Assembly: GCA_964507925.1 (NCBI GenBank)
Contig: CAZDRB010000002.1
Span: 1 to 47,248, forward strand
Origin: an uncultured Pseudomonadales bacterium
GTDB taxonomy: Bacteria; Patescibacteriota; Microgenomatia; UBA1400; UBA12108
DNA: 47,248 nucleotides
Direction of reading: 5' to 3'
Made by a program: the position numbers and the translations under genes
Notes under the pieces: model-generated
Seen by the model: the letters and a program-made list of their open reading frames with translations, nothing else
What the model was told of the DNA's origin: nothing
Databases searched by the model: none
Shown: positions 1 through 47,248 of the stretch, in pieces
Layout: each line of letters opens with the position of its first letter
How positions within the stretch are numbered: the stretch's first letter is position 1

Positions 1-43
1 TCTATCAAAATCTACCAAGAGAAGAAGTCTGCCCCTAAAACTT

Positions 44-1132
44 ATGAAAGATAAATTAATTATCACCACTACATTTCTCGTTTTCTCGCTCGTCTTTTTT
101 GGTTACTATCTAGTTACCAAACATACCAAGCTCGATATCGTCTACAAAAACTGGGATGGTCCTAGCTACGTTTTGACTGCAATTAGCTTGTATGACCCTC
201 AGGTAGCCTACGCCAACAACTTCATTCAGTCTGGAGATATCCGCCCAGACTGGACTTGGCTGCCGGCCCACTTTCCGGCTTACCCGCTCGCGATTCGCGC
301 TTTCTCATTTATTGGATATTTCCCCAGCATGATCATGGTAAGCGTGATTTTTGCCCTTTTGTCGTACCTCGCGTTTTATCACCTCGCGCGCGAGCTCAAG
401 ATAACAAAGTACCCACTCCTCCTCACGCTCCCAATGATTTTTCTCCCCCCAAGATGGTTCATCGTGAGCCACACCGGGGGATCAGAAACTATGTTTATGT
501 TTTTTATTCTGATGTTCTTACAATACCTCGTCAAAAAAAATCACAACGTGGCGGCTATCTTTCTTGCTCTTGCGCAGCTAACTCGACCCCACGCCGTATT
601 TTTTGGATTAGGCGTAGCTATAATCGCCTTAGTCGAGCTCGTGAAGTCCAAGAATACTCGCGAGATAGTAAGCTCTTACTCAGCGTATCTGCTCGCACCC
701 CTATCAGTCTTCTTGGTTTTTTGCTTCTACAAACTGCAGACCGGCAATTTTTGGGCATTTTTCGAGGCGATCAGTCTGACCAAAAATCTGCAGGCAATTC
801 CCTTTCGAACCTTTAGCTTCCCGGCTGCAAACATCGAGACTTTTTGGCAGGAAATTAACGCCGTTAACTACATTGTTTATCTTGGAGCAGCTCTCACCAT
901 GTTTAGGAAAAATCTCTGGAAGTTCGGCGTCCTCAGCCTTGCCTATTTTGTCCCCCTCATTTTTCTCCAGCACTCCGACATTTCTCGCTACGCGCTACCC
1001 CTGATTCCGTTCGCCTTTATCGCCTACTCCGAAATCATCGAGAAGCGCGAGTTTACTCTCGCAACTATCCTTATGTCTCCAGCTGTCATGCTCTACGCCA
1101 TTAACTTTATGGACCACAACCATGGGGGCTAG
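44..1132 (+). CDS. Polytopic integral membrane protein, probable GT-C-fold glycosyltransferase (PIG-V/DUF2029-like)
   Basis: 362-aa ORF with about 9-10 hydrophobic helices. NWDGPSYVLTAISLY motif sits in the first loop after TM1. The stop overlaps the next start by 11 nt. Confidence 0.55.
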   Translation: MKDKLIITTTFLVFSLVFFGYYLVTKHTKLDIVYKNWDGPSYVLTAISLYDPQVAYANNFIQSGDIRPDWTWLPAHFPAYPLAIRAFSFIGYFPSMIMVSVIFALLSYLAFYHLARELKITKYPLLLTLPMIFLPPRWFIVSHTGGSETMFMFFILMFLQYLVKKNHNVAAIFLALAQLTRPHAVFFGLGVAIIALVELVKSKNTREIVSSYSAYLLAPLSVFLVFCFYKLQTGNFWAFFEAISLTKNLQAIPFRTFSFPAANIETFWQEINAVNYIVYLGAALTMFRKNLWKFGVLSLAYFVPLIFLQHSDISRYALPLIPFAFIAYSEIIEKREFTLATILMSPAVMLYAINFMDHNHGG

Positions 1133-3863
1133 ATTCGTCACCTTAATCTTTGCCCTCGCGTTGTCTCTGCGTCTTTACCAGCTTCCTCAGCGCGCGATCT
1201 GGACCGCAGACGAAGAGTATCAGGCCACATATGCCAACACTATTGTTCAGGATTTTCACCCGATCTGGATCGGAGTTTCAGCTGGTGACACAGGGTTTTA
1301 TCTCGGCCCCTACTTTACTTACCTGACTGCATTCTTACTCAAGATTTTTAGTGACCCAGTCGCGCTTAGTTATTTCTCAGCTCTCCTTGGCGCCACAACG
1401 GTCGTCCTAGTCTATTATCTTGGACGCGCGCTTAAAGACCATCAGACCGGTGTGATTGCCAGTATTCTTATGGCCGTCTCGCCCCTCATGATTTACTTTG
1501 ATCAAAGATACTGGAATCCGAGCCCAGTCCCATTTTTGACCGTCCTCTTGGTGCTTTCACTCTTTCATCTCAAAAAGCACCCGTGGAGCCTAGTTCTGGT
1601 CGCATTTTGCCTAGGAGCAATCTGGAATGTTCACCTCTCACTCGTCCCTCTTTATCTGCCCGCTATCTGGTATACATATCAAGCACGAAAAAGTATTCGG
1701 ATCAACACCTGGGTGATAAGTGTCCTTACTTTTGGAGCACTCATTCTCCCGCTCGTTATTTTTGATTATCACAAAAATTTTAGCAATCTCTTAACTCCAT
1801 ATCGCTTACTTACAGACAAACGTCCTCGCTCGGATGATGATCGACTCTACGCCCTAGGGAGCACAGCTATCCGCTTTGTGGCGCTTAACCCTGGTAACAC
1901 CAACGACGGCGAGGTAAGAAATAGTTGTGATGAGATCGCAACCAAAGTTAATCCAGTCATCGCCTACATCACCTCATTTTTAATCCTCGCATTTCTTGCC
2001 TTTCCCACTACCTACAAAAACAAAAAAACTAGAGTCCTAGCGCACTCGCTACTCGCGCTCGTTTTAGGGTTCTTACTGTACCCAGGTCCTGTCTCGTCTT
2101 ACTACGCCCTTGTGATCATTATCCCGCGCTTTTATCAACTAGGCGAAACTCCTCACGGTCTGCACATCGACGAAGTGAGTTTTGCCGCCGACGCCAAATC
2201 CCTCGCCGAAACCGGTAAGGACACGTGGGGTGTTACCTTGCCCCGGGTCTTTAAGGCCTTTGGTGAGTACAAAGCACCAGGTCTGACCTACAGCATGGCT
2301 TTTTGGGCCAAGGTAACGGGGACCATGAACAACTATATTGCCCGCCTGCCTTCTGCTATCGCCGGGCTTACTCTAATTTTGATGCTGGTCCTCACCCTCA
2401 AAACTATAGTCCCAAAAGCTCCCCCCATGCTCCTCGCCACCGTCGCCCTGATCCTGGCCTATAGCCCCTGGCATTTTGATATGTCTCGCATTTTTTACGA
2501 AGCCTTTAGCGCTACTGCCTGGATTTCAATCTCTCTGTATTTTGCAACCAGACTGTTGGTACCATCAGCTAAGCGCTCCAAATATGACTGGCTACTCATG
2601 CTCGCCACCGCCTCGATCGCCGGCTACTACTACGCCTCACTCCGCTACGTCATCATCGCTTATGTCGTTCTAGTCTCTTTTCTCCTGGAGCACAAGGTGA
2701 GCGCCGCAGTTAAAAAAAGTCTCCTGGCCTTGTTCTTTGTGGCGGTGGTTGGGTTTGGCTGGGTCGGGGATCTGTTTTCTGATGTTGGCCTAAACCGGCT
2801 CTATTATTATCAACAAAAAGCCAGTTTTGGGAGTGCTCTCGAGATCGATGAGAAGCGCCAGTTCTGCTACCTCGCCCTGGATCGTAACACCGACACCTCC
2901 AAAGGCTGCTATGTCCTCTGGAACAAGCCTGTTTCGCGTTTGACTGGGGCGATAACCACGGTCCTCACTTATCTGGGAACCAACTTTTTGTTTGTCAAAG
3001 GGGTGAGTGAGTATGGTTTTGATAGTGAGTATGGGGCCTACCTCCCGCCCCTCATTCTCTTCTACTTAATCGGCCTATACTACGCACTAACCAGTCTAGT
3101 TAGATTTGTCACCGCAACCTTTACTGCTAACATTCACCGATTAAGTAGCATTGACAAAGTCTTTACTCTCTACCTCAGTTTGGCTCTCCTCTCACTCGTT
3201 CCAGCCGCCATTGCCTTAAACCTTAATATGCGCATGGCAATGGTCAGCTTATACGTAATCGCGATTCTGATTGGGTATGGTCTGTATCAATTTTGCGTGT
3301 ACCTAGGTGCCACCTTCAAGCCAGTCATCCAATTTCTGATTTACTTGGCAGTCGGTGGCCTCTTCCTTTTCTACGCCTTGCAGTCGAGTATTCACTATTG
3401 GTTTGTCTTTACAAAAAGCAACGATCTCCAGTGGACTTCTGACGCAGGGCCTATCTTTAACTATGTCAAAAGTATCTCTGGCAACTACGACCGGATCATT
3501 GATACGGAGCTCCACGGCCCCCTCGCCCCCTACTTTTATGGGGATATCACAACCGACCAGGTCCATCAGGGAGAATATAGTCCTCCCGATGCAATCGGCT
3601 TTACCTACCTGATCAAGGCGGGTAAGTACGAGCTCAACCACATTAATATTAAAGACTTAGCCTGTGAGGTCGTGAGTAAGAATGATAAAAGAAGAACTCT
3701 TGTTATCAGCAATCCTTATCCCGAATTAGTTTCAATGCGCAAATACGAGTCGCGGTCGTGGAACGGCGCCTTACTCCTGCACGAAGTTTATGACTTAGCC
3801 GAAGTTATCGCTTATATGCAGCGCTCCGAGCCTAACTTTATGACCCGTTGCGCTCCCAAATAA
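1122..3863 (+). CDS. Fusion of two GT-C (GT39/PMT_2/ArnT-like) membrane glycosyltransferase modules with a C-terminal soluble domain
   Basis: 913 aa. Module 1 starts LSLRLYQLPQRAIWTADEEYQATYA (acidic DE loop after TM1). Module 2 restarts near residue 330 with IIIPRFYQLGETPHGLHIDEVSFAADAKSLAETGKDTWG. That segment aligns by eye with the N-terminus of the next gene (LLRFPGLNHHMDTLYGDEVALGYNAYAIKETLRDEFG). The C-terminal YDRII...IKAGKYE matches YDQII...IKIGKYY of the next gene. Confidence 0.7.
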   Translation: MGARFVTLIFALALSLRLYQLPQRAIWTADEEYQATYANTIVQDFHPIWIGVSAGDTGFYLGPYFTYLTAFLLKIFSDPVALSYFSALLGATTVVLVYYLGRALKDHQTGVIASILMAVSPLMIYFDQRYWNPSPVPFLTVLLVLSLFHLKKHPWSLVLVAFCLGAIWNVHLSLVPLYLPAIWYTYQARKSIRINTWVISVLTFGALILPLVIFDYHKNFSNLLTPYRLLTDKRPRSDDDRLYALGSTAIRFVALNPGNTNDGEVRNSCDEIATKVNPVIAYITSFLILAFLAFPTTYKNKKTRVLAHSLLALVLGFLLYPGPVSSYYALVIIIPRFYQLGETPHGLHIDEVSFAADAKSLAETGKDTWGVTLPRVFKAFGEYKAPGLTYSMAFWAKVTGTMNNYIARLPSAIAGLTLILMLVLTLKTIVPKAPPMLLATVALILAYSPWHFDMSRIFYEAFSATAWISISLYFATRLLVPSAKRSKYDWLLMLATASIAGYYYASLRYVIIAYVVLVSFLLEHKVSAAVKKSLLALFFVAVVGFGWVGDLFSDVGLNRLYYYQQKASFGSALEIDEKRQFCYLALDRNTDTSKGCYVLWNKPVSRLTGAITTVLTYLGTNFLFVKGVSEYGFDSEYGAYLPPLILFYLIGLYYALTSLVRFVTATFTANIHRLSSIDKVFTLYLSLALLSLVPAAIALNLNMRMAMVSLYVIAILIGYGLYQFCVYLGATFKPVIQFLIYLAVGGLFLFYALQSSIHYWFVFTKSNDLQWTSDAGPIFNYVKSISGNYDRIIDTELHGPLAPYFYGDITTDQVHQGEYSPPDAIGFTYLIKAGKYELNHINIKDLACEVVSKNDKRRTLVISNPYPELVSMRKYESRSWNGALLLHEVYDLAEVIAYMQRSEPNFMTRCAPK

Positions 3864-3867
3864 ACCT

Positions 3868-5499
3868 ATGACCAAATCGATCAAATTATTCCTCATCTTA
3901 GTCCTCACTGTCGCCGCCCTGCTCAGGTTCCCTGGCCTCAACCACCACATGGATACCCTCTACGGGGACGAAGTTGCCCTCGGTTACAACGCCTACGCGA
4001 TCAAAGAGACCCTGCGCGACGAGTTTGGTCGTTTTCTCCCGCTCCAGTTTGAGTCCTGGGGAGACCAAAAGAACCCCGTCTACATCTATCTCACCGCTCT
4101 GGTACAACTAGTGACAGGTCCCACTATGGCCAGCGTGCGCCTCCCTTCCGCCCTCGCTGGCGTCCTGGCTGTCTACCTAACTTATCGTTTGGTTATACTG
4201 CTTAAGCTCGGTAGTCATGTCGCCCTCGCTTCCGCTCTCCTGCTCGCCCTCACTCCCTGGCATATTCATATTAGTCGGGGTGGTTACGAAGCCAATGTCG
4301 CCCTCACCCTCGGCCTTGCCAGCGTAGTTTTGCTGCTATCTCGTCGCTACACTCTCTCTGTTCTCCTGCTCGCCCTCTCGGCCTACACCTACTACACCAC
4401 CAAGCTGTTTGCCCCGATCCTCTTACTCATTACCTGGGTTTACCTGATCGATTGGTCCAAGTATAAAAGTAGTCTCAGAGATTTTGCCAAGTACTGGCTC
4501 CTCGCCTTTGTACTAGCGATCCCCATTATTTACCTTGCCCTTTTTGAGGCTGGTCAGGTTCGTTTTCAGAGTATTAATATTTTTGTGGACAAAACCGTTA
4601 CCCCGAGGGTCGAGCGGGCCCGCAATTTCTTTGATAACCCAGATAGCTTGCTGGCCAAACTGAGCGAAAACCGCTACATCTATCATCTCAGCGATTTTGC
4701 TATGTACTACCTGGAGAACTTCTCCGGACAGTTCCTGTTTGTGGGCGGGGATAGCAACGTTCGCTACGGCCTTGCCGGTCACGGCATGCTCTATATGCTC
4801 GATGCTCCTCTCATTATCCTGGGCCTGATCATGCTCTATCACAAAAACCGGCGTGTCTGGTATTTTCTTGTCGCTTGGCTCTTGCTGGCCCCACTCCCCA
4901 CGGCTCTCGTCGGCCGGGCCTACGGCCTGCGTAGCCTCGCTATGCTCCCAATCCCCCAGATCTTGGCTGCTTACACCCTATATACTTGGTATCTCTCAAC
5001 TAAAAAATCAAGAATAATTGCAGCTACCTATATACTATTTACTATTTGCTATATACTTGGCGTTTCCAACTGGCTCCACCGCTACTATTACCAATATCCC
5101 TCCTACGGTCGCTACTGGTACGACGCTCCGATGCAGGATGCAATCACTTACACCAAAGCGCGGGAATCCAAGTACGATCAGATCATCATTAGTCAGAGTT
5201 ATGGCGAAGTCTCGATGTACTATGCCTACCTCAACCAGATTCACCCCGATGTTTATCGGGAGGCCAAGGCTAATCGGGTCATGGTCGATGGTGTCCCCAT
5301 GATCAAAATTGGCAAATATTACTTTGGGGATATCAGACCCAAAGGGCCAATCGAAAAGATGGATATTCCCTACAACACCCTCATTCTGGTCCAACCCTAC
5401 TTTGAATACGGTGAAGAAGCGATCCTCGCCAGGGACGATGGTCGTCCGATCTACCGTGTTTTCGAGTTCCCGACCGTCCACATGAAATCAAAAAAATAA
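3868..5499 (+). CDS. GT-C family (GT39/ArnT/PMT-like) membrane glycosyltransferase
   Basis: 543 aa with many TM helices. YGDEV acidic loop motif after TM1 and a C-terminal soluble domain. Paralogue of the second half of 1122..3863. Confidence 0.7.
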   Translation: MTKSIKLFLILVLTVAALLRFPGLNHHMDTLYGDEVALGYNAYAIKETLRDEFGRFLPLQFESWGDQKNPVYIYLTALVQLVTGPTMASVRLPSALAGVLAVYLTYRLVILLKLGSHVALASALLLALTPWHIHISRGGYEANVALTLGLASVVLLLSRRYTLSVLLLALSAYTYYTTKLFAPILLLITWVYLIDWSKYKSSLRDFAKYWLLAFVLAIPIIYLALFEAGQVRFQSINIFVDKTVTPRVERARNFFDNPDSLLAKLSENRYIYHLSDFAMYYLENFSGQFLFVGGDSNVRYGLAGHGMLYMLDAPLIILGLIMLYHKNRRVWYFLVAWLLLAPLPTALVGRAYGLRSLAMLPIPQILAAYTLYTWYLSTKKSRIIAATYILFTICYILGVSNWLHRYYYQYPSYGRYWYDAPMQDAITYTKARESKYDQIIISQSYGEVSMYYAYLNQIHPDVYREAKANRVMVDGVPMIKIGKYYFGDIRPKGPIEKMDIPYNTLILVQPYFEYGEEAILARDDGRPIYRVFEFPTVHMKSKK

Positions 5500-5501
5500 G
5501 A

Positions 5502-5533
5502 CTTTATGAGCTTTATAAACTTTATAACTTTAT
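5502..5533. repeat. Four tandem CTTTAT units in the 32-nt intergenic spacer
   Basis: CTTTAT occurs at 5502, 5511, 5520 and 5528 (spacing 9, 9 and 8 nt). The last copy overlaps the ATG at 5532. Confidence 0.8.
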
Positions 5534-6191
5534 GAACTCAATATACGTTATAGTCCCGGCCTACAACGAATCCCGTTACCTCGCCCGCTTTTTAGCCAAG
5601 CTCACCAAACTAACTCACAACATCGTCGTCATCGACGATGGGAGTCGCGATGACACTACCGCTATCGCCAAAGACTACGGCGTTACTACCCTGACTCACA
5701 TGACCAATCTCGGTAAGGGCGCGGCCCTAAAAACGGGGTGCGAGTATGCCTTTACCAAGCTAGGAGCCGACGCCGTGATTATCATGGACGGCGATGACCA
5801 GCATGACCCCGCAGACCTCCCCAAATTCAAAACTACTCTCAAAAATGGGGCCGAGATTGTACTGGGCGTCAGAGCCCTAGACAGCAATATGCCGCTCTCT
5901 CGGCTCCTGGGCAACAAACTAATGTCTGTCCTAGTAAACGTCCTATTTGGTCGCTACATTGCGGACATCCCCAGTGGCTTCAAAGCCATGACCAAAAAGG
6001 CCTATCGCCAACTACAGTGGTACAGTAGTGGCTACGAAGTTGAGGCCGAGCTCGCAGTCCGCATCGCCAAAAGCAAGCTAAAATATGTCGAAGTCCCGAT
6101 TTCAACCATTTATCATGACAAAGAGTATGGCTTTAACCTCCTCGACGCTTTCCGTATTATAATTAAGATACCTTATTGGATCTGGAGTTAG
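5532..6191 (+). CDS. GT2 glycosyltransferase, polyprenyl-phosphate sugar synthase-like (DPM1/GtrB catalytic domain) lacking C-terminal TM helices
   Basis: VIVPAYNES, VVIDDGSRDDT and IIMDGDDQHDP (DxD) motifs. Only 219 aa and ends without a hydrophobic anchor. Confidence 0.75.
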   Translation: MNSIYVIVPAYNESRYLARFLAKLTKLTHNIVVIDDGSRDDTTAIAKDYGVTTLTHMTNLGKGAALKTGCEYAFTKLGADAVIIMDGDDQHDPADLPKFKTTLKNGAEIVLGVRALDSNMPLSRLLGNKLMSVLVNVLFGRYIADIPSGFKAMTKKAYRQLQWYSSGYEVEAELAVRIAKSKLKYVEVPISTIYHDKEYGFNLLDAFRIIIKIPYWIWS

Positions 6192-6194
6192 ACT

Positions 6195-6515
6195 ATGCAA
6201 GGAATACAAATAGCCTCTCTTATTTTTATTTTTATCATGCTCTACGTTGTTCGCATCCATTACAAAAAAAGCGAACTACCTAGGGCCGAAGCAATTTTTT
6301 GGTCATTAATTCTCCTCGTTCTTGGGACTTTGGTCGTGGTAGAGGATAGCGCCAACTTCATTCGAAACCTCTTTCAGGTATCTCGCCTTTTAGACGTTGT
6401 CATGATCGTTGCCTTTATGGGTACCTTCATTTTCTTAATCGAGAATCGGATTCAGATCAGTAAGCTCCGCTCCAAACTAGAAAAACTAACACGCGAGAAG
6501 GCCATGGAGCAATAG
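6195..6515 (+). CDS. Small 3-helix membrane protein, DUF2304-like, partner of the preceding GT2
   Basis: 106 aa with three hydrophobic helices followed by a charged helical tail (KLRSKLEKLTREKAMEQ). Lies 3 nt after the GT2 stop. Same architecture as 17513..17857. Confidence 0.6.
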   Translation: MQGIQIASLIFIFIMLYVVRIHYKKSELPRAEAIFWSLILLVLGTLVVVEDSANFIRNLFQVSRLLDVVMIVAFMGTFIFLIENRIQISKLRSKLEKLTREKAMEQ

Positions 6516-6534
6516 AATTTGATCCTGTCAAAAC

Positions 6535-6562
6535 TTGACGATTACGATAAATATCGTAAAAT
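6535..6562 (+). promoter_or_regulatory. Candidate sigma70-type promoter with an embedded perfect palindrome (putative AbiEi operator)
   Basis: TTGACG (6535-6540), a 16-nt spacer, then TAAAAT (6557-6562). The spacer holds TTACGATA-AA-TATCGTAA (6542-6559), 8-bp perfect inverted arms. A perfect TATAAT also occurs at 6575-6580 without a good -35. Confidence 0.4.
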
Positions 6563-6607
6563 GGAACTAATAATTATAATAATTTGAATTAATAGTTCAC
6601 AAACCAT

Positions 6608-7168
6608 ATGAATATACTGGATCTATATCAAACCAAACAATCAGTCTACACTAGCCAAGAGCTATCTCAACTATTCCCGGACGACTCACCTCAAAAACTA
6701 AATAGTGCTCTGCATTATGCCGTCAAAACAGGCAAGTTAAAGCGCCTAAGACGGGGTATATATGTTAAAAACGACTACTCTGTTATAGAGTTGGCCAACT
6801 GTCTCTATATCCCAAGCTACGTCAGTCTCGAAACAGTTCTCCGTGCAAACGGGATCATTTTCCAGGCTGATACTAGTATTCAATCTGTCTCCTATCTTTC
6901 TAGGGAAGTCTTGGTTGATCAAACCAAATTAATCTATCGTAAATTAAAGTATCAGGTTTTGACCAACCCCCTTGGCTTAGTGGTTAATGGTCGTGAAGCT
7001 ATGGCAACTCCAGAGCGAGCACTTCTTGATTCCTTAATAGTCTTCAAAGACTATCACTTTGACAATCTATCGGGAGTCAACTGGGACCTTGTCGAGACCC
7101 TCCTTCCGATCTATCAGAGCAAAATCCTGATCGCCAAAGTATCCAAACTACGTAAGGGGATAAAGTAA
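6608..7168 (+). CDS. abiEi: AbiEi-family antitoxin / transcriptional regulator (type IV TA system)
   Basis: 186 aa. N-terminal wHTH-like segment ends in the characteristic KLKRLRRGIYV motif. Sits immediately upstream of, and 1 nt overlapping, an AbiEii-type gene. Confidence 0.7.
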   Translation: MNILDLYQTKQSVYTSQELSQLFPDDSPQKLNSALHYAVKTGKLKRLRRGIYVKNDYSVIELANCLYIPSYVSLETVLRANGIIFQADTSIQSVSYLSREVLVDQTKLIYRKLKYQVLTNPLGLVVNGREAMATPERALLDSLIVFKDYHFDNLSGVNWDLVETLLPIYQSKILIAKVSKLRKGIK

Positions 7169-7863
7169 TGAATCAAGACTACAATATCCACAAAGAGATC
7201 CTAGTTCGCATTCTTAAAGATATTTATACCGATCCAGTTCTCGGCAAAGCATTGGGTTTTAAGGGTGGAACAGCCGCCTACCTGTGCTACGGCCTCCCAC
7301 GTTCCTCAGTCGACCTAGACTTTGACCTTCTAAAAACAGAGAGTCAAACCCAGGTCTGGGTTAAGTTGGGCGACATCATCAAAAATTACGGGGTTATCAT
7401 TGACTCACACCAAAAATCTCAAACATTACTGTACGTCATTCAATACAAAAAAGAATCCTGGCATATCAAAGTAGAGGTATCACTTAGGACAACTCTCGCC
7501 AACTATCTGCCATTCTCATACCTTGGTATTCCATTAATAATCGTTGATAAACCCGGGATGTTGTCAGGCAAGCTGGCTGCCCTAATCGGTCGGCCTAGTC
7601 TCGCTTCCCGAGACCTCTTTGATGTCTGGTATTTTCTCTCCAACAACTGGGTTGCTGACGAGACACTTCTACAGGATCTAACAGGTCAGTCACAGCGTGA
7701 AGTCTATGAGCAGGCAGTCAAAAAAGTCTCTTCAATTCCAGATAATCAGCTACTGCAAGGGATGGGTGAACTCTTAACTCATCAACAAAAAGACTGGGTC
7801 AAAAACAAGCTAAAGTCAGAGCTACTATTTTTATTAAATCTTAAGCTATCTCACAATGAATAA
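7168..7863 (+). CDS. abiEii: AbiEii/AbiGii-family nucleotidyltransferase toxin (DUF1814)
   Basis: 231 aa with FKGGTAAYLCYGLPRSSVDLDFDL, the GGTA...R.S.DlDf nucleotidyltransferase motif of AbiEii. TAATG overlap with abiEi. Confidence 0.75.
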   Translation: MNQDYNIHKEILVRILKDIYTDPVLGKALGFKGGTAAYLCYGLPRSSVDLDFDLLKTESQTQVWVKLGDIIKNYGVIIDSHQKSQTLLYVIQYKKESWHIKVEVSLRTTLANYLPFSYLGIPLIIVDKPGMLSGKLAALIGRPSLASRDLFDVWYFLSNNWVADETLLQDLTGQSQREVYEQAVKKVSSIPDNQLLQGMGELLTHQQKDWVKNKLKSELLFLLNLKLSHNE

Positions 7864-8644
7864 AATCAGTAGCTATCTACCTAAAATTAGTGTTGTCACC
7901 CCTAGCTTTAACCAAGGTAAGTATATTAAGGACACGATTGATAGCGTCCTCTCCCAAAATTATCCTAACTTAGAGTACATCGTTATGGATGGTGGTAGCA
8001 CCGATGGTACGGTAGACATTCTCAAAAGCTATGGCAAAAAGTTAAAGTGGGAGAGTAAAAAAGATCGGGGTCAAACTCACGCGATTAACAAAGGATTAAA
8101 CCTTGCAACTGGTGAGGTCTTGGCCTACCTTAACTCCGACGACATCTATCTCCCCGGGGCTCTCCAGCGAGTAGGGGAGTACTACGCCCAAACCAAGGCC
8201 GATTGGATCACTGGTGATTGTTTAACAATTGGCGAGGATGGTAGTCTCAGCAAAAACAACTGGCTCATTTCTGGCTATAAACGCTTTTTGATGTTTCTTT
8301 ACTCTCCTCTTACTCTCCGCATCGCCGACTCCATGCTCCCTCAGCCCTCAACTTTTTGGTCCAGGCGAGCTTGGGAGCGGGTAGGGGATTTTAAAGAGGA
8401 ATACCACTACGTGATGGACTATGATTATTGGCTTAGGATGAGTAAATACTTTAGACCTCACGACCTCAAAGTTGCTCTCTCCGGTTTTCGTTTTCAGGAT
8501 AACAGCAAATCACAGACTGGTCGGGTCAAATTAATGGCAGAAGGCATGATTGCACTTAAGAAGAATGGAGCTAACAACCTAGAACTCTTCCTTCATAAGC
8601 TCCATAGTGACTTAACATTATTTGTCTATCGGCTAATCGCATGA
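7856..8644 (+). CDS. GT2 family glycosyltransferase
   Basis: ISVVTPSFNQGKYI, YIVMDGGSTDGT and LNSDDIY motifs. 262 aa, soluble. Confidence 0.8.
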   Translation: MNKISSYLPKISVVTPSFNQGKYIKDTIDSVLSQNYPNLEYIVMDGGSTDGTVDILKSYGKKLKWESKKDRGQTHAINKGLNLATGEVLAYLNSDDIYLPGALQRVGEYYAQTKADWITGDCLTIGEDGSLSKNNWLISGYKRFLMFLYSPLTLRIADSMLPQPSTFWSRRAWERVGDFKEEYHYVMDYDYWLRMSKYFRPHDLKVALSGFRFQDNSKSQTGRVKLMAEGMIALKKNGANNLELFLHKLHSDLTLFVYRLIA

Positions 8645-9513
8645 TCTACTACCTCACTCTTTCTCTCGCCCTACTTTGTGCCGGACTCGAATCTGTCTCC
8701 TACTTCGGTTTTATCGAAAACAAAATCGGGATCTCTTCCCTAATTATCTATCTCCTCAGTTTTGTCCTTTCTATCTATCATCACAAATCATTCAAAATTC
8801 CGGATAAATGGTTATGGCTAATGCTAATCGCGACCAGTCTCATTTATGCCCTCCTGATTGCTCTTGAAACTTACTTCTACCCAAACTATATCTATAGTCA
8901 TCTGCACATTAACCCGGGAGTTACTCAGTTTGCACTCGCCTTCCTTTCCTATCACACTCTAATCCACCTCAAGCTTAATTGGCAAAAAGCATTTCTTATT
9001 GCCTCGCTCCTTTATGTCTTTGTCGATGGGGGAGGTCGTACCTTGGGATTAGCTGTGCGTGGACTCAGTCGTTTTGCCGCTGATCCCACAGCTACCTACG
9101 ACACCAAACTTTCTCGCGTCTATCCCGGTTTCTACGAAACAATGCAGGAGATTGTACGTCTGACTCCCAAAAGCGCCACCATTTTTATCCCTCCCCAAAG
9201 TAATCCTTGGGAGTTAGAGGGCAACGGCGCCATGGTCCGCTACTTTGTCTACCCACGGGAAGTCAAAAATCTGGATGACGATCTCTTTGTCCCCAAGGTA
9301 AACGGCCCTGCCTATGTTCTAATCGCCAAGGGCAGTGCCAAACAGAGACTAACTGCCTACGATTATGGCTGGCCCAAAAGTACCTGGACTGGTAAGAATG
9401 TCTGGAGGCTGGATGCTCAAAAACAACTAGTGCCAGCGCCCGATTCAACCTATATTTACGATCCCGACAATTTGTGGAGTTGGGGTCTCATTGAGGTCGC
9501 CTATGCTGACTGA
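8641..9513 (+). CDS. Membrane protein of unknown function (about 4 N-terminal TM helices plus a C-terminal domain of about 150 aa, probably extracytoplasmic)
   Basis: 290-aa ORF with an ATGA overlap to the upstream gene. Hydrophobic N-terminal half and hydrophilic C-terminal half. No motif recognised. Confidence 0.5.
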   Translation: MIYYLTLSLALLCAGLESVSYFGFIENKIGISSLIIYLLSFVLSIYHHKSFKIPDKWLWLMLIATSLIYALLIALETYFYPNYIYSHLHINPGVTQFALAFLSYHTLIHLKLNWQKAFLIASLLYVFVDGGGRTLGLAVRGLSRFAADPTATYDTKLSRVYPGFYETMQEIVRLTPKSATIFIPPQSNPWELEGNGAMVRYFVYPREVKNLDDDLFVPKVNGPAYVLIAKGSAKQRLTAYDYGWPKSTWTGKNVWRLDAQKQLVPAPDSTYIYDPDNLWSWGLIEVAYAD

Positions 9514-10795
9514 TATAGCACTAACGACCACAGTTGCTCTCCTCGGAGTACTCTCGGGTTATCCCTATGCACTCCATGTTGGTGGTGGGGTACTCCTGCG
9601 TGCTGGTCTCTCCTTTTTAATCGGCAGTGGTCTCACAACCTGGATATTTTTTCTCCTCCACATTCACTTTAACCTTCCCTTAACACTGCAGTTTGCCCTG
9701 CTTTCTTACGCTCTCGTTTGGTTAATAGGTTATGTAACTAAACCCATTAAAACCGCAGCTTTATCCAATAAACAACCATCCTCAAAACTAGTTTATGTTC
9801 CCATCATTATTACTGTCACAGCCTTCGTTATTGGCTCTTATCTCCCTTTAACTGCCTGGGACTCAATCGCCCTCTATGATTTCCGTGCTCATGCAATCAC
9901 GATCACTCATTCCCTCGCCGATATGACCAAGTCTACCTACGACATGAGCTATCCTCTTAACATCTCGCTCCTTCATAGCTTTGTTTACATGCTGGGCGGA
10001 AACAGCGCTCAAGGGCTGCATGCCCTCTTTTTTGGGAGTCTCCTCGCCGTAGTTTACGAAAGACTAAGGGAGTGGACTAACCCGCGCTGGGCCATTATCG
10101 GCACCATCTTGGTTGCGACCAGTAGTGAGCTTTTTGACCATGCCACCTTCGCCTACACTAACTTGCCCTATACTGCTTATCTGATCGCAGGTTTGCTATA
10201 TCTCTTAAGTCCAGCAAGACGTGAGCTAATAATCGGCGCACTCTTAATCGGTCTCTCTAGCTGGACTCGCTCAGCCGAACCGTTCTGGCTCCTCGCCTGG
10301 CTATTACTTATCTTTCAAGCCGTTAGGACAAAAGACACAAAAACTCTCTTTATTGGCTCACTCGCACTCTATGGCATTCGTTATGGCTGGACCCAGTACT
10401 ACAACGGAGTCGTCGCGGGGATAATTGGCGATTTGCCAGGTCTGACCCAGCAGTTAAGTCTCGCTCATCTACCGACGATCTATCAGAGACTACCTAGCTA
10501 TTACTGGTATCTTCGCCTCAATGTGATCGATCCTTATCGGGGATACTGGTTCCTCCTCTTGCCCATGCTCACTATATGGCTAAAGTCAAAATCATCGCGG
10601 CTCGGCCTCCTGTTTTTCCTGATCCTAACAACGCTGCTTATGGTCGTCGCTGGCGTTGTTGTCATGAGTCTTTTCTTAACTAGCTGGGCCGAGATCGGCA
10701 CTTCTGCCAGGCGCATGGTATTATTCATCATCCCGCTTAGTTTGATCGGCGCTACCTATGCCGGATATGTAATGAGTAACAAAAAATATGACTAA
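9491..10795 (+). CDS. Polytopic membrane protein, possible GT-C-like glycosyltransferase
   Basis: 434 aa with about 11 hydrophobic helices. TAWDSIALYDFRAH loop motif. An alternative start lies at 9503. Confidence 0.5.
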   Translation: MRSPMLTDIALTTTVALLGVLSGYPYALHVGGGVLLRAGLSFLIGSGLTTWIFFLLHIHFNLPLTLQFALLSYALVWLIGYVTKPIKTAALSNKQPSSKLVYVPIIITVTAFVIGSYLPLTAWDSIALYDFRAHAITITHSLADMTKSTYDMSYPLNISLLHSFVYMLGGNSAQGLHALFFGSLLAVVYERLREWTNPRWAIIGTILVATSSELFDHATFAYTNLPYTAYLIAGLLYLLSPARRELIIGALLIGLSSWTRSAEPFWLLAWLLLIFQAVRTKDTKTLFIGSLALYGIRYGWTQYYNGVVAGIIGDLPGLTQQLSLAHLPTIYQRLPSYYWYLRLNVIDPYRGYWFLLLPMLTIWLKSKSSRLGLLFFLILTTLLMVVAGVVVMSLFLTSWAEIGTSARRMVLFIIPLSLIGATYAGYVMSNKKYD

Positions 10796-11711
10796 CTATC
10801 CAGTTGCTTTCTTTGTTTTTAAAAGGCCAAAGTACACCTACGATTTCTTATCTCGCATGCACGAGTCGGGTATCAAAAAAATCTATCTTTTCGCCGATGG
10901 TCCTAGAAACGGTCAAGAGAAAATTCTTACAGACCAGGTCAAAAGTGAGATCACTCGCTTCAAAAAATCACACAAAGACATTACCTTAATCACTCACTAT
11001 TCACCTCAAAACGTTGGGTTGAGGCAAAACATTATTACTGGACTAAACACCGTCTTTACCTATGAACAAGCTGCAATCATCGTCGAGGATGATTGTGCAT
11101 TCTCTCCCGACTTCTTCCGCTTTACCCAAATAATGTTAACCAAGTATCAGCGCGTTGCCAAAGTGATGTCGATTAATGGCATGAGCGTAGGTGGCAACTA
11201 CCGGGGTTATAGCTACAGCTTTACCAAATATCCGCAGTGCTGGGGTTGGGCCACCTGGAAAAGGGCCTGGGATCTCTACGACCCCACGATGCCAAGTTTT
11301 AATAATAAGTCCTGGGCTGCGCTCTCGCAAAAGCTCAACCTCCCCATCATCTTAAGGTCTTACTTTGAACTCATGTTTAATCTGGTTAAAAAAGGTCAAA
11401 TCAATACTTGGGATTTCCAGTGGACCTACGCTCATTTTGTAAACCAGGGCTTAGCCATCTCTCCCTGCGTTAACTTAGTTACCAACATTGGCTTTGATAG
11501 TGCCGCCACCAACACCAAGACCAAGACTAGTGTCGCCGCCTTAAAAGCAGGGGAATTACCCGCTCAACTTAAGCATCCAAACAAGATTATCGAGAATCTG
11601 ACAATTAGTCACGAAATCGAGCGTAAGTTCTACTCAAACCCCGTGGCAATCCTTGGTCTACTCAGGCAATACCTTTATTATCTTTGGGGCATGTATGCGC
11701 ATCGGTCTTAA
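10788..11711 (+). CDS. GT-A fold glycosyltransferase, GNT-I/'HlpA-like' type
   Basis: 307 aa. VAFFVFKRPKYT start, IIVEDDCAFSPDFF (EDD) and YPQCWGWATWKRAWD motifs resemble the GNT-I-like family. Confidence 0.5.
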   Translation: MTNYPVAFFVFKRPKYTYDFLSRMHESGIKKIYLFADGPRNGQEKILTDQVKSEITRFKKSHKDITLITHYSPQNVGLRQNIITGLNTVFTYEQAAIIVEDDCAFSPDFFRFTQIMLTKYQRVAKVMSINGMSVGGNYRGYSYSFTKYPQCWGWATWKRAWDLYDPTMPSFNNKSWAALSQKLNLPIILRSYFELMFNLVKKGQINTWDFQWTYAHFVNQGLAISPCVNLVTNIGFDSAATNTKTKTSVAALKAGELPAQLKHPNKIIENLTISHEIERKFYSNPVAILGLLRQYLYYLWGMYAHRS

Positions 11712-12792
11712 TATCCTCTATCTGATCCCAGACAGAGTAGGGGGAACCGAAACCTACGCCAGACACTTAATTAGCGCACTTACCAAGCAGCTAAAAGAGG
11801 GTGATGAGTTGGTCATATATGCCAGCCGCGAGACTGCCCCGACCTTCAACGAATCTAAGCATGTAAAAATTATTACTCTACCGGTTTTCTCAAACAATCG
11901 CCCACTTCGCCTCCTTGCTGAGCAGCTCCTCCTGCCCCTATATCTACTACGAGACCGGGTTAATGTCATTTTTTCCCTAGGTTACAGCTCCCCCTTCCTT
12001 CACCCTTGTCCCGCGATAGTGACGATCCATGATCTCAACTGGTATTACCACCCCGAGGACTTTGGGTTTGTCAGTAGGATTATGTGGAGTATGCTCACCA
12101 GGCTCTCGGCCCACACCGCTAACCATGTCCTAACCGACTCCTCCAACTCAGCACGCAGCATCAAAATAGTACTAAATCCTCGTTCCGTAACCCCCATTCT
12201 TCATGCCACTCCAGTTAAAGCTCGGCCGGCGAAACCTAGCTTCAAATTACCAACTAGCTACCTCTTCACTGTCAGCGCCAGCTATCCGCACAAAAACTTA
12301 ACAACTCTTATAAAGGTATTCAACGTTCTAGCCAGCATGCATCAAAATCTGTATTTAGTGATCTGCGGATTATCTGGCAAAGCAAGCAACAATTTAAAGA
12401 AGGAGATTAGCACATCTCCATTTAAGGATAGAATTATCACGCTTGGCTACATTACGAATGCAGAATTGAGTTATGTCTACTCTCAAGCAGATATTTTTGT
12501 TTTCACCTCTGCCTACGAAGGTTTTGGCTACCCCGTACTCGAAGCCATGAGTTATGGTGTGCCCGTAGTCAGTAGTAATGCTACCTCGCTAACAGAGGTT
12601 GTGGGGGATGGAGCAGTACTAGTGGATCCTTACGAAGTCCCAGCTTACACTCGTGCAATTACCAAAATATTAAGTGATAAAAATTACAAAAAAATGTTAA
12701 TAGCTCGCGGCTACAAGCGTGCCACTGAGTTACAATGGGATCAAACTGCCAAGAGTACACTAAGTATTATCTATAAGGAAGCAAGGTCATGA
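11695..12792 (+). CDS. GT4 (GT-B, group 1) glycosyltransferase
   Basis: MRIGLNILYLIPDRVGGTETY start and the EX7E motif EGFGYPVLEAMSYGVPVVSS. I prefer ATG 11695 to the tracked 11653 start, which runs 59 nt into the upstream gene. Confidence 0.8.
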   Translation: MRIGLNILYLIPDRVGGTETYARHLISALTKQLKEGDELVIYASRETAPTFNESKHVKIITLPVFSNNRPLRLLAEQLLLPLYLLRDRVNVIFSLGYSSPFLHPCPAIVTIHDLNWYYHPEDFGFVSRIMWSMLTRLSAHTANHVLTDSSNSARSIKIVLNPRSVTPILHATPVKARPAKPSFKLPTSYLFTVSASYPHKNLTTLIKVFNVLASMHQNLYLVICGLSGKASNNLKKEISTSPFKDRIITLGYITNAELSYVYSQADIFVFTSAYEGFGYPVLEAMSYGVPVVSSNATSLTEVVGDGAVLVDPYEVPAYTRAITKILSDKNYKKMLIARGYKRATELQWDQTAKSTLSIIYKEARS

Positions 12793-13496
12793 CAAACTAT
12801 TTACAACATATGCAACAACTAGGGCAAGGAACTGCTTTTGCACGTCGTAAACGATATCTCGAATACAATTTCGCCGAGCATTTAGATAAACTGAATAGTG
12901 ACAGCGAAGTGCTCGAAATTGGTCCAGGCACAGGGGAGATGTTAAGTATTTTAAACGAGAAAAATATTAAAAATCTCGACATTATCGATAATGACCAAGC
13001 AGTCCTTAACTACTGCCAAAAAGAATATAGGTTGCGTAAGGCAATGTTGTCCAAATCACTGGATTTAACAAAGGTGATTACTAAACAAAAGTATGACCTC
13101 ATCGTCTTAACCCAAGTATTCGAGCATATTCCTAAATCTAGCTACCAAAATTGGATCAAAACACTCTACCGATCACTTAAGGTTGGCGGCACTATTCTTA
13201 TTACCGTTCCGAACGGTGCCAACCCCCTATCAGGGACTGAGCGATATGGGGACTTACAGCACGAGAACATGTTTACCATCTACTCCTTCCAGGAATTGAT
13301 GACTTTTGCAGGCATTGGTAGTAGGGAGTATCAGATTAAGGGATTCTATATTCCACCTGACAATCTTCTCCAAATTGTGCGCATCATCTTACAGAAAGTA
13401 CTTCATCTCTTCTTTATCCTACTCATGATTATCAACGGGGCAATTTATCAGACCTTAATGACGCCGAATATCTCACTCATCATTAATAAAAAGTAA
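12789..13496 (+). CDS. Class I SAM-dependent methyltransferase
   Basis: VLEIGPGTGEM (motif I), DLIVLTQVFEHI and LKVGGTILITVPN. ATGA overlap with the upstream gene. Confidence 0.75.
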   Translation: MTNYLQHMQQLGQGTAFARRKRYLEYNFAEHLDKLNSDSEVLEIGPGTGEMLSILNEKNIKNLDIIDNDQAVLNYCQKEYRLRKAMLSKSLDLTKVITKQKYDLIVLTQVFEHIPKSSYQNWIKTLYRSLKVGGTILITVPNGANPLSGTERYGDLQHENMFTIYSFQELMTFAGIGSREYQIKGFYIPPDNLLQIVRIILQKVLHLFFILLMIINGAIYQTLMTPNISLIINKK

Positions 13497-13501
13497 TTAA
13501 T

Positions 13502-14227
13502 ATGAGTTTAATTACTAATCTTTCTAAGCTTCTAGTTCGTATTTCTAATCCAAGATACTTCCTAAACATTATCTTATTTGGGTATCTAAACAAACATCAG
13601 AATCAATCTTTCTCTCAAGAGGGGGAAGATAGAATCCTATTTAGTATTTTTGGTCCGAGGACTAGTGGTTTTTACGTTGATGTAGGAGCACATCATCCTC
13701 GAAGGTTTTCTAACACCTTTTTGTTTTACAACTTAGGTTGGCGAGGTATTAATATCGACGCAAGCAAAGAGGCAATTAGATTATTTAAGGTGGAAAGAAA
13801 AAGAGATATAAATATTCACTGCGGTATTGGCAGTAGGGCGGGGTATAAACAATTTATCGTTTTCGACGAGCCAGCAGTAAGTACTTTTAACAAAGCCGTA
13901 GCCCAAGATAAAGTTAATAACACGAAGTTTCGCGTACGCTCTAGGGTAAAAGTCCCCATCAGACCCCTATCTCAGGTCCTGAGACGTCATCTGAAAAGCA
14001 ATCAAGTCATTGATTTTCTGAGCATTGACGTCGAGGGGAATGATTTCGAAGTTTTAAAGTCAAATAACTGGAAGAAATATCGTCCACTCTACATTGCAAT
14101 CGAAATATACGGGGTCAAAGATTTTAATACTGTTTTACAAGATCCAGTCACTTTCTACTTAGCTAAGCACCACTATGCTCCAATTGCAAAAACGTTAAAT
14201 ACTGTGATCTATAAAAGAATCCAATAA
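13502..14227 (+). CDS. FkbM-family methyltransferase
   Basis: GFYVDVGAHHP, GWRGINIDAS and IDFLSIDVEGNDFEVL motifs typical of FkbM-type methyltransferases. Confidence 0.7.
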   Translation: MSLITNLSKLLVRISNPRYFLNIILFGYLNKHQNQSFSQEGEDRILFSIFGPRTSGFYVDVGAHHPRRFSNTFLFYNLGWRGINIDASKEAIRLFKVERKRDINIHCGIGSRAGYKQFIVFDEPAVSTFNKAVAQDKVNNTKFRVRSRVKVPIRPLSQVLRRHLKSNQVIDFLSIDVEGNDFEVLKSNNWKKYRPLYIAIEIYGVKDFNTVLQDPVTFYLAKHHYAPIAKTLNTVIYKRIQ

Positions 14228-15291
14228 TGATCAAACGTACTATTCATCTCCTACAACTACTTAGCTATAAGATATTATCTTTGCTAAAGCTCAATCACAC
14301 CATTTTTAATTTTCACTGTGACCATAATAGCAATCCTCGGTTGAAGATATATGTCTATGATCTTCCATATTACTACTCAAAAAACGATCATTTTGACTTA
14401 AGGGTAACTTATCAGACTTTTGAGGCGATTAACTCATATTTTAAAAAATGCGTTAGAACTTTTGATCCAACACAAGCCGACTATTTCTTTGTCCCGATTA
14501 ATCTCCATCGATTTCAATACCATAATCATAATCCCAAGGATCTACTTAATCATTTGCATTACTTGACCAACAAGAAAGATCACATTATCGTAGCAACTGG
14601 AGACTTTGCCCAACGGGGGAAGCATTATGGTCATGGACAAGCCTACAAGATGCACTTCGAATGGCTAAAAGATTTCATCCTACTCGCACTAGAGTCGACT
14701 CCAGATTTAATCCCCAATCAAGATATTGGTCTTATCCCATACAATACGCTTTCAAAGAACCCTAGTTATAATCACAACCATCGTAAGTACTTATATTCAT
14801 TTTTAGGAAATAGCTATCAAGATTATTTACCAGTCTCACATGTTCGACGACGCTTATTTTCCCTTACGACATATCCAGATACACTAATCTCAGAATCTCT
14901 CTCCAACGAGCTAAGTCATGAATTATCAAAAAATTATCGAACTAATAATGAATACGAGCTACTCAGTCGAAATAGTATTTTTACACTTGTTCCCGCTGGA
15001 TATGGGCGTTGGACTTATCGTTTCTTTCAGTCAATACAGTGGGGATCTATTCCAGTTTTGTTGTCTGACAACTACCTTTTGCCTTTCAACGATCAAGTCC
15101 CATATGAAAAATTTAGTATCAGAATCGCGGAGTCAGACATTAGTCGACTCAACTCGATAATCCGAGGCATATCAGATAAAAAAATAAAATCTATGCAAGC
15201 CGAGCTAAAAAAAGCACAGCAACTTTTTACTCCAGACCACTTTTTCGCTATGCTATTTAAACAACTAGTTAAACAACGAAAGTATATTTAA
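14227..15291 (+). CDS. Exostosin (GT47)-like glycosyltransferase
   Basis: LKIYVYDLP near the N-terminus and FTLVPAGYGRWTYRFFQSIQWGSIPVLLSD near the C-terminus. Both resemble exostosin-domain signatures. Confidence 0.55.
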   Translation: MIKRTIHLLQLLSYKILSLLKLNHTIFNFHCDHNSNPRLKIYVYDLPYYYSKNDHFDLRVTYQTFEAINSYFKKCVRTFDPTQADYFFVPINLHRFQYHNHNPKDLLNHLHYLTNKKDHIIVATGDFAQRGKHYGHGQAYKMHFEWLKDFILLALESTPDLIPNQDIGLIPYNTLSKNPSYNHNHRKYLYSFLGNSYQDYLPVSHVRRRLFSLTTYPDTLISESLSNELSHELSKNYRTNNEYELLSRNSIFTLVPAGYGRWTYRFFQSIQWGSIPVLLSDNYLLPFNDQVPYEKFSIRIAESDISRLNSIIRGISDKKIKSMQAELKKAQQLFTPDHFFAMLFKQLVKQRKYI

Positions 15292-16829
15292 TGAATAATT
15301 TAATAAAACTAGGTATCGTCTCCTTCTTAATAACTTTTGTCGTATCACTAACGATTCATCCTTTTGAGATCCCTGACGAGAATGCTCACTACGCAAGTCT
15401 GAATTTCTTTAGCAACGAAGGTAGAATGCCAACTAAATACGACAAAGACAATCTCTCTTTAGAAGAATCGCGCGTTGAAGAGATTTTTGGAATAGTAGCT
15501 GGGAGCAATAAGTATTCTTATCACCCAGAATACCGGATCGAGCAAATCGATGGTATTGATGGTAAATATGAAGCAGAAATAAAATCACTCAACACTAAGG
15601 ATAATCGTAATACCTACCAAGATCACCGTGCCGCGCTCTATCCCCCTCTCTATTACGCTCTCACCCTGCCTTTTCATTCATTAGTCTCAGGCAGCGATCT
15701 TCTGAGCCGACTATTTTTCGCACGTTTGTCTTCAGTTCTATTTACTACTTTTACCATTCTAGTGGCTTACTCAATTGGCAAATACTTTAGTCGTGATGAA
15801 TCATTCGCCATAACCCTTTCAGGCATAACCCTTTTTTACCCGATGACCACCTATGTAGGCTCAGGGGTTAACTCAGACAACCTTCACAACTTGCTTTTTG
15901 CCATATCTATTTATTACTGCTTTAGGTTGATCAAGGAAGGTTTTGAGCATAAAAACGCACTAATTCTTGGATCCCTCGTTGGCTTAGACATGCTCACCAA
16001 GCCTCAGGCATATATTCTTTTTCCTCTTATTTTCTTAGCAATTATCATCAGGTGGCAATGGGCAAAGTGGCGAGAAATTATTCGGTATTTGTTTCTCCTA
16101 GTTATTCCTGTAGTTATTTTTGCTGGTTGGCAGGAAATCCCCAAATTCCTTGGCGGCAATCCTTATGCGATAGCAACCAGTGCCTTCACTGGTTGGCATA
16201 ATTTTCAGAATTTCCTATCTGGCTACATTCACACCCATCTTCGAGAAATGCCGGTATGGTATTGGGGAGTTTTCAAATGGTTTGGCTTAGTTTTGCCTAG
16301 ACCTTGGTGGTGGATCAGCATCCGCTTAGTAGTCGTTGCCGCATTAGGTGTCCTGATTAACTTTTATCGCGATATGCGTAAACATAAGCTCAGTGTTGAA
16401 TCAAAAATCATGCTCTGGATAGTAGGAGCAAACGCTATCTACGCCCTTGCTCTTATGTGGTTTGACTGGCAGTTTTATCAAATGTTAGGGCGCTCTCTTG
16501 GCTTGCAGGCCAGATACTATATGCCACTCCTAATTACTCAGATGTTGTTTGTGTTATACGGCTTAACTAGCTTATTTAAAGTTTCAAAGCTTAGTCACTA
16601 TGTCAGTATAGGACTCCTCTTATTTTTTGCTTCGATGTATTTGGCGGGCATATTTGTACAGCTGAGTGGTTATTATGACTTAACAAGTCTAAATATCTTC
16701 ATTGATCAACTTTCCCAATACAAACCTTGGTATGCCAAAGGACAGTGGTGGTACTTATGGTTTATAACCATGTTTATTGCTATGATCACGCTCATTAAAG
16801 GAATAATCTCTTCTAGCAAGCCAAAATGA
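15291..16829 (+). CDS. DUF2142-like polytopic membrane protein (predicted GT-C-type transferase)
   Basis: 512 aa. FEIPDENAHY loop after TM1, YPPLYY, GVNSDNLHNLLF and VWYWGVFKWFG motifs. Clear paralogue of 30825..32363. Confidence 0.65.
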   Translation: MNNLIKLGIVSFLITFVVSLTIHPFEIPDENAHYASLNFFSNEGRMPTKYDKDNLSLEESRVEEIFGIVAGSNKYSYHPEYRIEQIDGIDGKYEAEIKSLNTKDNRNTYQDHRAALYPPLYYALTLPFHSLVSGSDLLSRLFFARLSSVLFTTFTILVAYSIGKYFSRDESFAITLSGITLFYPMTTYVGSGVNSDNLHNLLFAISIYYCFRLIKEGFEHKNALILGSLVGLDMLTKPQAYILFPLIFLAIIIRWQWAKWREIIRYLFLLVIPVVIFAGWQEIPKFLGGNPYAIATSAFTGWHNFQNFLSGYIHTHLREMPVWYWGVFKWFGLVLPRPWWWISIRLVVVAALGVLINFYRDMRKHKLSVESKIMLWIVGANAIYALALMWFDWQFYQMLGRSLGLQARYYMPLLITQMLFVLYGLTSLFKVSKLSHYVSIGLLLFFASMYLAGIFVQLSGYYDLTSLNIFIDQLSQYKPWYAKGQWWYLWFITMFIAMITLIKGIISSSKPK

Positions 16830-17509
16830 ACTTATTAATCATCGTTCCTGCCTACAATGAAGCCGAGGTAATCGTAGATACGATTACTGGGATCCGTCGA
16901 ACACTTAACGCCGATAAGTTTCAGGCAGAAATTCTCGTGGTAGATGATGGTAGTAGTGATCAAACAGGTAAATTAGCGTTCAAGCATGCTGATTATTTAG
17001 TTACTCACCGCGTCAATCGCGGACTAGGCGCAGCCTTGATGACCGGCATCGAATTCGCTAAGCGCCAAGAGTATGACATCTGCGTCACTTTTGACTCCGA
17101 TGGTCAGCACGATCCGAGAGATATCGCCAGGGTAGTAAGTGCGATTGAGAAGGGATCTGACATCGTGATTGGGAGTCGATTTTTGGGGAGTCATAGCAAC
17201 ATGCCCAAGATGAGGCGCATCATCCTCTCCCTTGGTAATTTCATTACCTATCTCTTCTTTGGTGTATGGACTAGTGACTCGCAATCTGGCTTTCGTGCAC
17301 TCTCTCGTAGAGCCATCCAATCTCTCATCCTCAAAAGCAATCGCATGGAGGTCAGTAGTGAATTTTTTGCCGAGATCAAAAGGTTAAATTTAAAGTTTGC
17401 TGAGATTCCTATTCACATCAACTATACTGCTTACTCCCTAAAAAAAGGACAAAAGAATACTGCCAGCATGAGCGTTCTGATAAAATTACTTTATAAAGTA
17501 TTTGGATAA
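16826..17509 (+). CDS. GT2 glycosyltransferase, polyprenyl-phosphate sugar synthase-like, lacking C-terminal TM helices
   Basis: IIVPAYNEAEVI, VVDDGSSDQT and TFDSDGQHDP motifs. 227 aa with no terminal hydrophobic segment. ATGA overlap with the DUF2142 gene. Confidence 0.75.
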   Translation: MNLLIIVPAYNEAEVIVDTITGIRRTLNADKFQAEILVVDDGSSDQTGKLAFKHADYLVTHRVNRGLGAALMTGIEFAKRQEYDICVTFDSDGQHDPRDIARVVSAIEKGSDIVIGSRFLGSHSNMPKMRRIILSLGNFITYLFFGVWTSDSQSGFRALSRRAIQSLILKSNRMEVSSEFFAEIKRLNLKFAEIPIHINYTAYSLKKGQKNTASMSVLIKLLYKVFG

Positions 17510-17512
17510 ACT

Positions 17513-17857
17513 ATGGAACTGATACTCCCGATTCAATTTGTTTTAACAGTTTTTATCGTTTTCGCTGCTTCTCGGGCCATTCTGCAGTTTAAGGGTGGAA
17601 TGATCAGGTTTGGAGCCATGCTGTTTTGGCTCGGAATCTGGATTGTTGCCGCGATAGCAATCTTTTACCCAGAGGCCACAACCCGCTTTGCCCGCCTTTT
17701 AGGGATTGGGCGTGGTGTTGATGTCATTCTATATGTCTCGATCGCCATCCTTTTTTACTTAGTTTTTCGTTTGCACGTGTATCTAGAAGACCTAAGATCC
17801 GAAATTAGTACCCTAATCAGAGAGCTCAGTCTCAAAGAAGTGAAAAAAAAGAAATAA
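17513..17857 (+). CDS. Small 3-helix membrane protein, DUF2304-like
   Basis: 114 aa with three hydrophobic helices plus a charged tail (LRSEISTLIRELSLKEVKKKK). Lies 3 nt after the GT2 stop. Paralogue of 6195..6515. Confidence 0.6.
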   Translation: MELILPIQFVLTVFIVFAASRAILQFKGGMIRFGAMLFWLGIWIVAAIAIFYPEATTRFARLLGIGRGVDVILYVSIAILFYLVFRLHVYLEDLRSEISTLIRELSLKEVKKKK

Positions 17858-19623
<1,766 letters not shown>

Positions 19624-19628
19624 CCCAT

Positions 19629-20873
19629 ATGAATGACGATATCGTTATAGACGTAAAAAACATCAGTAAAAAATATACTATCGCTACTGATTACCAGCCA
19701 GATACCTTACGCGAAAAAATAGTTGAACTAGCCAAGTATCCTCTCAAAGTCTTAAAAGGAGAGCATCAAAAGCCTAAGACCAAAGAATACTGGGCACTAA
19801 AGGATGTGTCTTTTCAGGTAAAAAGGGGAGAAGTGCTGGGGATTATTGGTAAAAATGGGGCAGGTAAAAGTACTCTACTCAAGATCCTCTCTCGCACTAC
19901 TGAGCCTACCTCAGGCACTATCCAAATGAAGGGTAAGGTAGCTTCACTCCTTGAAGTAGGCACGGGGTTTAACCCAGAGCTGACAGGTAGAGAAAACATC
20001 TACCTCAATGGCGCCATTATTGGTATGTCCAAGAAAGAGATCAACTCCAAGTTCAACGAAATAGTTGAGTTTGCTGGGATCGGAGAATTCTTAGATACTC
20101 CCGTCAAACGCTACTCCTCAGGCATGTATGTGCGCCTAGCCTTTGCAGTAGCCGCCCACCTTGATTCTGACATTCTAATATTAGATGAAGTTCTTGCTGT
20201 CGGAGATGCAGAGTTCCATAAGAAGAGCTATAAAAAAGTCAAGGACTTGGTGTATTCAGGAAAAACAATAGTCATTGTTAGTCATCAAATGTCAGCCGTA
20301 AGAGAGTTAGCATCTTCGGTCATAGTTATCGAAAAAGGAAAACTAATTAATAATGGAGAGACTAATCTAGTAATACATAAATACTTAAATACAAAAGATA
20401 ATAATGATAATCTCATAACAAGATTCACGAGGAATGACACCCAAAAAAAGTTACTATTAAAAAGTATCTCGATCGAAGCTAGTAATCCAAATTCTAAGGA
20501 TATTAAATATGGAGATACGCTTCAAATAACAGTGAGAACTAATAAGATAAAATCGCCAGTTTTTGCAATTGAGATAATAATAAAAAATGACATGATGGAA
20601 AAAATATGTTACTTAACAACAATGACTACCATGGGATACGAATACATCGCTAGTGGGTCTAAGGTAGAGTTGCTTACTGAGCCATTAAATTTAGCTGAAG
20701 GCAGATATTGGATTGACGTCAATTGCAGACAATATCCAAATATACATGTAGATCGTTGGAATGATGCAGGATATTTCGACATAAAACAGGCAATAGTAGG
20801 TAATGCTACTCATTCTACGCGCACTATCGAGTCTTTAGGTTCATGGATAATAAAAAGCAAGACTACTCTTTAA
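19629..20873 (+). CDS. wzt: ABC exporter ATPase with a C-terminal extension of about 160 aa (Wzt/TagH-type, putative glycan-binding domain)
   Basis: Walker A GKNGAGKSTLLKIL, signature YSSGMYVRLAFAVA and Walker B ILILDEVLAVGD. Residues about 250-414 are an extra beta-rich domain. Confidence 0.8.
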   Translation: MNDDIVIDVKNISKKYTIATDYQPDTLREKIVELAKYPLKVLKGEHQKPKTKEYWALKDVSFQVKRGEVLGIIGKNGAGKSTLLKILSRTTEPTSGTIQMKGKVASLLEVGTGFNPELTGRENIYLNGAIIGMSKKEINSKFNEIVEFAGIGEFLDTPVKRYSSGMYVRLAFAVAAHLDSDILILDEVLAVGDAEFHKKSYKKVKDLVYSGKTIVIVSHQMSAVRELASSVIVIEKGKLINNGETNLVIHKYLNTKDNNDNLITRFTRNDTQKKLLLKSISIEASNPNSKDIKYGDTLQITVRTNKIKSPVFAIEIIIKNDMMEKICYLTTMTTMGYEYIASGSKVELLTEPLNLAEGRYWIDVNCRQYPNIHVDRWNDAGYFDIKQAIVGNATHSTRTIESLGSWIIKSKTTL

Positions 20874-20963
20874 TATGAAAAATATACTTATTAAGTTTAA
20901 GTAAATGAAAATAATGAATACTATTAATAATATTAATCAGTAAAGATTCTAATAATATAACAG

Positions 20964-20990
20964 TTAACCATATCAATTAAATACTATAAT
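20964..20990 (+). promoter_or_regulatory. Weak candidate internal promoter in the largest intergenic gap
   Basis: TTAACC (20964-20969), a 15-nt spacer, then perfect TATAAT (20985-20990), about 38 nt upstream of ATG 21029. The surrounding DNA is extremely AT-rich, so a chance match is likely. Confidence 0.25.
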
Positions 20991-21028
20991 TCGACCCTAA
21001 TTAATAAAAAGTTTTTTAAAGGAAATAT

Positions 21029-21673
21029 ATGAGGCTTCATTTGGGTTGTGGACAGGTTTACTTGGATGGTTATATTAATATTGACTACCCAAAACAAAAT
21101 CACACCGTTCAAGATACACAGTTAGCTGATAAATTCGCAGATATTACAAAATTACGATATAAAAAGAATCGCGTAGAGGAGGTTCGCCTACATCATGTGT
21201 ATGAACATTTCCCTCGTGCACAGGCAATAGCTCTAATTCAGTGCTGGAATTCATGGCTAATGACCGGAGGCTCAATAATAATAGAGGTGCCAGACTTTGA
21301 GAAGATGATTAAATACATAGTCAATCCGATCTCAAGTAAAAAGATTAAATATGTAGCGAGTAGACATATTTTTGGATCACAAGAAGCAGATTGGGCGCTA
21401 CACTATGATGGGTGGACAAAAAATAGACTAATTGAAATTGCTAATCTAGCTGGATTTTCTTCGACTGTATCTAGATCGAGCTCACATAAGTATATACATA
21501 ACATAACCTTGAACGGTATAAAGACAAAGTCTTTCACAAAGAAAATTGCCAGGGATATTGCTTTTAAGTATTTAGAAAAATTTATGGTAGACGATTCACA
21601 GACTGAGAGAAAAATGATAGATCAATGGTTAAAAGTATATGATGATCAAATAAATAAATCATGGGCAATTTAA
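21029..21673 (+). CDS. Class I SAM-dependent methyltransferase (type 11-like)
   Basis: MRLHLGCGQVYLDGYINIDY start, HHVYEHF and LMTGGSIIIEVPD motifs. Confidence 0.65.
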   Translation: MRLHLGCGQVYLDGYINIDYPKQNHTVQDTQLADKFADITKLRYKKNRVEEVRLHHVYEHFPRAQAIALIQCWNSWLMTGGSIIIEVPDFEKMIKYIVNPISSKKIKYVASRHIFGSQEADWALHYDGWTKNRLIEIANLAGFSSTVSRSSSHKYIHNITLNGIKTKSFTKKIARDIAFKYLEKFMVDDSQTERKMIDQWLKVYDDQINKSWAI

Positions 21674-22446
21674 AAATTAGTGTAATTATACCTACATACA
21701 ACCGAAAGAAGCAGGTTTCTAGAGCCATAGATAGTGTAATAAATCAGACTTACAAGAATACAGAAATTATAGTTTGTGACGATGGCTCTTCAGATGGTAG
21801 TGATGCATACATCAAGCGAAAATATGCCACGAGAGTAGTATACCTAAAAATCAGACATACAGCCCTCCCTGGAGTTGCTCGAAACGCAGGAATGGCGATA
21901 GCGACTGGCAAGTATATAGCTTTTCTAGACAGCGATGATGTTTGGTTTCCTCAAAAATTAGAACTTCAAATGAGAAAAATAGAAAAAGATAAGCTTGGTG
22001 GTTGCGCTAGCAATGCCTTAATAGTTAATAGTTCAGGAAAATACAGGCAGATGTTAGAAAACATGCCCAGATTAATGACATTTGAAGAGCTCCTCAAAAC
22101 AAATTGGATTGTTTGTAGTTCGTTTATTGGTGAAGCTAGGCTCCTTAAGCAACTAGGTGGATTTCCTGTCGAAGAAAGATATCGTGCGTATGAGGATTGG
22201 ATATTATGGATGAGATTCAGCACTATCACGGATATCTGTGTAGTTGAGGATCCGCTTGTTAAGTATATAGACAACCCAGAGGAAAGTATACGTAGCATTC
22301 AAATAAACTGGGAACTTATCGCAAATGAGCTAAGAGCTAATATAATAAAATGGGGATTGTCAAATTTTATTAATCATCCAAATAAAAGAAAGTTAATTAA
22401 GTGTATTTTTCATACAATATACTATCTCAAGAAAGGTAAATCATAA
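21661..22446 (+). CDS. GT2 family glycosyltransferase
   Basis: ISVIIPTYNRKKQV, VCDDGSSDGS and FLDSDDVWFPQKL motifs. Confidence 0.8.
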   Translation: MGNLKISVIIPTYNRKKQVSRAIDSVINQTYKNTEIIVCDDGSSDGSDAYIKRKYATRVVYLKIRHTALPGVARNAGMAIATGKYIAFLDSDDVWFPQKLELQMRKIEKDKLGGCASNALIVNSSGKYRQMLENMPRLMTFEELLKTNWIVCSSFIGEARLLKQLGGFPVEERYRAYEDWILWMRFSTITDICVVEDPLVKYIDNPEESIRSIQINWELIANELRANIIKWGLSNFINHPNKRKLIKCIFHTIYYLKKGKS

Positions 22447-24167
22447 TGAAAGATTGGAAAGTAACTGATATTCGATGGGCGACTTTTGATGATTTAAATC
22501 TGCCGTTTTGGAAAAAATGGAATGCAAATAATCCGCTTCCTGGTGGTTTTTGGCAAAGAATTTGGGAATATCCTTATGCTGCCTTGCATGTTCCTCGTGT
22601 TAGTAAGACTATTGATGTGGGCGGCACTTACCCATTCGTACTTTTTAAGAATTGGCCACAATCAGTATCTGTTGATAATCGAGACTTGAACAAAGTAGAC
22701 CATCCATTATTAAAAAATAAGTGGAGGAAAAATCAACTAATTATTGCTGATGCCGCAAAAATACCAAAGAAAAATAATAGTTTCGACTACAGCATAAGCA
22801 TTTCAGCAATAGAAGAGATGCCTAATACAGTAAAAGTTTTAAAAGAAATGATTAGACTCGCAAAACATCGTGTAGTCGTGACAATGGATATAAGTGAAGA
22901 ACTTGGGGTTAATCGGATTCTAATGCGTGAAATAGAAGACTTCCTGGGAGTATCCTTCCCTGAAATACCCCACAATGTTCTCAGGTCAAATGACCCTCGC
23001 TTAGCTGAGTTTGGTCAGCCAATCGCACCAATGTACAAGCACATAAGAGTATTAGGATTAGTTATAGACTCTCTAGACGAACCAAAGGATGTCGGAATTT
23101 TAATCCCTCACTGGGAATCATACGCTTTTGCTGAGGCTTGTATTGAAGGTGTTATAAAACAGAAAAATAGTGGCGTTAAACAACACATATACTTGATTGA
23201 CGATAATTCTCTTGACGGTAGTTACCAAAAACTAAAGAGTAGGTATGGCAGAAATAAAAGCATATCATTGTTGCGAGTTAAACGTCCCGACAGGAAAACG
23301 AATCCAGACGTAGGAACATTGCTCGACATTGGTCTAACTCATGTGAAGGAGCAGTTTGTTGCAATGATTGACTCTGATGTTATCCCCTTATCTAAAGACT
23401 GGCTTAGTTTTCCGATATGGATTTTAGAAAAATACTCTGCGAGTAGCGTTGGTCTCGATACAGGATTATCTAGTGCATACTCAAAGAACTATAGTAATTC
23501 CAATGCTTGGTGGCAACCTGAATATGGGTATTCAATAAGAGGGGGATACTATGACAATAATTGGTTTACTGTAACAAATAATTTATATAGAGTCATGCGG
23601 ACATCTACGGCCAAAGTGGTGTCAGAAAATATAGGTTTTACTAGAGGACACTCAGCTATTCTTAGAAAGTTGGATAAAATAAAATTACAATTACTTAATT
23701 TTATTGAAAGAAAATTAAATTTAGCCCTAACTCCCTCTGATCCGAGAGATCCATACCTACCCGTAGGCTGTGATAATGGGGTAGCCGCGAACCATTTTAT
23801 AGACGTCAATCGAATGGGTGGAAAGTTCAATTTACCACTAACAAGCTACATTGGACTCACCAAGCATGATGGTGCTTACGGCCAAAATATTTGTGATCTC
23901 GTCTTCCACTTTGCCTTGTCGACCAGAGCGCTGAGTAGAGAGAGGCGTGAGGTTATGGATCCCGGTATGCAATATTCAAAATGGGTTACTAAGATTGCTT
24001 CTAACAACAAAATATCAGACCAGTTAAAAACAGAAATGGTTCGTGACAGTAGAAAATTCAAACCTGGTGGATACGATGGTTCTATTCCAACTAGTTGGTA
24101 TACAACAGAGTACAGATACATAAAATCATTAATAGAAGTTTTTCATAAAGAAAAAAAGCATGAATAA
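22446..24167 (+). CDS. Two-domain protein: N-terminal methyltransferase-like domain plus C-terminal GT2-like domain
   Basis: 573 aa. N-terminal part has IDVGGTYPFV...IADAAKIPKKNNSFDYSISISAIEEMPN (class I MT-like). C-terminal part has VGILIPHWES..., IYLIDDNSLDGS and AMIDSDVIP (DxD). Confidence 0.5.
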   Translation: MKDWKVTDIRWATFDDLNLPFWKKWNANNPLPGGFWQRIWEYPYAALHVPRVSKTIDVGGTYPFVLFKNWPQSVSVDNRDLNKVDHPLLKNKWRKNQLIIADAAKIPKKNNSFDYSISISAIEEMPNTVKVLKEMIRLAKHRVVVTMDISEELGVNRILMREIEDFLGVSFPEIPHNVLRSNDPRLAEFGQPIAPMYKHIRVLGLVIDSLDEPKDVGILIPHWESYAFAEACIEGVIKQKNSGVKQHIYLIDDNSLDGSYQKLKSRYGRNKSISLLRVKRPDRKTNPDVGTLLDIGLTHVKEQFVAMIDSDVIPLSKDWLSFPIWILEKYSASSVGLDTGLSSAYSKNYSNSNAWWQPEYGYSIRGGYYDNNWFTVTNNLYRVMRTSTAKVVSENIGFTRGHSAILRKLDKIKLQLLNFIERKLNLALTPSDPRDPYLPVGCDNGVAANHFIDVNRMGGKFNLPLTSYIGLTKHDGAYGQNICDLVFHFALSTRALSRERREVMDPGMQYSKWVTKIASNNKISDQLKTEMVRDSRKFKPGGYDGSIPTSWYTTEYRYIKSLIEVFHKEKKHE

Positions 24168-25272
24168 GAAAAAAATCCTGTGTATCATTGGTACCCGACC
24201 TGAAGCAATTAAATTTATGCCTGTTGTTAGGCAGCTACAAAAGTCTGGTAAGCTAGAGCCATTGGTCGTTGCAACAGGTCAACATAATGAACTTTTAATG
24301 CAGACATTAAAAGAAGTAGAAATCTCTCCAGACTACAACTTGCGAGTAATGAGTAATAATCAGAAACCACATGAAGTAATATCAAGAATAAATCAAGAGA
24401 TATCAAGCATCTTATCTAAAACTGAAATAGCAGCAATCTTGGTTCAGGGTGATACTGCATCAGCACTGGCCGGTGCGATTATTGGATATTCCACAAATAT
24501 TCCAGTAGGACACATTGAGGCAGGCCTTCGCACGTATGATCTCAGAGCCCCATTCCCTGAAGAGGGGTTTAGACAAATGATTGATAGGGTTTCACGATGG
24601 TGTTTTGCTCCCACAGAGTTATCGGCAGCAAATCTATACTCAGAAAAAATTGCATTAGATAGCGTCTATGTCACTGGGAACACAGTGATTGATTCGCTAA
24701 GACTAATAGATCATAGTCTCCATAGTTCTGACGAAATTATCAATAAGCTAGGACTAAAAATAAAATCAAAATACATTCTAATGACGGCACATAGACGAGA
24801 GAATCACGGAAAATCATTTGAAGAAGTTGCAAAGGCAATTTCAACAATAGCCACCGAGAATAGAGAAATTGATATTATCTACCCAGTTCATCCTAATCCA
24901 AATGTTGGCAAGCCAATGAGAGAAGCTCTAGATAATTATTCGAATATACACTTAATTAATCCGCTTGGATACTTAGAATTTTTGAGCTTAATGAAAAATA
25001 GTCATCTGATAATATCAGATAGTGGTGGTGTTCAGGAAGAAGCGTCATATTATAGTGTGCCAGTAATACTACTTCGCGATACTACTGAAAGGCCAGAAGG
25101 GATAACGGCCGGCATTACAAGTCTAGTTGGATGTAACGCTGGTAAAATAGTTTCTTGCTTTAAAAAAATTGTAAAAAATCAAATAACTATAAGTAATACA
25201 TATCCTTATGGGGATGGTCATGCAGCAGATAAAATTGTGCGAATTTTACATAAAGACCTATGCGAAAATTAA
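24160..25272 (+). CDS. wecB: UDP-N-acetylglucosamine 2-epimerase (non-hydrolysing)
   Basis: IIGTRPEAIKFMPV, GHIEAGLRTYD, HRRENHG, VHPNPNV and DSGGVQEEA motifs. Confidence 0.85.
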   Translation: MNKKKILCIIGTRPEAIKFMPVVRQLQKSGKLEPLVVATGQHNELLMQTLKEVEISPDYNLRVMSNNQKPHEVISRINQEISSILSKTEIAAILVQGDTASALAGAIIGYSTNIPVGHIEAGLRTYDLRAPFPEEGFRQMIDRVSRWCFAPTELSAANLYSEKIALDSVYVTGNTVIDSLRLIDHSLHSSDEIINKLGLKIKSKYILMTAHRRENHGKSFEEVAKAISTIATENREIDIIYPVHPNPNVGKPMREALDNYSNIHLINPLGYLEFLSLMKNSHLIISDSGGVQEEASYYSVPVILLRDTTERPEGITAGITSLVGCNAGKIVSCFKKIVKNQITISNTYPYGDGHAADKIVRILHKDLCEN

Positions 25273-26444
25273 AAATACTCCACACAGTTGAGTTCTATCA
25301 TCCATCAGTTGGCGGTGCCCAGGAAGTAGTGAAACAGTTATCGGAGCATATGGTAATGCTGGGGCATGATGTCACAGTTGCAACAACAAAGTTATCAAAT
25401 CGACGAAAAAAGATAATTAACGGCGTAAAAATTGTAGAGTTTGAAGTAGGTGGCAATGAGGTGCGCGGTTACACAGGTAAGGATATAAAAAAATATCAAG
25501 AGTTTTTGATTAAAGGCAAGTTTGATGTGGTTATGAATTATGCCGCCCAGCAGTGGAGTGCGGATCTTGCCTTTGAGGTTTTAGATAAAATCAAGGCTAG
25601 AAAAGTATTTGTCCCTTGTGGTTATTCTGGACTTTATGATCTAGCATATCAAGATTATTTTAATAAAATGCCCGATATATTAAGGAAATATGATATAACA
25701 GTATATCTCTCTAACGACTATCGTGATATAGACTTTGCCAAGAAGCATAAAATAAATAATGGCATAGTAATACCAAATGGGGCAGACGAGAGAGAGTTTG
25801 AAGTTTTGCCATCCGTAGACAAAGCAGATTTCTTAAAAATTTATGGGATACCTGAAAATAATAAAATACTCCTTTGCGTAAGCAATCACACGGGTCAGAA
25901 AGGTCATAAAGAAGCGATAGAGAGCTTTAAGCGTGCCAAAATCAAAGATGCATCATTAGTATTTATCGGTGATATTAATCACTATGCCGGATGTTACAAA
26001 AATTGTGCCTACCAGTCGAAGTTATCCAGATTTACCAATCTGTTATTTAGAAATGGCAAAACTATTCACACTCTCAACATAAACCGAGCAGACACAGTTA
26101 AATTTTATTCTACATGTGATCTCTTCCTTTTTCTCTCAAATATTGAGTGTAGCCCACTGGTACTATTTGAATCCGCTGCTGCTGGTAAGCCATTTATTTC
26201 TAGTGGATGTGGCAATGCTGGGGAAATTGCCAAGTGGACGAAATCAGGGATCATTACTAAGTCAACACAAAAAAAAGACGGCTACACTTCTGTCGATACG
26301 AAATCAGCCGCAGAAGCTATCGAAAATCTTATAAATAGCGAAAAAAAGATGGAAACTATGGGTTCTGCCGGCAGGGCGAGTTGGCAAAAAAAGTATTCAT
26401 GGAAGCAAATTACTCTGGACTATTTAAATTGCTATAAAGGATAA
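25260..26444 (+). CDS. GT4 (GT-B) glycosyltransferase
   Basis: KILHTVEFYHPSVGGAQEVV N-terminus. EX7E-like ECSPLVLFESAAAGKPFISS near the C-terminus. Confidence 0.7.
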   Translation: MRKLKILHTVEFYHPSVGGAQEVVKQLSEHMVMLGHDVTVATTKLSNRRKKIINGVKIVEFEVGGNEVRGYTGKDIKKYQEFLIKGKFDVVMNYAAQQWSADLAFEVLDKIKARKVFVPCGYSGLYDLAYQDYFNKMPDILRKYDITVYLSNDYRDIDFAKKHKINNGIVIPNGADEREFEVLPSVDKADFLKIYGIPENNKILLCVSNHTGQKGHKEAIESFKRAKIKDASLVFIGDINHYAGCYKNCAYQSKLSRFTNLLFRNGKTIHTLNINRADTVKFYSTCDLFLFLSNIECSPLVLFESAAAGKPFISSGCGNAGEIAKWTKSGIITKSTQKKDGYTSVDTKSAAEAIENLINSEKKMETMGSAGRASWQKKYSWKQITLDYLNCYKG

Positions 26445-26445
26445 A

Positions 26446-27333
26446 ATGATTATTACCCAGCTCTCAGGCGGACTCGGAAACCAAATGTTTCAATATGCGT
26501 TGGGGAGAGTATTATCAATCAAACTTAATACCAAATTATTGTTTGATATATCTCATTTTGACTACCAGCCATATACAGACACCAAAAGATCTTATGATCT
26601 TGGTGTTTTCAATCTACCTGGAGTAATTGCAGATAAATCAATTTTGGACAAGATGGGTAGACCAAATCGATACAAAATAGTCTTAAATAAATATTTTAAT
26701 ATTGGCCTAGATCCATACCCCAAAAACTATATAAAAGAAGAGGGTCATGGTTTTAATCCCCAAATACTAAATACTCCAGACAACTCCTACCTCTCAGGTT
26801 TTTGGCAATCAGAAAAGTATTTTATTGATTATAGAAATACTATCGTCAGAGATTTTTGTTCCCGTAGTACTCCAATTTCTCCGAAGAACAAAAAACTTAG
26901 TAAGATCATTTCAGAATCAAAATGTATATCATTACACGTTCGACGCTCAGACTATGTAACAAACCCACAAGCTAATGCCTTTCATGGTGTTTGTGGCCTA
27001 GATTACTACGGTCGCGCTATGAATTATCTAGAAAATATTGTGAGAAATCCAACTTACATCGTCTTTTCTGATGACCCAGATTGGACCAAAGCGAATATCA
27101 AAAGCCAACATAAATTAATTCACGTATCACACAATACAGGTCATGACTCTCATGAAGATATTAGACTTATGTCTCTTTGCGCACACAATATCATTGCAAA
27201 CAGCTCTTTTAGTTGGTGGGGTGCATGGCTTAACTCAAATCCAAAACGAGTAGTTATTTCCCCTCGTAGATGGTTTAATACTAATCAAGTAGATACAAGG
27301 GATCTAATTCCAAAGAATTGGATAAAACTCTAA
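26446..27333 (+). CDS. GT11 alpha-1,2-fucosyltransferase
   Basis: GGLGNQMFQYALG, SLHVRRSDY and NSSFSWWGAWLN, the three canonical GT11 motifs. Confidence 0.8.
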   Translation: MIITQLSGGLGNQMFQYALGRVLSIKLNTKLLFDISHFDYQPYTDTKRSYDLGVFNLPGVIADKSILDKMGRPNRYKIVLNKYFNIGLDPYPKNYIKEEGHGFNPQILNTPDNSYLSGFWQSEKYFIDYRNTIVRDFCSRSTPISPKNKKLSKIISESKCISLHVRRSDYVTNPQANAFHGVCGLDYYGRAMNYLENIVRNPTYIVFSDDPDWTKANIKSQHKLIHVSHNTGHDSHEDIRLMSLCAHNIIANSSFSWWGAWLNSNPKRVVISPRRWFNTNQVDTRDLIPKNWIKL

Positions 27334-27334
27334 T

Positions 27335-28015
27335 ATGTGGTCATTTATAAAATCTCCTCAGCAAGCAAATCCGAGTAATCGGCATAAAAACGGAAATCCA
27401 GAAGTAAATAACTGGGTAGTCTCAGAATTTATCATTAAGAAAATAATTCCAGTGACTGGAGTCCATCCATATCCTCTTTCAGAACTGCAGTTACTAGTTG
27501 ATGCTATAGTATGGGCTAACCCTAAGTATATTTTTGAATGGGGTACTCATATTGGTGTTGCAGCAAGAATCTTCTCCGAAACTCTTACTTACTTTAATAT
27601 TCCAGGAACCGTCTATTCTATCGACCTCCCAGACAGTATCGAACATATTGAACACCCTCATAATACTAGAGGCATGCTAGTCAGAGATAAAAGTAACGTC
27701 AAACTGATACAGGGGGATGGTATTAACTCTTCTAAGAAAATCCTAAAAAGAAGTAATGGCGCAGGAGTAGTGTTTTTCTTAGATGGAGATCATAGTTATA
27801 AGTCTGTATCCCGTGAGCTAAAAGTCATCGGCCAGCTATATCCTAGAGCAGTAATTATCGGTCACGATACTCTTTATCAAGTTAAATCAAGTAATTATAA
27901 TGTTGGACCTCACAAGGCATTTAAGGATTTTCTAAGAAAATACTCGAAACGATACATAAAATACGAGTCGAACCTAGGATTGCCAGGCATGACCTTATTA
28001 ATCCCCAAAGCATAA
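27335..28015 (+). CDS. Class I SAM-dependent methyltransferase (CmcI/Methyltransf_24-like O-methyltransferase)
   Basis: IFEWGTHIGVAARIF and VVFFLDGDHSYKSVSRELK motifs typical of this methyltransferase group. Confidence 0.55.
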   Translation: MWSFIKSPQQANPSNRHKNGNPEVNNWVVSEFIIKKIIPVTGVHPYPLSELQLLVDAIVWANPKYIFEWGTHIGVAARIFSETLTYFNIPGTVYSIDLPDSIEHIEHPHNTRGMLVRDKSNVKLIQGDGINSSKKILKRSNGAGVVFFLDGDHSYKSVSRELKVIGQLYPRAVIIGHDTLYQVKSSNYNVGPHKAFKDFLRKYSKRYIKYESNLGLPGMTLLIPKA

Positions 28016-28017
28016 TT

Positions 28018-29052
28018 ATGACCCCTCCATTTGTCTCAGTACTGATGCCTATCTTTAACGGAGAAAAGTTTTTAGATGAGTCCATAGTAAGTATACTAAA
28101 ACAGTCATATACAAATTTTGAGTTCATAATTATTGATGATGGATCAACTGATAATACCTCGAAGTTACTTAAGAGGTATAAAGCTAAGGACAATCGCATA
28201 AAAATAATCACTCACAAAAAAAATCTAGGAATAGTCATATCACTTAACGAAGGATTAGATAGAGCAAAAGGGAAGTATATTTTGAGAATGGATGCTGATG
28301 ACATAGCATATCCAAATCGATTTGTTGAGCAAATAAGATTTATGGAAGCTAATCCTGGAGTAGGTGTATGCGGCACATGGATCAAAGTATTAACTAATCA
28401 GCCATATGTTTGGAAGTCTCCTACAAATGATGCTGATATTAAAACTAGTTTATTCTTCGAATCTGTCATAGCACATCCATCTGCATGTATACGTACATCG
28501 GCTCTCAAGCAATCAGATCTCAAGTATGACCCAAAATATATCTACGTCGAAGATTATAATCTATGGCTAAATCTTAGTAAAAATTGGGAATTAGCCAACA
28601 TACCCATCCCTCTTCTAGAGTATCGTTCACATTCCTTGCAGACAAGCGCGGTAAAAGGGAAAAAACAATCACAAAACTTGCTCAGCTTAAAAAGTAGACT
28701 ACTAAAATCGCTCTATCCGAAGGCTGAAAGTAAGGATTTTCGTCTTCATCAAAAAGCGATGGGGTGGCCTGTCGCAACATCATTAGACGAGTTATTCAAG
28801 CTCAGAGATTGGTATAAACTATTGATTAATCAGAACAAGAAGTTGTCGATTTATCCTAAACATAAGTTTGCTTATAAAATTGCAGAAAAATGGGTAGGTG
28901 TTTGCCATTTAGCTAAAAATTTAGGCATAAAACGCTATTTATACATATTCACACTACCTCGCTTGGTGTTGCCAGGAATTTACATAATAATGTACATGAA
29001 ACTATATTCAGTAAATCAATATATTAAGGCCACAATCAAAAGATTTGTATGA
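28018..29052 (+). CDS. GT2 family glycosyltransferase
   Basis: VSVLMPIFNGEKFL, IIDDGSTDNT and RMDADDIAYPNR motifs. C-terminal hydrophobic segment. Confidence 0.8.
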   Translation: MTPPFVSVLMPIFNGEKFLDESIVSILKQSYTNFEFIIIDDGSTDNTSKLLKRYKAKDNRIKIITHKKNLGIVISLNEGLDRAKGKYILRMDADDIAYPNRFVEQIRFMEANPGVGVCGTWIKVLTNQPYVWKSPTNDADIKTSLFFESVIAHPSACIRTSALKQSDLKYDPKYIYVEDYNLWLNLSKNWELANIPIPLLEYRSHSLQTSAVKGKKQSQNLLSLKSRLLKSLYPKAESKDFRLHQKAMGWPVATSLDELFKLRDWYKLLINQNKKLSIYPKHKFAYKIAEKWVGVCHLAKNLGIKRYLYIFTLPRLVLPGIYIIMYMKLYSVNQYIKATIKRFV

Positions 29053-29843
29053 AATTATCTATCAGTGTATGTACTTACAACCGCTCCAAGAACTATGAAC
29101 GTGTTGTTGCCTCCCTAAAGTCACAGTTAAGAAATAATGTAGAACTAGTGAGTGTAGAAGGAGTTGCGGGTCTTGCTAAGGCGAGGAATATTGGTTGGCG
29201 TAAAGCTAGGGGGGAGTATGTCGCCTATATTGACGATGATGCCGTTGCAACATCTGATTGGGTAAAAAATATTCTAAACTTTATCAAATTACACCCAGAT
29301 GTAGTCGCTTTTGGTGGGCCTTACAGCTCGTCTAACCAGTCTGAGCTACCAACATGGATCCCAAAGGAGTTAACTACCATGGAAGTCGCTGCCAAAAAAC
29401 CTCGACCCATCCATCTCCCACACGAATGGCTGACTGGCACCAACATGATCTTTAGGCGGGACACACTAAAGTCGATTGGTGGGTTTGACGAATCTCTCGG
29501 CGTTACACCTACTAGGAGGGCCTATGGAGAGGAAACGGACCTCCTAATACGCCTGCATAACGCTGGCCATGAGATTTGGTATGACCCCAAAATCAAAGTA
29601 CTCCATGAATTCTCTAAACAAAAACAATCTTTCTCCTTTCTATTAAAAGATCAATTTACCCACGGCCTAAATAGTCGACATACTTTTAAGAATCTACAAA
29701 GAAGCGATCCCGGTAAAACTGCCAATACTATGTTTGATCGTCTGACTAGACCAGGAATATCCTTCAAAACTAGGGTCTATTTCCTCATAGCCCCACTCGC
29801 CTACATTTTGGGCATGCTCGTAGGTCGCATCAGGCACGATTAG
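29049..29843 (+). CDS. GT2 family glycosyltransferase
   Basis: LSISVCTYNRSKNY and AYIDDDAV (DxD) motifs, with a C-terminal TM helix. G+C returns to the flank level here. Confidence 0.7.
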   Translation: MKLSISVCTYNRSKNYERVVASLKSQLRNNVELVSVEGVAGLAKARNIGWRKARGEYVAYIDDDAVATSDWVKNILNFIKLHPDVVAFGGPYSSSNQSELPTWIPKELTTMEVAAKKPRPIHLPHEWLTGTNMIFRRDTLKSIGGFDESLGVTPTRRAYGEETDLLIRLHNAGHEIWYDPKIKVLHEFSKQKQSFSFLLKDQFTHGLNSRHTFKNLQRSDPGKTANTMFDRLTRPGISFKTRVYFLIAPLAYILGMLVGRIRHD

Positions 29844-29857
29844 AGTAGAATAATCTC

Positions 29858-30832
29858 ATGGGTAAAATCTTAGTTACTGGCGGATGTGGTTATATCGGTA
29901 GCCACGTTGTCAAAGCGCTTTCTGAGGCAGGGGAAACTGTGGTTGTGTATGACAATCTCACTCAGGGCAATCAATCAGCGCTCCTTGGCAATGAGGAGTT
30001 GGTTGTCGGTGACATCCTAGATACATTAAAGCTTAATAGTGTCTTTCAATCCCATGATATTGAGGCTGTTGTTCATTTGGCAGCTCTAGTTAATGCAGCA
30101 GAAAGTGTAAGTAAAGCAGACCTCTATCATGAGGTTAATGGCCGGGGTTCACAAAATGTCTGGGAAGCTGCGCTAAGTCATCGAGTTAAACATCTCATAT
30201 ATGCTAGTTCTGCCGCAGTCTATGGCACTCCAACTAGCACCGAACCTATTTCCGAAAATGCACCAACTATCCCCACCAACCCTTACGGAGAGAGTAAGCT
30301 AGCTGGTGAAAAATCACTCATCGAACTGTCAGTAAATCGTGCCAATTATCTAGCCTTTAGATTCTTTAACGTTGGCGGAGCAGAGAGTCTGGGGAGGCTT
30401 GGTCAAAGTTTGGCGAGCCGAGCTATTATGCAGCGTCTCTACGCGCATACCCTAGAAGGTGCTGAACCAGTGGTCATTAGTGGTAATGACTACAACACCC
30501 CTGATGGGACAGTTGTCCGAGACTTTGTTCATGTTGAAGACATCGCAAGCGCGATAGTTATGGGGATCAAGCATCTAAGAGCGGGCAATTCCTCAGCAAT
30601 CCTTAATCTAGGTGGGGGTGAGGCTCACACCATAGATGAAGTGATAAAACGTGTTGAAGCAGTTGTTGGCCATCCACTCTCGATAGTTTATGGCCCACGT
30701 AACCCTGGAGACATTAGTTACTCCTTGGCGAATATTGCGAACGCTAAAAAGCTACTATCATGGTCTCCTACTAGGAGTTTTAAAGATATTGTCGAAAGTG
30801 GTTATAACTCATATAGGAACCGTCATGCTTAA
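29858..30832 (+). CDS. galE: UDP-glucose 4-epimerase
   Basis: ILVTGGCGYIGSH, YGESKLAGE (YxxxK) and VRDFVHVEDIA motifs. 324 aa. Confidence 0.8.
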   Translation: MGKILVTGGCGYIGSHVVKALSEAGETVVVYDNLTQGNQSALLGNEELVVGDILDTLKLNSVFQSHDIEAVVHLAALVNAAESVSKADLYHEVNGRGSQNVWEAALSHRVKHLIYASSAAVYGTPTSTEPISENAPTIPTNPYGESKLAGEKSLIELSVNRANYLAFRFFNVGGAESLGRLGQSLASRAIMQRLYAHTLEGAEPVVISGNDYNTPDGTVVRDFVHVEDIASAIVMGIKHLRAGNSSAILNLGGGEAHTIDEVIKRVEAVVGHPLSIVYGPRNPGDISYSLANIANAKKLLSWSPTRSFKDIVESGYNSYRNRHA

Positions 30833-32363
30833 ATTCGCACTCGCTTGCGTTGGCATTATCGCATTCTGGTCTCTCATTACTCCCATGTTTGAGTTTCCAG
30901 ACGAGCAGGCGCATTATGGCAGCGTGGACTACCTTTTAAACCAGGGAGAGATGCCCAGCTACGGCAAAAATGATCTAAACCTAGAGATGCTCAGAGCTCA
31001 GGAGTATCTCGGTACTTTTCGAGATGGTTTGGGTAATAATAAGTACACTTATCACCCTGAGTACCATGTTGAATACACAAATACAGTTGTTGGTAAATAT
31101 GAAACTGAAATTATTAACTTAAATCGTAGTGAATTTCGCGACAATTATGTCGGTACCGAAGCCGCAAAATACCCTCCTCTCTACTACCGCCTAACTTCAC
31201 TCTATACTTGGCTTGTTAACTCTGCTGACTTAATCACTCGGGTATTCGTCGCCCGCCTAGCTAGCGTAGACCTCTCCATCTTGATGGCGATCGTTTCCTG
31301 GAAAATAGGCGAGCTAGTTTTTCATAAGAAAAATTACGTCAAAGTTTTTGTACTCATGGTCATGCTCCAACCGATGTATAGTTTCGTCACCGCTGGTATC
31401 AATTCTGACAATCTTCACAACCTCCTCTTTATGACGCTAACCTATGGATGTTTAAGGCTTCTCAAAACTGGTATAACTCTACCGAATCTTATTCTTATTA
31501 CTGGTAGTATTGTTCTCGATATTTATACCAAACCGCAGGGATTTATTGGAATCCCACTCGCGCTTGCCGCAATACTGCTCTATGCTATAACTCATAAAAA
31601 ATGGCACACCATCCTCTACTCATTTGTTGGTATTACCTTGGTCATGTTGCTCGCTACTAGCCAGTGGGAGAAATATGGCCATCTCCTCACTGTCTCAAAC
31701 AATCTTGGGATAAGTTTTATCGATTATCTTCGCTTTTCTGTTAGTAAGTTAATGGCACAAAATGTTGTTTGGTATTGGGGAGTCTTTAAGTGGCTAGGGG
31801 TGGTACTCCCTCCCATTTACTGGCAGGTAGCCAACCGGGCAATCCTCCTCTCCGTTATCGGCATGGCCATCTATTCCTGGAAAGTATGTAAGAGGAAAAA
31901 GTTAATCGCAGACCCCGTTCCAATTTTCTTTATGATCATTACCAGCATAATCTATGCACTTGCTATCTTCTGGTATGACTGGCAACATATGAAAATAAAC
32001 GGCTATTCTCTCGGAATTCAAGCGCGTTATTTTTTCCCAACCCTAACAGCTCATCTGGCTCTCATGTTAACAGGCATAACAGCCATAGGCTGGAATAAAA
32101 AGGCAAGAATCTGGCTTAGAAATCTAGTTGTAATCCTCTTCGTCGGGCTGCAAATAGGTGCCATCACACGCCTCATCACGATCTACTACCCAGCTACCAG
32201 CATTACTGAGCTATTTAATCAGCTGAGCCAATATAAGCCAGTTTATGCTAAGGGAGACTGGTGGTATCTCTGGTTCTTTATCTATTTCTACTCGCTTGTC
32301 TATCTAATCAAAAGCTCACTAGCTGTGGGCAAGAAGGTATTGGGGTGGCCTTACCAAAAGTAA
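30825..32363 (+). CDS. DUF2142-like polytopic membrane protein (second paralogue)
   Basis: FEFPDEQAHY, YPPLYY, GINSDNLHNLLF, VWYWGVFKWLG and QLSQYKPVYAKGDWWYLWF mirror 15291..16829. I prefer ATG 30825 (MLKFALACVG), an 8-nt overlap with the galE stop. The tracked 30690 start lies inside galE. Confidence 0.65.
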   Translation: MLKFALACVGIIAFWSLITPMFEFPDEQAHYGSVDYLLNQGEMPSYGKNDLNLEMLRAQEYLGTFRDGLGNNKYTYHPEYHVEYTNTVVGKYETEIINLNRSEFRDNYVGTEAAKYPPLYYRLTSLYTWLVNSADLITRVFVARLASVDLSILMAIVSWKIGELVFHKKNYVKVFVLMVMLQPMYSFVTAGINSDNLHNLLFMTLTYGCLRLLKTGITLPNLILITGSIVLDIYTKPQGFIGIPLALAAILLYAITHKKWHTILYSFVGITLVMLLATSQWEKYGHLLTVSNNLGISFIDYLRFSVSKLMAQNVVWYWGVFKWLGVVLPPIYWQVANRAILLSVIGMAIYSWKVCKRKKLIADPVPIFFMIITSIIYALAIFWYDWQHMKINGYSLGIQARYFFPTLTAHLALMLTGITAIGWNKKARIWLRNLVVILFVGLQIGAITRLITIYYPATSITELFNQLSQYKPVYAKGDWWYLWFFIYFYSLVYLIKSSLAVGKKVLGWPYQK

Positions 32364-33807
32364 TGCTATAACATGGCTCATTTATTTCAGTCTTTGGTGA
32401 AAAGCGCTCGAATGAAGTATCATCTGTAGCTACTCCATTCATCGAATTCAAAAATCTATTTTGTAACTCTATCCCCAAAGGATCAGTTAAAGCATGATCG
32501 GGTGTGTAAGACAAAATCATGTTGCTATTAACCTCTTTAGCAGTTAAGTGGCGAGCTAAGGATATTACGGGTTCAAAGTCTAACCAGAATTTTGAAACAA
32601 ACACCAAGCTAGCTCCTGGTTCAGTCTTTATCTTCTTGGTAACTATCTCTATTTTTTCTGCAAAAGAGTTAGTACTAGCAACTACTTTCGAAGCCTGAAT
32701 TTTGATTAATGAATATTGCGATCTCGTAATGAGTGCAATCATGATAAATGCCATTAAGACATAAATCCCAGGTGTTACTAATTTTTTTAACCAATGTTTA
32801 AAAATATAGTTGGTCACATAATATAGCGCAATTAGGTCAGCCACCCTAAACATAATCATCACTGGAAAGTCATATCGCATCAGTGTCGGGATTTGATTAG
32901 GGTAAAAAATGTACTGACTCGCAATAACTCCATATACACTCAGTAGTGCCATTAATGCAGTAATATTCTTATTATCTCTTGGCTTCTTAATATAGCTAAA
33001 GATCATCAAAATCAGTACTCCCACACTAAACAACATCTTTCTCTCCATAATAATTTTTGGTATATCCCACACAAATCTTGTCACTCGATATCGATAACTG
33101 ATTGCCTCACCATATACATCCGCACCCGCCCTCCCAGTAGCCACCAAGATTGCCGAGACTACCCAAGCAGTAAAACCTAGCGCCACAAAACTGCCTATCC
33201 ACAAAGACTTAGTCATCGCTTTAGAACGATGCATTTGCCATATCCAAATCAGTAGGAGCGGTAGTAAAAACAAAAAATTCTCTTTCGCTCCCACCGCAAC
33301 CACGTAGGAAAGAAGTAGTATCCAAGGACGCTTAAACACGTATCCATATGCAAAGCCCAATAAGGCTGGTACACCATATATCTCAGAAGGACCTAGTCGC
33401 GTGAGCAAATCAGGCCAAAATGGCATAGTCAGAGTGTAAAAGATAAACAAATAGGACAGTATCTTTGGGAAATACTTACTCATTACCTTCCAGCCCATCC
33501 ACATCGAAAGTACTAGTAGTACGTAGCGGGTAGCAAACCACAAAGTTGCATTATCTCTCCAAAGCATCGTTTCAAGTACGCGCAGGGTATAGTAGCTCGG
33601 GCGAAAGCGCAAATACTCTCCCCAAGCTCCGATCTCGGTCTTACCAATTACGCCAGGGAGCTCACTAAGCGTAATTCTCCCATCACTACCGAGGAAGTAG
33701 GGAATCTCATGGTCATCAATCATCCCAAGTTTTGCCGAGAATAGCCCGCCCATAAGATAAAAGCCAAAAACTGCAAATACTATTATTGGGATTAATTTTT
33801 GAATCAT
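32308..33807 (-). CDS. Polytopic membrane protein, probable GT-C glycosyltransferase
   Basis: 499 aa. GMIDDHEIPYF acidic loop after TM1, more than 10 helices and a C-terminal soluble domain. Translationally coupled (ATGA) to the upstream GtrB-like GT2. Confidence 0.6.
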   Translation of the reverse strand: MIQKLIPIIVFAVFGFYLMGGLFSAKLGMIDDHEIPYFLGSDGRITLSELPGVIGKTEIGAWGEYLRFRPSYYTLRVLETMLWRDNATLWFATRYVLLVLSMWMGWKVMSKYFPKILSYLFIFYTLTMPFWPDLLTRLGPSEIYGVPALLGFAYGYVFKRPWILLLSYVVAVGAKENFLFLLPLLLIWIWQMHRSKAMTKSLWIGSFVALGFTAWVVSAILVATGRAGADVYGEAISYRYRVTRFVWDIPKIIMERKMLFSVGVLILMIFSYIKKPRDNKNITALMALLSVYGVIASQYIFYPNQIPTLMRYDFPVMIMFRVADLIALYYVTNYIFKHWLKKLVTPGIYVLMAFIMIALITRSQYSLIKIQASKVVASTNSFAEKIEIVTKKIKTEPGASLVFVSKFWLDFEPVISLARHLTAKEVNSNMILSYTPDHALTDPLGIELQNRFLNSMNGVATDDTSFERFSPKTEINEPCYSITFGKATPIPSCPQLVSF

Positions 33808-34730
33808 AGCTTCGACTCATTAATCACGTAGAGTGGTCGCTTCTTCGTTTCCAAAAAAATCTTGCCGATATACTCGCCAATAATCCCGAGGATCAAAAGC
33901 TGCAATCCTCCAATAAACAACACACTAATGATTACAGACGGCCAACCGGTAATCACGTTCCAGTCGGTAAACCAGGCAACGAGGGCATAAACTCCATAGA
34001 GCGCTGTAACTGCGGACATGGCGAACCCGAGGACAGTAGCGAACCTGAGCGGGACTACGCTAAACGAAGTTATCGCATCCACAGCCATCTTGAGCATCCG
34101 TGAGAATGAATACTTCGAGCTCCCCCACACTCGCTTGCCAGGACGATACGTAATCATTTTGGAAGGATACCCACTCCATGTCACAAGTCCCCTCAGAAAC
34201 AGAGTTGACTCAGGTAGTTGCTTGATAGTCTCGACCACCTCGCGGTCAAGTAAGCGAAAGTCCGCTGTCCCTTCTTCTATCTTTGTCTCGGACATTGAGT
34301 TAATTAGTCGGTAAAAAAAAGTTGAACTCGCGTTTTTAAAGAACGACAAATTGGGGTCAATTAGACGACGTGTATACACAATCTTGGCTCCTTGCTCCCA
34401 CGCGCTAATCATTTTCGGGATAAGCTCGGCCGGATGTTGTCCGTCGCTATCCATTGAGATGACCGCCTCGCCCCAAGCTACGTCCAGTCCTGCCTTGAGC
34501 GCGTATTGATGACCAAAGTTGCGGGTAAAAGAAATGTACTGTACCAGATCGTCTTTCTTAGCCATCTCTTTAACCATTTTAAGAGTGTCGTCTGTCGAGC
34601 CATCGTCGACAAACAGGTAGCTTACTTCGTAGTCTGGAGGGACATGCTGCTTAACATTTTTTAGCAGCGGGCGGATATTGCCAGCCTCATTGTATACAGG
34701 GAAAATAATCGTTAATTTGGTTTTTGCCAT
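33804..34730 (-). CDS. GtrB/ArnC-type polyprenyl-phosphate glycosyltransferase (GT2 with two C-terminal TM helices)
   Basis: LTIIFPVYNEAGNI, VDDGSTDDT and SMDSDGQHP motifs, plus the C-terminal helices VTALYGVYALVAWF and VIISVLFIGGLQLLILGIIGEYIGKIF. Start ATG 34730 (MAKTKL) is preferred. The ORF extends to 34763. Confidence 0.8.
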   Translation of the reverse strand: MAKTKLTIIFPVYNEAGNIRPLLKNVKQHVPPDYEVSYLFVDDGSTDDTLKMVKEMAKKDDLVQYISFTRNFGHQYALKAGLDVAWGEAVISMDSDGQHPAELIPKMISAWEQGAKIVYTRRLIDPNLSFFKNASSTFFYRLINSMSETKIEEGTADFRLLDREVVETIKQLPESTLFLRGLVTWSGYPSKMITYRPGKRVWGSSKYSFSRMLKMAVDAITSFSVVPLRFATVLGFAMSAVTALYGVYALVAWFTDWNVITGWPSVIISVLFIGGLQLLILGIIGEYIGKIFLETKKRPLYVINESKL

Positions 34731-34790
34731 AGGACAATTATCGCATATCAGAAAACTAGACAACTAGGCGCAATTTGTTACATTTAATTA

Positions 34791-35396
34791 ATGGCAGAAA
34801 ACATTGATCTATCCGAGCGCGCGAGTGAAAGCAAAAAAACGGTCGGCCGCTCAGTTTCGGTAAACGGTGTTCACGCGATTGATTTAGACGTCAAAAAATC
34901 CGAGAACTTGAATGACCCGCTCCTTGATATCAACCTCAGGCTCAACAATCCCGTCGGTCGGCTCTGGTTGGCGCTCAAGAGGATCTGGAAATCACAAAAC
35001 ACTATCCTCAATTTTCGCTTTACCATCCCCCTCCTTGTTTTGCCGATCTTAATTTATGTTCTTTGGTTACTTTGGCAGGGGAGAGGTGCCTCGATTCCCA
35101 TGTCCAAGCTAGGTGTCATTCACGAAGTAAAAATAGATAATACTCCAACCGATATCTTGGTTCTCCCCACGGCTGATGTTTATGTGCTCTCATATTCTGG
35201 GAGCTTTGACTACAACACACGCCTCAAGGACAAGCCAGTGATCGCGGTCGGCCTATACCGCGCGAGCGCCAATACTTTGCGGGTCGATAGCCTGATCCCC
35301 TACGATGAGCTTGATCTACCCAAAACTCCCGTAAGTAGCTCTCAATCTAGGTCGGTCTGGGACACAATTTGGGATTTTATTACCCAGTTCCGCTGA
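34791..35396 (+). CDS. Single-pass membrane protein of unknown function
   Basis: 201 aa. Charged N-terminus, one TM helix (FTIPLLVLPILIYVLWLLW), then a beta-rich C-terminal domain. No motif recognised. Confidence 0.5.
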   Translation: MAENIDLSERASESKKTVGRSVSVNGVHAIDLDVKKSENLNDPLLDINLRLNNPVGRLWLALKRIWKSQNTILNFRFTIPLLVLPILIYVLWLLWQGRGASIPMSKLGVIHEVKIDNTPTDILVLPTADVYVLSYSGSFDYNTRLKDKPVIAVGLYRASANTLRVDSLIPYDELDLPKTPVSSSQSRSVWDTIWDFITQFR

Positions 35397-35416
35397 CCAT
35401 CTGCTATCATGTCATC

Positions 35417-35755
35417 ATGATTATCACCCAGTCAACGCCGTTCACCATTGAGCAGATCGAAGTTCTCAAAGAACAATTCGACGTGTATATCAAAACTGTA
35501 ATTGACATCGAAAAAAAGGTCTGTACTGCAGGAATGGATCGACACTTTGAAGGGGAACAGATCCTCCTTAAAGAGGGTAGTAAGCAAGCAAATATTTGGG
35601 GTGGAGGAATTGACGTCGAAACAAAAGAAATAGACTACAACTCCTTCATCAATATCCGCCCCAATGATAACAACACAAAAAACGAAATCCAGAGTGAAAC
35701 TATCAAAGAACAATATAGGCAAATTACTGAGTATTTTTTTAGAGCAATTTTATGA
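35417..35755 (+). CDS. DUF5674-like small protein of unknown function
   Basis: 112 aa from ATG 35417. VIDIEKKVCTAGMDRHFEGEQILLKEGSKQANIWGGGI...FINIRP resembles my recollection of the DUF5674 pattern (DIEK..., H..E...LLE.GS.Q..lWG, IN.RP). Confidence 0.5.
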   Translation: MIITQSTPFTIEQIEVLKEQFDVYIKTVIDIEKKVCTAGMDRHFEGEQILLKEGSKQANIWGGGIDVETKEIDYNSFINIRPNDNNTKNEIQSETIKEQYRQITEYFFRAIL

Positions 35756-36030
35756 ACGACACGCGACTACTAATCGGTTCGCTCTCAAACGACTTATTCA
35801 GGGTCGCATCCCTGGCTCAACGCGGATCAGATGCCGGAGCAATCCGGTTTTTGACAGAAGCCAAGCGTTGGTCGCGTCCCCTAGAAAAGATGAGTGTCTC
35901 CAAATATATTGTAGGCATTGCCAAAGAAATCTCGGCAAAAGAACCTGATTCAATCTCGCAGGCAGAAGCAGAAAAATACCTTATGTACGGAGTTTTGCTC
36001 CAAAACTACGCTCTGCATCAATTCCCTTGA
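35752..36030 (+). CDS. Small hypothetical protein (92 aa, predicted helical)
   Basis: ATGA overlap with the upstream DUF5674-like gene. No motif recognised. Coding status is supported only by ORF length and coupling. Confidence 0.4.
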   Translation: MNDTRLLIGSLSNDLFRVASLAQRGSDAGAIRFLTEAKRWSRPLEKMSVSKYIVGIAKEISAKEPDSISQAEAEKYLMYGVLLQNYALHQFP

Positions 36031-36051
36031 GTGTGAGACAATATAGTAGTC

Positions 36052-37320
36052 ATGCATAAATTACGTGGTTCGTCCTCGCTCGCCTCGATCTTTGTCCTAG
36101 GTGGTGGCAATGTCATAGGCACGATCATCTCAGCCCTCGCCCTCATTCTCTTCTCCCGCTTTATGGGACCAGTTGAGTTTGGTTTGTTCTCAGCCGCTTT
36201 TGCGGCGATGCAGATAGTTGTCAGGATCTCTGATCTTGGTACGAACATGGCAACCGAGCGCCAAGTTGCTCGTGTTCACGCACAAAACCCAGAGCTGTCT
36301 GATCGATTACTTCGCTCAGCCCTATACTTTAAAGGCATTGCTTTTTTGATCTTGCTTAGCCTAGGCTGGGTGCTCGCCCCGTGGCTCGCAGGCAAGCTTA
36401 ATATCCCGAGCGTCGCTCTAGTTAGAAGCGCCTTTCTCCTGTCTGCCGGGACGATATTCTTTGAGTTCTCGACCTTAGTTTTTCAGTCAACGGCCCGCTT
36501 TGCCCTGGTAGCGCGGATCACGATAGCTCAAGCTATCGGCAAGCTATTATTTGGCGCAATATTTATCTGGCAAGGCCTGCTCCAGTCCACTCAAGCCCTT
36601 TTGATTTATGGCCTCTTGCCGGGCATTGGAGCACTCCTTGGCTGGAAAAGAAATACCTTGTCATCTCTCAAGCTACCAAAAACATGGGCACTTGACCTCA
36701 AAACAATCCTCTCGGTCGCCAAGTGGACGGGCATTGCCGCACTCGCCGCAACCGCCGCGGACAACATCGATACCTTGCTCGTCCAGTCATTTATGAGTAG
36801 CTACGACACGGGGATCTGGTCGGGAGCTGTCAGGATTGCGACTTTTGCGGGAGTGATTGGTTGGTCTGTGGGCTCGGTTCTGAACGTGCGGGTCGCGAGG
36901 TATCATGATCGCGCTCACCTCAACGAATACCTCAAAAAATCCTGGAAAATCTCGCTAGCCATTCTTTTTGGTCTTGTTCTGACAATCCCACTTGCCAGGT
37001 TCGCAATCGAACTCACAATTGGCTCAGCTTATCTAGAGGGTACCACCTCCCTTCAGGTTCTTATTCTTGCTGCGGGATTGTCAGGAGCAGCTGCACCCTA
37101 TGTCGCCCTGTTCTACCTTTTTGACAAACCAGAATACTACGCAATCACTGGGATTATGCAGACTTTAATCTTAGTAGCTGGTGATCTGATTTTTATTCCG
37201 ACTCACGGACTGATTGGCGCAGCCTGGGTCCGTGTCATCGTCCGCTTGACAGTTCTTGTCTTTACTCTCATCTATGCAAGGAGAGCGTATGCGTGGCATT
37301 ACCGCCAACATGGTCGTTAA
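36052..37320 (+). CDS. wzx: MOP-superfamily oligosaccharide flippase (Wzx/Polysacc_synt-like)
   Basis: 422 aa with about 12 TM helices. N-terminal GNVIGTIISALALILFSRFMGPVEFGLFSAAFA pattern typical of Wzx-type flippases. Confidence 0.6.
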   Translation: MHKLRGSSSLASIFVLGGGNVIGTIISALALILFSRFMGPVEFGLFSAAFAAMQIVVRISDLGTNMATERQVARVHAQNPELSDRLLRSALYFKGIAFLILLSLGWVLAPWLAGKLNIPSVALVRSAFLLSAGTIFFEFSTLVFQSTARFALVARITIAQAIGKLLFGAIFIWQGLLQSTQALLIYGLLPGIGALLGWKRNTLSSLKLPKTWALDLKTILSVAKWTGIAALAATAADNIDTLLVQSFMSSYDTGIWSGAVRIATFAGVIGWSVGSVLNVRVARYHDRAHLNEYLKKSWKISLAILFGLVLTIPLARFAIELTIGSAYLEGTTSLQVLILAAGLSGAAAPYVALFYLFDKPEYYAITGIMQTLILVAGDLIFIPTHGLIGAAWVRVIVRLTVLVFTLIYARRAYAWHYRQHGR

Positions 37321-38092
37321 AAACGAGGATATCTGGATCTGGTTTGCACTCAACTCCATTCTCCCGTACGTCGACCAAGTACTCGTGACCGACACCGGCT
37401 CCTCGGATCAAACGGTCAAGATAATCCAATCTATTCGCTCCCCAAAAATCGTGTTTACAGAGACTCCTGCAAACTCCGCGTCTCAGGTCACGGACATCAG
37501 ACAAGCTCAGCTAGAACAAACCAAAACTCCGTGGGCATGGATCGTCGACGGCGACGAAATTTATCCCAATTCAACTGCCAAGGAGTGTATTGATGCGACG
37601 CGAGTTGATAAATATGAGGGCATCCTAGTCAGGCGGTACGACCTCTTAGGTGATATCTATCATCGCCAAATAGAAACAGTAGGTGAGTACAATCTTTTTG
37701 GGCAAAAGGGACATCTCTTAGTGAGGCTCATCAACAAAGACAAAATCCCAGGCCTCAAGTATCAAGGTGATTATCCAAACGAAGGATTTTTTGATCAAGA
37801 AGGTCGATCAATTCTGGATCATCAAAAAGACAAATGGTACACAACTACAAACTATCTCTATCACACCATGTACCTCAAAAGGTCGAGCTTGGGGACAGCT
37901 CTCCCCATGTTCAACCGCAATAAATACAAAATCGAAAAAGGGATCATGGTAGAAGACCAAGTCCCAGAAGTTTTTTATGAAAACTATCCCGACGATTTAC
38001 CTAACCCACTCGCAAAGCGCGGAGTACTCTACGAAGCACTCGCGTCAGTTGTATCCCCGATCAAAAAGCTCAAGCGGAAATTAGTTGTATGA
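37289..38092 (+). CDS. GT2-like glycosyltransferase (VKNE-type)
   Basis: ITANMVVKNEDIWI, VLVTDTGSSDQT and IVDGDEIY motifs. ATG 37289 is preceded by GGAGAG. The tracked 37256 start runs further into wzx. Confidence 0.65.
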   Translation: MRGITANMVVKNEDIWIWFALNSILPYVDQVLVTDTGSSDQTVKIIQSIRSPKIVFTETPANSASQVTDIRQAQLEQTKTPWAWIVDGDEIYPNSTAKECIDATRVDKYEGILVRRYDLLGDIYHRQIETVGEYNLFGQKGHLLVRLINKDKIPGLKYQGDYPNEGFFDQEGRSILDHQKDKWYTTTNYLYHTMYLKRSSLGTALPMFNRNKYKIEKGIMVEDQVPEVFYENYPDDLPNPLAKRGVLYEALASVVSPIKKLKRKLVV

Positions 38093-39150
38093 AGATAGCT
38101 TTCCTTCATCTCACCATGGGAATAGTAAAGAGAGGGAGCGAGGTCGTGGTCCACGAGATCGCAACAGCTCTCGCCAAAAATCACGAGGTCTTAGTGATTC
38201 AGTCAGGAAAAAAGTCAAAGTCAACCTATCAAGTCAAGCGTGCCTACCCGCTCGAGCGTGCACCGGCAACTAGTCCTAACAATCTTTTTTCCAAAGTACT
38301 CTTTCGTCTAGGTCTTGACGAGCAGTCAAGGGCCGTAAAAAAATTTACGGCGTCCGCACTGCCTGAACTTAAAAACTTCAATCCCGACGTCGTGATCGCG
38401 GTCAACGGCGCGCCTCAGCTCAAGGTGCTTCGTCGCCTCTCGTTTCGTCCCAAGGTCGTGACTTTTGGTCACGCTGGTATCGGCCACCACGACCAAAAGA
38501 CTCTGGCTCAAAATCCCGACCTCTTTATCGCCCTCTCCCAAGCGGCACGTGCATGGGCAGAAAGCTTAGCCTCACGCACAACCAAAGTAATCTATATTCC
38601 AAATCCAGTGCTCAAGCCAAAATCAACAAGTAAAATTAAACTCACGCTCTCAAAACCAATCGTGCTCACTGTCTCCGCGCTCTCCAAATACAAAAATATT
38701 CCGAGTATCATCGAGGCGGTTAAAGAACTACCCGTAAGCTACCATCTCATCGGGAGTGGGGAGGAAGAAGCGAGGGTTCTAAAAGAACTGAATGAGTATC
38801 CGGGCGAGTTTTCTTGGGTCAGAGAGGTTGATCATCAAGAGATCTATTCCTACTACAGTGAGGCTAGTGTTTTTTGCTTTGTCCCAGATAAGCAAGAAGC
38901 CTTTGGTCGGGTATACCTCGAGGCTATGCTTGCAGGTCTACCTATCGTCGCCTCAGATGACCCAATCCGCCGCGAGATTATCGGTCCCCGAGGGATATAT
39001 GTTGATCCGCATGACCCGCCTGCTATTCGGGACGGGATCAAGAGAGCACTTGAGCTGGGAAAGGTAAGCTATACTAAGGAGCTGAAAAAATATGAGCTCA
39101 GAGCTATCATCAAAAAACTCGAAAAGGAGTTTCATGACCTCACCTCCTAA
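38089..39150 (+). CDS. GT4 (GT-B) glycosyltransferase
   Basis: MKIAFLHLTMGIVKRGSEVVVHE start and the EX7E motif EAFGRVYLEAMLAGLPIVAS. Confidence 0.75.
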   Translation: MKIAFLHLTMGIVKRGSEVVVHEIATALAKNHEVLVIQSGKKSKSTYQVKRAYPLERAPATSPNNLFSKVLFRLGLDEQSRAVKKFTASALPELKNFNPDVVIAVNGAPQLKVLRRLSFRPKVVTFGHAGIGHHDQKTLAQNPDLFIALSQAARAWAESLASRTTKVIYIPNPVLKPKSTSKIKLTLSKPIVLTVSALSKYKNIPSIIEAVKELPVSYHLIGSGEEEARVLKELNEYPGEFSWVREVDHQEIYSYYSEASVFCFVPDKQEAFGRVYLEAMLAGLPIVASDDPIRREIIGPRGIYVDPHDPPAIRDGIKRALELGKVSYTKELKKYELRAIIKKLEKEFHDLTS

Positions 39151-39973
39151 GCCTACTGCCTCAGCCATTCTCGCCGTTTACAACGCCGAGAAAACGATCA
39201 GAGCCTGTATCGATTCTCTGCTTATTCAGACTGTTTCAATTGAGATTATCGTGATTGATGACGGTTCAACCGATAGAACACTTTCTATAATTAAAGAGTA
39301 CTCGGACGTTAAACTTTTAACTCAAGCTCACAAAGGACCTGCACTTGCCCGTAACCTAGGGGGGAGGTCTGCGTGTAGCGAGATTCTCCTCTTTGTCGAC
39401 GCCGACATGGTTTTTGATCCAAACTATGCTCAAGACCTAGTTGAACCAATCATTACTGGGAAAGTGGTAGGTACTTACACGACCGAAGAAAGAGTCGCTA
39501 ACTGGGAAAATATCTGGGCTAGGTGCTGGAACATACAGGAGGGGTGGGAGGACAGAAAACGTTTCCCCAAAAATCCCCCCAAGTATGGCACCGACTTTCG
39601 CGCAATTCTCAAATCTGAGTTTGACCGGGTAGGGGAGTTTGATAACATCGGCTACACCGACACTTGGAGCTTATTTGCCAAACTCGGGGTTCGGCCGCTC
39701 AGAACAAGAGCAGTCTGCTACCACGCCAATCCAGCGACCTTGTCCGCCGTCTACGTTCAGGCTCGCTGGCTCGCCAAGCGCCCATACAAGCTGGGAATGA
39801 TCGGGACTCTCTACGCACTCGCTCGCACCTCGCTCCCGGTCTCGCTCATCGTTGCCCCAGTCAAGGCAGTTCTCAACCTCGAGCCTCGCTATATCGTCTT
39901 CAAGCTAGTCTATGACCTCGGTCGTTTTGTCGGCATCATCGAGAAACTCCTAACCGGGAAAACATCCAAATGA
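39134..39973 (+). CDS. GT2 family glycosyltransferase
   Basis: ASAILAVYNAEKTI, VIDDGSTDRT and FVDADMVF motifs. ATG 39134 is preceded by AAAGGAG (39123-39129). The tracked start is 39092. Confidence 0.75.
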   Translation: MTSPPKPTASAILAVYNAEKTIRACIDSLLIQTVSIEIIVIDDGSTDRTLSIIKEYSDVKLLTQAHKGPALARNLGGRSACSEILLFVDADMVFDPNYAQDLVEPIITGKVVGTYTTEERVANWENIWARCWNIQEGWEDRKRFPKNPPKYGTDFRAILKSEFDRVGEFDNIGYTDTWSLFAKLGVRPLRTRAVCYHANPATLSAVYVQARWLAKRPYKLGMIGTLYALARTSLPVSLIVAPVKAVLNLEPRYIVFKLVYDLGRFVGIIEKLLTGKTSK

Positions 39974-41295
39974 AACTAATTTTACTGATTGCAGTTATCC
40001 TACGGCTAATTTTCCTTAACCAGTCGCTCTGGCTCGACGAAGCAATTCAGGCTCTCGCCCTGATGGGCAAGATGGGACCACTCCTAACCTACGCACTCGC
40101 CGATTTTCAGCCTCCCCTCTACCACTTGATCCTATCAGTCTGGACATCTATTGCAGGTTACAGCGAGCTCGCCCTCCGTCTGCCGTCACTCGCTGCGGGT
40201 GTGGGAACCGTTTACCTGACCGCAATGATCGCAAAGAAGTATGGAGGTCAAAAACTCATGTATCTGGCGGGACTACTTGCCGCAACCAACCCTCTCCTGA
40301 TCTATTACTCTCAAGAAGGGCGGACCTACGGTCTCACCGCCTTCCTAGTCACCGCGAGCTTCTATTACTTTCTGCAATTGTTAACCAAAAACAATACAAA
40401 ATACTTTATACTCTATACCCTATACACAACTCTTTTCCTCTGGACTAGCTATCTCTCCTGGTTTGTCCTCCTGGCACAAGGGATCTACGCCCTATATCAC
40501 AAACGCTACGACCTCCTTAGGCTCCAGGCCCTGTCTGTGATCACGCTTGTTCTATGGCTACCATCATTCCTCTCCTCGCTCTCAATTGGATCCTCGACCC
40601 TCGTGACGAGTCGTGAGTGGGGCAGGGTAGTCGGAGGAATAGACTGGAAATCGCTCCCCTTGACCTGGGTCAAGTTTGTGATTGGCAGAATCAGCTTTGA
40701 AAATAATTATCTCTACGCGGGGATTGTCGGCCTGATTGGTAGCTTGCACCTCCTCACGCTTTCTCGTCTCAAGCCTAGGAAATACCCACTTCTCTTGACT
40801 TGGCTGATTGTCCCGGTGGGGCTCGGCGTAGTGACCGCGATCTTCCTCCCGGTTTACCAGTACTTTAGAGTACTATTTGTCCTGCCGGCATACCTCCTCA
40901 TCCTCGCGCTCGCCCTCTCTCGGTTCAAGTCGGGTTATCTCGCCGGCTCACTTATTCTGCTCCAGGTAGCAGCACTCGCCTACTTTTGGCTAACTCCTAG
41001 TCTGCACCGCGAAAACTGGCGTGCCCTGACCTCCGAGATTCCTCGTGATGCAACCCTCGCCATGCCTTCTCGTGCCCAGTCCGCGCCTCTCACCTACTAT
41101 GGTTATGAGAGATCCATCCTCGAGCCAAGACTGGATCAGTTAAGTGGAGACATTATCTACTACATCCGCTACGTGGAGGATCTTTTTGACCAGGAGCGCC
41201 TTGGCGAGGCAAACTTCGCTCGTTCTGGCTATACTATAACTAGAGAGAAGGTATATTCGGGCATACAGGTAGATATTTATGAAAATCGCAATTGA
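39970..41295 (+). CDS. GT-C family (GT39/ArnT-like) membrane glycosyltransferase
   Basis: RLIFLNQSLWLDEAIQALA (DE loop after TM1). 441 aa with more than 10 helices and a short soluble C-terminus. Confidence 0.7.
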   Translation: MKLILLIAVILRLIFLNQSLWLDEAIQALALMGKMGPLLTYALADFQPPLYHLILSVWTSIAGYSELALRLPSLAAGVGTVYLTAMIAKKYGGQKLMYLAGLLAATNPLLIYYSQEGRTYGLTAFLVTASFYYFLQLLTKNNTKYFILYTLYTTLFLWTSYLSWFVLLAQGIYALYHKRYDLLRLQALSVITLVLWLPSFLSSLSIGSSTLVTSREWGRVVGGIDWKSLPLTWVKFVIGRISFENNYLYAGIVGLIGSLHLLTLSRLKPRKYPLLLTWLIVPVGLGVVTAIFLPVYQYFRVLFVLPAYLLILALALSRFKSGYLAGSLILLQVAALAYFWLTPSLHRENWRALTSEIPRDATLAMPSRAQSAPLTYYGYERSILEPRLDQLSGDIIYYIRYVEDLFDQERLGEANFARSGYTITREKVYSGIQVDIYENRN

Positions 41296-42349
41296 CGTCT
41301 CACAGATGGGCTACACCGGCACGGGAGTTGCCAGATACGTCTCTGGACTTACCCACGCACTCCTCTTAGCTAACACTTCTCACGAGTTTGTCCTCTACGC
41401 TGGCACGCTCAGAAACAGATCATTCTTTACGCGGCTAAGCAAAATTGAGCCGTGGAACCGCGCAACCTGGAAAATATTCCCGCTCCCGCCAACCTTGGCT
41501 GGCTACGCACTTTCCGACACCTCAATCCCTTTTGAGTACCTCACTGGCCCAGTTGACCTAGTTCACGCCTCTGACTGGAGTCAGCCGAGCGCCAAGGCGC
41601 CTATCGTAACTACCGTCCATGACCTGATCTTTAAAAAGTATCCCGAGACCGTGGACCCCATTATCCTCAAGGCCCAGGAAAAGCGCCTAGCCAAAGTCGC
41701 AAAGTCCGAGACTTTTGTGATCGCCGACTCAGAGAGTACAAAAAATGATCTTATGGAAATATATCACATTCATTCTCAGCGCATAAAAGTAATATATCCA
41801 GGTATAGATCCACAATTTGCACCACAATCGAAAAATAAAATAGATCAAGTGAAAAAGAAATATAATCTTCCTGATGAATTTGTCTTCTCCCTCTCTACTC
41901 AGGAGCCCAGAAAAAACATTCAAAGGCTAGTGAGCGCCCTCGCGGGCTTCAAGCTCCCGCTCGTAATAGCCGGCAAGCACGGTTGGGGTGACAAAACAAG
42001 CTCAATCGGCTTTGTGCCAGACGAAGATCTGCCCGCACTCTACGCGAGCTCCTCCGCTTTCGTTTATCCCTCGCTATACGAAGGGTTTGGCTTTCCGGTT
42101 CTTGAGGCGATGGCCTCTGGGACAGTAGTCGTGACCTCGAACACTTCTTCTCTCCCAGAGATTGCAGGCAAGGCAGCTATCCTGATCGACCCAGAGTCGG
42201 AGGACTCGATAAGACAAGGAGTGGATCAGGCTCTCGCTAGCAGGGGTGAGCGAATTAAGCTAGGATACAAACAGGCAGAAAACTTTACCTGGCAAAACTG
42301 TGCTAGGGGAGTAATCGAGGTTTATGAAAAAATTGGTAATCGGAATTGA
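41279..42349 (+). CDS. GT4 (GT-B) glycosyltransferase
   Basis: MKIAIDVSQMGYTGTGVARY, TVHDLIFKKYPE and EGFGFPVLEAMASGTVVVTS (EX7E) motifs. Confidence 0.8.
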   Translation: MKIAIDVSQMGYTGTGVARYVSGLTHALLLANTSHEFVLYAGTLRNRSFFTRLSKIEPWNRATWKIFPLPPTLAGYALSDTSIPFEYLTGPVDLVHASDWSQPSAKAPIVTTVHDLIFKKYPETVDPIILKAQEKRLAKVAKSETFVIADSESTKNDLMEIYHIHSQRIKVIYPGIDPQFAPQSKNKIDQVKKKYNLPDEFVFSLSTQEPRKNIQRLVSALAGFKLPLVIAGKHGWGDKTSSIGFVPDEDLPALYASSSAFVYPSLYEGFGFPVLEAMASGTVVVTSNTSSLPEIAGKAAILIDPESEDSIRQGVDQALASRGERIKLGYKQAENFTWQNCARGVIEVYEKIGNRN

Positions 42350-43433
42350 TATCAACGAGGCAAACGTCGCAAGCCGTGTCGGCACTGGTCAGTACTGCTA
42401 CCAGATTCTCAAGCACTGGTCTACTACAAGCAACAATCTCGATTTTCATCTCTACCACCGCGACGATCTTGCAGGCGACATGCCGCCAGAGACAGCACAT
42501 TGGAAATATCGCCAGCTCGGTCCCAAACGTGCTTGGCTTAGGTTCGCGCTCCCTCTCCACCTAATAACTCATAGACAAAACACTGTCTTTTGGTCGCCTG
42601 CCCACTATGCTCCGGCATTTGGTCTAGGCAAAAGCGTCGTCACGATCCACGACCTCGCCTACGAATACTTTCCTGATCTGTTCTTGCCAAGTGACTTGTA
42701 CAAGCTCAAAAACTGGACGCGTAGCGCAGTCAAAACTGCGTCGCGTGTCATTGCCGTTTCCCAGGCAACCAAGGAAGACTTGATCAAGATCTACGGTGTT
42801 GAGAGCTCCAAAATCACGGTCGTTCATAACGGCTATGACGCAGATTTTTTCAATGTGACAACCCCTGTCAACAATTCTACTTTTTCTAACTACAAACTGA
42901 AAAACAAAAACTACATCCTCTTCCTCGGAACAATTCAACCTAGGAAAAACCTGATCAAACTCGTGCAGGCATTTCACCTCCTCAAGGACGCGGGCTACAA
43001 AGGCAAGCTCGTGATCGCCGGCAAGATCGGTTGGCTAGCCGAAGATACGCTCAAAATCATCAAAGACTCTCCACACAGCAAGGATATTGTAATGACAGGC
43101 TACGTTGGGGACGAGGCCAGACACGCACTATATAGAGGTGCCGAGATCTACGTTCTCCCTTCACTGTACGAAGGTTTTGGGGTTCCTGCAATCGAGGCGA
43201 TGGCCTGCGGGGCTCCAGTTGCTGTTTCAAATAACTCATCGCTTCCGGAAATTGTAGGTGGAGCCGGCGAATTCTTTAACCCAGTTGATCCAGCAGATAT
43301 CGCAAGAGCTATAACAAATATACAAAGCGACCGCGAGGCTTGGGTCAAAAAAGGCCTCGCTCGGGCCAAGAACTTTTCCTGGGAAAAATGCGCCAAAGAG
43401 ACACTTGAAATAATAAAAAAGGAGATCAAATGA
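42324..43433 (+). CDS. GT4 (GT-B) glycosyltransferase, paralogue of the preceding gene
   Basis: [30 protein letters not shown] and [20 protein letters not shown] (EX7E) motifs. Confidence 0.8.
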
Positions 43434-43918
43434 TCACCTGTACATTTGAAAATGGCAATATAGCGAGTCCTGGTTTACGTCACGTCACAGTTAATACTAT
43501 TGTCATTAAAGATGGACAGATATTGTTGGGACTGCGAGCACCTGTCAAAGGTCTCGATATGCCGGAGGTTGGCAAATGGGCGCTAATCGGTGGATATTTC
43601 GATCGGGACGAGACGTTGGTTGAGGCAGTCAAGCGTGAGGTTCTGGAAGAAAGTGGTTGGGAGATTGGCGACACACTACTGTTTCGCGTGAATGATTCTC
43701 CTAACAGGCCCATGGAAGACAGGCAAAATGTTGACATGATTTTTCTTGCCAATGCGGTCAAACAAATGGGCAACAGCGACAAGGAGGTAGCTCAATTAAA
43801 GTGGTTCCCGCTCGACTCTCTTCCTCCTAGAGACCAAATAGCCTTTGATCACGGGGACAGTATCGAGCTCTATCTCAAGCATCTCGGTGATCCTAGACAA
43901 CTACCGATTCTAGGGTAG
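43430..43918 (+). CDS. NUDIX hydrolase
   Basis: Nudix box [23 protein letters not shown] (GX5EX7REUXEEXGU). 162 aa. Confidence 0.8.
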
Positions 43919-43937
43919 TTTGGGGTACAATCAATCT

Positions 43938-44543
43938 ATGAGCTCGCCTCTAAAAGACAAACACGGCAATCAATTGTCCTGGAAACAGGCGATAAACAAA
44001 ATTTTTGCTCGGCTAGAAAGCTATGTCCTCGACTTTGGCCTCATGCTCCTCCACCTCACAACCTGGATCCCTCTCCACTCTGTACGTAATTTAGTCTGGC
44101 GACTCGCTGGAATAGGGCTTGGCAAAAACAGCACGCTCCACACAGGTGTCCGAGTCTTTGATCCTCGAAATATCAAGGTTGGTGAGGGCACGATCATCGG
44201 TTACGCAGTTTTTATCGATGGCCGTGACAAAGTCACAATCGGTAATCATACCGATATCGCCTCCGAAGTCATGATCTACAGTCAAGAGCATGATCTCTCT
44301 GCGCCCGATTTTCACGCAGTCGGCGCCCCAGTCAAGATCGGCGACTATGTCTTTATCGGGCCACGTGCAATTATCTTGCCCGGAGTCACGATCGGGGACG
44401 GGGCCGTAGTTGCAGCTGGGGCTGTCGTGACCAAAGATGTTGCACCATTTGATATTGTTGGAGGCGTACCGGCAAAATCGATTGGAACTAGGTCGCTCAA
44501 AAATCCAAGCTATCGTCTGGGTAGATTTAAACTATTTCAATAA
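43938..44543 (+). CDS. Hexapeptide-repeat (LbH) acyl/acetyltransferase, WbbJ/LacA-like
   Basis: Left-handed beta-helix repeats [31 protein letters not shown] and [31 protein letters not shown]. The first ATG is at 43938; the tracked ORF begins at a TTG at 43920. Confidence 0.75.
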
Positions 44544-44553
44544 TATTTACTAT

Positions 44554-45483
44554 ATGCCATCAACCATGAACCACAAACCGCTAGTCTCAGTCATCATCGT
44601 TAGCTACAACACGAGAAGATATACCGTCAAAGCGCTCAAATCTGCCCTTGGGAGTCGTGGATTTAAGAAGGGTGAGATCGAGGTTATCATGGTCGATAAC
44701 AACTCCCCCGACGACTCGGTCAAATACGTCAAAAAGAACCTTCCTGAGGTCAAAGTTATCGCGAACACCAAAAATCGCGGCTTTGGCGGAGGCAACAATC
44801 AGGGGGCAAAAATTGCGAGCGGAAAGTACCTACTCCTGCTTAACCCTGACGCCTTTCTTGCTCCCGAATCGCTCAGAGTTATGATCGATATTCTCGAAAA
44901 TAGAGGAGATATCGTCTCGGTCGGACCTCAGCTCCGCTACGAAGACGGAAGTATGCAGCAGTCCGGGGGCTATCTCCCGACCCCGCTCAGAGTCACCGCC
45001 TGGATGTGGTGGCTAGACAAACTCCCGCTCATCAAAAAGCTATTTCCAACTCCGTATCACGTATATGATCTAGACTGGCACAAAAAAGACAAAACGCCTG
45101 AGTGGCTCATGGGAGCCTGTATTGCTTTTCGAAAAGACGAGTTTCTCACCGCCGGCGGCTTTGACGAAGAGATCTTTATGTACGCCGAGGAGGTCGAGCT
45201 ATACCGGAGACTCAAAGAGAGCCTGGGTAAAAAGGTCTACTTAACCACCAAAACCAAGGTCGTCCATATCGGGAGTGTGAGTACCAAAAAAGCGAACGCC
45301 TTCCGCCTCACCTACGAACTCCAGGGTATTCAGTACATCTACAAGAAGCACTATCCTCACCTCCTAGGCTACATCAATTTTGTCATCTATACTGGAGTCA
45401 TCATGAGAATCCTCCTATATGCTCTGATCCCGAGCCGCCACGACGCTCTACAAGAATACATAAAGTTCTTTAAAAAAGCATGA
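44554..45483 (+). CDS. GT2 family glycosyltransferase (rhamnosyltransferase-like subgroup)
   Basis: VSVIIVSYNTRRYT, VDNNSPDDS, RGFGGGNNQG and LLLNPDAF motifs. ATG 44554 is preferred to the tracked 44437, which lies inside the acetyltransferase gene. Confidence 0.8.
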   Translation: MPSTMNHKPLVSVIIVSYNTRRYTVKALKSALGSRGFKKGEIEVIMVDNNSPDDSVKYVKKNLPEVKVIANTKNRGFGGGNNQGAKIASGKYLLLLNPDAFLAPESLRVMIDILENRGDIVSVGPQLRYEDGSMQQSGGYLPTPLRVTAWMWWLDKLPLIKKLFPTPYHVYDLDWHKKDKTPEWLMGACIAFRKDEFLTAGGFDEEIFMYAEEVELYRRLKESLGKKVYLTTKTKVVHIGSVSTKKANAFRLTYELQGIQYIYKKHYPHLLGYINFVIYTGVIMRILLYALIPSRHDALQEYIKFFKKA

Positions 45484-47126
45484 TAAAAAAAATCTTTAGC
45501 TGGCTCGACAACAACATCATTACACTCTTGACCGGGATCTTGATCGTGGTCATCCCGCTCTACCCCAAGATCCCGCTCTCTGATCTGATCGAGGGCTATA
45601 TTGTGAGACTTAGACTCGAGGATATTCTCATTCTCTTTACCGTACTTGTCTGGGGGATTCAGATTTTAAGAAAAAAAATCCAGTTTCCGCGTAACCTGAT
45701 CTCCAAACTAATCTTGGTCTATCTAGGCGTTGCTGTACTCTCGTCGCTGAGCGCGGTCTTTGTGACAGGTACCGTTCCCATGTTTAGAGAGCACATCTTC
45801 AAGCTCATCCTACATCTCTTCCGCCGCTTTGAATACTTTTCTCTCTTTTTTATTGCCTATAGCGCCGTGCGAACTAAGCGCGATCTCAAAAAACTCTTTC
45901 TTACCGGCTTTGTTACCCTTATTCTCGTCGTCCTTTATGGCTTTGGGCAAAAGTATCTCTACTGGCCGGCATTTTCGACGATGAACCGCGAGTTTAGCAA
46001 GGGGATTAGACTCTATCTCTCGCCGACATCGCGAGTCATGAGTACCTTTGGTGGTCACTACGACTACGGCGCCTATCTCATGATGCTCTTGTCATTTCTC
46101 GTGTCCTCAATCTGGATAGTCAAACAAAAGCTTTACAAACTCGGTCTCGTTGTTCTCGCCCTTGCTGCCTACTGGTCATTTATCTTGACTGCTTCGCGCA
46201 CCTCTTTCATTGGCTACTTGGTCGGGATCACGATAATTGCCGCTATCTTGGTTCGTACTCGCGGTCTTAAGTGGAGCCTCGGCAAGTGGTTTGGGACGAT
46301 GTTTATCTCGTTCACGATCATGCTTCTCTTTGGGGATTTATCTGAGCGTTTTTATCAAATGTTCCAGTCACCTCAGGCTATCCAAAAGTTTGTCCCCTGG
46401 ATGGAGACTGGCAAAATCGAAGAAAAAATGTACGCCGTCAAAAATGTCGGCTACCGCCTCGAAGCCTGGAAAAAATCCATTCTCGAGCCAGCACGCCCCG
46501 AGCCACCCAAGGATAGTATCTCAACCGACGAGCTTGCCAAAGTAGCTGTTTCTTCAGACATTCCACCTTCTCCAGAAAAGCCCCTCCCTCCAGATGTAAC
46601 CAAAGAAGAAGATGATCTGCGCACTCCAACTTCAACTGAGAGCGCAACCCCCTCGGCTTCAACTGGCGGGGGCTATAGCGAGAACGCACTCAAGTATGGA
46701 CTCTCGGTCGCGATCCGCCTAGACGCACTCTGGCCCAGGGCGATTGAAGGTTTTAAAAAGAATCCACTCCTTGGCTCTGGCTTCTCGACTTTGACCAAGT
46801 CTTTTAACGACGAGTTTACTCAGGCCGAGTCGACCGACAATGATTATCTTCGCATGCTTGGCGAGACTGGCTTACTTGGAGCCATTTCGTTTCTCGCAAT
46901 CTTGATCGTACTCTTTGTGACGGTTTATAGGCGCCTGCAAAAGACCAGTTCTCCTGAGTACCAGATAGCTTATCTTGGTCTCCTCGGAGCAATTGTAGGA
47001 CTCCTGATTAACGCGCTCTATATCGATGTTTTCGAGTCAAGCAAGGTTGCCTACACTCTCTGGATACTCGCAGCCCTAGTCCTTCGCGCCACCGAAATCG
47101 AGGTTAAAAATGCGAAAAATTCTTGA
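45480..47126 (+). CDS. O-antigen ligase / Wzy_C-family polytopic membrane protein with an inserted Pro/Ser/Thr-rich loop
   Basis: 548 aa with at least 10 helices. LTASRTSFIGYLVG motif region typical of the Wzy_C/O-antigen-ligase family. A low-complexity insert of about 60 aa lies at 46485..46673. Confidence 0.6.
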   Translation: MIKKIFSWLDNNIITLLTGILIVVIPLYPKIPLSDLIEGYIVRLRLEDILILFTVLVWGIQILRKKIQFPRNLISKLILVYLGVAVLSSLSAVFVTGTVPMFREHIFKLILHLFRRFEYFSLFFIAYSAVRTKRDLKKLFLTGFVTLILVVLYGFGQKYLYWPAFSTMNREFSKGIRLYLSPTSRVMSTFGGHYDYGAYLMMLLSFLVSSIWIVKQKLYKLGLVVLALAAYWSFILTASRTSFIGYLVGITIIAAILVRTRGLKWSLGKWFGTMFISFTIMLLFGDLSERFYQMFQSPQAIQKFVPWMETGKIEEKMYAVKNVGYRLEAWKKSILEPARPEPPKDSISTDELAKVAVSSDIPPSPEKPLPPDVTKEEDDLRTPTSTESATPSASTGGGYSENALKYGLSVAIRLDALWPRAIEGFKKNPLLGSGFSTLTKSFNDEFTQAESTDNDYLRMLGETGLLGAISFLAILIVLFVTVYRRLQKTSSPEYQIAYLGLLGAIVGLLINALYIDVFESSKVAYTLWILAALVLRATEIEVKNAKNS

Positions 47127-47248
47127 GATCTCAGTAGTTGCTCTTCTACTTGTCCTTGGTGCCTGGCTCAGGACCTACAAACTCGACGCACCTCTTGCAG
47201 ACTGGCACAGTTGGCGCCAAGCTGACACCGCCGCCGTAGCCCGCAACT
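47110..47248 (+). CDS. 5' end of another GT-C (GT39/ArnT-like) membrane glycosyltransferase (partial, runs off the window)
   Basis: MRKILEISVVALLLVLGAWLRTYKLDAPLADWHSWRQADTAAVARN: TM1, then a conserved loop as in GT39-like proteins. 17-nt overlap with the upstream stop. Confidence 0.55.
   Translation, partial: MRKILEISVVALLLVLGAWLRTYKLDAPLADWHSWRQADTAAVARN

Follow-up and report, generated by a model that had tools for sequence, protein, structure and literature searches.

Sets of a GT2 glycosyltransferase, a small DUF2304 membrane protein and a GT-C glycosyltransferase are known from Streptococcus pyogenes, Lactococcus lactis and Mycobacterium tuberculosis, and their common architecture was drawn in a 2021 review (PMC8035078). 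In S. pyogenes, the group A carbohydrate, an ABC-exported rhamnan, is decorated with its GlcNAc side chain through GacI/J/K/L (10.1101/180810). GacI is a GT2 without transmembrane (TM) segments. Directly after the GT2 gene lies that of GacJ, a three-TM protein of some 113 aa from the DUF2304 family. GacI and GacJ purify together, and with GacJ the Km of GacI for Und-P falls from 18.7 to 1.1 uM while its Vmax increases about 340-fold (10.1101/180810). The Wzx-type gacK is needed for the GlcNAc side chains although gacJ is present. The L. lactis set comprises WpsA (GT2), WpsB (DUF2304), the Wzx-type flippase WpsG and the GT-C WpsJ, together with WpsI. WpsB activates WpsA, an AlphaFold2 (AF2) model of the complex has been published, and only fusions in the order B-A were active; the product, GlcNAc-P-C55, is a primer extended by cytoplasmic glycosyltransferases (PMC10821137), the elongation preceding flipping. 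WpsJ and WpsI, described as DUF2142 proteins, are the final transferase and the polymerase, respectively (PMC12599335). In M. tuberculosis and Corynebacterium glutamicum, PpgS, Rv3632 and Rv3779 serve the GalN decoration of arabinogalactan; Rv3632, a small DUF2304-type partner encoded alongside, assists PpgS, and the flippase of the M. tuberculosis pathway has not yet been assigned (PMC9671496). The final transfer is carried out by the GT-C Rv3779, whose gene is not adjacent to ppgS in M. tuberculosis. Gtr/Csd/CsbB-YfhO systems combine GtrB, the flippase GtrA and a GT-C, and archaeal Dol-P N-glycosylation leads from AglJ to AglB/STT3.

The window analysed here, a stretch of 47,248 nucleotides, contains adjacent genes for a GT-C, a GT2 and a DUF2304 protein (the trio; Table 1). 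[quoted passage not shown] The preliminary description of this DNA had held that neither DUF had a defined role and that the triad might be an undescribed variant. This view had to be abandoned: GacJ, WpsB and Rv3632 are characterised members or homologues of DUF2304, L. lactis has the very triad named there (GT2, DUF2304 and DUF2142-type GT-C), and the trio is an ordinary member of a kind of system for which streptococci, lactococci and mycobacteria offer characterised examples.

Table 1. Genes of the trio, its surroundings and related genes in the window
Feature	Coordinates	Strand	Evidence
PMT_2-type polytopic protein, 913 aa	1122-3863	+	PMT_2 4.5e-7; 13 hydrophobic segments
PMT_2-type polytopic protein, 543 aa	3868-5499	+	PMT_2 1.6e-7; 7 hydrophobic segments
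TM-less short GT2, 219 aa, paralogue of 227-aa GT2	5532-6191	+	33% identity, 4e-38
Second DUF2304 protein, 106 aa, 3 TM	6195-6515	+	PF10066 7.7e-14
Exostosin/GT47-family cytoplasmic glycosyltransferase	14227-15291	+	PF03016 2.7e-37
Polytopic GT-C fold glycosyltransferase, 512 aa (trio)	15291-16829	+	PMT_2 match; AF2 model/Foldseek
TM-less GT2, GacI/WpsA/PpgS type, 227 aa (trio)	16826-17509	+	Glycos_transf_2, PpgS HMM, fold
DUF2304 small membrane protein (GacJ/WpsB/Rv3632 family), 114 aa (trio)	17513-17857	+	PF10066
GDP-L-fucose synthase-like SDR epimerase/reductase	17888-18817	+	NCBIfam Fcl 3.9e-87
Wzm, ABC-2 permease	18796-19623	+	PF01061 2.1e-16
Wzt, ATPase with Wzt_C carbohydrate-binding domain	19629-20873	+	PF00005 3.8e-26, Wzt_C 1.6e-8
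Paralogue of 512-aa GT-C	30690-32363		
PgfS/GtrB-like GT2	33804-34763	-	Hydrophobic segments at 234-252, 277-295
Wzx-like protein	36052-37320		

The tight coupling of the three genes was seen as described before: the GT-C and GT2 genes share an ATGA overlap (16826-16829), and the TAA stop codon of the GT2 is followed by a 3-nt gap (ACT) and the ATG of the DUF2304 gene. Upstream, the GT47 gene overlaps the GT-C gene by 1 nt (TAATG). Since each trio protein has more than 100 homologues (E-values 1e-40 to 1e-290) and the gene order recurs on independent contigs, the three ORFs are real genes, not chance ORFs. The host of the trio is a Microgenomates/Woesebacteria-like CPR bacterium.

The GT2 carries the motifs PAYNE, DDGSSD and DSDGQHDP previously read from its translation, and its Glycos_transf_2 label was borne out by Pfam (7.9e-28). 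The best of 22 NCBIfam matches was PpgS over the full length (8.6e-46); its score of 156 bits is far under the equivalog cutoff of 370, so that the match does not define the sugar. The model of AglJ, an archaeal Dol-P hexosyltransferase, gave 82 bits (cutoff 325). Sequence matches in the PDB were to DPMS (1.2e-16), ArnC (1.6e-11) and GtrB (2.6e-5), and ArnC, DPMS and GtrB also headed the Foldseek results (E about 1e-14 to 1e-11). By sequence and fold the enzyme groups with PpgS, DPMS, ArnC and GtrB, suggesting a polyprenyl-phosphate sugar synthase, and the earlier functional reading of the trio as a lipid-linked-sugar synthase with a small membrane partner and an extracytoplasmic GT-C was upheld. 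No hydrophobic segments were found in the GT2, whereas the GtrB-type enzyme of the window has its own two C-terminal TM helices, as had been noted. Homologues listed for the GT2 were 223-238 aa long, plus one fragment of 191 aa. The trio thus has in common with Gtr-type systems a catalytic domain homologous to GtrB and the logic of a polyprenyl-P-sugar donor and a GT-C, but differs in the missing C-terminal helices, in the separate DUF2304 subunit and in that no GtrA-family protein was detected across the window.

The 114-aa protein matched DUF2304 (2.1e-22, 79.8 bits, cutoff 25.5), as expected from the preliminary description, and consists of three hydrophobic segments (1-19, 33-51 and 71-89) and a charged helical tail, likewise as described. 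The proposed adjacency to a GT2 was found across genomes. The 27 testable loci came from CPR bacteria and from MAGs labelled as DPANN archaea; a short GT2 lay directly upstream of DUF2304 in 25 of them and within 1.3 kb in the other two, so that the pair is essentially invariant. DUF2304 was located at the N-terminus of the GT2 in all eight natural single-chain fusions inspected. Joined in this order as a pseudo-fusion, the two window proteins gave a model with a pLDDT of 89.3 and a pTM of 0.85, the pLDDT of its TM1-TM2 hairpin being only 60-79. [quoted passage not shown] Because of the N-terminal position in natural fusions, and with only the B-A order active in L. lactis, the suggestion that DUF2304 is a split-off anchor mimicking the C-terminal helices of GtrB was rejected. 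The DUF2304 protein is more probably an activating and anchoring subunit, which would hold the TM-less GT2 at the cytoplasmic face by three TM segments in N-out/C-in topology, its cytoplasmic C-terminal helix touching the N-terminal side of the GT2. The GT2 would transfer one sugar from a nucleotide sugar onto polyprenyl phosphate, giving a polyprenyl-P-sugar. By analogy with GacI, WpsA and PpgS the sugar would most likely be HexNAc; no deacetylation step is implied, in which the trio would differ from the PpgS pathway.

The 512-aa protein was confirmed as polytopic with an acidic first loop, PDENAHY being residues 28-34 after TM1; P28, D29, E30 and H33 (P-D-E-x-x-H) were invariant across 64 homologues of 35-83% identity. 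Its DUF2142 label held at family level only. The protein itself matched PMT_2 (PF13231, 1.1e-8, 35.9 bits, cutoff 26.1) and gave no DUF2142 match even at E<=10, in which it differs from the Wps proteins, while 34 of the 64 homologues matched DUF2142 (best 3.5e-29) and 14 matched PMT_2; by its Pfam matches the family straddles the two. The supposed GT-C-like fold was recovered in the AF2 model, a multi-helix polytopic structure (pLDDT 93.1, pTM 0.93) whose top ~35 Foldseek matches in the PDB were exclusively GT-C: Pmt4, ArnT, AftA, AglB, STT3, ALG9, DPY19, EmbB, PglB and PimE. The protein is therefore a candidate extracytoplasmic transferase using a lipid-linked sugar, which it would take up outside the membrane for glycan decoration.

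Microgenomates loci keep the block (GT-C)-GT2-DUF2304-Fcl-Wzm-Wzt. The Fcl-like gene (292 bits, model cutoff 500) was syntenic downstream of GT2-DUF2304 at 74-86% identity in loci L002 and L004-L007. As Wzm/Wzt probably exports an acceptor polymer, this polymer would be the most plausible acceptor, and the arrangement resembles the Gac cluster with its backbone glycan exported by GacD/E. Differences from Gac are the CPR host, the GT-C gene that precedes and overlaps the GT2 gene, and the missing GacK equivalent: no flippase of GtrA, Wzx, SMR or MATE type was found in or beside the trio operon, and the sole Wzx-like gene of the window lies 18 kb away. The lipid-linked sugar would thus be flipped by a protein encoded outside the operon.

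The L. lactis pathway, with its elongated primer, suggests another course, which we consider unlikely for the trio. The GT2-DUF2304 product would be a primer on polyprenyl monophosphate instead of a monosaccharide donor; the glycosyltransferases of the island (GT4, GT47, GT2s, GT11) and its methyltransferases would extend it to an oligo- or polysaccharide, which would be exported, possibly by Wzm/Wzt, and transferred or polymerised en bloc by the GT-C onto the final acceptor. No initiating phosphoglycosyl transferase (PNPT or PGT) was found in the window, which leaves room for such priming, but this enzyme may be encoded elsewhere, like GacO in S. pyogenes (10.1101/180810). The translational coupling of the GT47 gene to the GT-C gene fits priming; however, the GT47 gene was present in L001 only and missing from L002-L007, and neither it nor the methyltransferases are kept beside the triad in related loci. 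Priming would also suit the synteny conserved between the pair and Wzm/Wzt, but no documented ABC transporter exporting a monophosphate-linked polymer was found. The AglJ match and an archaeal-labelled locus (L023) with STT3/AglB beside the pair likewise speak for priming. Both recall archaeal N-glycosylation, as do the pairs in DPANN-labelled MAGs; yet the scores of both short GT2s of the window are far under the AglJ cutoff, the window is bacterial, and its GT-C is ArnT/PMT-like, not STT3. This GT-C also lacks the large soluble domain of oligosaccharyltransferases, which weighs against priming.

It is highly improbable that the GT-C is no partner of GT2-DUF2304 and uses another lipid-linked donor, e.g. 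from the PgfS/GtrB-like GT2, the adjacency reflecting operon packing in a large glycan island. The GT-C neighbour indeed differs between loci (PMT_2, PIG-V-like or STT3) and is not conserved past close relatives, and distant members of the 512-aa family, like its paralogue in the window, adjoin GalE and a GtrB-type GT2 instead. Against this stand the ATGA overlap and the subfamily of at least 50% identity, which is the pair's direct neighbour in L001 and L003-L005, being one gene off in L002. In ~12 of 28 loci the pair had a GT-C gene, of the same or another family, no more than about two genes away, and this recurrence of various families argues for a functional link of donor and transferase. 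For the GT-C of the trio, conserved in close relatives only, the link to the GT2 is drawn from translational coupling and analogy.

The least credible proposal, made in part by the preliminary description, is that DUF2304 doubles as a flippase or flippase adaptor, which would account for an operon without a GtrA- or Wzx-type gene and might suit the unassigned PpgS-pathway flippase, the rank of DUF2304 as the most conserved trio protein in the synteny comparison of related loci, and the residues R67 and D70, invariant in 38/38 diverse family members and predicted in the pseudo-fusion to lie where TM3 ends on the outer-leaflet side, remote from the active site of the GT2; but the effect measured for GacJ concerns the kinetics of GacI, in a membrane-based assay that works without flipping (10.1101/180810), S. 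pyogenes needs GacK despite GacJ, three TM segments are few for a transporter, barring oligomers, and R67/D70 could be a purely structural turn.

A second GT-C/GT2/DUF2304 set, passed over previously, was found at 1122-6515. Its 219-aa GT2, in which no TM segment was found, matched a GT2 HMM of our own (9.4e-45) and the NCBIfam models AglJ (112 bits) and PpgS (101 bits). The 106-aa DUF2304 protein scored 52.3 bits (cutoff 25.5) over positions 2-103 of the 106 of PF10066, and hhalign against A2 gave a probability of 87%. Here too the short GT2 lies directly upstream of DUF2304, and the junction (stop-ACT-ATG) is the same as in the trio.

The three ORFs of the triad, which consists of a GT-C protein, a GT2 and a DUF2304 protein, were found at the coordinates and on the plus strand named in the preliminary description, and its motifs PAYNE, DDGSSD, DSDGQHDP and PDENAHY were all present in the translations. 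Both junctions were likewise as it had claimed: the GT-C and GT2 genes overlap by ATGA at 16826-16829, and the GT2 and DUF2304 ORFs, which share one reading frame, are separated by a TAA stop, a 3-nt gap (ACT) and an ATG at 17507-17515. The upstream GT47 gene also shares one base with the start of the 512-aa gene (TAATG), so that four genes in all are translationally coupled. The triad ORFs can be taken as genuine genes, because each protein has more than 100 homologues (E-values 1e-40 to 1e-290) and the gene order recurs on an independent contig. Explanations by a chance ORF, by a pseudogene or by a recoded stop between GT2 and DUF2304 were rejected, given the TAA stop and the hundreds of separate homologues of both proteins. 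The GT47/Exostosin match is a strong one (2.7e-37), here from a CPR bacterium; no NCBIfam model matched this protein, and its gene is missing from the otherwise syntenic loci L002-L007 (L-numbers denote genomic loci compared with that of the window).

Features of the triad and of the surrounding glycan genes
Feature	Coordinates	Strand	Remarks
PMT_2-type GT-C, 913 aa	1122-3863	+	Second set
PMT_2-type GT-C, 543 aa	3868-5499	+	Second set
TM-less GT2, 219 aa	5532-6191	+	Second set; 33% identical to the 227-aa GT2
DUF2304 protein, 106 aa	6195-6515	+	Second set; PF10066, 7.7e-14, 52.3 bits
AbiEi-like antitoxin and AbiEii nucleotidyltransferase toxin	6608-7863	+	AbiEi weak, 4.5e-4; AbiEii 1.9e-17
Two methyltransferases	12789-14227		Methyltransf_23 and FkbM type; upstream of the triad
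Exostosin/GT47-family GT	14227-15291	+	Overlaps the GT-C gene start (TAATG)
GT-C polytopic protein, 512 aa	15291-16829	+	Triad; PMT_2 match, GT-C fold
TM-less GT2, 227 aa	16826-17509	+	Triad; Glycos_transf_2
DUF2304 membrane protein, 114 aa	17513-17857	+	Triad; PF10066
Wzt with Wzt_C	19629-20873
GalE	29858-30832		Above the NCBIfam equivalog cutoff
Paralogue of the 512-aa GT-C, 36% identical	30690-32363		Called start overlaps GalE by ~140 nt
Polytopic protein, 499 aa	32308-33807	-
PgfS/GtrB-like GT2	33804-34763	-	Two C-terminal TM helices
DUF5674 protein	35369-35755	+	2e-21; between the GtrB-type system and the Wzx-like gene
Wzx-like protein	36052-37320		Polysacc_synt
PMT_2 GT-C-like polytopic protein	39970-41295
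Wzy_C/O-antigen-ligase-like gene	45480-47126

The 227-aa protein matched Glycos_transf_2 (PF00535, 7.9e-28), and its DxD motif is DSD at residues 90-92. A hydropathy scan showed no TM segment in this protein and two C-terminal segments in the GtrB-type GT2 of the minus strand, bearing out the difference that had been drawn between the two. Absence of TM segments and a length within the expected ~220-240 aa are traits of GT2s of the GacI/WpsA/PpgS type; the listed homologues measure 223-238 aa, one 191-aa fragment excepted. The best NCBIfam match was PpgS (NF058614, the mycobacterial polyprenyl-phospho-GalNAc synthase; 8.6e-46, full length), with 156.2 bits against the 370 required by the equivalog cutoff, which at the sequence level shows homology, neither orthology nor GalNAc specificity. 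A PDB sequence search gave DPMS, ArnC and GtrB as the closest solved structures, and ArnC, DPMS and GtrB also headed the Foldseek matches of the GT2 part (E 1e-14 to 1e-11). By analogy with GacI, WpsA and PpgS, a putative function of this GT2 is to load polyprenyl phosphate with GlcNAc or GalNAc taken from a UDP-sugar, and the sugar transferred is likely a HexNAc.

The DUF2304 label of the 114-aa protein was upheld by Pfam (PF10066, 2.1e-22; 79.8 bits against a cutoff of 25.5), residues 7-109 aligning to model positions 2-104 of 106, i.e. over the full length. The three hydrophobic segments described for it were located at residues 1-19, 33-51 and 71-89 by hydropathy scan; with three TM segments, a C-terminal amphipathic/charged helix and a length inside the family range of ~105-125 aa, the protein also has the gene context of its family, i.e. 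a position immediately 3′ of a TM-less GT2 or an N-terminal fusion to one. In an alignment of 38 diverse sequences, comprising CPR loci, archaeal-labelled loci, natural fusions and both copies of the window, R67 and D70 were invariant, while G64, G68, Y74 and R103 were kept in 37. The motif G-I-G-R-G-V-D (GIGRGVD) is predicted to sit where TM3 reaches the outer leaflet, on the other side of the membrane from the GT2 active site.

Natural single-chain DUF2304/GT2 fusions came to light when the concatenated pair was used as query in an exhaustive HMMER scan, while a word-indexed search yielded none among its best 120 matches. In all eight fusions inspected, DUF2304 was N-terminal and GT2 C-terminal. 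The idea that the DUF2304 protein is the split-off, GtrB-like anchor of the GT2 did not withstand this result, the fusion order being the reverse both of the GtrB arrangement and of the gene order. In Lactococcus lactis, WpsB activates WpsA, an AlphaFold2 complex of the two has been published, and a WpsB-WpsA fusion was active whereas the A-B order was inactive (PMC10821137). An N-terminal DUF2304 fits a three-TM topology with N-out and C-in as well as the sole activity of this published B-A fusion. The window proteins were folded as a pseudo-fusion in DUF2304-GT2 order, the alignment containing natural fusions as bridging rows. The model (pLDDT 89.3, pTM 0.85) contains three TM helices and a short interfacial one, and a helix of 40 residues runs into the GT-A domain, the DUF2304 helices spanning residues 4-24, 30-51, 53-62 and 68-107. 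Foldseek again ranked ArnC, DPMS and GtrB best, over ~230-240 columns of the GT2 part only; being a sequence-order alignment, it says nothing on whether the DUF2304 helices mimic the C-terminal anchor of GtrB, ArnC or DPMS. The model gives indirect support for a putative complex, with a putative interface between the two proteins, in which the DUF2304 protein would stimulate lipid-sugar synthesis by the GT2.

The 512-aa protein showed no match to DUF2142 even at E<=10, but matched PMT_2 (PF13231; 1.1e-8, 35.9 bits against a cutoff of 26.1) at residues 142-278. In a set of 64 homologues (35-83% identity), 34 matched DUF2142 (PF09913, best 3.5e-29) and 14 matched PMT_2. The protein therefore belongs to a family on the border of DUF2142 and PMT_2, and the DUF2142 label first given to it is right for the family neighbourhood only. 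Nine strong segments were seen in the hydropathy scan. An AF2 model built from the 64-sequence alignment (pLDDT 93.1, pTM 0.93) was compared with the PDB by Foldseek, and the predicted GT-C fold was recovered: the first ~35 ranks were GT-C proteins only, including Pmt4, ArnT, AftA, AglB, STT3, ALG9, DPY19, EmbB, ALG6, PglB and PimE, with a probability of ~1.0 and TM-scores of 0.40-0.48. At the sequence level, neither the protein nor the profile built from the 64 sequences had a PDB hit at E<=1; for this modelled protein, only fold comparison works against the PDB. The acidic motif of GT-C enzymes usually lies in loop 1, directly after TM1. Residues P28, D29, E30 and H33, right after TM1, were invariant in the 64 sequences, which suggests a catalytic role.

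Species-representative genomes were scanned with the DUF2304 alignment, yielding 28 loci, each of them from a CPR/Patescibacteria MAG or a MAG with a DPANN-archaeal label; neighbours were called with HMMs from our own alignments in 27 testable loci, one locus being cut at a contig end. A short GT2 lay directly upstream of DUF2304 in 25 of the 27 and at most 1.3 kb away in the other two. In the closest relatives, L001 and L003-L005, the GT-C family of the window directly adjoins the pair, and in L002 it is one gene off; elsewhere the polytopic neighbour was of PMT_2 (L007, L026, L029), PIG-V-like (L008, L014, L015) or STT3 type (L023). Conversely, distant members of the GT-C family (36-40% identical, DUF2142-labelled) adjoin a GalE-like epimerase, a GtrB-type GT2 and a polytopic protein of ~500 aa. 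Because the GT-C neighbours vary by locus and GT-C relatives occur in other contexts, the conserved unit is the GT2-DUF2304 donor module, with exchangeable GT-C transferases. In the Microgenomates loci the block (GT-C)-GT2-DUF2304-Fcl-like-Wzm-Wzt was syntenic, and DUF2304 was the most conserved of the three proteins, with identities of 72-86% for DUF2304, 63-70% for GT2 and 50-51% for GT-C.

Pairs 37-52% identical to that of the window were seen in L010, L011, L016, L018-L021 and L023, from MAGs labelled Woesearchaeota, Nanoarchaeota or 'Methanosarcinales archaeon', and in archaeal-labelled L023 the pair has an STT3/AglB-type gene next to it. Gene sharing between CPR and DPANN, or mislabelled bins, could account for these archaeal-labelled pairs. 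Several CPR-like contigs carried the labels 'Pseudomonadales' or 'Gammaproteobacteria', apparently by mis-annotation.

The general functional reading, i.e. a lipid-sugar synthase with a membrane partner and a GT-C transferase, was supported by families, folds and adjacency. The view of both DUFs as lacking a defined role was mistaken, since GacJ, WpsB and Rv3632 (DUF2304) and WpsJ and WpsI (DUF2142; PMC12599335) have been described. GacJ of Streptococcus pyogenes, a DUF2304 family member, co-purifies with GacI, a TM-less GT2 and GlcNAc-P-undecaprenol synthase; with GacJ, the Km of GacI for Und-P drops from 18.7 to 1.1 uM and its Vmax goes up from 54 pmol to 18.5 nmol/min/mg. The GT-C GacL moves GlcNAc onto polyrhamnose, and the Wzx-type GacK is the proposed flippase (10.1101/180810). 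In Mycobacterium tuberculosis, Rv3632 assists PpgS and the GT-C Rv3779 puts GalN on arabinogalactan (PMC9671496), and a 2021 review draws the same variant, with a cytoplasmic GT-A on a separate membrane protein, a flippase and a GT-C (PMC8035078). Rather than an uncharacterised system, the triad is a CPR example of the known multi-component transmembrane glycosylation of GacIJL, WpsABJ and PpgS-Rv3632-Rv3779, a likeness to GacI/J/L, WpsA/B/J and Rv3632/Rv3779 drawn from family membership and published descriptions. The computations called for in the preliminary description have largely been done and published for homologues. As a system the triad therefore adds little, a split synthase (GT2 and DUF2304) with a GT-C being already in biochemistry and reviews. 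Its value is comparative: the module proves widespread, and is strongly conserved, among CPR bacteria and apparently also among DPANN archaea, whose envelopes are almost unstudied, and one donor module is paired with several GT-C families.

We consider the following mechanism probable as a whole. The GT2, placed and activated by DUF2304, would make a polyprenyl-P-sugar on the cytoplasmic face, an unlinked flippase would carry it across the membrane, and outside the membrane the GT-C would attach the sugar to an acceptor, most plausibly the glycan that the neighbouring Wzm/Wzt transporter exports; its Wzt has a C-terminal carbohydrate-binding domain (Wzt_C). Decoration of this kind would parallel that of the group A carbohydrate. 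Unlike Gtr-type systems (GtrA/GtrB/Gtr*), the triad has a GT2 without C-terminal TM helices and no GtrA was found: PF04138 had no match among window ORFs of at least 106 aa, lenient scans of unassigned ORFs included, and the window holds no free small multi-TM ORF besides the two DUF2304 genes. The four-component Gac/Wps systems include a Wzx-type flippase; the single Wzx-like gene of the window (5.1e-23), which may or may not belong to the same system, lies 18 kb off in a different block, outside the conserved synteny. A further and quite unlikely possibility is that the outer-face R67/D70 motif helps to pass on or translocate the lipid-linked sugar, and if so, the missing flippase would be explained. 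The invariant R-x-x-D motif and the lack of a linked flippase offer handles on GacJ-type activation and on membrane crossing of lipid-linked sugars.

No initiating PNPT/PGT was detected among the ORFs of the 47-kb window, lenient scans of unassigned ones included. This absence, the similarity of the GT2 to AglJ and the translational coupling to GT47 speak for priming of the Wps/Agl kind: the cytoplasmic GTs of the island would elongate the lipid-monophosphate sugar, and the GT-C would transfer the product en bloc. We regard this as unlikely. It is quite unlikely that the pair starts a polyprenyl-monophosphate glycan that is exported by the syntenic Wzm/Wzt and ligated by the GT-C, which would be a so far undescribed hybrid of Wps/archaeal Agl logic with an ABC-transporter pathway. 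That the GT-C is functionally unlinked to the pair is very improbable. Least credible is DUF2304 itself as flippase, a role that the lack of a flippase in the operon and the predicted outer-face position of the invariant motif would favour but that is at odds with the requirement for GacK in S. pyogenes.

The whole 47-kb window is one glycan-assembly island, with at least 12 cytoplasmic GTs (GT2, GT4, GT11, GT47), at least five methyltransferases, at least six GT-C-like polytopic proteins and three candidate polyprenyl-P-sugar synthases. Two GT2-DUF2304 modules, a GtrB-type one and this number of GT-C-like proteins on one small fragment indicate a heavy investment in extracytoplasmic glycosylation that is remarkable for CPR. 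The second set, at 1122-6515, is complete and had been overlooked in the preliminary description. A narrow DUF2304 HMM, built from CPR sequences of at least 64% identity, missed its DUF2304 gene at E<=1e-5; the gene was located by TM scan and confirmed by Pfam. Its GT2/DUF2304 junction (TAG-ACT-ATG) has the same stop-ACT-ATG layout as that of the triad (TAA-ACT-ATG). The two DUF2304 paralogues are ~21% and the two GT2s 33% identical, low values that fit putatively co-evolving specific pairs.

A third lipid-sugar system was observed at 29858-34763, made up of GalE, the paralogue of the 512-aa GT-C, the 499-aa polytopic protein and the PgfS/GtrB-like GT2. The true start of its GT-C gene is probably later than called, because the called start overlaps GalE. 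In L030 and L032, distant DUF2142 homologues likewise lie amid this set of GalE, GtrB-type GT2 and polytopic gene. In E. coli O8/O9a-type ABC-dependent O-antigen pathways, chains end in a methyl cap to which the transporter responds by recognition, and the methyltransferases together with Wzt_C recall this type of termination. The AbiEi/AbiEii genes form a type IV toxin-antitoxin pair inserted between the second set and the next GT2 gene of the island.

What the first reader, a model, noticed from the sequence alone, without database searches (positions are those of the whole stretch)
20200..29050. AT-rich cassette of about 9 kb embedded in the locus: likely an exchangeable glycan-specificity module
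Hand-counted G+C per 60-nt line drops from 36/60 (20101-20160) to 19/60 (20221-20280), 12/60 (20341-20400), 18/60 (22681-22740) and 14/60 (28981-29040). It returns to 32/60 at 29161-29220, similar to 33/60 at 4261-4320.

The right boundary coincides with the gene junction at 29049/29052. The block holds the window's largest intergenic gap (20874..21028, 8/60 G+C in line 20881-20940).

Its genes specify sugar identity and decoration: two methyltransferases, three GT2 enzymes, a methyltransferase-GT2 fusion, WecB, a GT4 and a GT11 fucosyltransferase.

This pattern matches serotype-determining cassettes swapped by homologous recombination between conserved flanks. No integrase, transposase or flanking direct repeats were seen.
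Basis: partly seen in the sequence, partly recalled or inferred. Interest (0 to 1): 0.65.

Follow-up and report, generated by a model that had tools for sequence, protein, structure and literature searches.

The report
Swappable surface-sugar cassette in a CPR bacterium
An AT-rich 8.8-kb block of sugar-building genes in an uncultured Microgenomates (CPR) bacterium is the replaceable "type-determining" middle of a surface-glycan export locus. Its left edge lies inside the exporter ATPase gene wzt, a familiar serotype-locus design that my searches did not find described for this bacterial group.

Summary
All eight hand-counted G+C values are exact. The block 20200-29050 has G+C 0.359 against 0.457 for the rest of the window, and GC3 of 0.26-0.34 against about 0.43-0.62 in most other genes.

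- Relatives keep the flanks: Fcl-Wzm-Wzt(aa 1-198) on the left, a 264-aa GT2 and GalE on the right, at 62-95% amino-acid identity.
- Between the flanks they carry different gene sets.
- DNA homology to five independent relatives stops at 20215-20224, just after the Walker B/D-loop codons of wzt. The H-loop, hinge helix and carbohydrate-binding domain of Wzt therefore belong to the cassette.
- Homology resumes at about 29080-29200.
- The cassette is itself a mosaic. At 25270 (WecB/GT4 junction) identity to one metagenome contig jumps from about 65% to 97-99%.
- The right half is 82-93% identical to a relative whose flanks are only 58-72% identical.
- AU tests reject congruent trees (p 0.004 and 0.002).

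There is no integrase, tRNA or flanking repeat, so exchange by homologous recombination is the likely route.

This is a new member of a known kind, like the E. coli O8/O9a-type Wzt loci and the Gram-positive S-layer glycan loci.

The parts
17888..18817 (+). Conserved left flank: Fcl-like GDP-L-fucose synthase (SDR epimerase/reductase).
   Evidence: Best NCBIfam match is GDPFucSynFcl at 292 bits, below its 500-bit cut-off. Pfam Epimerase E 1.8e-55. It is 78-85% identical in six relatives.
18796..19623 (+). Conserved left flank: wzm, the ABC-2 permease of the glycan exporter.
   Evidence: Pfam ABC2_membrane 60.6 bits. It is 67-93% identical in relatives. The top named hit is from a Candidatus Microgenomates MAG.
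19629..20222 (+). wzt 5' part (codons 1-198): Walker A through Walker B/D-loop. This is the conserved core and the last stretch of left-flank homology.
   Evidence: It is 73-95% identical in nine relatives. The invariant motif LDEVLAVGD ends at codon 193. DNA homology to L002, L003, L007, L095 and an X3 contig ends at 20215-20224.
20223..20873 (+). wzt 3' part (codons 199-414): H-loop, hinge helix and C-terminal carbohydrate-binding domain. This is cassette module 1.
   Evidence: About 20% identity to the same region of six relatives. Pfam Wzt_C scores 35.0 bits against a cut-off of 30.4, residues 274-386. The AF2 model has helix 245-254 and an all-beta domain at 264-386. Foldseek's top hits are full-length A. 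aeolicus Wzt, 7k2t/8dku, E 5e-33. The word-based search found one related protein among 5.8 billion (49%, P0122). L095's Wzt C-part is a more distant relative, 30% over 206 residues.
20874..21028 (+). 155-bp AT-rich spacer (16% G+C) between wzt and the next gene. It is a possible module junction and/or internal promoter: TTAACC at 20964, a 15-nt spacer, TATAAT at 20985-20990, and AAGGA at 21019 before the ATG at 21029.
   Evidence: In all relatives the gene after wzt abuts or overlaps it. The promoter reading is inference only; the consensus scan gave no excess of promoter-like sites.
21029..21673 (+). 214-aa class I SAM-dependent methyltransferase, starting with motif I (MRLHLGCG). With the next gene it forms module 2.
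   Evidence: Pfam finds no significant hit for the protein itself (Methyltransf_23, E 0.069). There are 3042 representative homologues; those scanned hit Methyltransf_23/11/25 over the aligned region and are often fused to GT2. phrog_6636 'methyltransferase' E 2.3e-7. BLASTP against the window's 235-aa methyltransferase gives E 2.6e-5.
21661..22446 (+). GT2 glycosyltransferase (261 aa), overlapping the methyltransferase gene by 13 nt. Together they look like a split version of the common MT-GT2 fusion proteins.
   Evidence: Pfam Glycos_transf_2 E 1.3e-33. The MT-then-GT2 pair recurs next to wzm/wzt in Patescibacteria, Saccharibacteria and Methanosarcina loci L023, L063, L056 and L058.
22446..24167 (+). 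573-aa methyltransferase-GT2 fusion with a C-terminal region of about 250 aa that has no family match. With WecB it forms module 3.
   Evidence: Pfam Glycos_transf_2 at residues 218-321 and Methyltransf_11 at 88-141. No PDB sequence relative. Pattern scans found none in the GTDB representatives or the JGI metagenome contigs. Homologues: L013 77%, L095 71%, L014 65%.
24160..25272 (+). WecB, the non-hydrolysing UDP-GlcNAc 2-epimerase (supplies UDP-ManNAc).
   Evidence: TIGR00236 scores 390 bits against a cut-off of 210. The nearest non-self homologues are only 64, 55 and 50% identical, followed by a 42-47% plateau across phyla.
25260..25272 (.). Internal recombination breakpoint at the WecB/GT4 overlap.
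   Evidence: Identity to L013 is 60-79% to the left and 97-99% to the right. Identity to L007 is about 35-40% (unrelated) to the left and 82-93% to the right. The X3 relative gives zero cover over 20447-25135 and cover from 25136 onwards.
25260..26444 (+). GT4 glycosyltransferase (394 aa), the first gene of module 4.
   Evidence: Pfam Glycos_transf_1 and Glyco_transf_4. L013 97%, L007 90%, L003 69%, L008 66%.
26446..27333 (+). GT11 family glycosyltransferase, a putative alpha-1,2-fucosyltransferase.
   Evidence: Pfam Glyco_transf_11 E 1.4e-33. L013 99% (partial), L007 88%. The tree groups the window with L007 at 100/99 support.
27335..28015 (+). CmcI/rhamnosyl-O-methyltransferase-like methyltransferase (226 aa).
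   Evidence: Pfam Methyltransf_24 and RMNT_CmcI. NCBIfam RhmsylMtase is weak. L007 93%, L014 60%.
28018..29052 (+). GT2 glycosyltransferase (344 aa), the last cassette gene.
   Evidence: Pfam Glycos_transf_2 E 1.9e-36. L007 85%, L008 52%, L014 52%.
29049..29843 (+). Conserved right flank: GT2 (264 aa). Its start (ATGA overlap) marks the right cassette edge.
   Evidence: 70-77% identical in L002, L003, L007, L008 and L097. DNA homology to L002 resumes at 29078. Identity to L007 falls from 81-88% to 58-69% here.
29858..30832 (+). Conserved right flank: GalE, UDP-glucose 4-epimerase.
   Evidence: TIGR01179 scores 293.6 bits against a cut-off of 262.3. 62-78% identical in relatives.

Best explanation
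Region 20223-29052 is the variable, type-determining cassette of an ABC-transporter-dependent surface-glycan locus in a Microgenomates (CPR) bacterium.

Fixed frame (shown):
- Left: Fcl, Wzm and the first 198 codons of Wzt.
- Right: a 264-aa GT2 and GalE.

What the cassette supplies (gene content shown; the roles below are inferred):
- The C-terminal part of Wzt: H-loop, hinge helix and carbohydrate-binding domain. In characterised systems this part reads the chain-end cap and licenses export.
- Three methyltransferase domains, which are candidates for O-methyl caps or decorations.
- Enzymes that set sugar identity and linkage: WecB for ManNAc, two GT2, an MT-GT2 fusion, a GT4, and a GT11 putative fucosyltransferase fed by the flank-encoded Fcl.

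How it is exchanged:
- Exchange most likely occurs by homologous recombination (inferred).
- Recurrent junctions (shown) lie at the invariant Walker B/D-loop codons of wzt (about 20220), the WecB/GT4 overlap (25270) and the start of the conserved GT2 (29050).
- Cap-reader and cap/repeat-unit makers are therefore inherited together.
- The present cassette is a mosaic of about four modules with different histories (shown).

Low G+C is shared by the variable regions of most relatives. It reflects the composition of this exchanged gene pool (inferred).
For: Composition:
- The block's G+C, GC3 and tetranucleotide usage are distinct from the rest of the window.

Flanks conserved, content replaced:
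- Relatives L002, L003, L007, L008, L010, L011, L095 and L097 form a 99%-supported clade with the window on Wzm+Wzt-N.
- They carry at least seven different gene sets after wzt.
- Wzt residues 1-198 are 73-95% identical, whereas residues 199-414 are about 20% identical.

Junctions:
- DNA homology ends at 20215-20224 in five independent assemblies.
- It resumes at about 29080-29200.
- At 25270, identity to L013 steps from about 65% to 97-99%.
- The right half is 82-93% identical to L007, whose flanks are 58-72% identical.

Incongruence:
- Flank data reject a window+L007 clade (p-AU 0.004).
- GT11 data reject a window+L002+L097 clade (p-AU 0.0017).
- The GT11 tree joins the window and L007 at 100/99 support.

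Uneven homologue density:
- Wzm has many homologues at 85-93% identity.
- WecB's best non-self hit is 64%.
- The word-based search found one relative of the Wzt C-part (49%) among 5.8 billion proteins.

Exporter architecture:
- Pfam Wzt_C scores above its cut-off.
- Sequence and fold searches both put full-length A. aeolicus WzmWzt first.

Reader-maker linkage:
- Wzt C-part types co-vary with the type of the next gene. Type A (L003, L007, L008) is followed by a Methyltransf_23 gene; type B (L002, L010, L097) by an FkbM gene.
- The cap-reading mechanism itself comes from the literature (PMC9445017).

No mobile-element features:
- No integrase, transposase, tRNA or flanking repeat was found.
Against: - No comparison within one species exists. 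The nearest relatives have flanks of about 80% (L002) to about 90% (X3) DNA identity, so the time scale and frequency of exchange are unknown.
- At stricter penalties the block is only the deepest part of a broader low-G+C zone, 12.3-33.1 kb.
- Two homologous loci (L014, L011) show no G+C dip, so low G+C is not intrinsic to the cassette type.
- For the window's own Wzt C-type the next gene differs between the three loci that carry it: a methyltransferase after a 155-bp gap in the window, a nucleotidyltransferase in L012, a GT2 in L095. Reader-maker linkage is less clear here.
- All sequences are metagenome assemblies. Only contig-level depth, not raw reads, was available to exclude a chimeric join at the conserved wzt segment.
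- The glycan, its cap and its acceptor are unknown.
- The clades tested with the AU test were named after the identity tables had been seen.
Confidence: 0.85

Rival explanations
1. Vertical divergence only. The region is a fast-evolving, AT-drifting part of an ancestral locus. Relatives differ because of differential gene loss and rapid divergence, without lateral exchange.
For: - Low G+C is shared by the variable regions of most relatives.
- A distant relative, L014, has nearly the whole cassette in the same order at 51-65% identity, similar to its flank identities of 49-66%. This is compatible with old vertical inheritance of this cassette type.
Against: - The right half is more similar to L007 (85-93% aa) than the flanks are (62-82%). 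The flank-closest relative, L002 (93-95%), has unrelated content.
- There is a step from about 65% to 97-99% identity at 25270 against L013.
- AU tests reject congruent topologies.
- The Wzt C-parts fall into at least four families that are barely alignable within a clade whose N-parts are 73-95% identical.
Confidence: 0.07
2. Integrative mobile element or phage-borne glycan-conversion island, inserted by site-specific recombination.
For: - The block is AT-rich and has sharp edges.
- PHROG 'moron' glycosyltransferase families match several genes.
Against: - No integrase, transposase or other phage gene lies in or beside the block.
- There is no tRNA in the window.
- Only short, chance-level repeats lie at the edges.
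- The left edge lies in-frame inside an intact wzt, and the right edge lies at a 4-nt gene overlap.
- The same two junctions are used by many different cassettes.
Confidence: 0.03
3. Assembly chimera. The assembler joined the flank of one population to the cassette of another across the highly conserved wzt Walker B segment, so the mosaic does not exist in any one cell.
For: - All data are short-read metagenome assemblies.
- The left junction sits at the most conserved DNA stretch of the locus.
- Only contig-level mean depth was available.
Against: - Two independent assemblies of the source sample give the same join: the 47-kb window and a 16-kb Logan contig covering window 12.7-28.7 kb.
- The contig holding the cassette and the contig holding the right flank have similar depth, 23.5 against 21.7.
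- The same architecture, with an intact wzt whose 3' part differs, recurs in at least nine assemblies from other samples.
- No competing near-identical flank contig was found in the source run.
Confidence: 0.05

Closest known systems
Cap-dependent WzmWzt O-antigen exporters with a type-specific Wzt C-terminal domain: E. coli O8/O9a (= Klebsiella O5/O3), K. pneumoniae O12/Raoultella terrigena, and Aquifex aeolicus (PDB 7k2t, 8dku)
   Same: - Adjacent wzm and wzt genes.
- Wzt consists of an NBD plus a beta-sandwich CBD. Pfam Wzt_C scores above its cut-off, and the best sequence and fold matches are A. aeolicus full-length Wzt.
- Methyltransferase genes lie next to wzt.
- The N-part is conserved and the C-part is type-specific.
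- The hinge helix, which contacts the glycan in A. aeolicus (PMC9445017), lies in the variable part here (helix 245-254).
   Different: - The host is a CPR bacterium, generally held to have no outer membrane (my own knowledge). No lipid A or LPS-core genes were seen in this window, and the rest of the genome could not be searched. The product is therefore probably not an LPS O antigen.
- The cap chemistry is unknown.
- The natural recombination junction is mapped here to the codons just after Walker B/D-loop, so the last ~55 NBD residues travel with the CBD.
- That the E. coli O8 and O9a proteins show the same N/C split is from my recollection of Cuthbertson et al. 2005, which was cited in PMC2943079 but not read here.
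S-layer glycan (slg) gene clusters of Gram-positive bacteria (Geobacillus stearothermophilus NRS 2004/3a wsa cluster; Paenibacillus alvei)
   Same: - Single-membrane cell type.
- wzm-wzt lie immediately upstream of the central glycosyltransferase genes, and nucleotide-sugar genes lie at the rim.
- Genes overlap tightly and G+C is low.
- A methyltransferase-glycosyltransferase fusion (WsaE) makes a 2-O-methyl cap that Wzt is proposed to read.
- A Wzy_C-type transferase is present in the locus; here it is 45480-47126 (PMC2943079).
   Different: - No S-layer target protein or priming transferase was identified here.
- The sugars are probably fucose and ManNAc rather than rhamnose.
- The 573-aa MT-GT2 fusion has no detectable sequence relative in the PDB.
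- Cassette exchange between relatives is shown here, whereas it was only inferred from G+C for the slg clusters.
Serotype-determining O-antigen and capsule loci of Enterobacteria and streptococci, where a low-G+C central region is exchanged by homologous recombination between conserved flanks
   Same: - Conserved flanks with non-homologous central gene sets.
- A low-G+C centre.
- Mosaic sub-modules.
- Cassette trees incongruent with flank trees.
- No integrase.
   Different: - The comparisons here are between species- or genus-level relatives in metagenomes, not between strains of one species.
- One junction lies inside a transporter gene rather than in a housekeeping flank gene.
- There is no serology and no glycan structure.

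Membership tests
Cap-dependent WzmWzt glycan ABC exporter (Wzt with C-terminal CBD) | Adjacent ABC-2 permease (Wzm) and ABC ATPase (Wzt) | tested here: met
   Pfam ABC2_membrane 60.6 bits and ABC_tran 92.8 bits. PDB 8dku E 1e-68.
Cap-dependent WzmWzt glycan ABC exporter (Wzt with C-terminal CBD) | C-terminal beta-sandwich carbohydrate-binding domain fused to the NBD | tested here: met
   Pfam PF14524 Wzt_C scores 35.0 bits against a cut-off of 30.4. The AF2 model has an all-beta domain at 264-386 with pLDDT 54-81 per 10-residue block. Foldseek's top seven hits are full-length A. aeolicus Wzt over about 410 columns.
Cap-dependent WzmWzt glycan ABC exporter (Wzt with C-terminal CBD) | Locus-encoded chain-terminating modification (methyl, phospho-methyl or Kdo cap) | tested here: inconclusive
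   Three methyltransferase domains lie in the cassette. Which of them, if any, caps the chain cannot be told from sequence.
Cap-dependent WzmWzt glycan ABC exporter (Wzt with C-terminal CBD) | The CBD binds the capped terminus and is required for export | not testable with these tools
   This needs binding and export assays.
Exchangeable type-determining glycan cassette (O-antigen/capsule-locus style) | Flanking genes conserved and syntenic in relatives | tested here: met
   Fcl, Wzm, Wzt-N, GT2_264 and GalE are 62-95% identical and in the same order.
Exchangeable type-determining glycan cassette (O-antigen/capsule-locus style) | Different, partly non-homologous gene sets between the same flanks | tested here: met
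   At least seven gene sets among the relatives fetched through their Wzm.
Exchangeable type-determining glycan cassette (O-antigen/capsule-locus style) | Cassette phylogeny incongruent with flank phylogeny, with recombination breakpoints | tested here: met
   AU tests give p 0.004 and 0.0017. Identity steps occur at about 20220, 25270 and 29050.
Exchangeable type-determining glycan cassette (O-antigen/capsule-locus style) | Atypical composition of the central region | tested here: met
   This holds relative to the window only, because the genome-wide test could not be run.
Exchangeable type-determining glycan cassette (O-antigen/capsule-locus style) | Alternative cassettes segregate among strains of one species (true serotypes) | tested here: inconclusive
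   The nearest relatives have flanks of about 80-90% DNA identity. No alternative junction was seen in the source sample's contigs.
Integrase-mediated genomic island or prophage | Integrase or transposase, att repeats, tRNA target | tested here: not met
   No such Pfam or PHROG hits. Only chance-level repeats. No tRNA.
Gram-positive S-layer glycan (slg) cluster | wzm/wzt upstream of central GTs, an MT-GT fusion, and a Wzy_C-type transferase in the locus | tested here: met
   Gene order. MT-GT2 fusion at 22446-24167. Wzy_C at 45480-47126.
Gram-positive S-layer glycan (slg) cluster | The glycan is attached to an S-layer protein | not tested
   No S-layer gene was identified in the window.

The most novel reading that the evidence does not exclude
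The wzt-internal junction may be a general 'plug-in' design for cap-dependent glycan exporters across distant phyla, not a peculiarity of this locus.
- The chromosome would keep Wzm and the Wzm-docking, ATP-binding core of Wzt, up to Walker B/D-loop.
- Every incoming cassette would bring its own H-loop, hinge helix and CBD together with the enzymes that make the matching cap.
- The invariant Walker B codons would serve as the recurrent recombination site.
- Any new glycan would then arrive already licensed for export.

Five independent relatives here break at the same few codons. Earlier unchecked notes of this scan report wzt-internal junctions in Moranbacteria, Saccharibacteria and a cyanobacterium. 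In host-dependent CPR bacteria such a system could set host or phage specificity.
Probability: 0.4. Interest if true: 0.6.

Novelty: new member of a known kind. Interest (0 to 1): 0.45.

Why it matters
CPR bacteria are very small, mostly uncultured and thought to live attached to other cells. Their surface molecules are almost unknown.

This locus shows that a Microgenomates lineage devotes at least 47 kb to surface glycans. It varies the glycan type by the same cassette logic as pathogens' serotype loci. The module boundary is placed so that the exporter's substrate-reading domain travels with the enzymes that make its substrate.

This gives three things:
- a concrete marker, the wzt C-part type, for typing glycan variants in metagenomes;
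- defined parts for chimeric-transporter experiments;
- a candidate determinant of host or phage specificity in CPR.

It does not reveal a new mechanism.

Tried and rejected
- **Whole-genome composition and relatives' genomes.**
- **Relatives of the 573-aa MT-GT2 fusion.** Pattern scans found none in the GTDB representatives or in the JGI metagenome contigs. Relatives were found only indirectly, next to WecB and Wzm homologues (L013, L014, L095).
- **GTDB scan with a Wzm profile.** The best hit was 64% identical. Close relatives are therefore not among the species representatives. The scan was useful only for naming the lineage and for the wider tree.
- **Mobile-element reading.** Rejected: no integrase, tRNA or meaningful repeats.
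- **Promoter and terminator scan of the block.** No excess over shuffled sequence. The TATAAT in the 155-bp gap is noted but unproven.
- **Is the 214-aa protein related to the gene after wzt in L012 (nucleotidyltransferase)?** No similarity.
- **Population-level alternative junctions in the source sample.** Only contigs, not reads, are held for that run, and none showed an alternative join.
- **Literature search for CPR glycan-locus variability.** Nothing relevant was found.
- **Recent transfer from Methanosarcina.** The transporter-core tree puts Methanosarcinales in their own clade beside, not inside, the CPR clade.

Full report
**1. Observation**

All eight hand-counted 60-nt G+C values are exact. 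The block 20200-29050 has G+C 0.359, against 0.457 for the rest of the window. The sliding profile stays at 0.33-0.39 from about 19.5 kb to 29 kb and returns to 0.43-0.46 beyond.

The drop is mainly at third codon positions. GC3 is 0.26-0.34 for the eight genes fully inside the block. It is 0.43-0.62 in most other genes. The exceptions are the second low-G+C stretch (0.34-0.42), wzm (0.40) and GalE (0.36).

Composition-normalised tetranucleotide usage of the two block halves correlates 0.68 with each other. It correlates 0.28-0.55 with the other chunks and 0.60 with the adjoining 29051-33500 chunk.

A dynamic-programming segmentation at a mild penalty returns 20251-29150 as a separate segment. 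At stricter penalties this segment merges into a broader depressed zone, 12301-33100. Composition alone therefore defines the right edge well and the left edge less well.

Two small corrections:
- The 155-bp gap is the second-largest intergenic gap; the largest is 35756-36051.
- Only two stand-alone GT2 genes lie in the block; the third belongs to the conserved flank.

**2. What the genes are**

The whole 47-kb window consists of glycan genes.

Around the block the order is as follows:
- Fcl-like GDP-fucose synthase, 17888-18817
- Wzm, 18796-19623
- Wzt, 19629-20873: ABC_tran at residues 57-188 and Wzt_C at 274-386, above Pfam's cut-off
- a 155-bp AT-rich gap
- a 214-aa protein
- GT2 (261 aa)
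- a 573-aa methyltransferase-GT2 fusion
- WecB
- GT4
- GT11
- a CmcI-like methyltransferase
- GT2 (344 aa)
- a 264-aa GT2
- GalE

The 214-aa protein has no significant Pfam hit of its own, but it starts with SAM motif I (MRLHLGCG). It has 3042 representative homologues. The ten I scanned are mostly fused to GT2 domains, and most hit Methyltransf_11/23/25 over the aligned region.

An AlphaFold model of Wzt (mean pLDDT 67) has an NBD, a helix at 245-254 and an all-beta domain at 264-386. Its best structural matches are the full-length Aquifex aeolicus Wzt chains, E 5e-33. Sequence search gives the same answer.

**3. Whose genome**

The closest named Wzm (93%) comes from a Candidatus Microgenomates MAG. 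In a tree of Wzm plus Wzt-N from 71 loci, the window sits in a 99%-supported clade of unnamed metagenome contigs. The sister of that clade is a named Microgenomates MAG, and both lie within a CPR/Patescibacteria grouping. Earlier notes of this scan on other pieces of this genome also call it CPR.

**4. The decisive comparison**

I fetched the genomic context of eight Wzm homologues of 67-93% identity, and of homologues of the Wzt C-part and of WecB.

The flanks are conserved in order and sequence:

| Flank protein | Identity in relatives |
|---|---|
| Fcl | 78-85% |
| Wzm | 67-93% |
| Wzt residues 1-198 | 73-95% |
| GT2_264 | 70-77% |
| GalE | 62-78% |

Between the flanks, every lineage carries a different set of genes:

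| Locus | Genes between the flanks |
|---|---|
| L002, L097 | FkbM, FkbM, GT2, GT11, GT2 |
| L003 | MT23, unknown, GT2, GT2, GT4, FkbM, GT11 |
| L007 | MT, unknown, GT4, GT11, CmcI-MT, GT2 |
| L008 | MT, GT4, two unknowns, GT11, GT2 |
| L011 | FkbM, GT47, MT-GT2, GT2, unknown, GT4, unknown, GT11, acyltransferase |
| L095 | GT2, MT-GT2, WecB ... |

DNA homology between the window and L002, L003, L007 and L095 ends at 20224, 20218, 20224 and 20215. A contig from a relative with about 90% identity in a sediment run (X3) matches up to 20219 and then continues with unlike sequence.

At the protein level the break comes directly after the invariant LDEVLAVGD (Walker B plus D-loop, ending at codon 193). 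On the right, homology to L002 resumes at 29078, which is 29 nt into the conserved GT2.

**5. The cassette is a mosaic**

Window against L013 (a 4.5-kb contig from another sample):
- DNA identity is 60-79% across the MT-GT2 fusion and WecB.
- It jumps to 97-99% from the GT4 start at about 25270 onwards.

Window against L007:
- The sequence left of 25270 is unrelated.
- It is 82-93% identical from 25300 to 28950.
- It is 58-69% identical past 29100.
- L007's left flank is only 68-72% identical.

The sediment relative X3 covers both flanks and 25136-29050, but gives no cover over 20447-25135.

L014, from a distant NCBI MAG, has almost the whole cassette in the same order at 51-65% identity. Its flank genes are similarly distant, at 49-66%.

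The MT-214/GT2-261 pair recurs as a unit beside wzm-wzt in Patescibacteria, Saccharibacteria and Methanosarcina loci.

I therefore distinguish about four modules:

| Module | Coordinates | Content |
|---|---|---|
| 1 | 20223-20873 | Wzt C-part |
| 2 | 21029-22446 | MT + GT2 |
| 3 | 22446-25272 | MT-GT2 fusion + WecB |
| 4 | 25260-29052 | GT4, GT11, MT, GT2 |

The 155-bp gap, which no relative has, lies between modules 1 and 2.

**6. Formal incongruence**

On Wzm plus Wzt-N, the window groups with L002 and L003. Forcing window+L007 costs 26.8 log-likelihood units (p-AU 0.004).

On GT11, the window and L007 are sisters at 100/99 support. Forcing window+L002+L097 is rejected (p-AU 0.0017). The clades were named after I had seen the identity tables, which weakens the p-values somewhat.

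Path lengths from the window in the GT11 tree reach about 2 substitutions per site, against 0.06-0.29 to its five nearest rows in the flank tree. The cassette alleles are therefore far older than the split of their carriers, as in classical serotype loci.

Database density tells the same story:
- Wzm has a dense series of homologues at 93, 92, 89, 88 and 85%.
- WecB's best non-self hits are 64, 55 and 50%, followed by a 42-47% plateau across phyla.
- The word-based search found one related protein (49%) for the Wzt C-part among 5.8 billion.

**7. Mechanism**

*Shown:*
- The frame is conserved and the centre is replaced.
- Three junctions recur.
- The substrate-reading part of Wzt lies in the cassette.

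*From the literature:*
- In cap-dependent systems the CBD, together with the NBD's hinge helix, binds the modified non-reducing end (for example 3-O-methyl-mannose or -rhamnose in A. aeolicus).
- The CBD is required for export (PMC9445017).
- In Gram-positive S-layer glycan clusters, wzm-wzt precede the central GT genes. A methyltransferase-GT fusion (WsaE) makes a 2-O-methyl cap that Wzt is proposed to read (PMC2943079).

*Inferred here:*
- The cassette carries reader and makers together, so a newly acquired glycan type is exportable at once.
- Supporting this, the Wzt C-part families co-vary with the type of the next gene. Type A (L003, L007, L008) is followed by a Methyltransf_23 enzyme. 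Type B (L002, L010, L097) is followed by an FkbM enzyme.
- For the window's own type (window, L012, L095) the next gene differs, so the link is weaker there.
- The likely sugars are fucose (flank Fcl plus GT11 in nearly every variant) and ManNAc (WecB, found only in module-3 cassettes), with O-methyl groups.
- The product is probably not an LPS O antigen. CPR cells are generally held to have no outer membrane (my own knowledge), and no lipid A or LPS-core genes were seen in this window; the rest of the genome could not be searched.
- Candidates for the final transfer step are the Wzy_C-type protein at 45480-47126 and several GT-C (PMT_2) proteins in the window.

*Route of exchange:*
- It is most simply homologous recombination, anchored in the invariant Walker B codons and in the conserved GT2.
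- No integrase, transposase, tRNA, meaningful repeat or phage gene is present.

**8. Low G+C**

The variable regions of L002, L003, L007, L008, L010 and L097 are also 0.29-0.37, against flanks of 0.38-0.53. L014 and L011 show no dip.

Low G+C is thus a feature of the exchanged gene pool in this clade. It is not evidence for a particular foreign donor, and it is not intrinsic to the gene families.

**9. Caveats**

- All sequences are metagenome assemblies.
- The window's join at wzt is reproduced by an independent 16-kb Logan contig of the source run. The cassette-bearing and right-flank contigs have similar depth, 23.5 and 21.7. Raw reads were not available, so I give a chimera about 5%.
- No same-species comparison exists, so 'serotype' remains an analogy.
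- Tiny wastewater contigs (X2, X4) are 99-100% identical to pieces of the left half, while flank pieces are about 92% identical. This hints at recent spread of that half, but the evidence is too thin to rely on.

**10. Comparison with the known, and verdict**

The locus works like cap-dependent WzmWzt O-antigen systems and like Gram-positive slg clusters. It varies like serotype loci.

It meets the testable defining features of a CBD-bearing Wzm/Wzt exporter and of an exchangeable cassette. It fails those of an integrase-borne island.

Earlier, unchecked notes of this scan describe wzt-internal junctions in Moranbacteria, Saccharibacteria and a cyanobacterium. I did not test those, but they fit the idea that this junction is a general design.

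I rate the finding real, well explained, and a new member of a known kind, of moderate interest.

Noticed in passing
window 13502-15291: A second, smaller low-G+C stretch (GC3 0.34-0.35) holds an FkbM methyltransferase and a GT47/exostosin-like glycosyltransferase. Relatives L007 and L011 go straight from the 235-aa methyltransferase to the PMT_2 protein, and L003 has only an FkbM gene there. This is therefore a second variable slot in the same locus.
   Followed up: partly
window 6608-7863; L003 7406-8062: An AbiEi/AbiEii toxin-antitoxin pair sits inside the co-directional glycan operon. Relatives carry an AbiEii gene, a NYN-domain gene and AAA_14-DUF4143 ATPase genes at other positions in the same locus. 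Small defence or selfish genes evidently insert repeatedly between glycan genes.
   Followed up: no
L047, L084, L056, L058 (Methanosarcina loci): Methanosarcina genomes carry Fcl-Wzm-Wzt followed by GT4-GT11 or MT-GT2 pairs in the same order. These are 41-48% identical to the window's cassette proteins, about as similar as those of other CPR classes. On the transporter-core tree, Methanosarcinales form their own clade beside the CPR clade. This suggests old cross-domain sharing of the system.
   Followed up: partly
L017, L018, L019, L021, L026, L030, L032: Seven MAG contigs titled 'uncultured Pseudomonadales bacterium' carry this Wzm. The six that entered the Wzm/Wzt tree (all but L021) cluster inside the CPR/Microgenomates clade. 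L018 also shares the GT2-DUF2304-Fcl left flank at 67-78% identity. Their taxonomic titles are probably wrong.
   Followed up: no
window 35756-36051 and 36052-47126: The largest intergenic gap (296 bp) precedes a second gene set with a Wzx-type flippase (Polysacc_synt), several GT2 and GT4 genes, a GT-C protein and a Wzy_C protein. The window thus seems to hold a flippase-type pathway next to the ABC-transporter-dependent one.
   Followed up: no
window 20227-20504, 21595-21752, 22593-22743: Two wastewater runs (X2, X4) contain 151-nt contigs that are 99-100% identical to pieces of the cassette's left half. Their pieces matching the flank are only about 92% identical. This is a hint, at very low depth, that the left half circulates in another lineage.
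   Followed up: partly
window 21029-21673: The 214-aa methyltransferase domain, which has no significant Pfam hit of its own, is widespread (3042 representatives at E <= 1e-3). It often occurs as one module of giant multi-domain glycan enzymes of up to 3369 aa. It may deserve its own family model.
   Followed up: partly
window 20964-20990: A perfect TATAAT at 20985-20990 lies 15 nt after TTAACC in the 155-bp spacer, about 40 nt upstream of the methyltransferase start. It could be an internal promoter for the cassette genes. CPR promoters are uncharacterised, and the consensus scan did not flag it.
   Followed up: no
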